A DNA stretch of 64,000 nucleotides. Origin: Candidatus Zixiibacteriota bacterium. Its GTDB lineage: Bacteria; Zixibacteria; MSB-5A5; WJJR01; JAJRUJ01. The position numbers were made by a program, and so were the translations under genes. The DNA is taken from contig JAGVQM010000019.1 in NCBI GenBank assembly GCA_020051695.1, positions 79,937 through 143,936 of the forward strand. Direction: 5' to 3'. This document shows positions 1 through 64,000 of this stretch, piece after piece. The number at the start of each line of letters is the position of its first letter. Position 1 is the stretch's first letter. The notes under the pieces are model-generated. The model was not told the origin of the DNA, ran no database searches, and saw nothing but the letters and a program-made list of their open reading frames with translations.

Positions 1-252
1 TGAACGCACTTCGGCAAGGCCGGTTAAACCGGTAAGCGTCTGTTCGACTGGATACGTCACCAGTCGTTCGAGATCTTCCGGCGCCCATCCAGGGGCGGAG
101 ACATTGACTTGCACAAGGACCGGCGTGGTATCCGGAAACGCATCGAATGGCATATTCCACAGTGCGATCATGCCGAAAATGCAGAATACACCTCCCAAAG
201 CCAATACAGCATACCTGTACCGCAGTGTAAATTCGACCAATCGTCGCAGCAT
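1..252 (-). CDS. heavy-metal efflux RND transporter, CusA/CzcA family (N-terminal fragment, continues beyond window start)
   Basis: Minus-strand translation from the ATG at 252 gives MLRRLVEFTLRYRYAVLALGGVFCIFGMIALWNMPFDAFPDTTPVLVQVNVSAPGW...ERLVTYPVEQ. This is a typical HME-RND N-terminus (TM1 followed by the periplasmic loop), 8 nt downstream of the adaptor gene. It is absent from the ORF track because it is truncated by the window edge. Confidence 0.6.
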   Translation of the reverse strand, partial: MLRRLVEFTLRYRYAVLALGGVFCIFGMIALWNMPFDAFPDTTPVLVQVNVSAPGWAPEDLERLVTYPVEQTLTGLTGLAEVRS

Positions 253-260
253 GGCTCACC

Positions 261-1748
261 TCAACCGGCAGGCTCGATCCCGCAACAACCGGCACCGATG
301 CTTGTCTTCTTCAGTTCAGTTTTCAGGAGGAATGATCCGTCGACAACTATCTCTTCGCCCGGCTGGAGACCTGCGATCACCTGGTAATGTGACCCCCGTC
401 CGTCGGCAAGTTGCACTTTTCGCGGGCGATAGCGCTGAACGGACTCCTTGACAAAAACAACGTTGCAACAACCTTCCCACTGGACTGCATCTTTTGGTAT
501 CAGGGCGGTCTGTCCGTTCCGGGCATGAGTGATTGCCACACGGCCAAACTCCCCGGCCTGCAGCGGACGTGTTGGACCGATAATGCCGGCCCGCACTGTT
601 CCGGTACGGGTGTGGGAATCAAGAAAAGGAGATACCCAAATCACCTTTCCCCCCACACGGTCCAATCCCCATCCGTCTGAGGCAAAAGACAGGAGTTGCC
701 CCACGGAAACGGCCTTGATTTGTTCTTTGGTCAGTTGGGCTTCGATCCACATCGCGGAGGGGTCCACCAGTACCGCAAGGGCTCGGCCTCCCTCGAGCAG
801 TTCACCCGGTTGCGCAATTCGCTGCGCAACCAAACCGTCGCCGGGTGCGCGCAAGGCAAATGTATGCGAAATGGTCCCGGTCTCGATCAACGCATCTATA
901 TCCTGGTCACTGATTCCCGTTGAAAGCAGCAGTCCTCGCGCACCTGTAAATTCGGCATGAGCCCGTTCGGCAAGCGCGGCCTGACGTTCATAATCACTCT
1001 CACTGACCAGGCGCCGGGCTTTCAGCTCCTCGTGGCGGTCCAGCTCATGCTGCTGTACCTGGTACTCGACGTGGGTCGACAATAATTTGGCCTGCAACTC
1101 CGGCATTTCCGAAGACTGCACTATCGCCAAGATATCGCCCTGCCGCACGACTTCGCCCGGAGAAATCTGCCAGCGAACGACGAGTACCGGGATTGCCGTG
1201 GCTATGACGGTTTTATTGCTCTCATCGAACACGACCTCTGCCGGAGCTTCCAGCACGGATTCATAAGGAGCTGCGACGACTTGTTGAATTGAGATACCCG
1301 ATTTTTCGGCAGTCCTTGCTGACGCGAATTGAATGAGAGCGCCATCGGTGGCGCATACAGCCGCATTCGGCCGAAAAAACAATGATACCGTAATTGCCGT
1401 ATCGGCCGATTCCGGTGAGCGTGGATGCGGAATTACCTCTGGTGGGAACGTGAGATTCGGATTACACAAACGGCAGTGCGACTCGGGCACGCCGTGGTCG
1501 GCGCACCAATCTCCCGATGCCATAAACGTGCCGATCAGGGCAGGGTTGCACTGGGTGCATACGGATTCAGGAACGCGATGTTCCACGCACCAGTCTAGTC
1601 CCCCCGCATTTGCCGTGATGACTGAGTCCCGATTCGTTAAGGCGGTGTCCGCGTGAATGACGTCACGCCTGACCGATACTACTGCTGTCGTGATTACAAT
1701 TCCGACAACCAGCATTGAAGTACCAAAGAACAATATGTGCGATTTCAT
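261..1748 (-). CDS. efflux RND periplasmic adaptor subunit (CusB/CzcB-like) with duplicated Cys/His metal-binding motifs at the N-terminus
   Basis: 495 aa. Signal/TM at the N-terminus, then repeated motifs (VEHRVPESVCTQCNP and CADHGVPESHCRLCNP), followed by HlyD-like barrel-sandwich and beta-barrel regions. Pump gene lies directly downstream. Confidence 0.8.
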   Translation of the reverse strand: MKSHILFFGTSMLVVGIVITTAVVSVRRDVIHADTALTNRDSVITANAGGLDWCVEHRVPESVCTQCNPALIGTFMASGDWCADHGVPESHCRLCNPNLTFPPEVIPHPRSPESADTAITVSLFFRPNAAVCATDGALIQFASARTAEKSGISIQQVVAAPYESVLEAPAEVVFDESNKTVIATAIPVLVVRWQISPGEVVRQGDILAIVQSSEMPELQAKLLSTHVEYQVQQHELDRHEELKARRLVSESDYERQAALAERAHAEFTGARGLLLSTGISDQDIDALIETGTISHTFALRAPGDGLVAQRIAQPGELLEGGRALAVLVDPSAMWIEAQLTKEQIKAVSVGQLLSFASDGWGLDRVGGKVIWVSPFLDSHTRTGTVRAGIIGPTRPLQAGEFGRVAITHARNGQTALIPKDAVQWEGCCNVVFVKESVQRYRPRKVQLADGRGSHYQVIAGLQPGEEIVVDGSFLLKTELKKTSIGAGCCGIEPAG

Positions 1749-1893
1749 ACTCGAAACTCCTTATGTCGCCAATTCCCGGATTCAGCCGGTGGTCCACCAC
1801 GAGAATGGCGCAATTCAAACCACGTCGCGGAAAATCTCGATGAGAATAATAAATTGTCTGCGGCCGCCAGAGTATGCGGGCCGCAGAAATGTA

Positions 1894-2208
1894 TCAAGCA
1901 AGAGCTTGGGGGGGACGGTCGACCCGATCAAACCATTCCTGTTCGAGCACAAAAGCAGGGGGCGGTTGAACATAGGGCAGGACGATCAAAGCTGAAGCAT
2001 AATCCGGATCGATCGACAGGCTGACTGCCACGTAATACGCGCAACTTACACAGTGGCATGTTGTTTGGCAGTTTTCACAACATCCGTCATCGCTGTTTCC
2101 GGACGCTATATCGCCTATTCCTGACTGTACGAAAGCTGCCAGGACAATAAAAAACGTCAGACCAAATAAGAAATAATGCCGGCCTGGTCGAATGCTGGTC
2201 AGATCCAT
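1894..2208 (-). CDS. hypothetical small membrane protein, Cys-rich C-terminal half
   Basis: 104 aa ORF with one TM helix and a CCENCQTTCHCVSCAYY cysteine cluster. A GC hairpin at about 1845-1880 could act as its terminator. Confidence 0.3.
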   Translation of the reverse strand: MDLTSIRPGRHYFLFGLTFFIVLAAFVQSGIGDIASGNSDDGCCENCQTTCHCVSCAYYVAVSLSIDPDYASALIVLPYVQPPPAFVLEQEWFDRVDRPPQALA

Positions 2209-2363
2209 CGGCTCTTAAACACTTAATCTCGAAATTGGCGCATTTCCATTGTGGACTATAAATATCACCTTTCTCTTAGAATACGCCGATAACCAGGGCT
2301 GTGTTGGCCGGAAAAACCGATTCTCTGACCGGCTCCTCCCTAACTCAGCGGAGGCTTGTTCAG

Positions 2364-2392
2364 TGTCCGGGGTTCGAATCCCTGCACCGCTA
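2364..2392 (+). other. tRNA 3'-end-like fragment (T-arm plus 3' acceptor strand), not a full tRNA
   Basis: GTCCGGGGTTCGAATCCCTGCACCGCTA has a canonical T-stem/loop (GGTTCGAATCC) plus a 7-nt acceptor strand CACCGCT. No complementary 5' acceptor strand (AGCGGTG) and no D or anticodon arms occur upstream. A T-run follows. Confidence 0.4.
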
Positions 2393-2418
2393 CTTTTTTT
2401 GCTTCAAAACGACAGGCG

Positions 2419-3633
2419 CTATTCAATTCCTATGATAGTCACGCCCATGCCATCTCGCCGCCAGGTATCCAGAGGCGGTGCGGTGCCTTCGGTCTCAAAG
2501 ACCGGGCACTGCGTCGCGCAGTTCGATCCACAGTTTGTCGTGCCATAGTATGCAGTATTTTCAGGTCCGCTGATCACTTCCATGGCGAATGTTACCACGC
2601 TTCCCGGAGTAATGGCCGGCCCTGGAAATAGGAAGCTGGTCGTTACATTGGCGTCAACGTCGTCGGTAAGCGTCACCGTGGTCAGACTGCGCCCAATCAA
2701 CGGACCGTCATAGGTCTCGCTACGAACGGTCATCGCAATCGTGTATTCCCCGGCGACCTGCGCCGAAACAAACAAGTCAACCTGAATCAATTTGCTGCCG
2801 GGATAACTCTCGGTATAAAATCCCCGCCTCAGGTGGTCGCCGCTGGTATTGGGCGGGCAATTAATAAGCGTGTCCGGCACGAATGACGCAAACACTGTAC
2901 CACTTGCCACATTGGAAACTTTTGACCAGGAACCACCAGGCAGTCTCGCTTTCAGCGCAAAATAGTAGCTCCCGGCGCCCCCGACATTCACCGTCATCGT
3001 TTCCGTTTCACCCGGTGCCTGCGGCACGGGTTCACCGGCCACGGACGCAGCTGTCTCCCACGTTTCTTCGGTTAACGGAGCCGTCGTGTAGCGCAGGTCG
3101 TATTCCGTCGCAGTGCCCTGCGTCCCTCCTGCCCAGGGTGACGTCCAACGCAAAACCATTGTATTCGCCGTCGCACTGACGCAGTGTAAATCACTCACCC
3201 CCGCCGGCGGTGGAACCGTTGTCGGGCAAATCACATTCGAAAGTACGGACCAGTTATTGGCATCATCGACGGTCTTGATTCCGAAACAATAGGTAGTGCC
3301 TTCCACCAGTCCGGTCACGGTCATCGTTTCCGCATTGCCGGATACGTGCGGAGCAGGCTCGCCCGCGGCTTGAGTCGCCGCATTCCAGTTGCCTTCAGTG
3401 AGTGACGTACCGGCATACCGAACGTCGTATGCCGCGGCGGTTCCGGTCGTAGTGTCATCACCCGGGGCGGTCCAGGTGAGCGTAATCGAAGTCCCAATCG
3501 AATCCGTGCACGCCAGGTCGCTGATCATCGCCGGCGGCGTACTTTCACTCGGGGCAGTGGATTCATCGTTTCCGCAAGACATGCCAGACACAACTCCGGC
3601 AATGACGATGAGATGAAGCACCCTGATCGACAT
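2419..3633 (-). CDS. lipoprotein with tandem fibronectin type III-like domains
   Basis: Start taken at the internal Met MSIRVLHLIVIAGVVSGMSCGN (lipobox). Two repeated modules of about 90 aa each carry the motifs TLTWTAPGDD...YDVRY and VLRWTSPW...YDLRY. Confidence 0.7.
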   Translation of the reverse strand: MSIRVLHLIVIAGVVSGMSCGNDESTAPSESTPPAMISDLACTDSIGTSITLTWTAPGDDTTTGTAAAYDVRYAGTSLTEGNWNAATQAAGEPAPHVSGNAETMTVTGLVEGTTYCFGIKTVDDANNWSVLSNVICPTTVPPPAGVSDLHCVSATANTMVLRWTSPWAGGTQGTATEYDLRYTTAPLTEETWETAASVAGEPVPQAPGETETMTVNVGGAGSYYFALKARLPGGSWSKVSNVASGTVFASFVPDTLINCPPNTSGDHLRRGFYTESYPGSKLIQVDLFVSAQVAGEYTIAMTVRSETYDGPLIGRSLTTVTLTDDVDANVTTSFLFPGPAITPGSVVTFAMEVISGPENTAYYGTTNCGSNCATQCPVFETEGTAPPLDTWRRDGMGVTIIGIE

Positions 3634-3765
3634 CGATACCTCCCGGTGGATGTTCACGTCGATAAAACGAAACTCTGCTCTTTTCCCAATATACCCCACA
3701 CTGAGCAGGGGGCAAGATTACAAATGTCAGTGAATTTCGCCAAAATTGCCAAGAACTATCCACCC

Positions 3766-3795
3766 GTATCCCGGGTTCGAATCCCGGCACCGCTG
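3766..3795 (+). other. second tRNA 3'-end-like fragment, same orientation as the first
   Basis: CCCGGGTTCGAATCCCGGCACCGCTG has a perfect T-arm (CCGGG/CCCGG) and the same CACCGCT acceptor strand as the fragment at 2364-2392. No 5' half is present. A T-run follows. Confidence 0.4.
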
Positions 3796-3881
3796 TTTTT
3801 TGTACATCGGCAGTGTCGTAGTTGGTACTTCGGCCGGGATTATTCAAGCGGCACGGGACCTGGGTGAGATGTTTACTCTTA

Positions 3882-4595
3882 TCACTTACGCTCACTCCGT
3901 CGGGCCACGTCTTCCATCAGATCGAGTTGTACTTTCTGGATCTCCAGCAAGCGCTGCCACGAATGGTTCATCAATTGATCGAGCTTGACATGCAATTGCC
4001 GGATTTCGATTTCCGCCTTTAAATTCACCTGGTAGTCGTGCTCAGCGCGCAGGCGGTCCTTGGCTTCCTGGCGGTTCTGGCTCATCATGATAATCGGCGC
4101 CTGGAGTGCGGCCAGACAGGACAGGATCAAATTGAGCAGGATGAAGGGATACGGATCGTACGGCCGTTGCAGCAAGACATAGGAGTTTATGACAATCCAT
4201 ACACCCAAAATCAATCCAAACAAAATAATGAAGCGCCAACTCCCGCCGAACGCGGCCACTTTGTCGGCCAGGCGCTGACCGACGGACAACTCCTGGTCGA
4301 ATTCGGGGTTGATGTTTCGCGCCAGGACCTCATGCTCTCGCAGGTTTTCAATCACGGCGTTTTCCGTCGCGGTCAGTTCTCCGCGTTGCGCCTCCAGCGC
4401 CTGTTCGACATACGTGGTGCGGTACTGGTTGAGGCAGGACAGGCAGATGATGGGTTTCGCGTCCCAGTCGGGATGTTGCTGATGAATGAGTTCTCCGACA
4501 GGACCATGCACCATATCCGCCGGTCGCCCCTCTCGCATCGGTTTGGTATGCTCGCAGATCGGGCACACAAAGGAATTCTGTTCGCTTGTAGTCAT
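3882..4595 (-). CDS. DUF1003 family membrane protein
   Basis: 237 aa. N-terminal CxxC...CLSC zinc-ribbon-like motif, then LADKVAAFGGSWRFII followed by two TM helices and a C-terminal coiled coil, as typical of DUF1003. Confidence 0.7.
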   Translation of the reverse strand: MTTSEQNSFVCPICEHTKPMREGRPADMVHGPVGELIHQQHPDWDAKPIICLSCLNQYRTTYVEQALEAQRGELTATENAVIENLREHEVLARNINPEFDQELSVGQRLADKVAAFGGSWRFIILFGLILGVWIVINSYVLLQRPYDPYPFILLNLILSCLAALQAPIIMMSQNRQEAKDRLRAEHDYQVNLKAEIEIRQLHVKLDQLMNHSWQRLLEIQKVQLDLMEDVARRSERK

Positions 4596-4623
4596 CCGGC
4601 CATTTCCCTTTGGGCAAAGTGTA

Positions 4624-5124
4624 TTAATTTATCAGCCAAATCTTAAAATTCAGAGCCGTGGCGAACCCGACCCACAACACATAGGGTATAAAGAGTATGC
4701 CCGCCGGTCTATTTATTCTCCAGAAGAGCAACGTGGTGGCGCCAACGAGCAGCAACAGCCCAAGGATATCAACCAGAGCTGAACCGATTGACTGCCTGCC
4801 GAAAAACGACCATGACCACAGACCATTGAGCAGCAGCTGCAATACATAGAACGAAAGCGAGATCCCCGCCGCTCGTCCGCGATAATCCCGCCACACCAGC
4901 CACGCGGCAACCGCCATCGACGCATATAAAAATGTCCAGACCGGCGCAAAAATCCATCCCGGCGGCGTCCACTCCGGTTTGGCCAGCGAGCGATACCACT
5001 CACCCGGCTGGAATTGCGCACCGAAAGCCGCAACGAGAAAGGTGAGCAAAAGCCAGAATAACAAACCGAGGACGGTCCGCGCGCGCGTACGCCTGCCGAG
5101 TTCCTGCATGTCCTGTCGTTGCAT
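4624..5124 (-). CDS. tspO: TspO/MBR family tryptophan-rich sensory protein
   Basis: 166 aa, five TM segments, Trp-rich (WYRSLAKPEWTPPGWIFAPVWTFLY), matching the conserved TspO core. Confidence 0.8.
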   Translation of the reverse strand: MQRQDMQELGRRTRARTVLGLLFWLLLTFLVAAFGAQFQPGEWYRSLAKPEWTPPGWIFAPVWTFLYASMAVAAWLVWRDYRGRAAGISLSFYVLQLLLNGLWSWSFFGRQSIGSALVDILGLLLLVGATTLLFWRINRPAGILFIPYVLWVGFATALNFKIWLIN

Positions 5125-5130
5125 GAACGA

Positions 5131-8055
5131 TTATCTCTTCTTGAACAGGTCTTTCAATTTATCCTTCAACTTTTCCCGGGCTTCTTTTTCTTTCTGCTCC
5201 AGCACTTGTTTTTGTTCGTCCAGCTTGCGCAGGACTTCCTGCTCGGCCACGGCTTTTAATGAATCAGCGACCGAGACCGCCGCAGCTTTCAACTGTTCGG
5301 CTGGCCCCTTGACAATATCGGCCAGTGATGTCTCGATCTTCGGGTCGGCGAGCGTACCGCGAATATTCACCTTGACCACGACTGTTTCATCGGTCAATGC
5401 ACTGATATCCTGTTTGATCAGGTCCGAAAGCAGCCGGTTTGCCCCGGCCTTAAGTTCTGCGGCCGGAATATTGATGGTGAGCAGATAATCCAGCGATTTG
5501 TCCAGCCCGTTCGAACCGGAAACCTGCATCTGGTACTGGTCGACGGCAAAGGCGGTCGGGCGCACGAAAAAGCGGCCGTCGGTGATATGATAATTCAGCA
5601 GGAGGTCTTTCAAACCCGGGTCCCGCAGCCGGTCCAGGTTCAGCAGTTCGGCAACTTTATTTAGCGGCACAAAATCCTTTAACGCGCCCTGCAAGACCGA
5701 CAATGAACCGGAACTGAGGAATTTCGGCCAGACCGGCAGCAGCGTGGTATCCAAATCGGCATCGATGCTCAATGTCCCACCGGCCTGTCCCCGCATATAT
5801 TGCGCGATGGGGACGAAACGCTGGACAGTGACGAAGGTCGTGAACATCTCGGGAATTCCCAGCCGCTCGGCTTTCACATCCATGAACAAATGCGGCTTCT
5901 CCGGCGGAGTGTAACGATAAGTTCCAGTGGCCTCGACTGTGCCCTGCAGCGTATTGGCCTTCAAGTCCAGCAGGTTCAGTGTGCGGTCTTTAAGCAGCAG
6001 ATTCCCGGTGGCGTTGGTGATCGTCAGGTTGTCATACAGCACTTCCTTGAACGCCGCGGAAAGAAGCAACTCCATGCGTTCGGGCAATTCGACAGCCCGC
6101 AGCTTCTGACTTTCTCCCGCGACCCAGGGGTTCAGATCGCAGTAATCCGACCGGACAGTCAGGGTCCCGGCCAGTGTCCGGTTATCGAACAGGTAGCCGA
6201 AGACGTTTTCCAATGTTCCTTTTGCCTGCAGATCACTTTTGTCATACCGACACTCCAGCGTGTCGAGGATGAATCCCTGCGGCGAAAGACGCAGCTTTGC
6301 CCTGGGCAGCCGCAGTTGTACCGGCAGGTCCGGCGCTGCATAGGCCACCTGTGAAAAATCAAGCAGCCCCGCAGCAGTAAACTTGTCCCATTGACTTTGC
6401 CTAATCGCCGAGACATTGCCGTCGATTCGCACATCAAAATTTACCCGCCCCTGCACGTCCGGCCGCCCCTCCGCCAGCAGGAAATCCGTCGCCCGGGCCA
6501 GGTTGATCCTGCCCGCCAGCCGGGCCGAAAGCAGCGGGTCAATCACCGGTGTTTTGATCTTTGCTGTGATTTCCAGCGAATCGTTTTCGATCTCGGCATG
6601 CAATTTTTGCACCTGAATGACCGTCTCGTCCAGGGACCCGCCGGGATTCTGGGCTCGGAGGTCCAGTTGTATCCGCTTTAGCGGCTGGGGCAGGGACGGA
6701 TGACTTAACGAACCGTCCGTCACCCCGCAGGTAATATCGAATCGCGGCACCCGTTCGTCCGCGACAACGCCGTCGATTTCGCCGCGCAAGATCAGACGGC
6801 CGCCAAGCTGCAGGTCGGCGAAATCGAATGTCCCGGAATCTGCCGGCAGCGGCAGCAGACGGGGTACCTCCTGCAAATTCACACTGCCGGCAAAACTGAG
6901 GTCGACATCCGGCGCGGAAATCGGGGTGCTGATCAACCCCTGAATATCGAATGGTTCGTCGAGGACCTCCAGATGGAATTTTTTCAGCGCGATCGTGGTC
7001 TCATCCAGAGTCTGCCCCGGGTTTTCCAGGCGGGCCGCCAGTTGGATGTGCTCGATGGGCGTGGGCGACGATGAATGCTGGATCACACCGTCGGTGACCA
7101 GCACATCGATCCCGAAAGCGGGAATGCGTTCAGCAGTGTTCGTTCCCGCAATTGTTCCCTCGACCGCCAGCTGTCCGTCGATTTTCAAATTCGCAAACTC
7201 ACCCTGGAAGACAGCCCGGACCAGCGAGAGGATGCTCTTAAATTCCGTTTTCGGTGAGCGAAAGCGCACGTCCAGCGCCAAACCTTCCGGCACCTGAGTG
7301 GCCCAGCCGTCAAAGGTGAGCAGCAATTCATTCAGGCGGACTTCATTTTCCTTGAATACGTATTTTTTCTTCTCGGCGTCGATGTCGAGGTCGGCCTTGA
7401 CCGCCACTTCCACGTGGTCGAGGTACGGGATGCCGCGAAATTGCAGGGTCATGCTGTCGATGGTTGTCGTGGTCGACAAGTCAAATTGCTGACGGTGAAA
7501 ATCGCCCTGACCCTCATGCTGCAGTCCGGTCAGTTGTAGGAAGATCTCCGCCGCCTCATCACGATACAACAACTGCGCATCACGGATTTCGTAGTGCTGC
7601 AGGGCCAAATCAAACGACCGCGCCGGTTTTTCGTCGGACGGAGGGATTTCCTCCGCGGCCGTTCTGGCGATGTCCCAGTTGACCTGCCCGTCCGCCAGGG
7701 CCCGGAGGCAGACACGCGGATGTATCAGGTACATCGAGGACATATCCACCTGCCCGCCGCCGATCAGATCGAACGGGTTCACCGTCGCCTGGAATTTCTC
7801 CAGCAGGAGCAGTGTATCACCGGCAAAAGGCGCGTGATTGATCAGCCGCGCATTATCGATAGTCACCGTCAGCCGGGGAAAATGACGGAACACGCTCAGC
7901 CCGAGATCGTCAAAATCCAGCGTGGCGTCGAGGTTTTTATTCGCCTCCTTTTTGACCAATTCGAGAATTTCACCACGGAACAGCAGGGGGACTACAATAA
8001 GCGCGGCGAGCAGGACGACGACGGCGGTTCCCACGATCCAGATCAATTTTTTCAT
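5131..8055 (-). CDS. AsmA-family / DUF748-like large outer-membrane-assembly protein
   Basis: 974 aa. Single N-terminal TM (MKKLIWIVGTAVVVLLAALIVVPLL), then a long beta-rich repetitive body and a C-terminal charged coiled coil, typical of AsmA/TamB-like proteins. Confidence 0.75.
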   Translation of the reverse strand: MKKLIWIVGTAVVVLLAALIVVPLLFRGEILELVKKEANKNLDATLDFDDLGLSVFRHFPRLTVTIDNARLINHAPFAGDTLLLLEKFQATVNPFDLIGGGQVDMSSMYLIHPRVCLRALADGQVNWDIARTAAEEIPPSDEKPARSFDLALQHYEIRDAQLLYRDEAAEIFLQLTGLQHEGQGDFHRQQFDLSTTTTIDSMTLQFRGIPYLDHVEVAVKADLDIDAEKKKYVFKENEVRLNELLLTFDGWATQVPEGLALDVRFRSPKTEFKSILSLVRAVFQGEFANLKIDGQLAVEGTIAGTNTAERIPAFGIDVLVTDGVIQHSSSPTPIEHIQLAARLENPGQTLDETTIALKKFHLEVLDEPFDIQGLISTPISAPDVDLSFAGSVNLQEVPRLLPLPADSGTFDFADLQLGGRLILRGEIDGVVADERVPRFDITCGVTDGSLSHPSLPQPLKRIQLDLRAQNPGGSLDETVIQVQKLHAEIENDSLEITAKIKTPVIDPLLSARLAGRINLARATDFLLAEGRPDVQGRVNFDVRIDGNVSAIRQSQWDKFTAAGLLDFSQVAYAAPDLPVQLRLPRAKLRLSPQGFILDTLECRYDKSDLQAKGTLENVFGYLFDNRTLAGTLTVRSDYCDLNPWVAGESQKLRAVELPERMELLLSAAFKEVLYDNLTITNATGNLLLKDRTLNLLDLKANTLQGTVEATGTYRYTPPEKPHLFMDVKAERLGIPEMFTTFVTVQRFVPIAQYMRGQAGGTLSIDADLDTTLLPVWPKFLSSGSLSVLQGALKDFVPLNKVAELLNLDRLRDPGLKDLLLNYHITDGRFFVRPTAFAVDQYQMQVSGSNGLDKSLDYLLTINIPAAELKAGANRLLSDLIKQDISALTDETVVVKVNIRGTLADPKIETSLADIVKGPAEQLKAAAVSVADSLKAVAEQEVLRKLDEQKQVLEQKEKEAREKLKDKLKDLFKKR

Positions 8056-8362
8056 ATATGCCCCACTTCCTTTTCAACCAATTTATACGCTCAAGCCGGA
8101 TGATCACGAGCTAATTTCGGTCTCGCGTTCGGCGGCCGCCGCTGAAGCGGGACGACGGGAGTTGCGTTTTATCTGTCCGCTGGAAATGCGCATGTCCGGC
8201 CGCCAATACACTATATTGCATGGCAATAAGTTCCGTCATTACTTGCCGCCCCCAAGGGAGTGTATTCCGGGACCACCCGGGGTTGGGCGCCACGCGGTTG
8301 TTTCCCCCACTTCCCGCAGACCGTTCGCCACGGCAGCGCGTTTCGCAACCGGTGTTATTCGC

Positions 8363-8397
8363 TTGACAAATAAGAGTTGCTACTAATTAATAGTAAC
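8363..8397 (+). promoter_or_regulatory. sigma70-like promoter (TTGACA, 17-nt spacer, ATTAAT) overlapped by a near-palindromic candidate PerR/Fur operator GTTGCTACTAATTAATAGTAAC
   Basis: TTGACA lies 35 nt upstream of the Fur-family start. The 22-mer is 18/22 self-complementary around a TAATTAAT core and abuts the ATG at 8398. Confidence 0.45.
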
Positions 8398-8862
8398 ATG
8401 CAAAAGTGGACCGGCACAACAACACCGGAAATGCTGCGCGCCGGATGTCGGGAGTACGGGTTGCGCATCACCCCGCAACGCACGGCGGTCTATGAGGAAG
8501 TGTGCCGGTCCGGTACACACCCCACCGCGGAAGAATTGCACGCCGGCGTCAGGCGGCGTTTCGCAAACATTTCACTGGATACAGTCAATCGGACGCTGCT
8601 TACGTTTGCCCGCATCGGGTTGATTGAGATCATCGAGGGGTATGGCGGCCCACGGCGGTACGATCCGAACCGCACTTTGCACCATCACCTGCATTGCCTG
8701 CGCTGCGGGACGGTAGTAGATTTTTATCACGAGGAATACGACACTCTTGCGGTCCCGGCAAACCTCCAACACAAATTCAAGGTCCTCAGCAAAAAGGTTA
8801 TATTGAAGGGTACATGCGGCCGGTGTCAGAGCATAAAGAAAAAACATCACGACAGAAAATAG
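8398..8862 (+). CDS. Fur-family transcriptional regulator (PerR-like)
   Basis: Winged-helix N-terminus, HHxHxxCxxC motifs (HHHLHCLRCG) and a C-terminal CxxC. Immediately upstream of rubrerythrin and rubredoxin. Confidence 0.8.
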   Translation: MQKWTGTTTPEMLRAGCREYGLRITPQRTAVYEEVCRSGTHPTAEELHAGVRRRFANISLDTVNRTLLTFARIGLIEIIEGYGGPRRYDPNRTLHHHLHCLRCGTVVDFYHEEYDTLAVPANLQHKFKVLSKKVILKGTCGRCQSIKKKHHDRK

Positions 8863-8874
8863 AAGGGAGCAGAA

Positions 8875-9396
8875 ATGGGCAAGACCGAGAAAAATCTGCA
8901 GGAAGGTTTTGCGGGTGAATCACAGGCCCGCAACAAGTACACCTATTTCGCGAAGGTGGCCCGCAAAGAAGGGTACCATTACATTGCCCGGATTTTTGAG
9001 GAGACCGCAGAGAATGAACAACGCCACGCCAAGGACCAGTTTGTCCTGTTGGGCGGGCTGGGCGATACCGCCGCTAATTTGCAGGAAGCCATCGACGGCG
9101 AACACTACGAGACGACCAAGATGTACCCCAAGTTCGCCAAGGACGCCGAAGCCGAAGGCAAAAAAGCCGAAGCCGCGCTGTTCAAACTGATCGCCAAAGT
9201 CGAGGCGCACCACCGCGACCGCTATAAAAAACTCCTGGAAATGGTGAAAAACGGCACGGTGTACAAACGGGAAGAACCGATCAAGTGGAAATGCAGTGTC
9301 TGCGGCTATATCCACGAGGGCAAAGAACCGCCGGCCAAATGCCCATGCTGCAAACACCCACGGGAATACTACGAACCGGCCAATCTGGATATCTGA
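8875..9396 (+). CDS. rbr: rubrerythrin
   Basis: Diiron ferritin-like domain (ExxH motifs: EGFAGESQARNKY...EETAENEQRHAK...EAHHRDRY) plus a C-terminal rubredoxin-like CxxC...CxxC (CSVCGY...CPCC). GGGAG ribosome-binding site. Confidence 0.9.
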   Translation: MGKTEKNLQEGFAGESQARNKYTYFAKVARKEGYHYIARIFEETAENEQRHAKDQFVLLGGLGDTAANLQEAIDGEHYETTKMYPKFAKDAEAEGKKAEAALFKLIAKVEAHHRDRYKKLLEMVKNGTVYKREEPIKWKCSVCGYIHEGKEPPAKCPCCKHPREYYEPANLDI

Positions 9397-9406
9397 GGGG
9401 TTGGGG

Positions 9407-9550
9407 ATGGCAGTTTACAGGTGTGAGGTCTGCGACTATGAATACGACGAAGGTCGGGAGGACGCCCGGTTCGACGAGTTATCGGACGAATGGGTCTGCC
9501 CGGAGTGCGGCGCTGCCCGGCTGTATTTTGTAGTCGTGGAAAATGATTAA
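9407..9550 (+). CDS. rubredoxin
   Basis: 47 aa MAVYRCEVCDYEYDE...WVCPECGAARLYF with two CxxC pairs. The ORF-track ORF starts upstream; the internal ATG at 9407 follows a GGGG-rich ribosome-binding site. Confidence 0.85.
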   Translation: MAVYRCEVCDYEYDEGREDARFDELSDEWVCPECGAARLYFVVVEND

Positions 9551-9652
9551 TCGGCGGGCCGGTGGCTTGATTGATTACGCCGACCATCCAGCGTGATGAA
9601 ATCGAGCAGCCGGCGCAGGCAGGCAGCGCAACGGTTCGCTTGTGCCGGACAA

Positions 9653-10177
9653 TCAGCCCTTTAATTTTTTGCCGATCAAGTCTTTCAGCGCGCGCAGGGT
9701 GGCCGGGTCGGCGTCGTCGATGATGTTTTTCAGGTCGTTTTGCAGGCGGACCTGTTCGGCCAGGGTCTGTTCGTCTTTTGTGGTGTCCAGACCCAGGATT
9801 TGTTTGACCGCCGCGACGTAGTTGTCGGGTTTGACCGGTTTTTCGAGGTAAATCCCCGGCCCGGACATCGTCAGCTCCCGCAGGTCGGCCTTGCCCACGT
9901 CATCGCGCGCGTGGCCGGTCACAATGATGATCGGGATTTTGGCCCACTGTTTGTTCCTGGTCAGATCGCGGTAAAACTTGGCCCCGGATTTTTTGGGCAT
10001 CACCAGATCGAGCGAAATCAAATCGGGTACCTGCTGTTTGACTCGTTCCAGCGCCTGGAACCCGTCCTCGGCGGTGATCACCTCAAACCCGGCCTCGATT
10101 AACGCTGCCTGCAGAAACTTCCGCACATCGGCTTCATCATCAACGACCAGCACTGTTTTTTTACCGGTATCAGACAT
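9653..10177 (-). CDS. response regulator, receiver domain with a short C-terminal extension, no DNA-binding domain
   Basis: VLVVDDEADVRKF...D...LDLVMPKKSG receiver motifs; 174 aa. Confidence 0.8.
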   Translation of the reverse strand: MSDTGKKTVLVVDDEADVRKFLQAALIEAGFEVITAEDGFQALERVKQQVPDLISLDLVMPKKSGAKFYRDLTRNKQWAKIPIIIVTGHARDDVGKADLRELTMSGPGIYLEKPVKPDNYVAAVKQILGLDTTKDEQTLAEQVRLQNDLKNIIDDADPATLRALKDLIGKKLKG

Positions 10178-10210
10178 ACTATTCTCCCTGCGTCGGGTCT
10201 GCCGCCTACG

Positions 10211-11680
10211 TTACACTTCATGTTTGAACAACGCCATCAGTCTTTTTCGGGGGAACTCCATGCGAAACCTCGCGCCCCGGCCCGGCGTGGAATCGACGAT
10301 GATTTTCCCGCCGTGTTCCTGCACGATTTTCCGCGTGGTCAGAAGCCCCAGCCCGGTGCCCTCGCCGCCTTTGGTGGTGAAAAACGTCGTGAAAATTTTC
10401 TTTTTAATCTCATATTCGATGCCGCTGCCGTTGTCGGCCACATCGAAGACCAGTTTATCGCGAGTGTCCCTGATCCGCAACACGACCTCGGTGCCCTTCT
10501 GCTTGCCCATCAAACAGGCGTCGATGGCATTGGACACCAGGTTGGTCAGACAGGTATGGATGCCGTCGGGGTCCAGCGGCGCGCGCCGCAGGCGGGGGGG
10601 AAGATCGGCTTTCAGCTCGATCCCCGACTGGGCCGCGATATTCTTGTACAAATCGATGATTTCGGTGACGAGGCCCCGGGGATTGATCAGCTTCAGTTCC
10701 GGGAGCCGGCCTTTCGAAAAACTCAGGAAGTCTTTGACCAGTGAGGTGGTTTTCTCGAAGTTGCGTTCGAGCATTTCCCATCCCTCGCCGATCATCTTCT
10801 TATCATCTTTCTTCAGTCCCAGGCTGACGATATACTTGCCGCCTTCCAACCCCATGAGGATGTTCTTGATGCTGTGGGCCAGCCCGGCGACGGTCTGCCC
10901 CACCGCGCCGAGGCGTTCGGCCTCGATGACGTCATGTTCCAGCCGCTTGACTGCCGTGACATCGGTGGAAATTTCGATTACATGCTCCACCGGCCCGCGC
11001 CCCCGGGTCAAAGGCGAGGTGGAGACGACGTAGTGAATTTCCTGCCCGCGTTTGCCCACACCGACCTTGCTGGATCGATGCGGCTTGGCGTCATGAAACG
11101 TCTTGGCGGCGGGACAGTTGCGGCACCGCGACGTGCGGCGCTTGTAGACTTCATAGCAGTAGTGTCCCCGCACGTCGCCGAAGCTGTCCCGGAAACTTTC
11201 ATTAGCCCGCACAATCCGGTAATCGCGGTCAATTACGGTAATGAAACAGGGGACACGGTCGAACAACACCTGGATTTGCTGCTGCCAGCGGTCGGTTTCG
11301 GTGACCGCCCGGGTCATCTCCAGCACATATTCAATCGGCCCGCCTTCGCTTTTCCGCAGCGCGACACTGTGGCCGACATAATGGGCTTGCCGGCCGTACT
11401 GGTCGATGCCCACGGCGTCGGCGACTCGCGGCTTGCCGTCTTCAAAGACCTTGCCCGAAACACAATCATCGCAGGGGCGGTTCAGCTTTTTATAGACGGC
11501 GTAGCATTTTTTCCCATGCCAATCACCGAAATATTCGGCAAAGTTGTCATTGGCCTCTACGACATTATAATCGCGGTCGATGACCGCGACATTGTACGGC
11601 ACCTGCTGAAACAACGTCGCGAGGACCATGTCGTTCAAGCGCCGCGATGTTTTTGCCCGTCGATTACGCATGCCGTTCAT
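10211..11680 (-). CDS. sensor histidine kinase with two Cys-rich PAS-like modules
   Basis: Two repeated sensory modules, each carrying C-x(9-11)-C-x2-C (HGKKCYAVYKKLNRPCDDCVSG and RGHYCYEVYKRRTSRCRNCPAA). These are followed by HisKA (H at VAGLAHSIKN) and a HATPase_c (NLVSNAIDA...GTGLGL). Confidence 0.8.
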   Translation of the reverse strand: MNGMRNRRAKTSRRLNDMVLATLFQQVPYNVAVIDRDYNVVEANDNFAEYFGDWHGKKCYAVYKKLNRPCDDCVSGKVFEDGKPRVADAVGIDQYGRQAHYVGHSVALRKSEGGPIEYVLEMTRAVTETDRWQQQIQVLFDRVPCFITVIDRDYRIVRANESFRDSFGDVRGHYCYEVYKRRTSRCRNCPAAKTFHDAKPHRSSKVGVGKRGQEIHYVVSTSPLTRGRGPVEHVIEISTDVTAVKRLEHDVIEAERLGAVGQTVAGLAHSIKNILMGLEGGKYIVSLGLKKDDKKMIGEGWEMLERNFEKTTSLVKDFLSFSKGRLPELKLINPRGLVTEIIDLYKNIAAQSGIELKADLPPRLRRAPLDPDGIHTCLTNLVSNAIDACLMGKQKGTEVVLRIRDTRDKLVFDVADNGSGIEYEIKKKIFTTFFTTKGGEGTGLGLLTTRKIVQEHGGKIIVDSTPGRGARFRMEFPRKRLMALFKHEV

Positions 11681-11697
11681 CCTCCTGATAACCGAGT

Positions 11698-12081
11698 TCA
11701 GGAAACCAGCTCCTCGATGGTCTGTATGTATTCTGCCACATCGATCGGTTTTTCCATGAACCGCTCGGGCGCGGGGACCGACGCATCGGAGACGTACGAC
11801 CGAAAATCAAACGTCCCCCCCTGTCCCACACCGCTGATGATAATGACCGGGATATGCCGAAGGGCGGGGTCCTGTTTCAGCCGTTTATACATTGATATGC
11901 CCGATTCCCGGGGCATCATGATGTCCAGGCAAATGACATCCGGGTGCACGTCCGCCGCCGCCGCCAGGCCGGTTTCGGCGTCCAGCGCCACGGTCGGGGT
12001 ATACCCGTTGGCCTCCAGCACCGCCGACAGATACGTCGTGATATCCGGTTCGTCGTCGACCAGAAGAATATTTCTACTCAT
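11698..12081 (-). CDS. response regulator, single receiver domain
   Basis: Start moved to MSRNILLVDDEPDITTY (ATG at 12081, overlapping the upstream gene's stop by 8 nt). D-D-K receiver signature. The longer track ORF upstream is low-complexity. Confidence 0.8.
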   Translation of the reverse strand: MSRNILLVDDEPDITTYLSAVLEANGYTPTVALDAETGLAAAADVHPDVICLDIMMPRESGISMYKRLKQDPALRHIPVIIISGVGQGGTFDFRSYVSDASVPAPERFMEKPIDVAEYIQTIEELVS

Positions 12082-13948
12082 CGTCTGCACCTGTTTGTTC
12101 AACGGGACCGGGCAGGACCACCCGATTAAACTCTGCCGCCCGGGGATTGTCCCACACCGCGGCCTGCAGATATTCGGGTGGCACGGTTTCATGGCAGGTG
12201 GCACACAACGCCAGATCGGGTTTGTCCGCCTGCAACGCGGCCTGTTCCCGATGGCAGGTAATGCACTGCTGATGCAGGATATCGACATAGGCCGGCGCGA
12301 GATAACCGTCCGCAATAATCGGCGACCCCGGTGGGATTAAATCGAGGTGGCAGGCATCGCATTGTTTGGCCGTTGATCTTTGGCGTTCCAGACCCGGTGT
12401 ATGGCACTCGCCACAGGCCAGTCCGGCGCCCTGTGCGCTGCCGTGCCGGTCGTGGCCGAACATATCGGTGGCTGTGTACATCGCCCGGTGACATTCCCAG
12501 CAGCCGGTCTCCCGGTCCAGCGGTTTGTTCATGTGGTGACAACTTACGCAGGACTCCCGGCCTCGGGTGGTGTCGATATGGGCGGCATGGTTGAACAGCA
12601 CGCCGTAACCGTCGTGGTTCCCGTCAATATACAGCGTATCACCCCCCCGGGCCTTTTCGACAACGACGGTTTCGATTCCTTTGCTTTCCAGTTTGTGCCC
12701 CGGCAGCAGCGCAAAACCCAGGGCAAAACTCATGATGAACGCCAGTGAGTATTTGGTGCGTGCGGAGACGACCGGCTCACCCAGCCAGACTTCGGAGGTA
12801 TGGTCGAAAGAAGCTCCCGCATGCTTGTCGGTCTCCGGGTGTCGCGGGCGTTGTTCCCAGATATGGAATTTCTCAATGGCAAACAGGAACGCCAGCGCGG
12901 CAGCGGACACGACACCCAGACTGATGATAATTTCGGTCCAGGACGGCACATAGGTGTCGCCGGTGGCGCGCAGCATTGTCAACCCGCCGACATTGATCCG
13001 GTTGAAGATCATCCCGAACACAACCAGCGCCGATCCTGCCCACTGGCCCGCCGCGCTGTTGCGCGTGCGGGGGATGGAAAAGATGATGATCGGGATAATC
13101 ACCGAGATCATCAGCTCGGCGATAAACAGGTAACTTTCCCAGGTACCGGCGAAAATCAGACCAAACTCGCCGGACCACACCAGCTCCGCCATTTTGACGG
13201 CCAGGTAAATCCCCAAAACCCATACCGCGGCTTTACCCAGTTTGGCCACGAGGTGCGTTTCCGGTTTGCGGCGGTACAGCCAGTGTGACACCAGACTTTC
13301 GAACGAAACCATCATCAGCCCCAATGCTGCGGCCGAAATAAAAAACAAGACCGGCAGGATCTCGGAATACCAGAGCGGATGCAGCTTAAAGGGCATGATC
13401 AAAAACAGCGACCCCAGCGACGACTGGTGCAAGGTGGAAAGCATGATACCCAGCAGCACAAGGGGAAACCGAAAACGCATCAGGAACGCACGGATTTTCG
13501 CATACCGGCTGAATTCCTCCAGCGGTACCGGCGAAAATTCCAGCAACAGCACAGTCGTGTACAGCATCACGCACCAGCCGACTTCAAACAGCGGCGAATG
13601 CGGGTTCCAGAAGATGATCATGTGCCAGATATTCCACGGCAACCCCAAATCAAACATCAGACCGAACACCACCGCGATGTAGCCCAAAAAGGCGGTCAAT
13701 ACCGCCGGTTTGACCAGCGGGTGGAATTCCTCGCGTTTCATGATGTAAAAAATGGCGGTAATCACAAAGCCGCCGCCGGCCAGCGCTACCCCGGCCATCA
13801 CATCGAAGCCGATCCACAGTCCCCAGGGTGTCGCATCGGTGAGGTTGGTCGTGGCGCCCAGCCCGAAGATGAACCGGGTCACGCCCACTGCCGCGGCCAG
13901 CCCGGCGATCAGCCACAAAATCAGTTTGGTATTTTGCACTCTGTTCAT
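12074..13948 (-). CDS. NrfD/PsrC-family polytopic membrane subunit fused to a C-terminal hexaheme cytochrome c domain
   Basis: The N-terminal roughly 390 aa are NrfD-like TM helices (PWGLWIGFDV...). An extra TM follows, then six CxxCH motifs (CVSCH, CWECH, CGECH, CDACH, CITCH, CATCH). Confidence 0.75.
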   Translation of the reverse strand: MNRVQNTKLILWLIAGLAAAVGVTRFIFGLGATTNLTDATPWGLWIGFDVMAGVALAGGGFVITAIFYIMKREEFHPLVKPAVLTAFLGYIAVVFGLMFDLGLPWNIWHMIIFWNPHSPLFEVGWCVMLYTTVLLLEFSPVPLEEFSRYAKIRAFLMRFRFPLVLLGIMLSTLHQSSLGSLFLIMPFKLHPLWYSEILPVLFFISAAALGLMMVSFESLVSHWLYRRKPETHLVAKLGKAAVWVLGIYLAVKMAELVWSGEFGLIFAGTWESYLFIAELMISVIIPIIIFSIPRTRNSAAGQWAGSALVVFGMIFNRINVGGLTMLRATGDTYVPSWTEIIISLGVVSAAALAFLFAIEKFHIWEQRPRHPETDKHAGASFDHTSEVWLGEPVVSARTKYSLAFIMSFALGFALLPGHKLESKGIETVVVEKARGGDTLYIDGNHDGYGVLFNHAAHIDTTRGRESCVSCHHMNKPLDRETGCWECHRAMYTATDMFGHDRHGSAQGAGLACGECHTPGLERQRSTAKQCDACHLDLIPPGSPIIADGYLAPAYVDILHQQCITCHREQAALQADKPDLALCATCHETVPPEYLQAAVWDNPRAAEFNRVVLPGPVEQTGADDE

Positions 13949-13951
13949 CGG

Positions 13952-14710
13952 CTAGTCCTCGTGTGTGCCGTCTTTGCCGGCCAGTTCCATCCGGCGGCGG
14001 ATAATCCAATTCAGGCCGTACATCAGCCCGCCCATCCCGACAAACGCGAATGGCACGGCGTTCATCGCCTTCGCCGTAGTCTGGGGCAGCGGCCGGGTCC
14101 CCGGATTCGATGTATAGGCCAGGAAATCCAGATTAATATCGGAGATATATAATACTGAGGTGCCCCCCACCTCGTGTTCGCCCCAGATATGATCGATGTA
14201 CAATTCGGGATTCCGGGCGATTCGCGAGCGCGCCTCGGCGATCAGCGCGTCCCGTTCACCGAAGATCGTGGCTTGTTTCGGGCAGACCTCGGTGCAGGCG
14301 GGTTGCTGACCCTGTGTTATTCGATCATAACACAAAATGCATTTTTCCACGTACGGCACGGGCTGGTCCCAGTCATACCGGGGAATGCCGTACGGACACG
14401 CCATCATGCAGTACCGGCAGCCCAGGCATTTTTCCCGATCATACACCACCGCGCCCTGCGCGGTCTGATGCAGCGCGCCGACCGGACAAGCCGAGGCGCA
14501 CGCCGGTTCGAGGCAATGGCGGCATTGCTTGCGTACATAGTGGTCTTCTTGTTTTTTCAGTATCGCCGTCCAGTTGTCGGCCGACAACCCGTCGGTTTTC
14601 TGCCAGTACCGCGGCACGTCCAGCTCGAGCCGGTTGGCCTGCTTGCAGGCAGCCACGCACTCCAGGCAGCCGATACACCTGGTGACATCGGTCAGGATAG
14701 CCGCACTCAT
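13952..14710 (-). CDS. 4Fe-4S ferredoxin-type iron-sulfur subunit (NrfC/PsrB/HmcB-like) with C-terminal TM anchor
   Basis: Four Cys clusters (CIGCLECVAAC, CRHCLEPACASACP, CLGCRYCMMACP, CILC...CTEVCP) and a C-terminal hydrophobic helix. Confidence 0.8.
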   Translation of the reverse strand: MSAAILTDVTRCIGCLECVAACKQANRLELDVPRYWQKTDGLSADNWTAILKKQEDHYVRKQCRHCLEPACASACPVGALHQTAQGAVVYDREKCLGCRYCMMACPYGIPRYDWDQPVPYVEKCILCYDRITQGQQPACTEVCPKQATIFGERDALIAEARSRIARNPELYIDHIWGEHEVGGTSVLYISDINLDFLAYTSNPGTRPLPQTTAKAMNAVPFAFVGMGGLMYGLNWIIRRRMELAGKDGTHED

Positions 14711-15411
14711 ACCGGCGCTCCTTTCTTATTGAGGGTCGTGCCGACCGCATCGTCGGTTTCTGCCGGGAATTTCCAGGCCAGAGTGGAGATAAACTGGGAC
14801 AGCGGCAGCAGCACGCAATGCGCGATCTTGGTGAACGGGATCAGCACAAAAACCAACTCCGCCGCAAGAATGTGAATCAGCATGATTGTGCGGTATGTCC
14901 CCGGCGCAAGACCAACATTGGTGCACAAAAAGCCGGTCACGAAGGGTACGCTCAACAACAACGGCCAGAGATAATCCTGTTTGCGGCTGAGAAAACTCGA
15001 CGGCCGGCTGAATAAGCGGCCGACGAACAAGGCGAAAGCAAAGACAATTGTGCCGGCCGTCAGCCAGTCGGCAACCGCTTTGGGCAGTGTCGGCCAGGAT
15101 ACGCCGACCGCTTTTTGCCAGAGTTGCACGTGGGCAAAAAGAAAAAGAGGCACGAGCAGCAACCCCACATGAAAGGCGATGGACAGGATGCTGTAGAGCG
15201 GCCGGTTGCGGAACACGCGATTGACCGGGACAAACCATTGCAGTGTGCGCCGGGCAATCAGCGGCCAGGGCAGGACCTTGTCTCCGGCGCGCCGATAGGC
15301 TTCATACGCCCCATACAAATCCAAAAGCAGAATCCGGGCCAGCCCGAGCACCATGATCAGGAAACAAAAACGAAACAAAGGGCCTTGTGCAAAAGCCAGG
15401 AAACCGTCCAT
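14707..15411 (-). CDS. NarI/DsrM/HmcE-like membrane cytochrome b subunit
   Basis: 234 aa with five or six TM helices and conserved His in helices (FHVGLLL, LIHILAAE, KIAH). Gene boundaries overlap its neighbours by 4 nt, indicating translational coupling. Confidence 0.6.
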   Translation of the reverse strand: MDGFLAFAQGPLFRFCFLIMVLGLARILLLDLYGAYEAYRRAGDKVLPWPLIARRTLQWFVPVNRVFRNRPLYSILSIAFHVGLLLVPLFLFAHVQLWQKAVGVSWPTLPKAVADWLTAGTIVFAFALFVGRLFSRPSSFLSRKQDYLWPLLLSVPFVTGFLCTNVGLAPGTYRTIMLIHILAAELVFVLIPFTKIAHCVLLPLSQFISTLAWKFPAETDDAVGTTLNKKGAPV

Positions 15412-15414
15412 CGT

Positions 15415-16941
15415 CTACTCCTCTTCCCCGTTATGGTCATCCGGCCGGGCCGGCACTTTGAGCGATTCATCAAAAATAATGGCTTTGTAGATCAAATCAT
15501 GCAATCCCACGACCGCGCAATCGATCTTCTGGTCTTCGACCAGCTCGCGGAGCTGTTTTTTGCAATTGGCGCAGGGGGCGACCAGAATTTCGCAGCCGGA
15601 CTTGCGGATCTGATCGGCTTTCAGTTTCCCGCCGACCGTCGTGCGGTAGGGCCGTATTTCATCGATGGAGACCGTGCCGCCGCCACCGCCGCAACAGATG
15701 TTGTCCTCCCCCGAGGGAGTCATTTCGACATAATTGGGGCAGAAATCTTTGAGCAGCTCGCGGGGTTTGTCGATGATCCATCGCTGACGAGCAATGTTGC
15801 AGGGATCGTGATAGGCCACTTTCTGGGTGACAATTGTCGGATCGAGTTTGAGCCGGCCTTCTTTCCAGACCCGATGGGTATATTCCATGATATTTATCAC
15901 CGGGTACGCGTCTTTTCCTCCGCAGTATACCGGCAGAAAATACTTGGCCGAACGGGAGGCATGGCCGCATTCGCCGATCAGCACGTTTTTGCCCTTAAGC
16001 CGTCTGGTCTCGGCATCGATCTTTTTAACCACCCGCTCCAGGATGCGGTCGCTGTAAAACAGTCCATAGTTGATGCCGTCAAAGTATCCGGTACCGGTCG
16101 TCCAGGAATCCCCGGTTGCAGTGAACACCGCAGCAATGCCCATCAGCGTTTCGGCTTCCATCAAAAAATCGCTGACCGCCGGGAAAAACACATAATCGGC
16201 GCCTTCGACGTCCAGGGGGAACTTAATGGCGACCCCCTTTTCCTCCTGCATATCGTCGGAAAGGAATTCCAGAGTATCGATGAGGGCAGGGACCGGAATG
16301 GCCGAGGTATTGCCGGAGTCGCCCTCCAGTTGTTCCCGGGTGCTGACGACCAGCGCGCGCGGCGCGATGCCGATCTCGCTGAGAATATACCGGCCGAGGT
16401 GCGTCAGCAGACCATGATCGATCCCGGACGGGCACTCCAGCGCACAGCGGCGGCAGGCCGTACAGTTCCAGAAACTCTCGGCCATTTCCTCGATCTTTTC
16501 ATCTGTCAGATGTCCGGTTCCCGCCAGCCGCCCCCGCAGCATCCCACCCATCGTGAAATGACGGCGATAAATGCTGAGTAATAACTCCGACCGATAGCAG
16601 GGAATATCCTTCAGGTCTCCGGTGGCTTGAAAAACCTGGCAGGTGACGGCACACCGCGAACACTTGGCGCTCAGGCGGATGTAATGGTCCAGCGCCAGGC
16701 GGTAGTTCGAATGTTTCAATATCGCGGCGAAGGCCTCGAGGAAGCGGCGCGGCCGGTCGGCAACGTCATAGTCCTCGACATGGTAACGCACATTGAGCCG
16801 CTGCCGCTCATTGACCTCCGGTTTTCGCGCTGAAACAAACGCCCGGTCGCGTTCTTCGGGGGTAATCATTTTGGTTTTCATCGATACTCCGTGCTGTTCA
16901 ATCATCCGGCTTGGTGGTTTGGTCCCGGTCCGGTCATTCAA
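15415..16941 (-). CDS. HdrD/DsrK/HmcF-like Fe-S protein with two CCG domains
   Basis: N-terminal ferredoxin-like CxxCxxC...CP motifs (CSRCAVTC, CTACRRCALECP) and two CCG-type Cys motifs (DPCNIARQ...NICCGGGGG, APCANCKKQ). Confidence 0.75.
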   Translation of the reverse strand: MNDRTGTKPPSRMIEQHGVSMKTKMITPEERDRAFVSARKPEVNERQRLNVRYHVEDYDVADRPRRFLEAFAAILKHSNYRLALDHYIRLSAKCSRCAVTCQVFQATGDLKDIPCYRSELLLSIYRRHFTMGGMLRGRLAGTGHLTDEKIEEMAESFWNCTACRRCALECPSGIDHGLLTHLGRYILSEIGIAPRALVVSTREQLEGDSGNTSAIPVPALIDTLEFLSDDMQEEKGVAIKFPLDVEGADYVFFPAVSDFLMEAETLMGIAAVFTATGDSWTTGTGYFDGINYGLFYSDRILERVVKKIDAETRRLKGKNVLIGECGHASRSAKYFLPVYCGGKDAYPVINIMEYTHRVWKEGRLKLDPTIVTQKVAYHDPCNIARQRWIIDKPRELLKDFCPNYVEMTPSGEDNICCGGGGGTVSIDEIRPYRTTVGGKLKADQIRKSGCEILVAPCANCKKQLRELVEDQKIDCAVVGLHDLIYKAIIFDESLKVPARPDDHNGEEE

Positions 16942-17689
16942 TATTCATAGAGGCCCGTTCGTGGTTGCGCACGGGGCCTTTGAGGATCGGCAATTTATTA
17001 CTTCCAACCGCTATTGTCTGCGTATCGCCGGCTTCAGGATCGAGTAGTTCAATCCCGTATTCCCGGCAGAACTTGGCTACTGTCGGGTTGGCGGGGCAAA
17101 CGTAGACCCGAGCATCATAATCCGCGCCGGTCGTGTGATGAAATTCCACGATTTCATGTGTCGCATTATAGGTGTGCGCCCCGCAGCAGACAGCGACTTT
17201 GACCATCCGTCCGCAGACCGGGCAGGTTATCCGCGCGACCAGATCAACCAGGAAGGAGTCTTCTCCCGGCCCCGCTTCGGCCTGGTATCCGTGCTGTTCG
17301 AACAACTCCCTGGCCCAGCCGATCAATGCTTGATGGTCGCAGGAAGTGGTCAGCACATCCGCCGCCTGCGCCTCGACCCGGAGATCGCCAGCCAGGAAGG
17401 CCTTGATCGCCGGGCGGACCGGGCCGGTAACATTTTGGATAACCGAAATTCCGGAGGCGGCGAGCATATCCCTGTAAGAGCCTTTAATCCCGTTACAGAT
17501 GAGGGTGCCGACGCGGTGGATTTGGAGCAAGCGCACCCGCCGATACCCCTCCGGTCCCGCGCATTCAACGTGGGTCTCGGTACTTTTGCGGTTTTTCTCC
17601 TGGGTGATGACCAAAAAGTACCGGGCCGCCTCAAAGCGGGGGGCGATGATCTCACCCAGATATGGAATTGCAACTTTCATCGGTGCCAT
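16934..17689 (-). CDS. NifX/NafY-like (dinitrogenase FeMo-cofactor-binding fold) protein with Cys-rich C-terminal extension
   Basis: N-terminus MKVAIPYLGEIIAPRFEAARYFLVIT...ICNGIKGS...GISVIQ matches the Nitro_FeMo-Co family pattern. The C-terminus carries CPVCG...CCGAH...CPAN. Confidence 0.6.
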   Translation of the reverse strand: MAPMKVAIPYLGEIIAPRFEAARYFLVITQEKNRKSTETHVECAGPEGYRRVRLLQIHRVGTLICNGIKGSYRDMLAASGISVIQNVTGPVRPAIKAFLAGDLRVEAQAADVLTTSCDHQALIGWARELFEQHGYQAEAGPGEDSFLVDLVARITCPVCGRMVKVAVCCGAHTYNATHEIVEFHHTTGADYDARVYVCPANPTVAKFCREYGIELLDPEAGDTQTIAVGSNKLPILKGPVRNHERASMNIE

Positions 17690-17703
17690 CTCAGCCGCAC
17701 GTA

Positions 17704-17720
17704 TTGCATGGCCCGTGCCA
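17704..17720 (-). promoter_or_regulatory. sigma54 (-24/-12) promoter TGGCACG-N4-ATGCA
   Basis: Minus strand reads TGGCACGGGCCATGCAA, with the GG and GC dinucleotides 12 nt apart. It sits between the upstream sigma54 activator gene (ending 17864) and the NifX-like/redox-complex operon (starting 17689). Confidence 0.55.
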
Positions 17721-17863
17721 ACAGTTGTCTGTATGGCTTTCGTGTTGATTTTCAGCGGTTTGGACTTTTAAACCGATGGACAACGTTGCAGGTGATGCAA
17801 CATGTCGCGTTGCGTCGCAACGTGAAATCGTTGCATCTGACAAAAATATCGGGCGAGAACCAG

Positions 17864-19246
17864 TTAATGACAGTTATCAGGATCGATGCGATGACGCTTG
17901 ATTTTGCGCCAGAGGGTCGTGCGGTGGATTTGCAGGTCGTCGGCCGCGCGGCCGAGATTGCCGTCATGTTTTTTGAGTGCGGATAACAGCCGTTCATGTT
18001 CATCAATGGTCCGGCTGATCGGTGTCGCGTCACTGTCGCCGCCGGCCGGAGAACCGGTCCCCAGCAGTTCCGCCGGGAGATGTTCCTGCTGGATGATCGT
18101 CCCGTGACAAATCACGAAGCCGTATTCAATGATATTCTCCAATTCACGGATGTTGCCCGGGAAGTCATGCCGCATGAGAATGCTCATCACCTCCGGGCTG
18201 ACACTGATGATTCTTTTGCCCCGGCGGGCGTTGAATTTTTTGATGAAATGGTCCACGAGATACGGAATGTCCTCCCGCCGCTTTTTCAACGGCGGCAGTT
18301 CGAATTTGACTACGGCCAGCCGGAAATACAAATCATCGCGGAATTTGCCCTGGGCCACCATTTCCTTGAGGTCTTTGTTGGTGGCCGCAACGATGCGAAT
18401 ATCCGCGCGGACCGGGGTGGTGCCGCCGACCGGTTCGTACTCCCGCTGCTGCAACAGGCGCAGGAGTTTGACCTGGGTGGACAGCGGCAGCTCCCCGATT
18501 TCATCGAAAAATACCGTGCCTCCATCGGCCGAAGCCAGTTTCCCCGGTTTGTCCTGTTTGGCGTCGGTGAACGCCCCCTTGACATACCCGAAAAGCTCGG
18601 ATTCGAACAACTGCAGCGGCAGTGTCCCGCAATTGATGATCAAATGTTTCTGGTCTTTGCGCGGGCTGAGACTATGAATCGCGTGGGCAAACAATTCTTT
18701 GCCGGAACCCGAAGGCCCCTGGATCAACACCGTGCTTTCGCTTTCGGCAATATCGGGCAGGATCGCAAACAGCTTGTGGATTTCGGGGCTTTTGGAAATG
18801 ATGTCCTCGATTGAATATTTCCGGTCAAGCTCCTTGCGCAGGCGTTCGATCGCCGACAAATCACGGAACGTCTCCACGGCGCCCAAAACCCGGCCGTCGT
18901 CATCCCGTAACACCGCAGTGGAGATGCTGATCGGGATTCGTTCGCCCCGGCTGTCGATGATACTCACCGGTCGGTCGATAGTTTCCACTCCGGTCTTCAA
19001 TGTCTGGTCCAACAGGCAATGCTCGCAGATATCCGAATGGAGCACGTCGGCGCAGTGTTTGCCGATGGCCTGGGACGCGGGGATCCCGGTGATCCGTTCG
19101 GCCGCCGGATTAAAACTGGTGATGATCCGCTTGCTGTCCACGGTGAACACACCGTCGGCAATCGAACTTAAAATCACCTTGAAAAATTTCAGACTTTCCG
19201 GCGATTCACTCATCGCTCTACGCGCCTTTTCCCGGGTATCCTGCAT
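17864..19246 (-). CDS. sigma54-dependent transcriptional activator (PAS, AAA+ sigma54-interaction domain, Fis-type HTH)
   Basis: PAS region (FTVDSKRIITSFNPAAERITG), Walker A GPSGSGKE, GAFTDA motif, ESELFGYVKGAFT, and a C-terminal HTH (RTTLWRKIKRH). Start placed at MQDTREKA. Confidence 0.85.
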   Translation of the reverse strand: MQDTREKARRAMSESPESLKFFKVILSSIADGVFTVDSKRIITSFNPAAERITGIPASQAIGKHCADVLHSDICEHCLLDQTLKTGVETIDRPVSIIDSRGERIPISISTAVLRDDDGRVLGAVETFRDLSAIERLRKELDRKYSIEDIISKSPEIHKLFAILPDIAESESTVLIQGPSGSGKELFAHAIHSLSPRKDQKHLIINCGTLPLQLFESELFGYVKGAFTDAKQDKPGKLASADGGTVFFDEIGELPLSTQVKLLRLLQQREYEPVGGTTPVRADIRIVAATNKDLKEMVAQGKFRDDLYFRLAVVKFELPPLKKRREDIPYLVDHFIKKFNARRGKRIISVSPEVMSILMRHDFPGNIRELENIIEYGFVICHGTIIQQEHLPAELLGTGSPAGGDSDATPISRTIDEHERLLSALKKHDGNLGRAADDLQIHRTTLWRKIKRHRIDPDNCH

Positions 19247-19398
19247 GATGCAGGATACCCGGTTTGTTGTACCACACAACCGGTCTATTGCCCGGCAACG
19301 GCACTCTTTATACGAGAGGACCGGGGTTTTGTCAATTCCGCCGGCCGCGCAAACATCAACTGCCTGCCCCGGTTGTGATACCCGCACTCCGGCCCCGG

Positions 19399-19800
19399 TC
19401 AGTTTTGATGCCCGGGGCAGATATGCGGCTCACCCGAATGCTGTGCGTGCCCCCGGCAGGCCTGCCGCGGGTCGATCTCGGTCAGTCCGCCGCTTTGCAT
19501 CTGCGCTACGATTTCACTGACGGTTTTTCCATCGGCCAGGTACGTCTTAATGCCCTCGCCATTCAGCGTTTCCACCGCCCGCCGTCCCATGCCCGCGCAG
19601 ACCACACAATCGATGTGGTGGCGCGCCAGCTGGGTCATCGGGTGGCAGGTCCCGTGGTCGTGGTGGGCAGTGCGGTTCTCAAGGATGGTCACTGCGCCGT
19701 CATTAGTGTTGATCAGCGTGAAAAACGGCGCCGAGCCGAAATGATCGCTGACCGTGTCTTCCAGCCCCAGGTTACCGTTCGTCGGGATACAGACCAACAT
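19399..19800 (-). CDS. NifB/NifX-family (Nitro_FeMo-Co fold) small protein
   Basis: MLVCIPTNGNLGLEDTVSDHFGSAPFFTLIN...DCVVCAGMGRRAVETLNGEGIKTY matches the family pattern (xIAxPS...HFGxAPxFxIYD...G...A...L...GI). Start at the internal Met. Confidence 0.65.
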   Translation of the reverse strand: MLVCIPTNGNLGLEDTVSDHFGSAPFFTLINTNDGAVTILENRTAHHDHGTCHPMTQLARHHIDCVVCAGMGRRAVETLNGEGIKTYLADGKTVSEIVAQMQSGGLTEIDPRQACRGHAQHSGEPHICPGHQN

Positions 19801-20092
19801 CGCAGACCTCGCTTTCCTGTACATTGACCAAAATGGCGTAATTTTCGATCATCGCTTCGATAATTTTCTTCCGCGCATCATAGAGCATCCGTTGAATGGT
19901 CCCGCGTGAAACACCCATCCGCCGCCCGGCCTCCTCCTGCTCCAACCGCTCGACATCACAAAGCCGCAATGCCTCAAATTGGTCCAAGCTGATCTGCACG
20001 GTCTTCATCCGGTGCAGTGGAATCCCCTGCGGTTTGTAGACCCGGTCAGCGTGATATTTGCGGCAGCAGCGTTGTTTCTTCGGACGGCCCAT
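19772..20092 (-). CDS. DUF134 family putative DNA-binding protein
   Basis: MGRPKKQRCCRKYHADRVYKPQGIPL...LEQEEAGRRMGVSRGTIQRMLYDARKKIIEAM: N-terminal CC pair plus a sigma70-region-4-like HTH, as in DUF134 proteins that pair with NifX-like genes. Confidence 0.6.
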   Translation of the reverse strand: MGRPKKQRCCRKYHADRVYKPQGIPLHRMKTVQISLDQFEALRLCDVERLEQEEAGRRMGVSRGTIQRMLYDARKKIIEAMIENYAILVNVQESEVCDVGLYPDER

Positions 20093-20434
20093 CAGCTTTC
20101 TCCGTTATTATGTGCATATGCACGATACGGATATCGACGCCATTTGCAGGGCATCAATCCAGCATAATTGTCAATAATCGCCTGCCTGCGGTGCCATTGA
20201 CTGTAATGTATTCTCCAACAATCAATTGAGTCGGGGACACCAAAGCCAAATACGCCTAACTCGTCCGGCGCATGGGAAATACTCGTCCAACTCTTTTCCG
20301 GTCACGACATTCTCACATTACTTCTAAGAAATATCACGTTGCAGATAAGCGCGCCTCCGGACATCCCCTGCAACTTTACCTGGCGCTTGGCGTACTGCTA
20401 AAAACAAGAGGGTAAAAACAGAGGGGACTGATCC

Positions 20435-21784
20435 GTGAAATTTAAAAACCTGTTCAAACGAAAAAAACTGGTGATTTTCGGGCTGATCGGGGTGATTGCC
20501 GTTATCATTATTGTACTCAGTCTCGGCGGATCGGACGACGGCGGCACACTGGTTCAGGCCGATCTGGCCTTTGCCGATGACATTTCGGAGATCGTTACTG
20601 CCTCGGGCCGTATCCAGCCACAAACCAAAGTAGACATCGCCTCGGAGGTCTCCGCGCGGATTATCGAGCTGTATGTCGCTGAAGGCGATTTTGTTACACG
20701 GGGACAGCGGCTGTTGCTGCTGGATACCGTGCAGGTCAAATCCGACCTGGAACAAGCTCGGTTCTCGCTGGATGAAATCACCGCCCGGGCCGAGGCCGCG
20801 CGCACCGAATTCGAGAAAAACCAACTGGAATACCAGCGGCAGGAGAGTCTGTTCAAACAAAACCTGACCTCGGAGACAGCCGCCACCAATGCCCGGTTTG
20901 CTTTCGAAAATTCACAGGCCAATTATGACGCCGCCCAAGCGCAGGTCAAAACCACCCGCGCGCGGCTGGACAAAGCTCGGGACAACCTGTCCAAAACCGC
21001 GATTGTCGCCCCGATGGACGGGGTCATCACCTATCTCAGCGCTGAAGTCGGCGAAATTGCCCAGGCCCAGACCTCGTACACCCAAGGCAAAACATTGATG
21101 ACCATCAGCGACCTGGCGGTATTCGAGGTGGAAGTCGACGTCGACGAGACTGAAATCGCCAAAGTCGCCCTGGGTGATTCGGCGAAAATCCGGGTGGATG
21201 CGTTCCGCGACACATTGTTCGGCGGCACGGTCGTGGAAATCGGCAATTCGGCTTCCATCCGTGGCGAGGGCACGGAAAATTATACTACGAATTTCCGGGT
21301 CAAAATCCGTTTCGACGAAACCAATCAGGGGATTCGCCCGGGGATGTCGGCATCGGTGGATATCACCACCGATGCCATAGCCGAGGCGGTCCTGGTGCCG
21401 TACGCCGCAGTGGTCACCCGCGAAATCGACCCCGATTCGCTGGCTGGCATACAAGATTCGACCGCGACGGAAACCGAAGGATTGCAGGCCGCCGAACTCG
21501 AAGAAAGCGGCGACACCACTCAAGTCCCGGCCGCCAACGGCAAAAAGAAAAAGAAAGATAAAGTGAAGAAACCCGGCGTCTTTCTGGTCAAAAACGGCAT
21601 CGCCGAGTTTGTCGAAATCTCGACCGGCATCGCGGACAACCGCAATATTGTCGTGTTCTCCGGTGTGGCGGTGGGCGATACGATTATCTCCGGGACATTT
21701 CAGACCCTGCGCCGCCTGTCGAACGGGGAGGCGGTCCGGCTGGATGAGCGTTCGCTGGAGAAAATGAAGGAAGATCAGCAATAA
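20435..21784 (+). CDS. efflux transporter periplasmic adaptor subunit (HlyD/MacA family)
   Basis: GTG start with AGAGGGG ribosome-binding site. N-terminal TM, long coiled-coil hairpin (QVKSDLEQARFSLDEITARAEAARTEF...), barrel-sandwich and beta-barrel regions, and a Lys-rich linker. Confidence 0.75.
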   Translation: MKFKNLFKRKKLVIFGLIGVIAVIIIVLSLGGSDDGGTLVQADLAFADDISEIVTASGRIQPQTKVDIASEVSARIIELYVAEGDFVTRGQRLLLLDTVQVKSDLEQARFSLDEITARAEAARTEFEKNQLEYQRQESLFKQNLTSETAATNARFAFENSQANYDAAQAQVKTTRARLDKARDNLSKTAIVAPMDGVITYLSAEVGEIAQAQTSYTQGKTLMTISDLAVFEVEVDVDETEIAKVALGDSAKIRVDAFRDTLFGGTVVEIGNSASIRGEGTENYTTNFRVKIRFDETNQGIRPGMSASVDITTDAIAEAVLVPYAAVVTREIDPDSLAGIQDSTATETEGLQAAELEESGDTTQVPAANGKKKKKDKVKKPGVFLVKNGIAEFVEISTGIADNRNIVVFSGVAVGDTIISGTFQTLRRLSNGEAVRLDERSLEKMKEDQQ

Positions 21785-21820
21785 TCCTGAAAAACCGGCG
21801 GAACGGGAAGATAGCAACCC

Positions 21821-23047
21821 ATGAGAGTTTTTCTTGCCCTGGTATCAGAGGCCGCAGCAGCGATCTGGGCCAACCGCCTCCGCTCGTTTTTGACCATTTT
21901 GGGCATCGTGGTGGGGGTGACCTCGGTGATCGCCATTGTCTCCACAGTGGAAGGATTACAGGGCGACATGGAGCAGTCGTTCGCGACCATGGGGCAGAAC
22001 ACCTTCATGGTTACCCGTTTTGGTTTCGGCATGAGTTGGTCGGAATATCTCGAACGCCGCACACGCAAAAAATTGCATCGCGACCTGATCCCGATTATCG
22101 AACAGGGCTGTCCGGACTGCGCCGAGGTCGGGGCCGAATCATATGATTATAACCATCTGAAATACGGTTCGCAGCGGATGACCTGGATCGAGATCCGCGG
22201 CGAAACACCCAATATCCTGGAGATGCGCGATTTCGATGTCCTGCTGGGCCGGTACTTAAGCTGGGAGGATGAAACCCGGCGGCTGCAGGTGGCGTTTATC
22301 GGGCACCGGGTGTACGAAAAGTTTTTTGAGGGTGAAGATCCTCTCGGCAAGGTCATTAAAATCGGCGATCGCGAGTTCACGGTCATCGGCGTGGCGGAGA
22401 AAAACGATGGGGTGATGGTCGATGGGCTGGATAATTTTGTGGCGATCCCGCTGGCCACTCACCATAAAATCTACCCCGATCCCGGCGACCCGGTCAACCT
22501 CGTGATCAGCGCCAAATCTGCCGCCCTGCGCGAGCGGGCCATGGACGAGGTGCGCGTGGTGCTGCGTTCGGCGCGGCATCTCCCGTACGAAGAAGATGAT
22601 GATTTCACCATGGTCACCCCGGATGCCATCCTCAGTTTTATCAACGACCTTACCCGGGCCTATCGGGTGTTGATGATTTCCCTGCCGTTGTTGTCGATTG
22701 TCGTCGGCGGAATCGTCATCATGAATATCATGATGATCTCGGTCACCGAACGCACCCGGGAAATCGGGATCCGCAAGTCGATCGGCGCCCGGGCCAACCA
22801 TATCCTCATGCAGTTCCTGTATGAATCAATCATCCTCTCGCTGGTGGGCGGCGCCCTGGGGATTATCTGCGGCGTCTGGGTGGGCGATTTGATCCTGCGG
22901 TCGTGGCTGGAAATCCAGGTTACGCCGACGACCATGGCGATTGTCCTCGGCTTCGGCATCTCCACCGCCGTCGGCCTGTTTTTCGGCATTTATCCGGCAA
23001 TGAAAGCCGCGCGGCTTGATCCGATCGAGGCCCTGGGTTATGAGTAA
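21821..23047 (+). CDS. ABC transporter permease, MacB/FtsX family
   Basis: 408 aa. N-terminal TM, a large periplasmic domain of about 230 aa, then a C-terminal three-TM FtsX core (ITERTREIGIRKSIGA). Confidence 0.8.
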   Translation: MRVFLALVSEAAAAIWANRLRSFLTILGIVVGVTSVIAIVSTVEGLQGDMEQSFATMGQNTFMVTRFGFGMSWSEYLERRTRKKLHRDLIPIIEQGCPDCAEVGAESYDYNHLKYGSQRMTWIEIRGETPNILEMRDFDVLLGRYLSWEDETRRLQVAFIGHRVYEKFFEGEDPLGKVIKIGDREFTVIGVAEKNDGVMVDGLDNFVAIPLATHHKIYPDPGDPVNLVISAKSAALRERAMDEVRVVLRSARHLPYEEDDDFTMVTPDAILSFINDLTRAYRVLMISLPLLSIVVGGIVIMNIMMISVTERTREIGIRKSIGARANHILMQFLYESIILSLVGGALGIICGVWVGDLILRSWLEIQVTPTTMAIVLGFGISTAVGLFFGIYPAMKAARLDPIEALGYE

Positions 23048-24293
23048 GCTGTATCATTCGCTGGCCGAGGTCCGCGAGGGGGTGCGCCTGGCCCTGTGGT
23101 CGCTGCGCTCGAACAAGTTCCGTTCGTTTATGACCATCCTGGGCGTGATGATCGGGGTCGGCGCGGTGATCCTGATCAACACGATCATGGACGGCTTCAA
23201 TGAATACACCATGTCGTCGATCGATAAGATCGGCAGCCACGTGATTTATATTTCCAAGTGGGAAGAAAATACCGATTTCGAAAATTTGAGCGACGAACAG
23301 CGCCGCCGCAAGAACATCACCATGGACGAGGCCTACGCCGTTCAGGAAATGTGCCCGCTGATCAAGGCGGTATCCCCGGAAAAATCGGCCTTTACCGATC
23401 TGGTCAAGTATGGCACCAGATCGATGCGGGTCGGCAGCGACTTTCACGGCTGCTGGCCGGAGATGATCGTGGTCACTAACCGCGATGTTTCGTTTGGCCG
23501 GTTCATCGACGATAACGACCTGCGGCGCGGCTCCATGGTCTGCGTGATCGGGTCGGAAATCGCCGACGGGTTATTCGATTCCCACGCCGAGGCGGTCGAT
23601 CAGGAAATTCTCGTCGACGGCAACCGGTTTCGGGTCGTCGGTGTGCTGGAGTATATCGAAGACCTCTTCGAGATCAGCGAAAACGACAACATCTATATCC
23701 CGATGACCGCGTTTGACAAACTATACCCTGATGTCGAACGGGTGTACCTGCTCTGCAGCGCAGTGTCGCAGCAGCGCTTTCACGAGGCGATGGATCAGGT
23801 GATTAATGCCCTGCGCCGCGTGCGCCAACTGCGCCCCGAAGAGGAAAACAACTTCGGGTTCCACACCCAGGAACGGTTTAAAGAGCAGGTCAACGATATT
23901 ACCTCCAAAGTCCAGCTCGGCGCGACTGCCGTGGCCAGTGTGGGGCTGTTAGTGGGGGTCATCGGGGTGATGAATATCATGCTGGTGTCGGTCACGCAGC
24001 GCACCCGGGAAATCGGTGTGCGCAAGGCGGTCGGCGCGCGGAAAAGTAATATCCTGTTCCAATTTTTGGTCGAGGCCGGCACGCTCACCGGCCTCGGCGG
24101 TATTGTCGGGATTGTCTTCGGCGCCTTGCTGGGTTTTGTCATTACCACAGTGTTGGAATGGCACTTTTCCCTCTCCCTGTTTTGGGCGTTTGCCGGGCTG
24201 GCGATGTCAATCGGCACGGGTGTTCTGGCCGGGATGTATCCCGCCTGGCGCGCGGCCAAAGTCGATCCGATCGTCGCCCTGCGGTATGAATAG
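23040..24293 (+). CDS. ABC transporter permease, MacB/FtsX family (paralog)
   Basis: Start at MSKLYHSLAEV (ATGA overlap with the upstream stop). Same architecture (VTQRTREIGVRKAVGA). Confidence 0.8.
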   Translation: MSKLYHSLAEVREGVRLALWSLRSNKFRSFMTILGVMIGVGAVILINTIMDGFNEYTMSSIDKIGSHVIYISKWEENTDFENLSDEQRRRKNITMDEAYAVQEMCPLIKAVSPEKSAFTDLVKYGTRSMRVGSDFHGCWPEMIVVTNRDVSFGRFIDDNDLRRGSMVCVIGSEIADGLFDSHAEAVDQEILVDGNRFRVVGVLEYIEDLFEISENDNIYIPMTAFDKLYPDVERVYLLCSAVSQQRFHEAMDQVINALRRVRQLRPEEENNFGFHTQERFKEQVNDITSKVQLGATAVASVGLLVGVIGVMNIMLVSVTQRTREIGVRKAVGARKSNILFQFLVEAGTLTGLGGIVGIVFGALLGFVITTVLEWHFSLSLFWAFAGLAMSIGTGVLAGMYPAWRAAKVDPIVALRYE

Positions 24294-24872
24294 TCAATAT
24301 CCGGTTTCTGATTACGCTACGCGTCACTCGGAACATCGGTGCCCCATCCGAAGCGGAATTCCGTCTCCGGCGGAATGAAGCGCCGGGTGGGTTGGTGAAT
24401 GCCGATGTTTCAATTCAGGATTCGATCTGCGGAGTTCTCATTTATTATGACAATATTTGTCATTCTGGAGCAGGGGAATGTTGAAAAACCTCACCATGCG
24501 TCATTTGATGTCATCGCGAGGAGTCCCGCCATCAGGCGGGACGACGCGGCGATCTCGTTGTCGCCCATAGATACCATCGACGTGTGAGATTGCTTCGTCC
24601 CGCGCAAAAGCGGGGTTCGCAATGACAATTTTTGGGTTTTTTCAACACTCCCGCAGGCCGGAATCCAGCTTGTAGGTCGAAATCTCCCGGGGTTTCGACA
24701 ATTGTTTTATTCTTCGAATTTATCATCAAATATTAAATCTCATCCCGCGGCCCGCCGCGGCGGGCGGGGCACCTGTCGGGGAGTATCGTCGAAAAGCATC
24801 TTACAGTCAAGTAGTTATAATATTCCTAAAATTCCGGTTGTCCGCCCTGCTTCATCACCCCAATTTAGCCGT

Positions 24873-25985
24873 ATGAATACCACACGCCTGCTGGTCTATA
24901 CCGCGCTGTATTTTTTTATCGGGCTGCTGTTTGTCGTCAAATACCCCGTCCGGTACGGCATCGACCCGGTTGCGGCAAGCATCGGTTATGCGGTGTTCGT
25001 GTTCGGCGGCGTGACCCTGCTGGTCCGTCGGCCGTCATGGTACACCCGGTGGAGCATACGCCGCTTGTATATGCTCGTGACGGCGATTGCGGTATTGTTG
25101 CTGATCGCCATGCTGCAATTCGATCCCGCCGTGATCCGCAACGCCCGCTACGGGCTGCTGAAACAGTCAGTTGATTTATTATTGCATGGTTCTTTCCCCT
25201 GGGGCGAGCCGATCTTCGGCCACCATTCGGCGTTTCCTTTCTGGTTCGTACTGGCTCTGCCGTTTTACCTGTTGGGCGACATTGGCCTGCTGCTGATTGC
25301 GAGTTTTATGATCGCCGGATTTGTGCTGATTCGCTCCGACCGCACGACCGCCGCCGCCGGGATCGTGCTGTTGGTCCTGTCGCCCGCATTCCTCTATGAA
25401 ATAGCAACTCGCAGCGGGGTGACTGCCAATATGGTTTTGGCGCTGGCCTACCTGATCCTAGTCGAACACCTTGTCGCCAAAAACAAAAACGCTCCAATTT
25501 TCTTTTTGGGATTGCTGGGCGGCTTGGTCTTATCCACACGCGGGGTTGTTTTCCTGATTTTCGCGGTCTACCTCGGATACCTGCTGTATGAAAACCGGCG
25601 GGCGGCCGCAATTCTCCTGTGTGGCTGGGTTCTGTCGTTTGCGGCGACGATCGTGCCGTTTTTACTTTGGGACGCCGGCCGGTTTTGGACCTATGGCCCC
25701 TTCACCCACCAACTGGCGCTGACCCATTTCAACGGCTGGTTTATCGCAGGGTTTTTGGCCGCAGTGTTTGTATGGGGATATATGTTGCGGTCATGGCGGG
25801 CAGTTATCGAGGCCTGCGGCGGGCTGTTGTTCCTCGGCGTTGCGGCTTCGATGGGTTTGGTTGTTTTCGAGCACGGCTTGAACGCCGCAATTATGGAGAG
25901 CCGTTTTGATATCTCCTATTTCTGCTTCCCCCTGCCGTTTTTGATCGTCGGCTGGATGCGGGCTGCTCACGATACCCGGGAATAA
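24873..25985 (+). CDS. polytopic membrane protein, possible GT-C-type glycosyltransferase or DUF2029-like
   Basis: 370 aa from the internal Met MNTTRLLVYTALYFFIGLLF, with about 10 TM helices. No soluble domain. Confidence 0.5.
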   Translation: MNTTRLLVYTALYFFIGLLFVVKYPVRYGIDPVAASIGYAVFVFGGVTLLVRRPSWYTRWSIRRLYMLVTAIAVLLLIAMLQFDPAVIRNARYGLLKQSVDLLLHGSFPWGEPIFGHHSAFPFWFVLALPFYLLGDIGLLLIASFMIAGFVLIRSDRTTAAAGIVLLVLSPAFLYEIATRSGVTANMVLALAYLILVEHLVAKNKNAPIFFLGLLGGLVLSTRGVVFLIFAVYLGYLLYENRRAAAILLCGWVLSFAATIVPFLLWDAGRFWTYGPFTHQLALTHFNGWFIAGFLAAVFVWGYMLRSWRAVIEACGGLLFLGVAASMGLVVFEHGLNAAIMESRFDISYFCFPLPFLIVGWMRAAHDTRE

Positions 25986-26090
25986 TGATTATCTGCCGGT
26001 GTATTTTCTTGCGCGTATGGTTGGTCCACCCGTATGTGCCAATGAATGGATAACAAGGGCAGGCACACCCCGGCGGGAGAGAGACAAGAC

Positions 26091-27206
26091 ATGAAAGTAA
26101 ACCGCTGCTTAATCATCCATCGGGTGGTCTTCATCATAATCCTCATGGCCCCCGCGTTTGCGATTTTTTCCTGCGGCGACAAATCCACCCAACCGGAGGA
26201 ATTCACCGAATGGACAGTTGCTTCCCCGGAATCCCAGGGACTTAACCCTTTTATTCTGGACACCCTGACGATAAAATTGCAGGTCGGGGAATTAGGCAAA
26301 ATCAGCAGTCTGTTGATTGTCCGTGGCGGCAAGCTGGTATACGAAGAATACTTTCGTGGTTTCGGCGCGGAAGACCTGCACGTGGTTCACTCGGTCACCA
26401 AGAGCATCGCCGCGACACTCGTCGGCATGGCCATAGATGAGGGAAAAATCAGCAGCGTCCAAACCGGATTGCTCGATTTTTTCCCGTCATACACCGACCT
26501 GGCCAATCCCAGCGCGGATAAAGACAACATCACCCTGGCCCATGTCCTGCAAATGCGCGCGGGATTTGCCTGGGACGAACAGTCCACGCCGTACGGCACC
26601 GCCGAAAACCCGGTTACTCATTTGTACCAGAGTCCGGACATGTTCAAATTCGTGCTCGATTTGCCCATGGCCGACCCGCCGGGAACGAAATTCGTGTACA
26701 ACACCGGCAGTTCGATGTTGTTGTCCGGAGTCATCGCGCACGCTGTCGGCCGGGACGTGGAATCATACGCCGAAGACAAATTATTTACGCCGCTGGGTAT
26801 CACCGAGTACAGCTGGCCCCGTGGGCCGAATAATGTTCATCCCACCGGGGACGGCCTGAGTCTGCGCCCGCGCGACATGGCCAAAATCGGGTACTTATAC
26901 CTGCGGGACGGCGTGTGGAGTGGCAGACGCCTACTGTCCAGCGGCTGGATTGCCGCCTCGACCCAGCCGTACACCCATTTTACCAACGGCAGCGCATACG
27001 GTTATCAGTGGTGGCTGCTGTCGATGCCGTTTGGGGAGTTTACCCTCTACGCCCCGTTTGCCGCCGGGTGGGGCGACCAGTTCATCATCGTTGTCCCTCT
27101 CCTCAACATGGTCGTGGTCACCACCGCGGAACACTTTTCGGGGGAACAATCGCATATCGACGAAGTGTTGTTCGACTATATTCTGGAAGCAGCCAGGGGC
27201 GACTGA
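26091..27206 (+). CDS. serine hydrolase of the beta-lactamase / PBP4-star fold, lipoprotein
   Basis: Lipobox AIFSCGD; SxxK motif SVTKS; class-C beta-lactamase-like length and YxN-type region. Confidence 0.75.
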   Translation: MKVNRCLIIHRVVFIIILMAPAFAIFSCGDKSTQPEEFTEWTVASPESQGLNPFILDTLTIKLQVGELGKISSLLIVRGGKLVYEEYFRGFGAEDLHVVHSVTKSIAATLVGMAIDEGKISSVQTGLLDFFPSYTDLANPSADKDNITLAHVLQMRAGFAWDEQSTPYGTAENPVTHLYQSPDMFKFVLDLPMADPPGTKFVYNTGSSMLLSGVIAHAVGRDVESYAEDKLFTPLGITEYSWPRGPNNVHPTGDGLSLRPRDMAKIGYLYLRDGVWSGRRLLSSGWIAASTQPYTHFTNGSAYGYQWWLLSMPFGEFTLYAPFAAGWGDQFIIVVPLLNMVVVTTAEHFSGEQSHIDEVLFDYILEAARGD

Positions 27207-27255
27207 TCGAAGAGAATGACGTTGCGCTGACCAGGCACATTGGCCATAATCCGGC

Positions 27256-28242
27256 ATGGCGACGGATTATGATTTTCCGACGATTGCGGATGTCCGCGCG
27301 GCAGCGGAACGAATTGGTCCGCACATCCATCATACCCCGGTCCTTACCTGCGAGAGCATTGATCGGCTCACCGGCTGCCGCCTGTTTTTCAAGCCGGAAA
27401 ATTTCCAGAAAGTCGGCGCCTTCAAGTTTCGCGGCGCGACGAACGCCATTTTTTCACTAAGTGAAAAAGAGGTCCGGCGCGGAGTGGCTACGCACTCCTC
27501 GGGGAATCACGCCGCCGCGCTGGCCCTGGCTGCCGCCCGGCGCAACATCCGCGCCTATATCGTGATGCCCGACAATGCCCCGGAGATCAAAAAGGCGGCG
27601 GTGGCCGGGTATGGGGCGCAGATTACGTATTGCAAACCAACGCTCGAAGCCCGCGAGGCGGGATTAAACCGGATTGTCGAACAAACCGGGGCCGTGTTCA
27701 TTCATCCGTACAATAATCCACAGGTCATCGCCGGTCAAGGTACCGCCGCGTTGGAACTGTTGACGGACATCCCGGAGTTGGATATGGTAATCGCCCCCAT
27801 CGGGGGTGGTGGGTTGATGAGCGGCACGGCGATTACTGCGGCCGCCCTGTCGCCGCACACGAAAATTATCGGCGCCGAACCCCGGGGCGCCGATGACGCA
27901 TTCCGGTCTTTGGCTGCCGGCACGATTATTCCATCGGAGAATCCGCGGACGATTGCCGACGGGCTGCTGACTTCGCTGGGTTCGCTGACTTTCCCCATAG
28001 TATCCCGGCATCTGGAACGCATCGTCACGGTAAGCGAGCCGGCGATTATCCAGGCCATGCGGCTGGTCTGGGAACGCATGAAAATAATCATCGAACCCTC
28101 GGCGGCGGTGCCGTTGGCCGCAATCATGGAAGGCAGCTGGAACCAACGGGGCAAACGCATCGGGGTGATCCTTTCCGGCGGCAATGTCGACCTGGCGGCC
28201 CTCCCCTGGTTGGATGAAAAACAAATCTCAGGGCACTCATAA
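27256..28242 (+). CDS. PLP-dependent threonine/serine dehydratase (fold-type II, serine-racemase-like)
   Basis: FKPENFQKVGAFKFRGATNAI lysine motif, the GGGGL glycine loop, and SSGNHAAALALAA. Confidence 0.8.
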   Translation: MATDYDFPTIADVRAAAERIGPHIHHTPVLTCESIDRLTGCRLFFKPENFQKVGAFKFRGATNAIFSLSEKEVRRGVATHSSGNHAAALALAAARRNIRAYIVMPDNAPEIKKAAVAGYGAQITYCKPTLEAREAGLNRIVEQTGAVFIHPYNNPQVIAGQGTAALELLTDIPELDMVIAPIGGGGLMSGTAITAAALSPHTKIIGAEPRGADDAFRSLAAGTIIPSENPRTIADGLLTSLGSLTFPIVSRHLERIVTVSEPAIIQAMRLVWERMKIIIEPSAAVPLAAIMEGSWNQRGKRIGVILSGGNVDLAALPWLDEKQISGHS

Positions 28243-29172
28243 ATGACGATCAACAGAACAATCATCGACTGGCTGCTCAAGGGAGATCCGGCAATCCGCT
28301 GGCAAACACAACGTGATTTACTTGACCTAGGGCAACGGACCTGGGCTGGAGAACGCCGGCGGATGGCCACAATCGGCTGGGGTAACCGCCTGCTGCAGAA
28401 GCAGGGTGCTGATGGCCGCTGGGACGGAGGGATCTATTCACCCAAATGGACCTCGACGCACTATACGTTAATACTCTTGCGCCGCATCGGCCTGCCCCCG
28501 AATAACCCGGCGGCCCGTCGCGGCTGCCGGTATATATTGGCACACAATCTGTCCCATGATGGTGGAATCAATTACTTCCGATCCCAAAAACACAGTGAGA
28601 CTTGTATCAGCGGTATGGCACTGTCTTTCCTCACCTATTTCAAAACCACCGGCCACCAAATCGAACAACTGGTGGCCTTTCTCCTGCGCGAGCAAATGGA
28701 CGATGGGGGCTGGAATTGTCAACGGCATACCGGTGCACACCACAGCTCAGTGCATACCACCATCTCGGCCCTTGAAGGTCTGCAGGACTATCTTGATAAC
28801 AACGGCCGAAGATACGTTGCCACACGTTGCGCCATGCGCCAAGGGCGGGAATTTTTGCTGAAGCACCAACTTTTCCGTTCGGACAAAACCGGGGAAGTCA
28901 TTTCTCCATCGTGGACGATGCTCTCGTTTCCGCCACGCTGGCATTATGACATTCTCCGGTCATTGGACCATTTCCAAACCGCAAGAGCCCCGCACGATTG
29001 CCGTCTGGAAGAAGCCATTGACATTGTAAAGAAAAAACGACGTTCTGATGGTCGCTGGCCGGTCCAAAACCGGCATCCCGGCAAGTCCTTTTTTGAAATG
29101 GAGAAAACCGGGCAACCCAGCCATTGGAATACGCTCCGGGCGCTGCGCGTATTGCGCTGGTGGGACAGATAA
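28243..29172 (+). CDS. hypothetical protein with terpenoid-cyclase/prenyltransferase-like alpha-alpha toroid repeats
   Basis: Repeated QxxDGxW-like motifs (QKQGADGRWDGG, EQMDDGGWNC, KKKRRSDGRWP). Start codon abuts the upstream stop. Confidence 0.4.
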   Translation: MTINRTIIDWLLKGDPAIRWQTQRDLLDLGQRTWAGERRRMATIGWGNRLLQKQGADGRWDGGIYSPKWTSTHYTLILLRRIGLPPNNPAARRGCRYILAHNLSHDGGINYFRSQKHSETCISGMALSFLTYFKTTGHQIEQLVAFLLREQMDDGGWNCQRHTGAHHSSVHTTISALEGLQDYLDNNGRRYVATRCAMRQGREFLLKHQLFRSDKTGEVISPSWTMLSFPPRWHYDILRSLDHFQTARAPHDCRLEEAIDIVKKKRRSDGRWPVQNRHPGKSFFEMEKTGQPSHWNTLRALRVLRWWDR

Positions 29173-29200
29173 TTTTCAGTTGTCCGGAATAAAAATTGCC

Positions 29201-29989
29201 ATGAACATCTCAGCAATTGCCGAAGTTGTGGACTGGGTACAGCATGCCGGGTCGCTGGCACGCGAAGCTCAGCGCGATAGGTCCAAGATTAAACGCGATT
29301 ATAAAAGCGACGGCTCGGTTTCGACCACAATCGATCTACAGGTTGAGGATTTTCTCGTTGAAAAAATCGCGGCCCGCTTTCCCACGGCCAATATTATCAC
29401 CGAGGAAACTGTCCGCTCATATGATCCGAAAAAGCCGCACACCTTTGTCATCGATCCCATTGACGGTACCGATACCTACAGCCAGGGCTTGCCCGGCTGG
29501 TGTGTGTCGGTCGGGTTGCTGGACCACAACTTGCAGCCCATCGCCGGTATCGTCTATTCGCCGCGCATGGAATTATTATTTTTTGCCGATGTCGGCAAGC
29601 AGGCTATCTGCAACGGCATCGCAATCGCCCCGCCCGCCGACATGGCCATCACCCGCAAATCCAACCTGATGGTTTCCTCCCGGATTCTGCGCGATGTCGA
29701 TTTATCCCGTTATCCGGGGAAAATTCGCAGTATCGGCAGCGGCGCGTTACATATGTGTCTGCCGCTGGTCAGCCCGGCGATCATCGGCTCCCTCGGCCAG
29801 CGCGGGGCATATATCTGGGATATCACCGGCGCGCATGCGATTAATAGGTCAATCGGATATGATCTGCAATATCTCAATGGAAAAGGCATGGATTATTCGC
29901 AGATAATCGACGGGAGTCCCGCTGGTGATGTGACCATATCCGGAGCACCCGAATTCATGACTATGATGAGGGAAATTATCGCCGGATAA
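29201..29989 (+). CDS. inositol monophosphatase family protein
   Basis: IDPIDGTDTY and ITEE metal-binding motifs plus WDxxGA-like (WDITGAHAI). Start at the internal MNISAIAE. Confidence 0.8.
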   Translation: MNISAIAEVVDWVQHAGSLAREAQRDRSKIKRDYKSDGSVSTTIDLQVEDFLVEKIAARFPTANIITEETVRSYDPKKPHTFVIDPIDGTDTYSQGLPGWCVSVGLLDHNLQPIAGIVYSPRMELLFFADVGKQAICNGIAIAPPADMAITRKSNLMVSSRILRDVDLSRYPGKIRSIGSGALHMCLPLVSPAIIGSLGQRGAYIWDITGAHAINRSIGYDLQYLNGKGMDYSQIIDGSPAGDVTISGAPEFMTMMREIIAG

Positions 29990-30001
29990 CCAAAGTCGGG
30001 T

Positions 30002-31537
30002 TCATGGATCGGCAGACAGTATCCCGCCAAAGGCCAGCCCGGCCGCTAATAACGTCAGCACCAGATTGAACGACTGGCCGATGATATACAACCAGATCGG
30101 CTTGCCGCCGATCACCTGCCCGGCCAGATCGCGGAAGTCCAATTCCAACCCGATCGAGACGAAGGCCAGACAGAACAGCCACTCCCGCAGTGTCCTGGTC
30201 ATGGCGCCGAGGATTTCTTCTTCCACAACTGCCGGCCCCAGCACCGGCGCCAGAATCAAGGAAGACACCAGCGAGGCGCCGATGAACCCGACCATGAATT
30301 TGGGGAAATGATGCCAGATTGCCCCGGCGCGCGATGGGGGAGGGGCAAGGTCGTCTTCCGTCTTGGTTGCCGAATACACCGCTAAAAAGAGTGCCGTCAG
30401 ACCGATTAATACATTTTTGATCGTCAAAATCGCTGCCGCCGCCTGCTCCGCCCCGGGGCCTGAATACGCACCCGAAGATCCGATCGCGCCGCCGAGCCAG
30501 GCCGCCCCGACGATGGCATCTAGTCCCGTCAACTTGATGCCCAGCGGCAGGAAAATGCCGAATAAAACCGCGCCGATCAGGGTTATACCCACGGCCAGCG
30601 CCAGATCTTTCTTTTTGGCCTGGCATGCTGCCGCGGTCGCAACTGCCGAGGGTACACCGCACAGCGCGGTCGTCGCTGCGACGACAAGCACCAGCCGCTT
30701 GCGGGATATTTTCAGGAATCTCGTGCCGAATAAATACATAAAAACGATCGCGATCGGCGCGGCCAGCCAGGCCACAAACAGACCCGGGCCGCCGAAGGTG
30801 GAGATCTTGTTGAACAGAATCTCCGCCCCCAACAAGACCAGCCCGGTCTTGATGAACATGTCGGTTTTGGCCCCGGCCAACAGCCAGCGGGGTGTGCCGA
30901 CAGTGTTGGAAATCAACAGGCCCAGCGCCAGCGCCCAGAAGGCATACCCCAGCCCATAGGCGTCGATGGTGTATTGACCGGCAAAAACACCGGAGATAAT
31001 GGCCAAAACAAAAATCACCGCAAATCCACTGAGGTATGCCTGTGCCTCGCCGCCCATTGCCTTCACGCCCGCCGCGGTCAGCAAGCCCAGGGCCACCAGC
31101 AGGACCAGGATCGCCAGCAGGTTATTGCCCTGCGACAACGGCCGTGAGGCATGCAGGCCGTCAATCGCCGCCTGATACACGCGGTCCGCCGACAGGCCTT
31201 TCAGGACCTCGCGCCGCTCCGAGGTCATCAAACTCCTGTAGATCAGCAGTTTTTTTTCGGCATCGTATGTCAGATTTTGGGCTGCGGTGGCCGAAAGGTC
31301 CAGGTCCGCAGGTTTGTTTTCCAGCGGCACCGAACGAGTGTAACTCTGAAACGCCGACAGCGGATTGGTGATCCACTCACCGACTCTCGGCGCTTTGCCG
31401 GCAAACCCCAGCACCGCGATGCCGAGAATGACCACGCCAAACCACACTGCCCACCAATCTTCGGTATTTAACGCCTGTAATGTTTTGCCCGCCATGGCTT
31501 GTCCACTGGAGAAATCACACCTGCATTCATTTGCCAC
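30002..31537 (-). CDS. polytopic membrane transport protein, possibly YeiH/UPF0324-like (putative sulfate exporter family)
   Basis: 511 aa with 10 or more TM helices and Gly/Ala-rich helices (TALCGVPSAVATAAAC). Family assignment is tentative. Confidence 0.4.
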   Translation of the reverse strand: MANECRCDFSSGQAMAGKTLQALNTEDWWAVWFGVVILGIAVLGFAGKAPRVGEWITNPLSAFQSYTRSVPLENKPADLDLSATAAQNLTYDAEKKLLIYRSLMTSERREVLKGLSADRVYQAAIDGLHASRPLSQGNNLLAILVLLVALGLLTAAGVKAMGGEAQAYLSGFAVIFVLAIISGVFAGQYTIDAYGLGYAFWALALGLLISNTVGTPRWLLAGAKTDMFIKTGLVLLGAEILFNKISTFGGPGLFVAWLAAPIAIVFMYLFGTRFLKISRKRLVLVVAATTALCGVPSAVATAAACQAKKKDLALAVGITLIGAVLFGIFLPLGIKLTGLDAIVGAAWLGGAIGSSGAYSGPGAEQAAAAILTIKNVLIGLTALFLAVYSATKTEDDLAPPPSRAGAIWHHFPKFMVGFIGASLVSSLILAPVLGPAVVEEEILGAMTRTLREWLFCLAFVSIGLELDFRDLAGQVIGGKPIWLYIIGQSFNLVLTLLAAGLAFGGILSADP

Positions 31538-31710
31538 CGGCGCTCAGTGCGGCACATTTCCCTCGGTCTCTCATTCACAGGCTAGCGCGCAGTCAGCGGA
31601 CTGTCAAGGGCAGTTTCCGATGCGCGAAGATGGGGACGATACCGTGAAAACCCGGCGTGAGAATAACCGCAGGTACAACAAGGAGAAAATCCAATCAGGA
31701 CATGTGTGCC

Positions 31711-32469
31711 CTACCGCAACGGCGGGGGCAGTTTTTTCAGCAGTTTGTCGATCTCATCAAAACGGAACGGCTTCATCAGGTAGCCGTCGGCATCGCCGAA
31801 CTCCTTGCCGTCCACCGACGGGGCATACCCGGTAATCATAATCACGATGGTTTCCGGCGTAGCGGCCTTGATCGTGCGCATCAATTCCGCGCCGGTCATC
31901 CTGGGCAGCATGTAATCGCTGATTACCGCGTCGAACCGCTGGTCCGCCAAGAGCTTTAGCGCCGATTCACCGTCGGCGGCCTCGGTCGGCTGATACCCCA
32001 TCGCGGGCAGGATACCCATCAGGATCTGGCGGAACTCGTCATCGTCCTCGACCACGAGTACCGTTTCGATTTTGCGGGGCGGCTTCCCCGAACGCTGGAT
32101 TGCCGCGGCCAGGACGTTTTTCAACATCCCTTCCAGTTTATCGATCCGAAACGGTTTGGTCAGGAAACCGTCCGCGCCGCCCAGCTGCACGCGGTCGCGG
32201 ATATCCTGGTCGGCGTAGGCGGTGACCATAATGACCGGCAAGTCGGGCCATTGGGCTTTGATCCGGTCCAATAGGGTCAGCCCGTCCCACTCCGGCATTT
32301 TGATGTCGGCGATGACCGCGTCGACTTCCTCCGCGGTCAACCGGCGCATGGCCTCCGGGCCGCCGCCCGCAGTCAGCGCCCGATATCCCGCCGCGTTCAG
32401 GGTCTCCTGTAACAATGACAGGATCCGCTCGTCATCATCAACTACCAGTACCGTCTTCCGGATCGGCAT
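31711..32469 (-). CDS. response regulator with two tandem receiver domains and no output domain
   Basis: Two receiver-domain signatures (VLVVDDDERIL...D...MPEWDG and VLVVEDDDEFRQIL...DYMLPRMTG). Confidence 0.75.
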   Translation of the reverse strand: MPIRKTVLVVDDDERILSLLQETLNAAGYRALTAGGGPEAMRRLTAEEVDAVIADIKMPEWDGLTLLDRIKAQWPDLPVIMVTAYADQDIRDRVQLGGADGFLTKPFRIDKLEGMLKNVLAAAIQRSGKPPRKIETVLVVEDDDEFRQILMGILPAMGYQPTEAADGESALKLLADQRFDAVISDYMLPRMTGAELMRTIKAATPETIVIMITGYAPSVDGKEFGDADGYLMKPFRFDEIDKLLKKLPPPLR

Positions 32470-32489
32470 AGCTCACATCCCGGGTTTGA

Positions 32490-33887
32490 TTACTCCGACG
32501 CTTTCGTTTTTTTCCTGCCCCGGATCAGGGCCAGGACTTCTTCGGTCTTTTCCTCCAGCAATTCGGGGGATGACGCCTCCACGTTTAGCCGCAGCAGCGG
32601 TTCGGTGTTCGAGGACCGCACGTTAAACCACCAATCATCGAAGTCGATGGAGACCCCGTCGATCAGGTCCGGCTCCTCATCTTTGTAGTGCGTCCGAATT
32701 TTCTTCATTACTGCCGGGGCGTCGGTCACCGTGGAGTTGATCTCGCCCGAACGGAAATACGGGTCGATTTTGGCCACCAGTTCTGAAAGCGGTTTGCGCG
32801 CCTGGCCGATGACCTCCAGACAGACCAGCAACGCGATCAGCCCGGAATCGGCAAACCAGTTATTGCGAAAATAAAAATGCCCCGAATGCTCCCCGCCGAA
32901 AACGGCATTGTGTTCTTTCATCAGGGGTTTGATCAACGCATGGCCGACCGGGGTCTTGATCGGATTGCCGCCGTATTTGGTGATGATTTCCGGCACCATT
33001 TTCGAACAGATGGCGTTGTATAAGATGGTCGCCCCCGGTTCTTTTTGCAGCAGGGCTTTGGCCACCAGCGCGACCACCACGTCCCCGCCCAACAGCCGCC
33101 CTTTGTCATCAACCAGGAACATCCGGTCGGCGTCGCCGTCGAAAGCCGCGCCGAAATCGGCGCCTTCCTCGACCACACGCTTGCGCAGTTCCTCGGTGTT
33201 TTCCGGCTCGATCGGCGAGGCCGGATGGTTGGGAAACCGGCCGTCGGGTTCGAAATACATCGGGATGATCCGCTGCGGCAGATGCCCAAAAACACCGGGC
33301 AGGGTCAGGCCGCCGATCCCGTTGCCGGCGTCGATGACGATCGTCGCGGGGAACAACTTGTCTCGGTCGACGAACGACAAGGCGTGCATCGTGTAATCAT
33401 CGGCGATATCGCGCGGGATGACTTTGCCGGTGCCCGAGCTATCGCGATAATCACCCGTGGTGATGATATCACGGATCTGCTGGATGCCTTTTTCGCCCGA
33501 CAGGGGCACAGCATCCTTGCGGCAGATTTTAAAACCGTTATACGCGGCCGGATTGTGCGAAGCCGTCACCATGATCCCGCCGTCATAACCATACTTGCCG
33601 ACCGCAAAATACATCCCGTCGGTGGAGACCAGGCCCAGATCGATGACATCCACACCTGAACGGGTCAGCCCGGAGACCAGCCGCTCGGTCAGTTCATCAG
33701 ATGACAGGCGGACATCCCGGCCCACTGCGATTGTTTTCGGATTAAGGTACGTGGCCACCGCGCGGCCGATGGCATACGCAATATTGGCATTGAGCTGATC
33801 GGGGACTTTGCCGCGGATATCATATGATTTGAAAATCGTCGGGTCGGTGAGGACCGTTGGCGTCGTTCGTTTTTTTACAGTTTTCAT
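32490..33887 (-). CDS. phosphoglucomutase/phosphomannomutase
   Basis: Active-site TASHNPAAYNGFK; sugar-binding GEHSGH; four-domain alpha-D-phosphohexomutase layout. Confidence 0.85.
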   Translation of the reverse strand: MKTVKKRTTPTVLTDPTIFKSYDIRGKVPDQLNANIAYAIGRAVATYLNPKTIAVGRDVRLSSDELTERLVSGLTRSGVDVIDLGLVSTDGMYFAVGKYGYDGGIMVTASHNPAAYNGFKICRKDAVPLSGEKGIQQIRDIITTGDYRDSSGTGKVIPRDIADDYTMHALSFVDRDKLFPATIVIDAGNGIGGLTLPGVFGHLPQRIIPMYFEPDGRFPNHPASPIEPENTEELRKRVVEEGADFGAAFDGDADRMFLVDDKGRLLGGDVVVALVAKALLQKEPGATILYNAICSKMVPEIITKYGGNPIKTPVGHALIKPLMKEHNAVFGGEHSGHFYFRNNWFADSGLIALLVCLEVIGQARKPLSELVAKIDPYFRSGEINSTVTDAPAVMKKIRTHYKDEEPDLIDGVSIDFDDWWFNVRSSNTEPLLRLNVEASSPELLEEKTEEVLALIRGRKKTKASE

Positions 33888-34252
33888 ACCCTCTCCTCGC
33901 ACCCGAAGAAATCATCCGGCCGGACATTCGTCAACTGGTTATTGCATATTCCCCCAACCAGTGTCACATACGCCGGCCGGTCCCCCCTGTTAGTACATCG
34001 ACCGACGATAAAACACCGTTAAGGCCATATTGTGGCAATCTTTGCCGACCGGCAGTGGTTTCCCCCGGCCGGGGGGGCGGGCTGCTCCCCGGGGCGTTGC
34101 CGGCGGCAGGATTCAGAAAGCGGCGGGGAACGCCGATAATGGTAACAAACGGGTGGGGACGGGACAGGGAACAGCGGCCCGATGGGGATGTCGGGCAGGC
34201 CACTGTGTGATGACAACTCACCACACAGTATAAAACCTGATGACGAAAACTC

Positions 34253-34615
34253 ATGTCGAAAAAAGAAATACTGATCATTGATGACGAGCAAATGATCCTG
34301 GATATGCTGGACCAGATCCTGTCCGCCGCCGGTTACGATGTGCAAACTGCACTCGGCGGAAAAAAGGCCCTGGAAATATTTGCCGCACACCCGGTCGGAC
34401 TGGTCCTGACCGACATTAAAATGCCGGGGATCGACGGTTATCATTTGCTGCGGGAAATCAAAGGCCAAAAACCGGACACCCGCATCGTGCTCATGAGCGG
34501 ATACTCCAACGATTTGTCCATCCGTGAAGCCATCGAACTGGGCGCCGATGAATTTGTGGTCAAGCCGTTCAAAGGCAGCGAGATTTTGCAGGTCCTGGAA
34601 TCGGCGATGGAGTGA
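34253..34615 (+). CDS. response regulator, single receiver domain (CheY-like)
   Basis: ILIIDDEQMILDML...DIKMPGIDG...K; 120 aa. Confidence 0.8.
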   Translation: MSKKEILIIDDEQMILDMLDQILSAAGYDVQTALGGKKALEIFAAHPVGLVLTDIKMPGIDGYHLLREIKGQKPDTRIVLMSGYSNDLSIREAIELGADEFVVKPFKGSEILQVLESAME

Positions 34616-34650
34616 CGCCCGCTGTCGATCAACGAGGCAATAACCGGATA

Positions 34651-34687
34651 TAAAAAAGCCCCCGCGACCGGGGGCTTTTTATTTTTG
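34651..34687. terminator. bidirectional rho-independent terminator
   Basis: A-run, then GCCCCCG-CGAC-CGGGGGC hairpin, then T-run. It lies between convergent genes. Confidence 0.6.
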
Positions 34688-34700
34688 TCTCGCCGGTTGG

Positions 34701-35243
34701 TTACGAAGACGGTCCGGCATCGAAGGTCACCATGACCGTGATATCGGTCACATACAGATCAAAGGCGCCTTCCGGTGTCAGCACATATAGATAAAACTTC
34801 CCGGTCTCGACCAGATCCAGCGCCAGGTCAAGGTTTTGCCGGTAGCTTGCCGATTCAGCAAAGGTCATCGTCACCGTGCCGCCCGCTGGCACTGTCAACC
34901 CGCTGAAGACGATGAACGCATCGGCCGCGGCGCGCACGGCCTCCGGCGTCGTGTAGGAACCGTTGGCTGAAAAGTATACTGCACCTTCGGCATCATTGGC
35001 GCCTGACATTTCTTCGATCGTGGCCCGCACCCGGACATCAGAGATATTCTTGATATCGTCCTGATGGTCGATCCACACCTGTTTGGTGGTCAGGTCGACG
35101 CCATGCGCGTGAAATTCGCCGTCGGATTTCGAATAGAAGGCGTTGATATCCAGAGTTTCGATAAAGGTGCCCGAAACCAGGCAGCCGGCAATGGCCAGCA
35201 GGCCCAACCCCGCGAGCACCACGACTAGACTTTTTCCTCTCAT
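34701..35243 (-). CDS. hypothetical lipoprotein
   Basis: Signal peptide with lipobox LLAIAGC; 180 aa; no recognisable domain. Confidence 0.5.
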   Translation of the reverse strand: MRGKSLVVVLAGLGLLAIAGCLVSGTFIETLDINAFYSKSDGEFHAHGVDLTTKQVWIDHQDDIKNISDVRVRATIEEMSGANDAEGAVYFSANGSYTTPEAVRAAADAFIVFSGLTVPAGGTVTMTFAESASYRQNLDLALDLVETGKFYLYVLTPEGAFDLYVTDITVMVTFDAGPSS

Positions 35244-35266
35244 TTTTTCCTCCTGGGGCCGGGCTG

Positions 35267-35815
35267 TTACAGGCCGAGGTAGATATTCAGCCCGCCGGTG
35301 ATCATGCCGTTTTTGCGTGAAGATTCGTTGCCGTCCGGGAACACTTCGCCCCCCGCACGGACTTCAACACCGAAAGTTTTTGAGCCGAATTCCAAGCCGA
35401 CGCCCGCGCCGAAACCAAACTGCGAGTCGGCATCGCGGCCGTCGAAATCCATCGAATTCAGCCGCACACCACCGAACATGAACGGCCGGATACCCGCGAA
35501 CTGCCGGACCGGTGCACCCAAAACCAGATTAGCCCCGAACGACGTCGCTTTCCAGCTTTTCAACGTCTCGACCTGCTCGTTGAATGCCAGGTCAAAATCA
35601 CCGTTTTTCAGCATGAAGATCTGCGGTTCCAGGGTCAGAGCCCAGAATGCGGGCACCCGCGCCCGTATGCCGTAGACCATCCCGTTTTCGGCATCTTCCT
35701 GTTCGACCGGAATGGTGATCCCGGCAAATCCCCCGACGCCCCAGCCGCCGGCAAAGACAGAGGATGCACCGCATAAGACCAGCATCACGGCCGCCACAAG
35801 CACCAGTCGTTTCAT
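35267..35815 (-). CDS. outer-membrane beta-barrel protein (OmpW/OmpA-barrel-like)
   Basis: Signal peptide, alternating amphipathic beta-strands, aromatic-rich, C-terminal YLGL. Confidence 0.55.
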   Translation of the reverse strand: MKRLVLVAAVMLVLCGASSVFAGGWGVGGFAGITIPVEQEDAENGMVYGIRARVPAFWALTLEPQIFMLKNGDFDLAFNEQVETLKSWKATSFGANLVLGAPVRQFAGIRPFMFGGVRLNSMDFDGRDADSQFGFGAGVGLEFGSKTFGVEVRAGGEVFPDGNESSRKNGMITGGLNIYLGL

Positions 35816-35897
35816 AGACTACTCTCCTGATTGATGTAAATGGTTATCATGTCCCCACCCCGATCCTCGGGAGGTATTGTCACCACACCGTAACGCA

Positions 35898-36920
35898 TCA
35901 GGCGTCGCGGAATACCGTTTCGAAGATTTTCCGGGCCTCGTCAGCATCAACACCGTCTTCGGCTATCGTGTATTCCAGGATATTCCGTTTTTCATCGAGC
36001 GATAATTCACCGTCCTCGGCAAAAATATCGAAGTCGATTTTTTCGATTTTGTCCAGCGTGGCCGAATAGATATCGATCAGGAAATCCAGGGCGAAGACGC
36101 GGTCGAGGTCGGCGGTTTTGGCGACATTCGCCAGATGATGCCGTCCCTTTTGCTCGTGCGTCCGCGCCCGCCGGAACAAGTGTTCGGCCATCGCCTTGAA
36201 CGCGAAAGTCGCCTTTTTCTCACTTTTCATCCGGCGCAAATCATCGGGAGCCAGGCCAAACTGGGTCAACTCCGAAAGCGGGATGTACACCAGCCCCTGT
36301 TCACCGATTTCGAGGTCGCGCGAGGCATCCCGCAAAATATGAGTCCAATAGCAGAAAATGGCCAGGTCTTCGGTAGCCTCGACGACTTCATCAAAAGACC
36401 ACTCGCAGATGTACTCGTCGTCCTCCAGTCTGGTCAGCACCAGGTGCATGAACACGACCGCAGGCGCCACCGATGCGCCCTGCATGTACTTTTGCAGCGT
36501 GCGCCAGTCCTTGAAATACGGCATTTCGATGTCCATGACCATCGCCGCGGCCAGGTTTTCCCAGGGATCGGTGGGCAAGTCGAATTTCGAAAACATATCC
36601 GACAACGCCAGCCAGACCGGTCCCTCGTCCGGTTCGAGCGCGAAAGCGTCGCGGACATTGCCCAGCCAATCCTGGATTTTTCCCAACAATTGTTTTTTCT
36701 GCAGCTCGGATAGGTTTTCCCGGTCCGGCAGTTCGTCGACGACATCATCGATAATCCGCATCGAGGCGTACGCCGCGCAAAAGGCATTATAGATCACCGG
36801 CGATTTAAAAAAACGCGCGGCCAGATATAAATTGGGTATACCCCGGCCGGCGATCGCGGCGCATTGCCGATAGGCTTCGGCCACATCGGCCGCATTTGGT
36901 TGTGAGATTTGCGAGTTCAT
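35898..36920 (-). CDS. squalene/phytoene synthase family (trans-isoprenyl diphosphate synthase head-to-head) protein
   Basis: AYRQCAAIAGRGIPNLYLAARFFKSPVIYNAFCAAYASMRIIDDVVDE matches the family signature YxxCxxI...F..A...LP...R.A..A.YAFCR..DD..D. Confidence 0.6.
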   Translation of the reverse strand: MNSQISQPNAADVAEAYRQCAAIAGRGIPNLYLAARFFKSPVIYNAFCAAYASMRIIDDVVDELPDRENLSELQKKQLLGKIQDWLGNVRDAFALEPDEGPVWLALSDMFSKFDLPTDPWENLAAAMVMDIEMPYFKDWRTLQKYMQGASVAPAVVFMHLVLTRLEDDEYICEWSFDEVVEATEDLAIFCYWTHILRDASRDLEIGEQGLVYIPLSELTQFGLAPDDLRRMKSEKKATFAFKAMAEHLFRRARTHEQKGRHHLANVAKTADLDRVFALDFLIDIYSATLDKIEKIDFDIFAEDGELSLDEKRNILEYTIAEDGVDADEARKIFETVFRDA

Positions 36921-37055
36921 GGCCCGATGATACTCATTGACTTGCCCGCTCCCAACAAAAAAAACACTCGCGGCAAAAAAATATCCGCAAAAGCGGGGTA
37001 CTACCCGGCATTTATATCGTATCCCTTAGGGCGGTAAAGCCTTGAATTCGGCGAA

Positions 37056-37078
37056 TAATGTGGCGTTTCGCCACATTA
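37056..37078 (-). terminator. perfect 10-bp inverted repeat hairpin at the hgcB stop codon (candidate operon terminator)
   Basis: TAATGTGGCG-TTT-CGCCACATTA includes the hgcB stop codon. It is followed on the minus strand by UUAUUCGCC. Confidence 0.4.
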
Positions 37079-37372
37079 ACAACAGGTTTGACTGTCTCCG
37101 CAGCCGCAATCCGGCTCGGTGCCGCGCAGACGGGCCAAAATAATGGCATATGCGCAGCCGACACCGGCGCGGACACTCAGCGCCCCCTGAGGGCAATTGC
37201 CGGCGCACGCGCCGCATTCCATACAGGCGTCCCGATCGGTGATCGCCGCTTTTTTGGCCTCGAAAACAAAAACCGCATGCGGGCACACCTGCAGGCAAAT
37301 TCCGCAGCCGTTGCATTTGCCGCGGTCCAGTTGCAACGTGCTGACGTTGGGCAAATATTTCAATTGCGGCAT
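37076..37372 (-). CDS. hgcB: HgcB, 2x[4Fe-4S] ferredoxin with C-terminal vicinal cysteines (mercury methylation)
   Basis: Start at MPQLKYL (ATG at 37372). Two CxxCxxCxxxCP motifs (CNGCGICLQVCP, CMECGACAGNCP) and a C-terminal ...CGCGDSQTCC. It lies 11 nt downstream of hgcA. Confidence 0.75.
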   Translation of the reverse strand: MPQLKYLPNVSTLQLDRGKCNGCGICLQVCPHAVFVFEAKKAAITDRDACMECGACAGNCPQGALSVRAGVGCAYAIILARLRGTEPDCGCGDSQTCC

Positions 37373-37383
37373 AAGTCCAACTC

Positions 37384-45115: not shown

Positions 45116-47267
45116 CCGGCAAGAATTCGCGGCGGCACTAAAAGGAATACAGAATCTGGATTGCGCTGACGTTGTCGAGATATCGGCAATTGCGTCCGGC
45201 AGACTACATTTGTATGCCGCCGACGCGTTATACCATTCAGGCAAATACGACGATGCCCTCGAACATGCCAATCTGGCAATCGGACATTTCAGACCTACTG
45301 ATGCGCATTCGCTCTATGGTCGTGCGAAATATCGGCGAGGTTATATTCTTTTGACTGTCGGGGACTATTCTCGCAGTTCGGATGAATTCCGGGAAGCGTG
45401 GTCCGCTTATAAACGTATCGGAGATCAAGAGGGTGAACTATCGTCATGCAATTGTTTGGCTCGATGTGCCTTTTGCCAAGGCCAATACGATAAAGCGAAA
45501 GAATATCTTGTGCATTCCATCGATTTATGCGAGATATTCGGTGACAAAGCCCGAAAGGATGCAATACAAGCCAACTTGGGCGTTGTATTGACTCTTTTGG
45601 GAGATTTTTATTCCGCTAAATCGATCATGCAGATTGCAGAGTCTTCATTAGATGCAATGCCATATGCAAATCAATGCAATACTCATGGAATGGTGGCATA
45701 TCTTTTAATTTTGATGCGTGAATTTGGAGCGGCGACTGAACATCTCGAGAAAAAATATGCAATTGCAAAGGCTCAATTATTAACTCGTCGATTGGCCGTC
45801 TACCACGAATACGCCGGCGAACTTTGTTTCTGGCAGGGCGATTACGAAAAGGCCGAGGAGCACTACCGCGAGGCGATCAAAATCGGGATGGAGATTGCCC
45901 CCGAGGGTGACCTGATCAGCCAGTCGTATCGGCTGCTGGCCGAATTGCAGGTGGCGCGTAATCAGCTGGATGATGCCGAGGAATCCTGCAACCGCGCCTG
46001 GGCCGTCGCGGAGAAGATCACCGAACGCCTGGAACTGGGAGCCATTCAGCGCACCCGCGGCGAAATCGCCGCCCGCCGGGGAGATGCCGAGGCCGCCCGG
46101 ACGGCCTTCGATGAGGCCATCCGCATCCTGAGCGAGATCGGCGCGAAATACGAACTGGCCCGCGCACACCTGCAGGCCGGTGAGGCCGAGGTGTTCAACA
46201 ACGAATATCGAATATTAAATCTCATGGCCGCCCGTGTGCTGTTCGACCGGATTGGTGTGGCCTACTGGCAGGAACGGGTCACCGGGCATATCAAAAAGAT
46301 GGTGCGCGCCGCAAGCGCCGTTTATTTGCGGCCGCCGCCGCCGGCCCGCGCCGCCGAGCCGGTAATCGCCGTCTCCGCCCCCATGAAAAAAATCCTGGAC
46401 TTCCTCGCCAAAGTCAAAGATACCGACGCCACGGTCCTGCTGCTCGGCGAAACCGGGGTGGGTAAGGACCATTTGGCCCGGCATATCCATTACACCAGCA
46501 GCCGGGCGGATAAACCGTTCGAAAACGTTGCCGCGGCGAATTTCCCCGCCGAGTTGTGGGCCAGTGAGTTTTTCGGCCACGAAAAGCACGCGTTTACCGG
46601 GGCCAATGAGGCCAAAATCGGGATCCTCGAACGCGCGAACGGCGGCACGGTCTATCTCAACGAAATCAGCGAGGTGCCGCCGGATTTCCAGCTCAAGATG
46701 CTGCATTTTCTGGAATCCCGGGAGGTCACGCGGCTGGGCGGGTCCAGACGGATCGCCCTTGACATCCGGTTTATCGCCGCCTCCAATAAGAACCTGCTGG
46801 CGGAAATTGATGCCCGAAGGTTCCGCCGGGATTTGTACTACCGGCTCAACCAGGTTCCGGTGGAGATCCCCCCGTTGCGGGAGCGGCCGGGCGACCTCGG
46901 GGAACTGGTGCGACATTTCCTGACGCTGTATAATTACCCGCCCCACAAAATCCGGCATCTGCTGGATTCTCCGTTTTATGATTTGCTGCAGAGCGCGGCC
47001 TGGCCCGGCAATGTCCGGCAGTTGGAGCATTTGCTTCGCCGGTTGACCATCCTGGCCAACGGCGCAGACCCCGAGGCCATGCTCCAGATCGCCCGTGAGG
47101 TTTTGGCTGATGAGAAGTTGCTGCCCGATCCCGAGCGCGAGAAATTATTGGCAATATTGAAAGCCAATGACTGGAACCAGCGAAGGACAGCGCGGGAGCT
47201 GGGGATGGCCGAAAGTTCGCTACGAAAAACCATGAAGCAATTGAAAATCAACCGCTTGCCGGAATGA
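45060..47267 (+). CDS. sigma54-dependent transcriptional activator with N-terminal TPR-repeat sensor domain (no receiver domain)
   Basis: TPR-like repeats over residues 1-430. AAA+ sigma54-interaction domain (LLGETGVGKDHLARHIH, EFFGHEKHAFTGA, GGTVYLNEISEV). C-terminal Fis-type HTH. Start codon uncertain (45060 or 45078). Confidence 0.85.
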   Translation: MSNYTTMSAVLDTIADLIDRQEFAAALKGIQNLDCADVVEISAIASGRLHLYAADALYHSGKYDDALEHANLAIGHFRPTDAHSLYGRAKYRRGYILLTVGDYSRSSDEFREAWSAYKRIGDQEGELSSCNCLARCAFCQGQYDKAKEYLVHSIDLCEIFGDKARKDAIQANLGVVLTLLGDFYSAKSIMQIAESSLDAMPYANQCNTHGMVAYLLILMREFGAATEHLEKKYAIAKAQLLTRRLAVYHEYAGELCFWQGDYEKAEEHYREAIKIGMEIAPEGDLISQSYRLLAELQVARNQLDDAEESCNRAWAVAEKITERLELGAIQRTRGEIAARRGDAEAARTAFDEAIRILSEIGAKYELARAHLQAGEAEVFNNEYRILNLMAARVLFDRIGVAYWQERVTGHIKKMVRAASAVYLRPPPPARAAEPVIAVSAPMKKILDFLAKVKDTDATVLLLGETGVGKDHLARHIHYTSSRADKPFENVAAANFPAELWASEFFGHEKHAFTGANEAKIGILERANGGTVYLNEISEVPPDFQLKMLHFLESREVTRLGGSRRIALDIRFIAASNKNLLAEIDARRFRRDLYYRLNQVPVEIPPLRERPGDLGELVRHFLTLYNYPPHKIRHLLDSPFYDLLQSAAWPGNVRQLEHLLRRLTILANGADPEAMLQIAREVLADEKLLPDPEREKLLAILKANDWNQRRTARELGMAESSLRKTMKQLKINRLPE

Positions 47268-47272
47268 TTGGG

Positions 47273-47307
47273 TGCGCATGCGCAGTCTGCGAGTGCGCAT
47301 GCGCAGT
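47273..47307. repeat. two copies of a perfect 12-bp palindrome TGCGCATGCGCA within a 15-bp direct repeat GTGCGCATGCGCAGT
   Basis: Copies at 47274-47285 and 47295-47306, 9 nt apart, starting 6 nt after the activator's stop codon. Confidence 0.5.
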
Positions 47308-47471
47308 TTAAGTATAACGGAAACAACGCATTCAGCAGCGATGACAGTCTGAGTGTGCCAGGTTCTTTGATAACTCAACCCGACGCCCGACTCGGGAGAC
47401 CCAGGCAGAAAATTCCAGATTGCTATCAACGCCAATAACATAACAAGTTGTCGGCGATCTTAACACCCAAT

Positions 47472-47487
47472 TGGCACGCTCCCTGCT
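47472..47487 (+). promoter_or_regulatory. sigma54 (-24/-12) promoter TGGCACG-N4-CTGCT
   Basis: GG and GC are 12 nt apart. 43 nt downstream come GGAGG and the ATG at 47531. Directly downstream of the sigma54 activator gene. Confidence 0.55.
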
Positions 47488-47530
47488 AATACATCCCGTG
47501 ACGTTAAACTTTTAACCACGGGAGGATGCC

Positions 47531-48463
47531 ATGCGTAGGATGCTGGCGATTTTGGCAGTGCTTCACCTGGTGTTGTTGGGCTGTTCGACTGAAACCATCA
47601 CCCCCACCGAATCGGAAGGGCAACGCGTTACGACAGATCCCGGCCCCACCGGCCCACCAATGGCGACAGCGACTAATGAGCCGCTGGTGACGTTCTGGGT
47701 GGAGGAGGATTCGGTTAATGTCATTCAGTATGTCATTGATTCTGTCGCCCGCGAAGTGGTGTTCAGCATTGAGCGGATTGATCCCGCTCGACAAGTAAGT
47801 TATTATTCAATAGTCATTGAAGAAACTCAGGACGAGAATGGCGTTATCGCCAACAGCGCCGGGTTCCTGGATGATCAGGGCTATTTGTTGGTCGGTTTGG
47901 ATTTTGCTTGGCCGTCGGATGATCCGAATCCCAATTGGTACAGCGTTACCGAGCGAACCCTTGATGATGAAATGACTATCAAACGGGAGGTTGAAAACGG
48001 CCGAGTTACGGAAATCTACACATTAAATGGCGAAACGCGAACCTATGTCTATGCCGAGACAAACCCAAACATGGCAAAGAGCAGCCCTAGTGCAATTGAA
48101 AACGACGGGCCGAATTATATAAACGACCTGCCGTTGCAGAGTGAAGCGGCGGATGAATTGGCGGAATGGGAAGAATTCGTTGCGCCGGAGAACACGTTGA
48201 ATTACAATCAGGATGGAGAATTTTTTGTGTCGGTGCTCGGGAATCAAGACTTCGCTGCCTGGGTGGAATCCGAATTCCAGGATCCGGACATGTACAAACC
48301 ATGCATTGACTCGCGCGAGAAGGTATGCGCGGTCGCGGCTATTATTAGTCTCGTTAAATGCTGGTGGTCATTTGTGGCAAATTTCTTGTGTTGGGTTTCT
48401 ACAGGTACTGGAATTGCATGCGTAATCGGCTCAGTTGGAAGATGGATTCATGGCTGGGCTTAA
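47531..48463 (+). CDS. hypothetical lipoprotein with Cys/Gly-rich hydrophobic C-terminal tail
   Basis: Lipobox LLGCST; acidic Asp/Glu-rich body. The C-terminus KVCAVAAIISLVKCWWSFVANFLCWVSTGTGIACVIGSVGRWIHGWA resembles the tail of the peptide at 48749-49027. Confidence 0.55.
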   Translation: MRRMLAILAVLHLVLLGCSTETITPTESEGQRVTTDPGPTGPPMATATNEPLVTFWVEEDSVNVIQYVIDSVAREVVFSIERIDPARQVSYYSIVIEETQDENGVIANSAGFLDDQGYLLVGLDFAWPSDDPNPNWYSVTERTLDDEMTIKREVENGRVTEIYTLNGETRTYVYAETNPNMAKSSPSAIENDGPNYINDLPLQSEAADELAEWEEFVAPENTLNYNQDGEFFVSVLGNQDFAAWVESEFQDPDMYKPCIDSREKVCAVAAIISLVKCWWSFVANFLCWVSTGTGIACVIGSVGRWIHGWA

Positions 48464-48492
48464 TTTACGATTCGAACGAAAAGGAGGAGCGC

Positions 48493-48735
48493 ATGGCCGA
48501 GATGAAACAGATATTCTATATTTTGTGGGGTCTTGGGATGTTGGTTGCGGTTTCCTCAATTTTTTTCGTCAAACCGGGCGTAAAAATTGCGTCGCTGAAT
48601 CCTCGGGATTGGAAAACACCAAATTGGAAACAAAAGGAGAATTTTCGCGGCCCCGGGTATGCTTTGATGATGGTCGGCTGTATCTGGTGGGCGATTGGCG
48701 GTCTCGTCTGGGTCTCCATTACGCTGTTTGGCTAA
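48493..48735 (+). CDS. small membrane protein (80 aa), paralog A
   Basis: AAGGAGGA ribosome-binding site. MAEMKQIFYILWGLGMLVAVSSIFFVKPG... with two TM segments. Confidence 0.5.
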   Translation: MAEMKQIFYILWGLGMLVAVSSIFFVKPGVKIASLNPRDWKTPNWKQKENFRGPGYALMMVGCIWWAIGGLVWVSITLFG

Positions 48736-48748
48736 AGGGTGCTATTGG

Positions 48749-49027
48749 ATGGAAGATATCTTCTACATTTTATGGGGATTGGGCTTGCTTATTTTCTTCT
48801 CATCGCCGTTTTTCGTCAAAGCCGGGGCTCCCATCGCAGCGATTGACTGGAATTGGGGCAACTGGTGGAATTGCACTTTCAATACCTTTGTCAAGGGTTG
48901 TTCGGCATTCGTTTACCGTTGCGTTGTAACAGGGACGGGATATATTGAATGCGTTGTCACCGGTTGTGCCGCAGTGTTTATAGGAGCGGCTATCGGTTGC
49001 GCAGCCCGTCAGCTCATTCCTTGTTGA
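48749..49027 (+). CDS. small membrane/Cys-rich protein (92 aa), paralog B of 48493-48735
   Basis: MEDIFYILWGLGLLIFFSSPFFVKAG... shares its N-terminal 30 aa with the preceding gene. The C-terminus is Cys/Gly-rich (CVVTGTGYIECVVTGCAAVFIGAAIGCAARQLIPC). Confidence 0.5.
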   Translation: MEDIFYILWGLGLLIFFSSPFFVKAGAPIAAIDWNWGNWWNCTFNTFVKGCSAFVYRCVVTGTGYIECVVTGCAAVFIGAAIGCAARQLIPC

Positions 49028-49039
49028 TTCGGAGGTGTC

Positions 49040-49231
49040 ATGAAAAACAGGACGTTCATCATCATCATGTTCTGTATCACTCTTGTTTGCAGCTACCTTT
49101 TCGGCGGACAACTGGCTGGAATGTCGTTCACCCAGTCGGCAATCTTGACGGTGGCTGTGGGCATTGTTGGCCCGATCATCGGTTTGCTGGAACGCGCGTG
49201 GCGCAAAAAAAAGAACAAAGCGATGTCCTGA
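49040..49231 (+). CDS. small membrane protein (63 aa)
   Basis: GGAGG ribosome-binding site. Two hydrophobic helices and a basic C-terminus RKKKNKAMS. Confidence 0.4.
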   Translation: MKNRTFIIIMFCITLVCSYLFGGQLAGMSFTQSAILTVAVGIVGPIIGLLERAWRKKKNKAMS

Positions 49232-49357
49232 TCGGATGAGAGCGGCAAGCAAAGATCGTTCGGTATTTGAGGAGTAAGTGCGATTGCCGGGGCACCGGCA
49301 ATCGCCATGTCCTTTGCCTTATTGGGTAGCCCCGATCGCAGGTATGGAGGATTATGT

Positions 49358-49558
49358 ATGGGTCGCTTTGCCCGTCCTTTTCTTGGCGGATTAACGGTAA
49401 CGATAGTTTCCGTCTTCGTTGGTTCCGTATTGGGGATTACTCCACGACTGGATGAAGCACCAACGGGAGAGCTTATTTATTGGTTTGTGGGATTTGCCGT
49501 CGTGGGCGCGCTATTGGGGCTGATCTGGGTGGCGGCGAGGAAAATATTAAGCCGGTAG
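49358..49558 (+). CDS. small membrane protein (66 aa)
   Basis: GGAGG ribosome-binding site, then ATG. Two TM helices. Confidence 0.4.
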   Translation: MGRFARPFLGGLTVTIVSVFVGSVLGITPRLDEAPTGELIYWFVGFAVVGALLGLIWVAARKILSR

Positions 49559-49671
49559 CCCACCTGCTTGACATCTGTCATAGCGGGGTGGGTTACCCGC
49601 TCATTTCGGTAATGATTGAGTGTGCGGTTGATTTGTACCAAAATTGATATTTTTGCCGGAGGAGGTGAAGA

Positions 49672-49851
49672 TTGCAGGATCCCAAAAAGTCGGTGCTTGT
49701 CATGGTGATTGCCTGCGTGGGCGTTTGGTCTGTGCTCGAACTATTGCATGTCACCGATCTTTCTTGGCCGTTGATGCTTTTGGCATCGGCAGGAGTAGGT
49801 TTGGCGGCAGGTCTTGCGCTATATGGATTGCGCAAGGCGTTCAAGTTCTAA
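49672..49851 (+). CDS. small membrane protein (about 59 aa, TTG start, or 49 aa from the ATG at 49702)
   Basis: GGAGGAGG ribosome-binding site 8 nt upstream of the TTG. Peptide LQDPKKSVLVMVIACVGVWSVLELLHVTDLSWPLMLLASAGVGLAAGLALYGLRKAFKF. It was missed by the ORF track because a longer ORF in another frame masks it. A GCGGG...CCCGC hairpin precedes it. Confidence 0.35.
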   Translation: MQDPKKSVLVMVIACVGVWSVLELLHVTDLSWPLMLLASAGVGLAAGLALYGLRKAFKF

Positions 49852-49947
49852 TTGCGCTGGTCTGCCTTCCCGGGTGGGCTACCCGCTGGTGCTATTTCGT
49901 CGGCGCATGGATGCGCATTTTCTCAGTTGTTGTAGGAGGGGGAAAAA

Positions 49948-50141
49948 ATGATGAAAGAGTCTCGCAAAAAGTTGTTCATTGGTATTCCCCTCAGTTGGCT
50001 GGGCGGTCTCGGGCTGTCATCACCATCAAACAACTGGGGTTGTGGAACTCCCCGCTGCACATGTTGGTGATTTGGGCCGCCGTGTTCGGCGGCGGATATG
50101 GTCTGGTCTTATTGGGATTGGCCAAAGCGCTTAAATTATAG
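49948..50141 (+). pseudogene. frameshifted paralog of the 49672-49851 peptide gene
   Basis: GGAGGGGG ribosome-binding site, then ATGATG. Frame 1 gives MMKESRKKLFIGIPLSWLGG... and stops at 50071. A shifted frame continues as ...SPLHMLVIWAAVFGGGYGLVLLGLAKALKL, homologous to the C-terminus of the preceding peptide. A similar upstream hairpin (GGGTGGGCTACCCG) is present. Confidence 0.3.
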
Positions 50142-50344
50142 CGTCTCTCTTCGCCCGCTGACCCCATAACCCGGAAGCGGGGCGCCCAGGCCTGGTGCGG
50201 GCGTCCCGTGTTCCTGTTCGCGCCGTACCTCATGGCCGGTTGATTTTTCCCGCAGCTTGACCCATATTGCCCCCGGAAACAAATGCCGAAATGCTGCGTA
50301 CAACGTGCGATGGGTACAAGACGACGAAAACCAGCGGCGGGACC

Positions 50345-51064
50345 ATGAAACTCACAATCAATCTGCTGATATTAACCGGGTTGGTCATTGCCGGCACAAT
50401 CCTCGCTCCGCCGGCGCTCGCCCAGCGGCAACCGCTGGTGAGCGAAAAAGCCGAAATCGCCCCCGATCCGTCGTATTTTACCGTCGCCCGGCTGCAATAT
50501 CCCGGCGGCGGCGACTGGTATTGGGGATCCTCGGCCCTGCCGAACCTGCTCAATTTTATCAGTGAAAACACCAACATCCCGGTCAACGAGGAGGAAGTGC
50601 GCGTCGAAATCCGCAATGACCGGCTGTTCGATTATCCGTTTCTCTACGCCACCGGCCACGGGAATATCCATTTCAGCGACGAGGACCTCGAACGCCTGCG
50701 CCGGTACCTGCTGGGCGGCGGGTTTTTGCTGGTCAACGACTCCTACGGCATGGACCAGGCCGTGCGGCGGGAGGTCGCCCGGTTGTTTCCCGATCGGCCG
50801 CTGGTCGAATTGCCGTTTTCTCATCCGATTTACCACTGTTATTTTGATTTTCCCAATGGGCTGCCCAAAATCCATGAGCATGACAATAAACCGCCGCAGG
50901 GCTTTGCTGTCCTGGATGGCGAGCGGGTGATGTTGTTTTATGTCTACGAAGCGGATATCGGGGACGGCTGGGAAGACCCGCAGGTCCATAAAGACCCGCC
51001 CCAGAAACGTGATGCGGCGCTTAAAATGGGCGCCAATCTTGCTTGTTACGCACTCACCCGGTAG
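50345..51064 (+). CDS. DUF4159-like secreted protein
   Basis: Signal peptide MKLTINLLILTGLVIAGTILAPPALA. Conserved LFDYPFLYATGHGNIHFSDEDLERLRRYLLGGGFLLVNDSYG block. Confidence 0.55.
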   Translation: MKLTINLLILTGLVIAGTILAPPALAQRQPLVSEKAEIAPDPSYFTVARLQYPGGGDWYWGSSALPNLLNFISENTNIPVNEEEVRVEIRNDRLFDYPFLYATGHGNIHFSDEDLERLRRYLLGGGFLLVNDSYGMDQAVRREVARLFPDRPLVELPFSHPIYHCYFDFPNGLPKIHEHDNKPPQGFAVLDGERVMLFYVYEADIGDGWEDPQVHKDPPQKRDAALKMGANLACYALTR

Positions 51065-51226
51065 CCGTACTCGGCCTAAATAGCCAAAAAACAGCCCTTT
51101 TTGTGCATCGGAAAGCCGGGCGCCGCGTACAATAAGGTATCGGGCGCGGTCCCGCGAGGGTGGAGTATGTCGAAGACGGCCCCGTGGGGACGATAAGACG
51201 GATAGACTGACAATGGATGGAGTGAG

Positions 51227-54200
51227 ATGTCCCCGCTGATTAATTACTCGCGTATTCTGGCCCGGCTGAACACTCTGCGCCGGCGGCTTGTTTTCTGCAA
51301 ACTCAGCACCGGCATTCTGGCGGCATTCTCGTACCTGGTCGCCGGTTTCCTGCTGGCTGCCTCGTTATCAATACTCGGGATTGCACCGGTGGCGGTGCGT
51401 ACCGGCTGGTGGCTGGTGCTGTTGGCCGGGATCACGATGATCCTGGGCCCGCTGGTCTGGAAATATCTCATCTCGCCCCCGTCGTCTGAACAACTGGCGC
51501 TGGTGGTGGAATCCCGGTATCCGCAGTTAAAAAATCGGCTGATTGCCGCGTTGCAGCTGCGGCAATACCTGACCACCAATCACGAGGGATATTCCACCGA
51601 TCTGGTGGGACGCACTGTCGAACAGGCCGATCGGCTCTCTGCCGAGATTGACCTGGACTGCTGCGTGGATCGCGGCCCCCTCATGCAGTGGCTGAGACGG
51701 ACCGGGATCATGGCCGTCCTGGCCGTGGCAACGGTGGTTTTGCTGCCTGGGGCGGCCAATCGCGCGCTGTCGTCTTTTTCGCGGCCGCTGACCTCGATGA
51801 TTGAACCGGTGGGGTATCACCTTGCCGTGTATCCGGGAGACGCCGAAGTCATTAAATTCGATACAGTCATTGTGCGAGCGGTACTCACCGGCCGGGATGC
51901 CCCCGGACAAGTCGTGTTGTCGCATCGTGCCGAGGGTGGGCAGTGGCTGGCCGAAGAGCTCACCGGGCTGGCTTACCGCTCGGGATCGTCTCTGGCCGGG
52001 CCTGATTCAACGATATTTTCCTACCGCCTCGGGCCGGTGATGCGGGATGTGGAATATACGTTCGCCGCCGACCGACTGATTTCGAATGTGTTCACGATCA
52101 AAGCCCTCGACCGTCCGCGGGTAACGGATATTCGTTTGAGTTATTTTTATCCGGAATATACCGGCCTTGAACCCCTGGTATTCGACGAAAACAACGGGGC
52201 GATCAGCGCCCTGGCCGGGACGGACGTGGAGATTGCCGTGCAGGCCAACCGGCCGCTGAAACATGCCGAGCTGGTGTTCAATGACGGCATTTCGCTGGCG
52301 CTGGAGGTACGTGACCGCAGCGCAGTCGGGCGGATAACGGTCACGCGGGATGCTTCGTACTACATTCGATTGATTGACCAGCAGGGCCACGAAAATCCGC
52401 ACCCGATCGAATATGGTATCAGCATGCTGGCCGATGCCTACCCCCGCGCGGAAATCCTGCTGCCGGGGCACGACGCCGACCTGGACGACCAGATGGCGGT
52501 CAACCTCAAGATCGGCGCGGTGGACGATTACGGCTTCACCGACATGGTCCTGATTTATCGCTGGCTTTCCGGCGGACAATTGCGCGAGGAAAACCGCGTA
52601 CGGCTGCCGCTGCCCGGCCGGCGCACAGCCAACGTGGAAATAGACTACTGGTGGGATCTCGAACCGATCGGCATGATGCCGTCGGATGTTGTCGCCTACC
52701 ACGTTGAGGTTTTCGACAACGACCGGATCAGCGGCCCGAAATCCTCGGTGAGTAAAAGTTTTACCCTGCGGTTCCCCTCCCTGGACGAAATGCTGGCCGA
52801 GGTCGGCGCCCGTCAGGATGAAAATATAATCGACCTCGAGGAAATCTTAAACGGCGAACAGCGGCTGGCCGAGGAAATCGAACGCCTGCACCGCGAACTG
52901 CTGCAGACTGATGACCCCGATTGGCAAATGCAAAAACAGTTCGAATCGCTCAACAACCAGCAGGACGAACTGACGCAGAAATTTACTGAAAAGGCCGAAA
53001 AATTCTCCGAGGGACTCTCCGAATTGCAGGAGAAAAAGCTCGCTTCGGCCGAGATGCTGGCCAAACTGGAGGAAGCCCAGGAGTTATTCAAAGAGGTGGC
53101 CACCGAGGAAATGAAAGAACAAGCCCGCGAACTGGCCGAGCTGCTCAAGGAGCTGGACCCCGCAGAAATGGCCGAGGCGCTGGAAGACATGCAGCTTTCG
53201 ACTGAGGAAATGATCGAGCGGCTGGAGCGCACGATTGAATACCTGAAAAAAATGCGGGCCGAGCAGAAAATCGATGAAATGATCAAACGCGCCGAAGATT
53301 TGGCTTCCCGGCAGCAGGACCTCAATGACGATATCGAGGCCTCACCGCCCGACGAACTTGATAAACAGACCGAACGGCAGGATGGGCTTAAGGAAGATTT
53401 CGAGAAACTCGATACGGATTTGCAGGAGGCCGAATCGGCATTGAAAGACGCCAAGTTTGCCCCGGAGGGGTTAATCGAGCAGTTTTGCCAGGCCGCCCGG
53501 ATGTGCAGCGCACCGGAGGCCATGAGCGAAGCCGCACAGGCCATGCAACAGCAGAATAAATCCACGGCGCAGCAATCGGGGAAACAAGCCAATAAGCAGC
53601 TCAACGACCTGGTCTCGCGCATGCGGGAACTCCAGCAAATGATGACCGACGATATGCAAGAGGAGGTCGCCGGTATGTTGCGCGAGGCGCTGGACCAGGC
53701 CATGTACTTGTCCGAACACCAGGAGGAGCTGCAGGAACAACTGCAAGACCTGGATTTCCAAAATCCCGATATGCGCAAGCTCGCCGAGCTGCAGGCCGAT
53801 TTGCTGGGGGGGACCCAGCGGCTGGATGCCGCAATGTCCGAGATCGCCAAAAAATCCATGTGTGTCGGCGGCGCCAATTTCGGACTGAAAGGTGTTGGCG
53901 AGAGCATGACCCAGGCCATCGAAATGCTGACCCAGCAAAACGGGCGCGGCGCCGCAGGTCACCAGAAAAACGCCATGTCGGGCATTAACCGCGCCGCGCA
54001 GCAACTGATGCAGGGCATGCAGCAAAACTCCGGCCAGTGCCAGAACCCCGGACAATGCAACAAACCGGGAGGGATGATGCCGACAATGGGATCGCTGGCC
54101 AACCGCCAGGGGCGATTGAATGCGCAAATGTCGCAGATGTTCGAGGAAATGGGCGGCACGATGACCACCGAGGAACGTCTGACCCTCGCCCGGCTGAAAG

Positions 54201-54631
54201 CCGAACAGCAGGCGATCCAGGACGGCGTTGATGAATTGCAGCCGCAGGCGCGGGAACGGCGCAACCTGTTGGGCCGTATAGACCAGCTGAGCGGGGAGAT
54301 GAAAAAAATCATCGGCGACATGGACCATTATCAGATCTCCGGCCAGACGATGGACCGGATGCAGCGGCTCTACTCGCGGATGCTGGATTTTCAACATTCA
54401 TTGCACCGGCAGGACTACAAGGAAGACCGCCGCGCCGGTTTCGGCGAGGATGTCCTGCGCTCGTCGCCCCCGGACCTCGATATGGATGCCGGTTTGAGCC
54501 GGAGCGAACTTGACCGCTTACTGGAACGCTATCTTGATGAGGGATATCCGAAGGCCTACGAAACGCTGATTAGATCATATTACCGGGAGCTGCTGGAAGA
54601 CCAGCGGCTGCCCGCAGGCTCCCTGAAATAA
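51227..54631 (+). CDS. large membrane-anchored protein with extended coiled-coil / Gln-Glu-rich region (DUF4175-like)
   Basis: 1134 aa. Two N-terminal TM helices, an Ig-like beta-rich region of about 500 aa, then about 450 aa of coiled coil (EEIERLHRELLQ..., MQQQNKSTAQQSGKQ...). Confidence 0.6.
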   Translation: MSPLINYSRILARLNTLRRRLVFCKLSTGILAAFSYLVAGFLLAASLSILGIAPVAVRTGWWLVLLAGITMILGPLVWKYLISPPSSEQLALVVESRYPQLKNRLIAALQLRQYLTTNHEGYSTDLVGRTVEQADRLSAEIDLDCCVDRGPLMQWLRRTGIMAVLAVATVVLLPGAANRALSSFSRPLTSMIEPVGYHLAVYPGDAEVIKFDTVIVRAVLTGRDAPGQVVLSHRAEGGQWLAEELTGLAYRSGSSLAGPDSTIFSYRLGPVMRDVEYTFAADRLISNVFTIKALDRPRVTDIRLSYFYPEYTGLEPLVFDENNGAISALAGTDVEIAVQANRPLKHAELVFNDGISLALEVRDRSAVGRITVTRDASYYIRLIDQQGHENPHPIEYGISMLADAYPRAEILLPGHDADLDDQMAVNLKIGAVDDYGFTDMVLIYRWLSGGQLREENRVRLPLPGRRTANVEIDYWWDLEPIGMMPSDVVAYHVEVFDNDRISGPKSSVSKSFTLRFPSLDEMLAEVGARQDENIIDLEEILNGEQRLAEEIERLHRELLQTDDPDWQMQKQFESLNNQQDELTQKFTEKAEKFSEGLSELQEKKLASAEMLAKLEEAQELFKEVATEEMKEQARELAELLKELDPAEMAEALEDMQLSTEEMIERLERTIEYLKKMRAEQKIDEMIKRAEDLASRQQDLNDDIEASPPDELDKQTERQDGLKEDFEKLDTDLQEAESALKDAKFAPEGLIEQFCQAARMCSAPEAMSEAAQAMQQQNKSTAQQSGKQANKQLNDLVSRMRELQQMMTDDMQEEVAGMLREALDQAMYLSEHQEELQEQLQDLDFQNPDMRKLAELQADLLGGTQRLDAAMSEIAKKSMCVGGANFGLKGVGESMTQAIEMLTQQNGRGAAGHQKNAMSGINRAAQQLMQGMQQNSGQCQNPGQCNKPGGMMPTMGSLANRQGRLNAQMSQMFEEMGGTMTTEERLTLARLKAEQQAIQDGVDELQPQARERRNLLGRIDQLSGEMKKIIGDMDHYQISGQTMDRMQRLYSRMLDFQHSLHRQDYKEDRRAGFGEDVLRSSPPDLDMDAGLSRSELDRLLERYLDEGYPKAYETLIRSYYRELLEDQRLPAGSLK

Positions 54632-54682
54632 AGGAAGCCCCGCGCGTAGCGCGGGGCTTCTATACTCGTTGTCCCGACCGAT

Positions 54683-56926
54683 TTACATCTCGGTGCACGG
54701 GTCACACGGCGGCGGCTTATCCGGCAGATAGACGTATTGGACCAGATAAATGACGTCCACCGGATTGATCACGCCGTCGCAGTTGACGTCCCCGTTTTGC
54801 ATGCAGTTGCCGGGGTTACACGGCCCCTGCCCCGATGAACGGTAGACATAATTGACCATCCAGATAACATCCGTCGGATAGATCGCGCCGTTGCAATCCC
54901 AGTCGCCATTGAGCGAACAATCGCAGGGTTCAATGGTAATGATCCCCTTGACAAACGCGGGAAAGACCTCCGAGGTTTCCTCGCACGTCAGAAAACGCAA
55001 ATGGTTTAATGGCGGCAGGAACACGGTGTCGATCTCAAATGTCCCGGGGTTATTATTCAGGTTGAACCGCATCTTGATATATGCGGCCGAATCCAGTGTA
55101 TTCAGGCAGTGGTTATTGCCCAATTGCGCCTTGCCCCAGAGGAAAAAGTCATCCGGGCTGACTAGGTCGAAGTTGGGATACTGATTGTATTTACGTTCGT
55201 TTGAAATCGCATCCTCCGGGAGCATCATCCAGGGCAGCGTGTCAACGACGCCGGTCCAGAACGCCCCGCCGGAAACCGAACGGGCGGTCAACGGCAGCGA
55301 TATCGACCACATTGGGCTGGTCGTGATGATCCGAATCGGCAGGATGATGTTTTTGGTCTTGGCCTGAGCCGCCACCGAACCGATTTCGACTTTGTCGTTG
55401 ACGGTGGCCACGAACACATCCCAGCCCACCGTCGTCAGCGCGCAGCCGTCATCGGCGTCGACTGTGAAATGATACGCCCCGCCGTTGTTCAGAGCATCAT
55501 TCAAACTCGGGGTCCAGGTGATCTCATCACCGGCCAGTGACGGCGTATTTTCCGGCGGCGTCGGCGTGATTGTCATATTGCTATAGGTCAGACCGTCCCC
55601 ATCGGGGTCGGTGATGCCCGCGGCCAGATCCTCCGTATAGCCGCCTGCATAGAAGAAACTGCGTGCAGGTATCGTACTTACCGGGGGCTGGTTGCCCACG
55701 GCAACGGAAAACGAGCACTGCTCGGTGCGCCCGGCAACATCCTCCGCCTCGACCGTCACGGTATACGGGCTGCCGGAAATATCACCGCAGCCGGGTGTCC
55801 AGGACCACTCGCCGGTAGTCAAAAGTGTCCCCGGCCCGCCGATCTTGGTGTAGGTGACCGTGAACGGGGTGGTGGCGGTTATTGTCCTGGAGGCGAGGTT
55901 TCCCCAGTGTACATTCATGTTCGAGCCGCAGACGGCACCCACCGGGATTGCCTCAACGTCAACCGCAAACGAGAGTATATTGGACAAACAGCCGCCCTCT
56001 CCGTTGGCGACATCGGAAACTTCGACCTCGACAGTGTAGCTGCCGTCATCTCCCGCTCCGGGGGTCCACGACCACGCGCCGGTGTTGACATTGACAGCGC
56101 CGGGACCGGAATGCAAATAAAACGCGGCCGCCGTGCCGTCTGGATGATGATAGGTGCCGTTATGGGTGTTGCTCAGCGCATCAAGTTCACTGCCGGAAAC
56201 CAACGCACTGGTGTAACTGCCGATGACATCCGGGCAGGGGCCGGCCTGGATGGAGATGACGCCCTTGTCGAACGATGTTTCGCCAGTCCCTTCCGGCCCA
56301 TGGTCAACGGGCGGGAAGTTATTATCGATCATGAATATCGTGAACAACGAATTGTTAAAACAGGCGGTGTCGAACTCAAACTGGCCGGCGGACCCCGAAA
56401 CATCGAACGTTAAAGTCACGACCAATGCCCCCGTGGGTTTGGCCGGCTCCCCGGCGGCGGAACCGCTGGCATTCACCACAAAGTGGTCGGGGGAAACACC
56501 GTCATACCCGCTATCCCCATTCGGATCGCACACGCCCGTCGGAATTCCCGGCCGGACTTCTTCCACCAGGTTGGCCCAAAGGGTGGCCCAATGCCAGGTG
56601 ACACCCAGAAAGGACGGATGGTAGTAGGAGATGCCGTTGGTGTCGTACGGAAGCGCCCCTGTCCAGAATGAGCCGGTTGACAATTCTCGCACAACCAGCG
56701 GGACGGTAAATCCGCCAAGGGCATAATCCCACGACGCGCTGATCCCCAAAGTCACGCCGGTTTCGTTGAGTGCGACGCCCTTGGATTCAACACTTACCCG
56801 CCACTCAGCCAGGGCATCGGCCGAGACGAGCATCAAACAGACGACCGCCAGCATGGCCGCCACTGCGAACCTGCGCGCTGCGGATGAGGCCGCAACGTTG
56901 AAGAACACGATCCTGGTGTTTTTCAT
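54683..56926 (-). CDS. secreted cell-surface protein with Ig-like/cadherin-like repeats and C-terminal dockerin-like tandem calcium-binding repeats
   Basis: Signal peptide. The C-terminus carries two dockerin-type repeats (DCNGAIYPTDVIWMVNYVY and DVNCDGVINPVDVIYLVQYVY). Confidence 0.6.
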   Translation of the reverse strand: MKNTRIVFFNVAASSAARRFAVAAMLAVVCLMLVSADALAEWRVSVESKGVALNETGVTLGISASWDYALGGFTVPLVVRELSTGSFWTGALPYDTNGISYYHPSFLGVTWHWATLWANLVEEVRPGIPTGVCDPNGDSGYDGVSPDHFVVNASGSAAGEPAKPTGALVVTLTFDVSGSAGQFEFDTACFNNSLFTIFMIDNNFPPVDHGPEGTGETSFDKGVISIQAGPCPDVIGSYTSALVSGSELDALSNTHNGTYHHPDGTAAAFYLHSGPGAVNVNTGAWSWTPGAGDDGSYTVEVEVSDVANGEGGCLSNILSFAVDVEAIPVGAVCGSNMNVHWGNLASRTITATTPFTVTYTKIGGPGTLLTTGEWSWTPGCGDISGSPYTVTVEAEDVAGRTEQCSFSVAVGNQPPVSTIPARSFFYAGGYTEDLAAGITDPDGDGLTYSNMTITPTPPENTPSLAGDEITWTPSLNDALNNGGAYHFTVDADDGCALTTVGWDVFVATVNDKVEIGSVAAQAKTKNIILPIRIITTSPMWSISLPLTARSVSGGAFWTGVVDTLPWMMLPEDAISNERKYNQYPNFDLVSPDDFFLWGKAQLGNNHCLNTLDSAAYIKMRFNLNNNPGTFEIDTVFLPPLNHLRFLTCEETSEVFPAFVKGIITIEPCDCSLNGDWDCNGAIYPTDVIWMVNYVYRSSGQGPCNPGNCMQNGDVNCDGVINPVDVIYLVQYVYLPDKPPPCDPCTEM

Positions 56927-57271
56927 ACAACCCTCCCTCGGGCGGACCCGTAATCCTTACCGGTCATGCCGGCCGACGCCGGTGTCGGTCGGCGGACAAC
57001 GCCGAATGCCCGATTCAATTGAAGTGCGGCAGTGACACATTTGTTTGCATCCCCGATGACAACCAAAAATCTCAACCAGCCACTCCGGGACACTACACAA
57101 TGACGTAATACCCCGCTGTACACCCGTAAATATACACAATATGCCGCAGGTGTAAATGGGCGGCTCGTGAAAAAATGATTAATCTTCAGCCGGCGAACTT
57201 AGAGGTTGGGGAGAAAACCCTACGGATTTAGTCGTGCGGTGGAACGATAAGTCGTTGACTCACTGGAAGAT

Positions 57272-58168
57272 TCATCGCAAAAATAGAATGGTGACACCAC
57301 AAACAGAGACAATTGCACCCAGTAGGGCCCTGACCGATGGGTATTCCCGATGAACGAATATTTCCAACGGGATGACCAGTACCGGCACGGCGGCCATGAT
57401 TGTCGCGGCGATACCGGCTTCCGTGTGCCGGACGGCCACTAAAGACAGCCAGACACCGATAAACGGACCAACCGTCGCGCCACCCATCGAAAGCATCAAT
57501 CCCCGTTTATTCCGGAGCGCACGAATGGTACTCAAAAGCCGACCGGACAAAATAGTGAATAGCCAGAGCACGGCCGCCGCCGCGAGCATGCGGCACAACG
57601 TGGCCTCCAACGGCAGTACATCTCCACCCATACCCAACTTGGCCAGTACGAGGCCGACGGCCTGCCCTGCCGCGCCCGCCAGGCCCCACAGGGCCCCGGC
57701 CAAAAGCGACCCTGACCGCGCAATTCGTGCGGCACCGCGTTTTTCAATGGAAACCCACACGATGCCAACGATGGCGACGCCGATCCCGGCCAGTGCGATC
57801 GGTCCCAGCACCTCGCCAAGCACGGGCCAGGCAAACAGCGCGGTGAACACCGGACCGGCGACCATCAGCAGCGTGGCCCGACGGGGACCCAATATCACCA
57901 GACTGGTGAAATAGCAGTAATCACCCAGCACCAAACCAACCACTCCGCTCAGGGACAGCCAAAGCACATTTTGGAGGGGAATAGCGGCAGGGACAAACCG
58001 TCCGGTGAGGACCCACAACGCCAGCGACAACAACACACTCGCCTGCAGAATGCGGATTTTATTGACATTATTCGCGCCGAGCTGCCGGCCCGCCGCATCG
58101 AAAAACAGCGAGCCAAAGGACCAGCAGGTGGCCGTGCCCAATGCCGCCAGTTCACCGAAGTAGTTCAT
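57272..58168 (-). CDS. DMT-superfamily transporter (EamA family)
   Basis: Ten TM helices in two EamA repeats; 298 aa. Confidence 0.8.
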   Translation of the reverse strand: MNYFGELAALGTATCWSFGSLFFDAAGRQLGANNVNKIRILQASVLLSLALWVLTGRFVPAAIPLQNVLWLSLSGVVGLVLGDYCYFTSLVILGPRRATLLMVAGPVFTALFAWPVLGEVLGPIALAGIGVAIVGIVWVSIEKRGAARIARSGSLLAGALWGLAGAAGQAVGLVLAKLGMGGDVLPLEATLCRMLAAAAVLWLFTILSGRLLSTIRALRNKRGLMLSMGGATVGPFIGVWLSLVAVRHTEAGIAATIMAAVPVLVIPLEIFVHREYPSVRALLGAIVSVCGVTILFLR

Positions 58169-58318
58169 CGTGCCCCGGGGGTGCCCATGGAATGGGCTGC
58201 TGTCAACCGAGCCGAACGCGCTGTGAAAAGCAAGAGCGGTGACCCGCTACAGGGGGCCACCGCCCGTAAATCATCAAGTCCAACCGACAATGCGACCAAC
58301 ACGTGTCGGCAGTCGGTC

Positions 58319-58744
58319 CTACGAGATATGCTTGGAGATCAACTTGGTCATCTCAAACATACTGACCTGGGTTTTGTTCCCGAAGACAGGTTTCAACTTG
58401 TCGTCGGCATTGATCATTCTGCGGTTTTTGGCATCCTGCAAACCGTTCTTCTTGATGTACACCCAGATCTTCTTGGTGATTTCCGTCCGGGGAACGGCCT
58501 TGGTCCCAATGACCGCGCCAAGCGCCTCGTCCGGCTGCATCGGTTTCATGAATGCCGGGTTTGGTTTGCGTTTGGCTTTGACTTTTGGTTTGGCTTTGGG
58601 TTTTGCCGTGGTTGTTTTTTTGGTGGTCTTCTTCACCGTCGGCTTTTTGGCGGCAGCTTTCCGAACCGGTTTCTTTGCGGCTTTTTTCGCCGGTTTACGG
58701 ACAGTCTTTTTGGCTTTCGCCTTGGTTGTTTTTTTGACCGGCAT
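58319..58744 (-). CDS. SWIB/MDM2-domain protein with histone H1-like lysine/alanine-rich N-terminal region
   Basis: Start at MPVKKTTKAKAKK. About 65 aa of KKxxAKK repeats, then a SWIB fold (PDEALGAVIG...ITKKIWVYIKKNGLQD...MFEMTKLISKHI). Confidence 0.7.
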   Translation of the reverse strand: MPVKKTTKAKAKKTVRKPAKKAAKKPVRKAAAKKPTVKKTTKKTTTAKPKAKPKVKAKRKPNPAFMKPMQPDEALGAVIGTKAVPRTEITKKIWVYIKKNGLQDAKNRRMINADDKLKPVFGNKTQVSMFEMTKLISKHIS

Positions 58745-58902
58745 CGGCCACTCCTTTGTTAAGCTTTGTGTAAAAGCATTACCCTTTGCCCGATCTTTTA
58801 ACACCCGGAGAGAACATTGTCAAGAAAAACCATTCACTCATCGGCATGTTTTTTTAATTTTTTTTGGAGGAATCTCCCTGAGGAAACGGTCCCGCCCCGG
58901 TG

Positions 58903-59748
58903 TCATGGGCCGGTAGCGGATGATTTTCGCACCGGCGTGACCAGCCTCATCGTGATCCCCTCGTCCTGCACACGCGCGGTCACCCGCTGGGCGGCATCGA
59001 TCCAATACATTTTCTCCAGCCCCTCTGTGCCTGCGGAGCGACGGCGGTACCTGACCAGATAACAGTCCCGGCCGTCAATCGTGTCGCGTCCCACGGTCTC
59101 CAGACTGATGCGGACTTCGCCGACCGGCGGGGCCAGGATGACTTTTTCATAGGAGAAAGTATCCGAGACATGCAACATCCACTGGCCGTAAAACTCCCAG
59201 AGTGTCCGGCAAAACCCCCGTTCTTCCCCCGGCAGGGCGTCATTACGGGACATGCCCGAGTCGGGCGGTAGTTCGCCGATGATGCTTCCGGTCTGCGGGT
59301 CAATCGACGCCGAGGATATCTCCCGGAGGAAATGGGGAACTGTATCGGCGGTGAGGCCGGCCCGCGGATTACGGAATGTCGCCTGGCGGATCAGCACGAC
59401 CGCAGTGGTATCGCCCAGCGCCGACCGACTGGACCTGGTCACCCGCTGCTGCCGAGGGTAGCGGCCGATTCCCGCATAGAGGATTTTCGTCCGGCCGCCC
59501 GATGCACTCTCCAGGGCTGCCGAATCGACCTCCATCGAATAGTAAAAAGACCGGTGGCGCTCAAAATTGAATATTGCCGTGGGCGGATGAATGCCTGACT
59601 CAGAGACTACACGCGGCGCGAAAGGAGACGTTTCAGCCGTATCGGCGGCGGGGATGCCTGACGCAGAATTCAGCGTTGCCGCAAACCCCGCAAAAGCAAC
59701 GATGAACGCCACAGCGACACCCCAGATGCCTCGGCAACCGGAGATCAT
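58903..59748 (-). CDS. hypothetical secreted protein
   Basis: Signal peptide MISGCRGIWGVAVAFIVAFAGFAA; no recognisable domains. Confidence 0.45.
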   Translation of the reverse strand: MISGCRGIWGVAVAFIVAFAGFAATLNSASGIPAADTAETSPFAPRVVSESGIHPPTAIFNFERHRSFYYSMEVDSAALESASGGRTKILYAGIGRYPRQQRVTRSSRSALGDTTAVVLIRQATFRNPRAGLTADTVPHFLREISSASIDPQTGSIIGELPPDSGMSRNDALPGEERGFCRTLWEFYGQWMLHVSDTFSYEKVILAPPVGEVRISLETVGRDTIDGRDCYLVRYRRRSAGTEGLEKMYWIDAAQRVTARVQDEGITMRLVTPVRKSSATGP

Positions 59749-60028
59749 TGCGGCCACCCATTTGCTAACGACCACTTAATCATTGCGGCAGGACCGGTCT
59801 CCTCTCCCAATATGCTCCCAAGATTGTACCAACCAAATGCGCGGGAGACCGTCTCACAAGGAAAATTTGTAAGAAACAGGCGAGTGACCTTTGGCGGATA
59901 ATCCTCATTTCGCCAGCGGAGCGATGACCTGTCCTGATCTGGTTGGCGGGGATTCTCCTGCCCCACCCGACGCGGGAGTGGGCACGATCAGTGGTGGCAA
60001 TGCCAATCTGGCCGGCGCAATCCCGATT

Positions 60029-60358
60029 TCAAGCAGGCAACGTGACAGTCCGCCGCCGCAGAAACCAACTGATAACCAGCAGGACGCCGGTAATCAGGCA
60101 AAGCACATATGGCCAGGAACCCGCGGCCGGGGCGCTCAGATACCCCATGTGGAGATAGCCCGCGATCACGAGCACGCCGCCCATCACTTCCCATTTCCAG
60201 CCAATGAGCAAACCCGCGAGGATAGTACATATCGCGATGAATGTGGGGGGGGCCGGTGCATCGCGGTCCACAATGTGGACTACAAGAAAAAGACCAAAAA
60301 ACAAAACTAATGACGCGGCAAGCACCCGCGCCGCCCAGTGAACGAATGCGGCCACCAT
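60029..60358 (-). CDS. small hypothetical membrane protein
   Basis: 109 aa, three TM helices. Confidence 0.4.
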   Translation of the reverse strand: MVAAFVHWAARVLAASLVLFFGLFLVVHIVDRDAPAPPTFIAICTILAGLLIGWKWEVMGGVLVIAGYLHMGYLSAPAAGSWPYVLCLITGVLLVISWFLRRRTVTLPA

Positions 60359-60489
60359 GTTACCTCCTCCGTCAAACTGAACCGTTCAGGGCTTGTCCTC
60401 GCTCGCCCGTTTCACTGCGGTGCCGGAACAGGCCGACCCCCCCCCGCCGCTTGTCGCCAATAATCCGGCCCGACGGAAACTACCCGGCA

Positions 60490-61221
60490 CTAGCGCACTG
60501 TTCCGGTCAACTCCAGATATTTGTGCAGGTCTTCCGGTGTGCCCAACCCATGCATCTGGTTTTCGCTGATTTCATAGATACCGATCCGACGGCCGTCCCT
60601 GATCGCGTAATTGTACACCGGGCAGGTATAAAATTCATTATTGACCCGGTCGTTGTGGGCGATCATTTCGGCGGCATATTGCACGAAATCCCGGCCGTGC
60701 GCAAAATAATAGATGCCCACGGTGGCCTGGTCACTGATCACCTGTTTTTCGCGGACTTCGGTGACCAGCCCGTGCTCATCGGGTTTGGCGTAACTCCACT
60801 TGGTCTCGGTGGCGTGGAAAGTGAGGATTGAACCGGCCAGTCCGCGGCGCTCGGCGTCGGCAATAAAATTATCGAGGTCAAGGTCCACAAGCTGGTCGGA
60901 ATTGGCCAACAACAGCGGTTCGGCGGTATTGATCAGCCGGGCCGCCAATAAAATCGTACAGCAGGCGCCTTCAGTCAGCCGGTCAACGGTGACCACAACG
61001 GCAGAATATTTTTCCCGCAGCAGGGCAAAAAATGCGGATTCCTGAGCGAAATGCTCGGCCCGCACGATCAGGACGAAACGTCCCCCCGGTTGTTGCAGGT
61101 TGGCCAGCACGCGCTCGATCATGGGGCGGCCGTGGACGTCGATAAACGGCTTGGGTTTGTCAAACCCGGCCTCGGCAAACCGCGACCCGGAGCCGGCCAT
61201 GGGCACAACAATATTAAGCAT
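60490..61221 (-). CDS. sugar-phosphate/alcohol-phosphate nucleotidyltransferase-like protein (GT-A fold)
   Basis: N-terminal IVVPMAGSGSRF...KPKPFIDVHGRPMIERV nucleotide-binding signature; 243 aa. Confidence 0.6.
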   Translation of the reverse strand: MLNIVVPMAGSGSRFAEAGFDKPKPFIDVHGRPMIERVLANLQQPGGRFVLIVRAEHFAQESAFFALLREKYSAVVVTVDRLTEGACCTILLAARLINTAEPLLLANSDQLVDLDLDNFIADAERRGLAGSILTFHATETKWSYAKPDEHGLVTEVREKQVISDQATVGIYYFAHGRDFVQYAAEMIAHNDRVNNEFYTCPVYNYAIRDGRRIGIYEISENQMHGLGTPEDLHKYLELTGTVR

Positions 61222-61981
61222 GGGTGGTCACCGTATCGTGCTGTTCAAAGGCCTTGACTTCCTCGGGGGTGGACAACGGCAGCATGGCCTGTTTGTCGAT
61301 TTCGTAGATGCCGATTTTTTTACCCTGCAAAATCAGCTCGTTGTAGGACGGGCAGATGAAAAACTGGTCCATGACCCGTGCATCCTTGCGGATCATGGCC
61401 TGGGCGGCCTCGACGAAATCGCGGCCCCGGGCGAAATAGTAAATCCCGGCAGTGGCGTGAGTGGAAATCGGCCGTTTTTCGGCGGTTTCCATCACATACC
61501 CCTGATCGTCCAGTTTGGCAAACGACCACTTGGGATGGATCGACCGAAAAGTGATCATCGAACCATCCAGTTTCCGCCGCCGCGCATCGGCCAGAAAATC
61601 AGCCACCTCGATATCGAGAAACTGGTCACCGTTGGCAATGACCAGCGGGTCGTCGTTATTGATATATTTGATCGCCATCAGCGCGCTGCAGGCGGCCCCG
61701 CCGGTCGGCCGCTCGGAAATGATAATTTCACACCCCGGCGCCAGCAACCGCAGCACCTCGGCCAGGGCGAAACCGTCGACATCCTCCTTGCGCACGATGA
61801 AAATCATTTTAGTCGCGGTCAATCCGGCCAGATTTTCGCAGACGATCTGGACCATGGGTTTGCCCCGGACTTCGATCAAGGGCTTGGGGAAAATGAATCC
61901 CTGTTCCTTAAAAAGTTTCCCGCTACCGGCCAACGGGATCAGCAAGTTCAGTGTGTTCGACATGTTGTTCCTTCCCGGCAA
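61214..61981 (-). CDS. nucleotidyltransferase-like protein, paralog of 60490-61221
   Basis: LLIPLAGSGKLF...PKPLIEVRGKPMVQIV, with a parallel domain layout (..LANGDQF..; ..TAGIYYFARGRDFV..). Overlaps its neighbour by 8 nt. Confidence 0.6.
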   Translation of the reverse strand: MPGRNNMSNTLNLLIPLAGSGKLFKEQGFIFPKPLIEVRGKPMVQIVCENLAGLTATKMIFIVRKEDVDGFALAEVLRLLAPGCEIIISERPTGGAACSALMAIKYINNDDPLVIANGDQFLDIEVADFLADARRRKLDGSMITFRSIHPKWSFAKLDDQGYVMETAEKRPISTHATAGIYYFARGRDFVEAAQAMIRKDARVMDQFFICPSYNELILQGKKIGIYEIDKQAMLPLSTPEEVKAFEQHDTVTTHA

Positions 61982-62591
61982 ATCTGTCGATTTGACGCTT
62001 CAAATGCTCGTAGGTGACATCGGCGACGGTCTTGACGATGAACACATTGGCCCCGGCGGCAATGGCGGCCTTGACCCCATGCTCGTTGTCTTCCAGAATC
62101 AGGCATTCTTTGGGCGCCAGGCCCAGACGGCTCATCGCCGTGGTGTAGATTTCGGGGTCGGGTTTGGGTTTGGCCACGTCCTCGTTGCTCAGAAAAAACT
62201 CGAGGAACGGCAATAACCCGGCTTTTTCCAGCATCAGCGTGCACGAATTCCGGACAGCGTTGGAACAGACCGCCAGACGGTACCCTTCCTGCTGTAATTT
62301 GGCGAGCGCATATTCATGACAGAACATCGGCTTGCACAATCGGTGAATACAATCGATCGTGTATTTTTGCTTGATTTCGCTGATAAACGGATGCAGTTCC
62401 TCCGGCAGTCCCCGCTCCAGCGTCAGCATTTTCAGTTTTTTCCGGGTCGGCAAACCGTCATAGGTCACCATATGGTCATAGCGGCTGATCTGGTAGCCGA
62501 ACAGGGCCAGCGATTTATTGAGTGCCTCGTAATGCCATTCCTTGGCGTCGATCAGCACACCGTCCATGTCGAAAATCACCGCTTTAATCAT
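61923..62591 (-). CDS. HAD-superfamily hydrolase (beta-phosphoglucomutase/phosphatase subfamily IA)
   Basis: Motif I FDMDGVLID, motif II CSNA-type (LAVCSNAV), and a distal EDNEHGVKAAIAAGA motif IV. Confidence 0.8.
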   Translation of the reverse strand: MIKAVIFDMDGVLIDAKEWHYEALNKSLALFGYQISRYDHMVTYDGLPTRKKLKMLTLERGLPEELHPFISEIKQKYTIDCIHRLCKPMFCHEYALAKLQQEGYRLAVCSNAVRNSCTLMLEKAGLLPFLEFFLSNEDVAKPKPDPEIYTTAMSRLGLAPKECLILEDNEHGVKAAIAAGANVFIVKTVADVTYEHLKRQIDRFAGKEQHVEHTELADPVGR

Positions 62592-63225
62592 CGAAAAACT
62601 CCCGTGCCTGTACCGGATGGTCGGTACACAATTGTAAGGCGAAATCGCCGGAGGAGGGGAATTTCTTTATTTTATCCCATTGCCGCAGCTGGGCGCGGCC
62701 GTGCAATTCCGCCGAGACGATACACACGCGTTTGTTGCGCCGCCAGTGACCGGTGATGATTTTATCGGTAATCCAGCCGGCATTGAACTCGTCAAGCCAC
62801 ACACCGTCCGCTTCGTCATAAAATGGCGGCTCCGGCTCGAATTCCGATTGCCGGGTGTACACGCGGCAGCGGCTGTCAAGGTTGAGGTAACCCAGTCCAT
62901 CGGGCACCGACATATCAAAACAAAAAGCGCTGCTCAGCGCAAACCGTTTGACGGCATCCAGCACCAGGCGTTGCAGGCCGTCGGCCTTGATATTTAAAGC
63001 CCACAGCGCAAGAGTCAGCGCCGGCAGGTCGCTCAGCGAGGCGAGCACCTCCTCGAAATCGGCTGCCGACTCATCGGCGGGATCATGAGCAATCACCAGA
63101 CGGCCGGCGCGGTCGCGCAGGTCCACCTCGATCCCGAAGCCATTGGCGATGGCGGCCCGTATGGCGCCGGCGCTGTTTTTCTGCTCCGGCAGCTCCCACA
63201 GCCCGCGATGAGCAATGATCTCCAT
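62584..63225 (-). CDS. glycerophosphodiester phosphodiesterase family protein
   Basis: Start at MEIIAHRGLWE. Motifs HRG...EN.A...A...G...IE.DL...DG..VI.HD. Confidence 0.7.
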   Translation of the reverse strand: MEIIAHRGLWELPEQKNSAGAIRAAIANGFGIEVDLRDRAGRLVIAHDPADESAADFEEVLASLSDLPALTLALWALNIKADGLQRLVLDAVKRFALSSAFCFDMSVPDGLGYLNLDSRCRVYTRQSEFEPEPPFYDEADGVWLDEFNAGWITDKIITGHWRRNKRVCIVSAELHGRAQLRQWDKIKKFPSSGDFALQLCTDHPVQAREFFDD

Positions 63226-63390
63226 CGGACTCTGCTCCCCCTGAACAGTCCGTGGCGTGTGCGGCCGGGTCCGACCCGAACATGCCGCTGACTTCCCGCC
63301 CCGCACACAACACCGGCAGGGTACAAGCGGCCCCGGTAGTTGTCCAGAAAAAAAAGTGGAAAATTCGGGCCGATTTCGTCGGGTAAGACC

Positions 63391-63969
63391 TCACCCTTGA
63401 TGGGGGGGCCTGCGGGCGGTGAAGAAAATCCACTGCGGATGGCAGTCACCGGGACCGACCCGGGTGATCCAGCATTCAAAGGAGATGAAACCGATTTGTT
63501 CGAGGTCGCGCCGGGGCTGGTCCGGGGAGGTGATCATGGTATCACAACCACGGTTTGTCAGCAGGGCAGTGAAATGGTCTTGATCATAGTCGACGGCCCG
63601 GGGCGCATCGGCCCCATAGCCCATCTGTACCGATAACCGGCCGCCCGGGCGCAGCACGCGAAAAAACTCGGCAAACAGATTGTACCGGGTGGAGTGGACC
63701 GGGATATGCTGCAGAGTTATCGTCGAAAAAACAAAATCATATGTTTCGTCCGCAAGTTCTGCCAGATCGTACCCGTTATTCACATACAGCCGGGGCAGCG
63801 GCACTTGATGATAGGCCAGGTTCTTGCGGGCATGGGCAATGTTGCCGGAGGAAATGTCGACCCCGTCCAGCCGGGCAAACCGTGAATGATATTTGATCAG
63901 GTTCCGTCCCGGTCCACAGCCGAAATCAAGGGCATATTTATCACGATAGCTCTCATCGACATATTTCAT
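63391..63969 (-). CDS. class I SAM-dependent methyltransferase
   Basis: Motif I LDFGCGPGRN, motif post-I DGVDIS, motif II FDFVFS. Complete 192-aa ORF with its start at 63969. Confidence 0.75.
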   Translation of the reverse strand: MKYVDESYRDKYALDFGCGPGRNLIKYHSRFARLDGVDISSGNIAHARKNLAYHQVPLPRLYVNNGYDLAELADETYDFVFSTITLQHIPVHSTRYNLFAEFFRVLRPGGRLSVQMGYGADAPRAVDYDQDHFTALLTNRGCDTMITSPDQPRRDLEQIGFISFECWITRVGPGDCHPQWIFFTARRPPHQG

Positions 63970-64000
63970 CAGGTATGTTTCATAGTCCGGCCATTCATTC

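Follow-up and report, generated by a model that had tools for sequence, protein, structure and literature searches.

Layout and conservation of the operon

The minus strand of the window (the whole stretch of 64,000 nucleotides that was analysed) carries an operon of five open reading frames, from a NifX-like gene to an NrfD-cytochrome fusion gene, which continues past the fusion gene into three regulatory genes:

16934-17689, minus strand: NifX-like first gene, encoding a two-domain protein (PF02579, 35.9 bits)
15415-16881, minus strand: cytoplasmic DsrK/HmcF/TmcB-like Fe-S protein (NF045796, PF02754)
14707-15411, minus strand: NarI-type membrane dihaem cytochrome b, HmcE/TmcC-like (PF02665, NF045723)
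13952-14710, minus strand: HmcB/HybA-like subunit with four [4Fe-4S] clusters (NF045715, Fer4_11)
12074-13948, minus strand: NrfD-cytochrome fusion gene (PF03916 and PF02085/PF14522)
12839-13948, minus strand: HmcC/HybB-like NrfD-family domain of the fusion, aa 1-370 (PF03916, 58.3 bits; NF045714)
12689-12745, minus strand: 11th TM helix of the fusion, aa 402-420 (hydropathy; conserved in the alignment)
12074-12688, minus strand: periplasmic hexahaem c3-like domain of the fusion, aa 421-624 and stop codon (six CxxCH; PF02085, PF14522)
11698-12081, minus strand: stand-alone receiver-domain response regulator (PF00072; syntenic in most loci)
10211-11680, minus strand: cytoplasmic PAS-PAS histidine kinase (two PF08448, PF02518; synteny)
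9653-10177, minus strand: second receiver-domain response regulator (PF00072; last gene of the conserved module)

Pfam and NCBIfam HMMs agree with the gene order and domain assignments of the original prediction, with PF02579 in the first frame, PF02754 (CCG) and Fer4_8 in the second, PF02665 in the third, Fer4_11 in the fourth, and PF03916 with PF02085/PF14522 in the fifth. The complex genes follow in the order F-E-B-C (DsrK/HmcF-like, HmcE/TmcC-like, HmcB-like, HmcC (NrfD)-like::cytochrome), and their proposed translational coupling is borne out by the junctions, where the genes are in turn 3 nt apart, overlapping by ATGA and again 3 nt apart. The predicted extent of 12074-17720 holds for the five reading frames, but 12074 is not the end of the operon, as the stop of the fusion gene overlaps the start of the first response-regulator gene by 8 nt (ATGAGTAG).

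Synteny extends over a module of genes for a sigma-54 enhancer-binding protein (EBP), the NifX-like protein, F, E, B, C::cytochrome, a response regulator, a histidine kinase and another response regulator; most of 80 loci examined in Zixibacteria, Ignavibacteria, Melioribacteraceae and Kryptoniota preserve it. Relatives of the fusion protein are encoded in 352 GTDB species genomes (Zixibacteria, Ignavibacteria, Kryptoniota, Melioribacter). The operon is real and widely conserved among anaerobic FCB-group bacteria.

Subunits of the complex

The NrfD-family domain of the fusion protein matches HmcC (NF045714, 311.4 bits) and HybB (288), and spans the membrane with 10 TM helices by hydropathy, its N-terminus being cytoplasmic by the positive-inside rule, applied by inspection. 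A K/R-rich linker precedes the 11th helix, which takes the chain from cytoplasm to periplasm. Since c-type haem attachment requires a periplasmic location, here that of the C-terminus, this 10+1, N-in topology fits the model. The C-terminal domain holds exactly six CxxCH motifs, as predicted, at aa 467, 483, 512, 530, 562 and 582; these and six further histidines are invariant in 17 fusion homologues. A predicted structure of the fusion protein (pLDDT 51) was too poor to use.

A sequencing frameshift joining a separate haem ORF to the NrfD gene was rejected, because the fusion recurs in at least 120 clusters (595-635 aa, 64-100% identity), all with both NrfD and cytochrome domains, besides the 352 species genomes. 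The hexahaem domain family comprises only 336 clusters at 50% identity, in which the domain is mostly C-terminal in proteins of 600-673 aa. The fusion had been described as atypical; it is genuine, but rather than being peculiar to this genome it is the norm in a large FCB-wide family. The same concept, a quinone-interacting membrane domain covalently joined to a periplasmic multihaem cytochrome, is found in CbcL-type Geobacter fusions. There a HydC/FdnI-type dihaem b cytochrome takes the place of the cofactor-less NrfD seen here, and CbcL is not known to have HdrD- or NarI-type partners.

The HmcB-like subunit scores 250.6 bits against HmcB (NF045715), 199.7 against HybA and 105.7 against DsrO. 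Its 16 cysteines are 100% conserved in 75 sequences, and it ends in a conserved C-terminal TM tail followed by RRR. The cytochrome b subunit (TmcC, NF045723, 125.7 bits; HmcE, 112.3) has five TM segments and four histidines, His81, His94, His180 and His198, that are 99-100% conserved in 69 sequences. The frame of the DsrK/HmcF-like protein spans 15415-16941, with a probable ATG at 16881 and GGAG 8 nt upstream of it. This protein scores 281 bits against DsrK (NF045796, cut-off 400), 198 against TmcB and 198.3 against HmcF. It has a GECGH motif besides two [4Fe-4S] motifs, and its one complete CCG motif ends in CxxC, with all cysteine ligands 100% conserved in 65 sequences. The combination of a GECGH motif with a single CCG motif is common to DsrK, HmcF and TmcB (PMC10861901).

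The complex combines a periplasmic hexahaem c domain, which an extra helix links to a 10-TM quinone subunit of the NrfD/HmcC type that has no cofactor, with a tail-anchored HmcB-type ferredoxin (four clusters), a dihaem cytochrome b of the NarI type, and a cytoplasmic DsrK/HmcF-type subunit that holds two cubane clusters, a site for one CCG (non-cubane) cluster and the catalytic cysteine of GECGH. Calling the complex "DsrMKJOP/Hmc-like", as was done earlier, correctly describes a resemblance, since HmcB, HmcC, TmcC/HmcE and DsrK/HmcF are its best NCBIfam matches. As none of the subunits reaches the equivalog cut-off of these families, function is transferred across families, which counts against the functional reading given below.

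Sigma-54 control

The region upstream of the NifX-like gene contains the following features:

17705-17720, minus strand: sigma-54 -24/-12 promoter TGGCACgggccATGCA (pattern and conserved position)
17779-17840, no strand assigned: candidate enhancer (UAS) of clustered TGCAAC/GTTGCA inverted repeats
17864-19246, minus strand: sigma-54 EBP with PAS, AAA+ and HTH_8 domains (PF00158, 215.7 bits; PF00989, PF02954)

The sigma-54 pattern by itself is not significant in the 64-kb window, with 4 occurrences found and 2.2 expected. The promoter predicted ahead of the NifX-like gene finds its support in conserved position: a GG-N10-GC element occupies the same place in at least 26 of 40 homologous loci with the NifX-like gene (36 usable for this count, four lying at contig ends), and in none of 23 homologous loci without it. 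The candidate UAS, which precedes the -24/-12 element by 60-120 nt, includes the inverted repeats I1 and I4 and the direct repeats D1 and D3. TGCAAC/GTTGCA hexamers are present in 3-8 copies in all 31 loci with a spacer below 600 nt between the EBP and NifX-like genes.

The EBP frame is open to 19387, with 19246 as the probable ATG. Its PAS domain contains a cysteine triad, C-x8-C-x2-C, of which Cys112, Cys121 and Cys124 are 100% conserved in 33 homologues. OrpR of D. vulgaris is a sigma-54 EBP that controls PF02579-family genes and has an Fe-S PAS domain, in which the comparable C52/C61/C65 triad binds a [4Fe-4S] cluster (PMC8359166). By analogy, the EBP here would sense low redox potential via an Fe-S cluster. 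Both systems have a sigma-54 promoter, PF02579 (NifX/ORP-fold) genes as first targets and an EBP gene adjoining its target. They differ in triad spacing (C52-x8-C61-x3-C65 in OrpR) and in the UAS, the TGCAAC/GTTGCA repeats standing against GGGCGYRTTTTGCGCCC in the orp system; moreover, the operon regulated here codes for a respiratory complex, and Fe-S binding by the PAS domain of the EBP here is putative.

Linkage to dsr loci and relationship to Dsr, Hmc and Tmc

True dsrA (TIGR02064, 586 bits) and dsrB (513 bits) genes lie 1.5-8 kb downstream in 16 of the 80 loci; in one of the loci (L066) the genes after the cluster are dsrA, dsrB, dsrN, a dsrL-like gene and dsrC. In ignavibacterial relatives ~10 kb separate the module from a downstream set of dsrAB, dsrN, dsrC and a canonical dsrMKJOP. 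The contigs of loci L028 and L043 carry these same genes ~10 kb downstream of the module, together with dsrD-sized, dsrL-like and dsrT-like ORFs, and their module is of the sigma-54/NifX-like form found in the window.

Such linkage could be read as identifying the cluster with the lineage's own DsrMKJOP, rearranged as dsrK-M-O-P::J, in which menaquinol would reduce DsrC-trisulfide as the last step of sulfite respiration. The position directly upstream of dsrAB in the 16 loci, the architecture of two Dsr modules, and a K-like subunit that scores best against DsrK and has the GECGH and single CCG motifs are all in line with this. We nevertheless consider it highly improbable, because contigs with the same module hold a canonical dsrT-M-K-J-O-P after dsrC, where DsrK has C-x-x-D, DsrJ three haems and DsrO a twin-arginine signal. 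The K-like and O-like proteins of the window are 29.5% and 27.7% identical to these co-resident proteins; the O-like subunit favors HmcB over DsrO by 250.6 to 105.7 bits, and the P-like subunit matches HmcC with no DsrP match. Since relatives hold the module alongside a separate canonical dsrMKJOP, we regard the former as an extra complex, and judged by sequence it is Hmc-like rather than Dsr, with cluster and canonical dsrTMKJOP on one contig in relatives.

Neither dsrAB nor aprAB, which the original prediction had proposed to look for in the rest of the genome, nor any other dsr, apr, sat or qmo gene was found in the 64-kb window. Two Zixibacterial dsr loci have no copy of the module within 10 kb, which makes a tie to sulfur metabolism in this genome putative.

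The likeness to DsrMKJOP of Archaeoglobus fulgidus (bioRxiv 10.64898/2026.08.25.746951) lies in the two-module logic, with a NarI-type b cytochrome and an HdrD-type subunit (single CCG cluster, GECGH motif) in one module, and parts of the NrfC and NrfD types plus a membrane-anchored cytochrome c in the other. Electrons likely take the same path in both, leaving quinol at the NrfD subunit and reaching the CCG cluster by way of Fe-S, haem c and haem b. However, the K-like subunit stays at 281 bits against the DsrK cut-off of 400, its CCG motif ends in Cys rather than the Asp of the canonical DsrK co-resident in relatives, six presumably bis-His haems replace the trihaem DsrJ with its His/Cys haem, and the O-like subunit has no Tat signal.

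HmcABCDEF of Desulfovibrio (Nitratidesulfovibrio) vulgaris shares four core modules, although the scores for HmcB (250.6), HmcC (311.4), HmcE (112.3) and HmcF (198.3) do not reach the equivalog cut-offs of 420, 550, 275 and 750. It also shares the tail-anchored Fe-S subunit, a periplasmic cytochrome of c3/HmcA type (NF045713 matches the HmcA C-terminus) and the role of an accessory transmembrane conduit that coexists with DsrMKJOP. Here the complex genes are followed by a response regulator, a kinase and a second response regulator; downstream of hmcF presumably lie rrf1 and rrf2. The hmc locus is described as encoding regulators of hmc expression (Palmer-lab preprint). In contrast to Hmc, with its separate 16-haem HmcA and gene order A-B-C-D-E-F, the operon here has six haems on HmcC via an 11th TM helix and the order F-E-B-C, lacks an HmcD-like small membrane protein and a signal peptide on the Fe-S subunit, begins with an extra NifX-like gene, is controlled by sigma-54 and an OrpR-like EBP, and resides in FCB bacteria instead of Desulfobacterota. 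TmcABCD has a c3-type periplasmic cytochrome as well and provides the best match of the cytochrome b subunit (TmcC, 125.7 bits; TmcB, 198 for the F-like subunit), with both scores far under the cut-offs of 240 and 735, and Tmc is devoid of an NrfC/NrfD module.

Proposed function

We consider it fairly likely that the operon is under redox control and encodes an accessory electron-transfer complex of the Hmc type that spans the membrane and has a functional tie to dissimilatory sulfur metabolism. Its most likely activity, subject to this redox regulation, is to move electrons across the membrane between the periplasm or menaquinone pool on one side and a cytoplasmic DsrK-like thiol/sulfur reductase on the other. 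In analogy to the cryo-EM model of DsrMKJOP, for which electron path and quinol site have been described (bioRxiv 10.64898/2026.08.25.746951), and to Hmc/Tmc, electrons would be supplied by menaquinol to the NrfD-like site or by periplasmic carriers to the haems, with the fused cytochrome acting as a membrane-anchored DsrJ or as HmcA. They would then cross the membrane by way of the Fe-S chain, haems c and two haems b and arrive at the CCG cluster. A cytoplasmic carrier in disulfide, trisulfide or persulfide form may be reduced there, DsrC or a DsrC-like protein being the most plausible candidate. Electrons could also flow the opposite way.

A further feature counts against this explanation: the HmcB-like subunit would be placed in the periplasm by its tail and the NrfD topology, yet an N-terminal export signal was found in none of 77 loci searched, and the operon encodes no Tat partner for it. 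The subunit aligns from its first residues to the signal-less hitch-hikers DmsB, ArrB, QrcC and FDH3-beta, but only from profile position 36-45 to the signal-bearing HmcB, HybA, DsrO and NrfC. Both the full-start alignment and the absent signal agree with a complex serving as membrane anchor or conduit of a Tat-exported periplasmic enzyme coded elsewhere (hydrogenase, formate dehydrogenase), on which the subunit would hitch-hike; the whole assembly would in that case act as an H2 (or formate):cytoplasmic-disulfide oxidoreductase, a role proposed for the Desulfovibrio Hmc. HybA and HybB are the second-best family matches, and there is precedent in a tail-anchored ferredoxin that lacks a signal and has a partner resembling HybB/NrfD, adjoining a Tat-dependent periplasmic [FeFe] hydrogenase (10.1101/2023.11.02.564894). 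Still, such an arrangement seems unlikely, as no gene with a Tat signal occurs in the strongly conserved 9-11-gene module of any locus examined, and the fused hexahaem domain already supplies periplasmic electron entry.

Many hosts are Ignavibacteria or Melioribacteraceae rich in multihaem cytochromes. NrfCD-like donation to such cytochromes was suggested for Melioribacter roseus, and NrfCD-plus-cytochrome modules have been proposed as quinol:acceptor reductases (PMC3534657; PMC9386147). That the complex instead passes electrons from quinol to a periplasmic acceptor in metal or extracellular respiration, with no sulfur role, seems highly improbable, since this view leaves unexplained the invariant cytochrome b, the 75-86% conserved DsrK-like subunit with its intact CCG catalytic site, and the physical linkage to dsr loci.

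Accessory and signalling genes

The co-transcribed NifX-fold protein with an extra cysteine module is confirmed by its PF02579 match and invariant cysteine columns. Its translation likely starts at the second ATG, at 17680 (MKVAIP). The N-terminal domain (aa 1-105) adopts the NifX/NafY/ORP fold, and Foldseek matches to 2yx6, 2qtd and 2wfb cover this domain only (AlphaFold model, pLDDT 87.7). The C-terminal alpha/beta domain (aa ~113-251) matched no known family in a Pfam search; it contains the invariant C156, C159, C168, C169 and C208 (CPxC-x8-CCG-x38-C). Nearly all of the 111 clusters of homologues measure 240-273 aa, three being truncated at ~200 aa and two longer. The protein is a family-specific accessory and may be a metal- or cluster-binding partner or a maturation factor.

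Each PAS domain of the downstream histidine kinase has a C-x10-C-x2-C motif, with Cys59/70/73 and Cys175/186/189 100% conserved in 47 sequences, and the second response regulator is 64-78% identical and syntenic in most loci. Kinase and response regulators might form a feedback or downstream signalling branch.

Beyond the EBP gene lies a further pair:

19399-20092, minus strand: upstream accessory pair of DUF134 (19772-20092, PF02001) and single-domain NifX/ORP-like (19399-19824, PF02579) genes

The same pair is also located upstream in loci L003, L014, L019, L030 and L033.

Operon Layout and Conservation

In an ORF scan of the window, all long ORFs with family support between 9653 and 19387 lie on the minus strand. 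The genes discussed here are the following, with F, E, B and C::cyt as short names for the four subunits of the complex.

17864-19246/19387, minus strand: sigma-54 enhancer-binding protein (EBP) with PAS, AAA+ and HTH_8 domains (PF00158, 215.7 bits)
16934-17689, minus strand: NifX-like protein, 251 aa, with a NifX/NafY-type domain (PF02579, 35.9 bits)
15415-16881, minus strand: F, DsrK/HmcF-like Fe-S protein with CCG domain, 488 aa (domain search)
14707-15411, minus strand: E, NarI-type membrane protein (cytochrome b), 234 aa (PF02665)
13952-14710, minus strand: B, HmcB-like ferredoxin, 252 aa (Fer4_11)
12074-13948, minus strand: C::cyt, fusion protein of 624 aa with NrfD (aa 35-318) and cytochrome c3/c7 (aa 479-589) domains (domain search)

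Re-derivation from the sequence returned the five ORFs, the gene order and the tight coupling of the original prediction: F and E are 3 nt apart, E and B overlap in an ATGA, and the fusion gene starts another 3 nt behind B. No additional, HmcD-like ORF lies between these tightly coupled genes in the window. The predicted extent of 12074-17720 holds for these genes, but not for the end of the operon, as three further genes continue beyond 12074. The fusion gene ends in a stop codon that shares bases with the start ATG of a response regulator consisting of a receiver domain alone (ATGAGTAG). Next, after 17 nt, comes a soluble PAS-PAS histidine kinase, and 33 nt behind the kinase a second receiver protein. 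A terminator scan displayed no clear end of the operon behind this second regulator. An oxidative-stress cassette of a Fur-family regulator, rubrerythrin and rubredoxin (8377-9550, plus strand) converges on the operon end and thus neighbours a putative low-redox operon, while a DUF134 and PF02579 gene pair (19399-20092) lies upstream of the EBP gene.

Synteny was assessed by tblastn with eleven window proteins as queries at 80 loci, the best 80 of 352 genomes. The F-E-B-C::cyt core was found at every locus where the contig permits, and most sufficiently long loci display the full order of EBP, NifX-like, F, E, B, C::cyt, response regulator, histidine kinase and response regulator. Identity to the window protein across loci is highest for F (73-86%), followed by B (64-78%), the fusion (58-72%), E (51-68%) and the NifX-like protein (39-54%).

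Several other genes were noted during this comparison. In some Ignavibacterial genomes, the cluster has a divergent F-E-B-C::cyt counterpart a few kb away (loci L063, 11261-16195, and L069, 14205-17572, both minus strand), with identities of 38% for the fusion, 48% for B, 35% for E and 58% for F (the last in L063 only); B of this second cluster likewise has no signal. Recurrent beside the module are HdrD/CCG-type Fe-S proteins fused or adjacent to receiver domains and PAS histidine kinases, for example in L082 (3489-5243, minus strand), L081 (5046-6785, minus strand) and the flanks of many loci, which suggests that CCG proteins are wired into two-component signalling there. Directly behind the last response regulator of the module, L081 encodes a single-domain PF02579 protein and a CGGC-domain protein (PF08821; 2776-3489). 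In the window itself, a CdhD-like (CO dehydrogenase/acetyl-CoA synthase delta) domain protein is found beside a DsbD-type cytochrome c biogenesis membrane protein (37384-39246, minus strand).

The NrfD-Hexahaem Fusion

The fusion of an NrfD-like subunit with a hexahaem cytochrome proved genuine. All six predicted CxxCH motifs are present (aa 467, 483, 512, 530, 562 and 582), and in an alignment of 17 sequences they are invariant along with six further histidines (H454, H457, H472, H499, H502 and H559), a complement that would be enough for six bis-His haems. A frameshift artefact was considered and rejected, since the single ORF is kept in more than 100 protein clusters; at least 120 clusters of 595-635 aa and 64-100% identity were found, with both domains in all those listed. 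When each GTDB species was scanned through one genome, at least 352 genomes proved to encode a relative, and the best 80 are metagenome-assembled genomes of Zixibacteria, Ignavibacteria, Melioribacteraceae, Kryptoniota and unclassified Bacteroidota.

By hydropathy, the NrfD part spans the membrane ten times and is followed by a K/R-rich linker, an eleventh transmembrane helix (aa 402-420) and the haem domain. By our own inspection, the positively charged loops alternate as for a cytoplasmic N-terminus, which would put the haem domain in the periplasm, consistent with the requirements of c-type haem attachment. An AlphaFold model of the fusion reached a pLDDT of 51 and was set aside for fold search and topology.

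In an exhaustive HMM search, the eleventh helix plus haem part matched only 336 clusters at 50% identity. The match forms the C-terminus of 600-673-aa sequences in full-length proteins, and a few proteins of 220-255 aa resemble stand-alone, N-terminally anchored versions of it. It hence seems that an NrfD gene and the gene of a DsrJ-like, membrane-anchored cytochrome were joined in the fusion. Structural work could use this natural covalent fusion to see in what way the cytochrome docks onto the NrfCD and NarI/HdrD modules that it lies between. Public records name the protein "Ni/Fe-hydrogenase cytochrome b subunit" or "molybdoenzyme membrane anchor", misleading labels that distort metabolic reconstructions.

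Relation to Known Complexes

The NrfD, cytochrome c3/c7, CCG and PF02665 domains were all detected, and the nearest families for the subunits were the complexes of sulfate reducers, in agreement with the predicted DsrMKJOP/Hmc-like character as a resemblance. For their placement we used NCBIfam profiles with curated equivalog cut-offs. F scored highest with DsrK (281 bits, cut-off 400), followed by TmcB (198) and HmcF (198.3); E matched TmcC (126) and HmcE (112.3), B matched HmcB (250.6), HybA (200) and DsrO (106), and the NrfD part matched HmcC (311.4) and HybB (288). The Hmc profiles are the best or near-best matches, yet remain below threshold (HmcB 250.6 against 420, HmcC 311.4 against 550, HmcE 112.3 against 275, HmcF 198.3 against 750). 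As every subunit score falls under its equivalog cut-off, the sequence comparison marks the subunits as relatives, and not members, of the Hmc, Tmc, Dsr and Hyb families. At the broader level of PF03916 (NrfD/PsrC), the fusion is a family member (58.3 bits against a gathering threshold of 25.8), with the ten transmembrane segments plus one extra and the adjacent Fer4_11 gene of an NrfD/PsrC pairing.

The cofactor ligands are well conserved among homologues. Sixteen cysteines of B are invariant or nearly so, giving four [4Fe-4S] clusters, as are four histidines of E, giving two haems b, and F displays, (near-)invariantly, two cluster motifs, GECGH and a complete CCG motif (C361, C396, C397, C437 and C440). 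A PDB sequence search with F returned a single weak match, 9ojn_A.

The Hmc-type set of a tail-anchored NrfC-type ferredoxin, a 10-TM NrfD-type protein, a NarI-type cytochrome b and an HdrD-type subunit is complete in the window, but its Fe-S subunit is without a signal peptide of its own. Moreover, Hmc has a separate 16-haem periplasmic HmcA and a small membrane subunit HmcD, whereas here six CxxCH motifs are fused to the NrfD-like subunit. With DsrK, F has GECGH and the single CCG motif in common. However, the last CCG cysteine of DsrK is replaced by aspartate, whereas the motif of F ends in C-A-N-C rather than C-x-x-D. This aspartate is not universal among DsrK paralogues, and HmcF and TmcB likewise combine a single CCG motif with the GECGH cysteine (PMC10861901). 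DsrJ is a trihaem cytochrome with one His/Cys haem, in contrast to the six haems and six invariant extra histidines of the fusion, and DsrO carries a Tat signal that B does not have. The architecture belongs to the Hmc/Tmc/Dsr class and is set apart by the covalent NrfD-hexahaem fusion, the signal-less ferredoxin, the NifX-fold protein with five cysteines and regulators with PAS cysteine triads. In the searchable literature, which does not include the NrfD-family survey likeliest to list it, we found no description of the fused cluster.

A Ferredoxin Without Export Signal

In all 77 homologues, B starts right at the first Fe-S motif. A missed upstream start with a signal peptide was rejected: at 76 of the 77 loci only ~1-17 open in-frame codons precede the start before a stop is reached, and the long open stretch at the exception, L068, does not encode a signal. 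Alignments of B begin at its residues 2-4, which pair with position 36-45 in the profiles of HmcB, HybA, DsrO, NrfC and TtrB, all signal-bearing, but with positions 3-6 in those of DmsB, ArrB, QrcC and FDH3-beta, which are hitch-hikers without a signal. The conserved C-terminal helix, followed by RRR, and the topology of the NrfD partner place the Fe-S domain of B in the periplasm. The module itself encodes no Tat-signal protein. A signal-less, tail-anchored ferredoxin with a HybB/NrfD-like protein has been described to ride on a Tat-dependent hydrogenase (10.1101/2023.11.02.564894), and given this precedent, our preferred explanation is that B would be exported via an unlinked Tat partner. 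B offers a clear test case of how a periplasmic four-cluster ferredoxin can do without an export signal.

An Additional Complex Beside DsrMKJOP

Complexes of the Hmc, Tmc and Dsr type move electrons across the membrane in sulfate and sulfite reducers; nearly all work on them, to our knowledge, concerns Desulfobacterota and Archaeoglobus. Not until 2018 were Zixibacteria and Ignavibacteria recognised as potential sulfite reducers. FCB-group bacteria possess a conserved version of their own, seen in at least 352 species genomes of Zixibacteria, Ignavibacteria and Kryptoniota, and in Ignavibacterial relatives this complex stands next to a dsr locus, beside the canonical DsrMKJOP.

Genuine dsrA and dsrB genes (in TIGR02064, dsrA scores 586 bits against a cut-off of 393; dsrB 513 against 341.5) lie 1.5-8 kb downstream on the same strand in 16 of the 80 loci, the best 80 of 352, all 16 without EBP and NifX-like genes. 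The order at locus L066 is F, E, B, C::cyt, a Zn-ribbon protein, dsrA, dsrB, an 82-aa ORF, dsrN, a dsrL-like gene and dsrC. On its own, such linkage would suggest that the cluster replaces DsrMKJOP. DsrA matches also occur on contigs bearing the form with sigma-54 promoter and NifX-like gene. On two of these, contig_24922 (L028) and contig_31526 (L043), a block of dsrA, dsrB, an 82-aa dsrD-sized ORF, dsrN, a dsrL-like gene and dsrC lies ~10 kb beyond the module and is followed by an RsbRD_N (dsrT-like) gene and a full canonical dsrM-K-J-O-P. In this co-resident canonical set, as seen in L082, DsrJ is trihaem, DsrO bears a twin-arginine signal (RRRF) and DsrK ends in C-A-I-D; the window F and B are 29.5% and 27.7% identical to the co-resident canonical DsrK and DsrO. 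The canonical dsrTMKJOP on the same contigs led us to reject a replacement; the family is a complex that exists in addition to DsrMKJOP, comparable to Hmc and Tmc of Desulfovibrio. The predicted likeness stands as a resemblance, not as identity with DsrMKJOP. At two Zixibacterial dsr loci the canonical set is present and this cluster is absent within 10 kb. No dsr or apr genes occur in the 64-kb window; the putative sulfur link of this genome is argued from orthology and not from the genes around the operon.

Beside or just upstream of dsrA we also found a conserved ~370-aa protein with an InsA/IS1-type N-terminal zinc ribbon (L066, 6573-7679; L065, 10449-11579; L081, 8529-9638; L082, 6690-7796, here on the opposite strand about 2 kb from dsrA). 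Its placement, together with its conservation, points to a regulatory protein and not to an active transposase.

The NifX-Like Protein

The first gene of the operon was predicted to encode a NifX-fold protein with an extra cysteine module, and both the PF02579 match and an invariant CPxC-x8-CCG-x38-C bear this out. The family is narrow, with 111 clusters that nearly all fall within 240-273 aa, and its invariant residues comprise C65 in the N-terminal domain and C156, C159, C168, C169, G170 and C208 in the C-terminal half. The CxxC-x8-CCG-x38-C module uses the five-cysteine vocabulary of the CCG motif in a different order. In an AlphaFold model built on 31 sequences (pLDDT 87.7), Foldseek matched the N-terminal domain to the NifX-fold structures of PH0822, MJ0327, orange protein (2wfb), NafY and NifX, the matches including 2yx6, 1p90 and 9ian_F. 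No structure matched the C-terminal alpha/beta domain with confidence: Foldseek gave only weak RNase-H-like matches (E about 1e-3, TM about 0.2), and the domain matches no Pfam family. Its similar order of secondary structure raised the possibility of an internal NifX-fold duplication, which was rejected, as HHalign gave a probability of 2% and no detectable sequence relationship between the two domains.

While the PF02579 fold of NifX/NafY carriers is present, their nif context is not: no nif genes, such as nifEN, nifB or nifDK, occur in the window or the syntenic loci, and a role in nitrogenase maturation is therefore excluded on context. The NifX-fold protein could be a dedicated cytoplasmic partner of the DsrK-like subunit in a distinct, FCB-specific respiratory machine that is no copy of Hmc and whose signal-less ferredoxin is exported by an unrecognised route or an unlinked Tat enzyme. 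There, it may act as a DsrC-analogous sulfur or redox carrier, or as a carrier of a non-cubane cluster. We consider this an improbable reading; if true, it would add a new electron-input branch to dissimilatory sulfur metabolism.

Proposed Electron Route

In the DsrMKJOP structures of A. fulgidus, oxidation of menaquinol takes place at DsrP, close to the periplasmic side, and electrons pass DsrO, DsrJ, DsrM and DsrK before they reach a single non-cubane cluster next to the GECGH cysteine (bioRxiv 10.64898/2026.08.25.746951). By analogy, the complex might link two electron sources, a quinol site in the NrfD domain and periplasmic donors at the six haems, to a cytoplasmic thiol/sulfur reductase site, with the fused cytochrome bridging the ferredoxin and the b cytochrome. 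We infer both direction and substrate; in genomes with dsr genes, DsrC or a DsrC-like carrier would be the most economical choice of substrate.

Promoter and Putative Redox Sensing

A -24/-12 type element, TGGCACgggccATGCA, lies at 17720-17705 on the minus strand. The sigma-54 pattern alone is not significant in the window. Among loci with the NifX-like gene, GG-N10-GC recurs 20-33 nt upstream of its start in at least 26 of 40 (36 after dropping four at contig ends), in contrast to none of the 23 loci without NifX-like and EBP genes, where the region upstream of F was searched. All 31 loci with a spacer of less than 600 nt between the EBP and NifX-like genes contain 3-8 copies of TGCAAC/GTTGCA, mostly as inverted repeats 60-150 nt upstream of the promoter (17779-17840 in the window), which are expected to form the enhancer for the neighbouring EBP. 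With an element at conserved distance, a cognate EBP of the expected domains and upstream enhancer sites, the predicted sigma-54 control is well supported at the sequence level.

The PAS domain of the EBP harbors a C-x8-C-x2-C triad, invariant in 33 homologues, and each PAS domain of the histidine kinase an invariant C-x10-C-x2-C; activator and kinase form a compact regulatory circuit. In OrpR, a sigma-54 activator of Desulfovibrio vulgaris, a PAS triad (C52, C61 and C65) holds a redox-sensitive [4Fe-4S] cluster, and operons for PF02579-fold proteins are turned on only at low redox potential (PMC8359166). The OrpR triad is C-x8-C-x3-C, whereas that of the EBP is one residue shorter in its second spacing. 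From this likeness we infer that the EBP probably follows the same low-redox switching logic.

A perfect 15-nt inverted repeat, CCGGGTATCCTGCAT-c-ATGCAGGATACCCGG (19232-19262), is centred on the probable EBP start codon (19246) and could be an operator, or a hairpin occluding translation; TTGACA-17 nt-TATAAA (~19306-19334) lies upstream of it. Elsewhere in the window (45060-48463, plus strand), a second sigma-54 activator with TPR repeats, AAA+ and HTH_8 domains was found, with TGGCACgctccCTGCT at 47472-47487 behind it, followed by a 310-aa ORF without a Pfam family.
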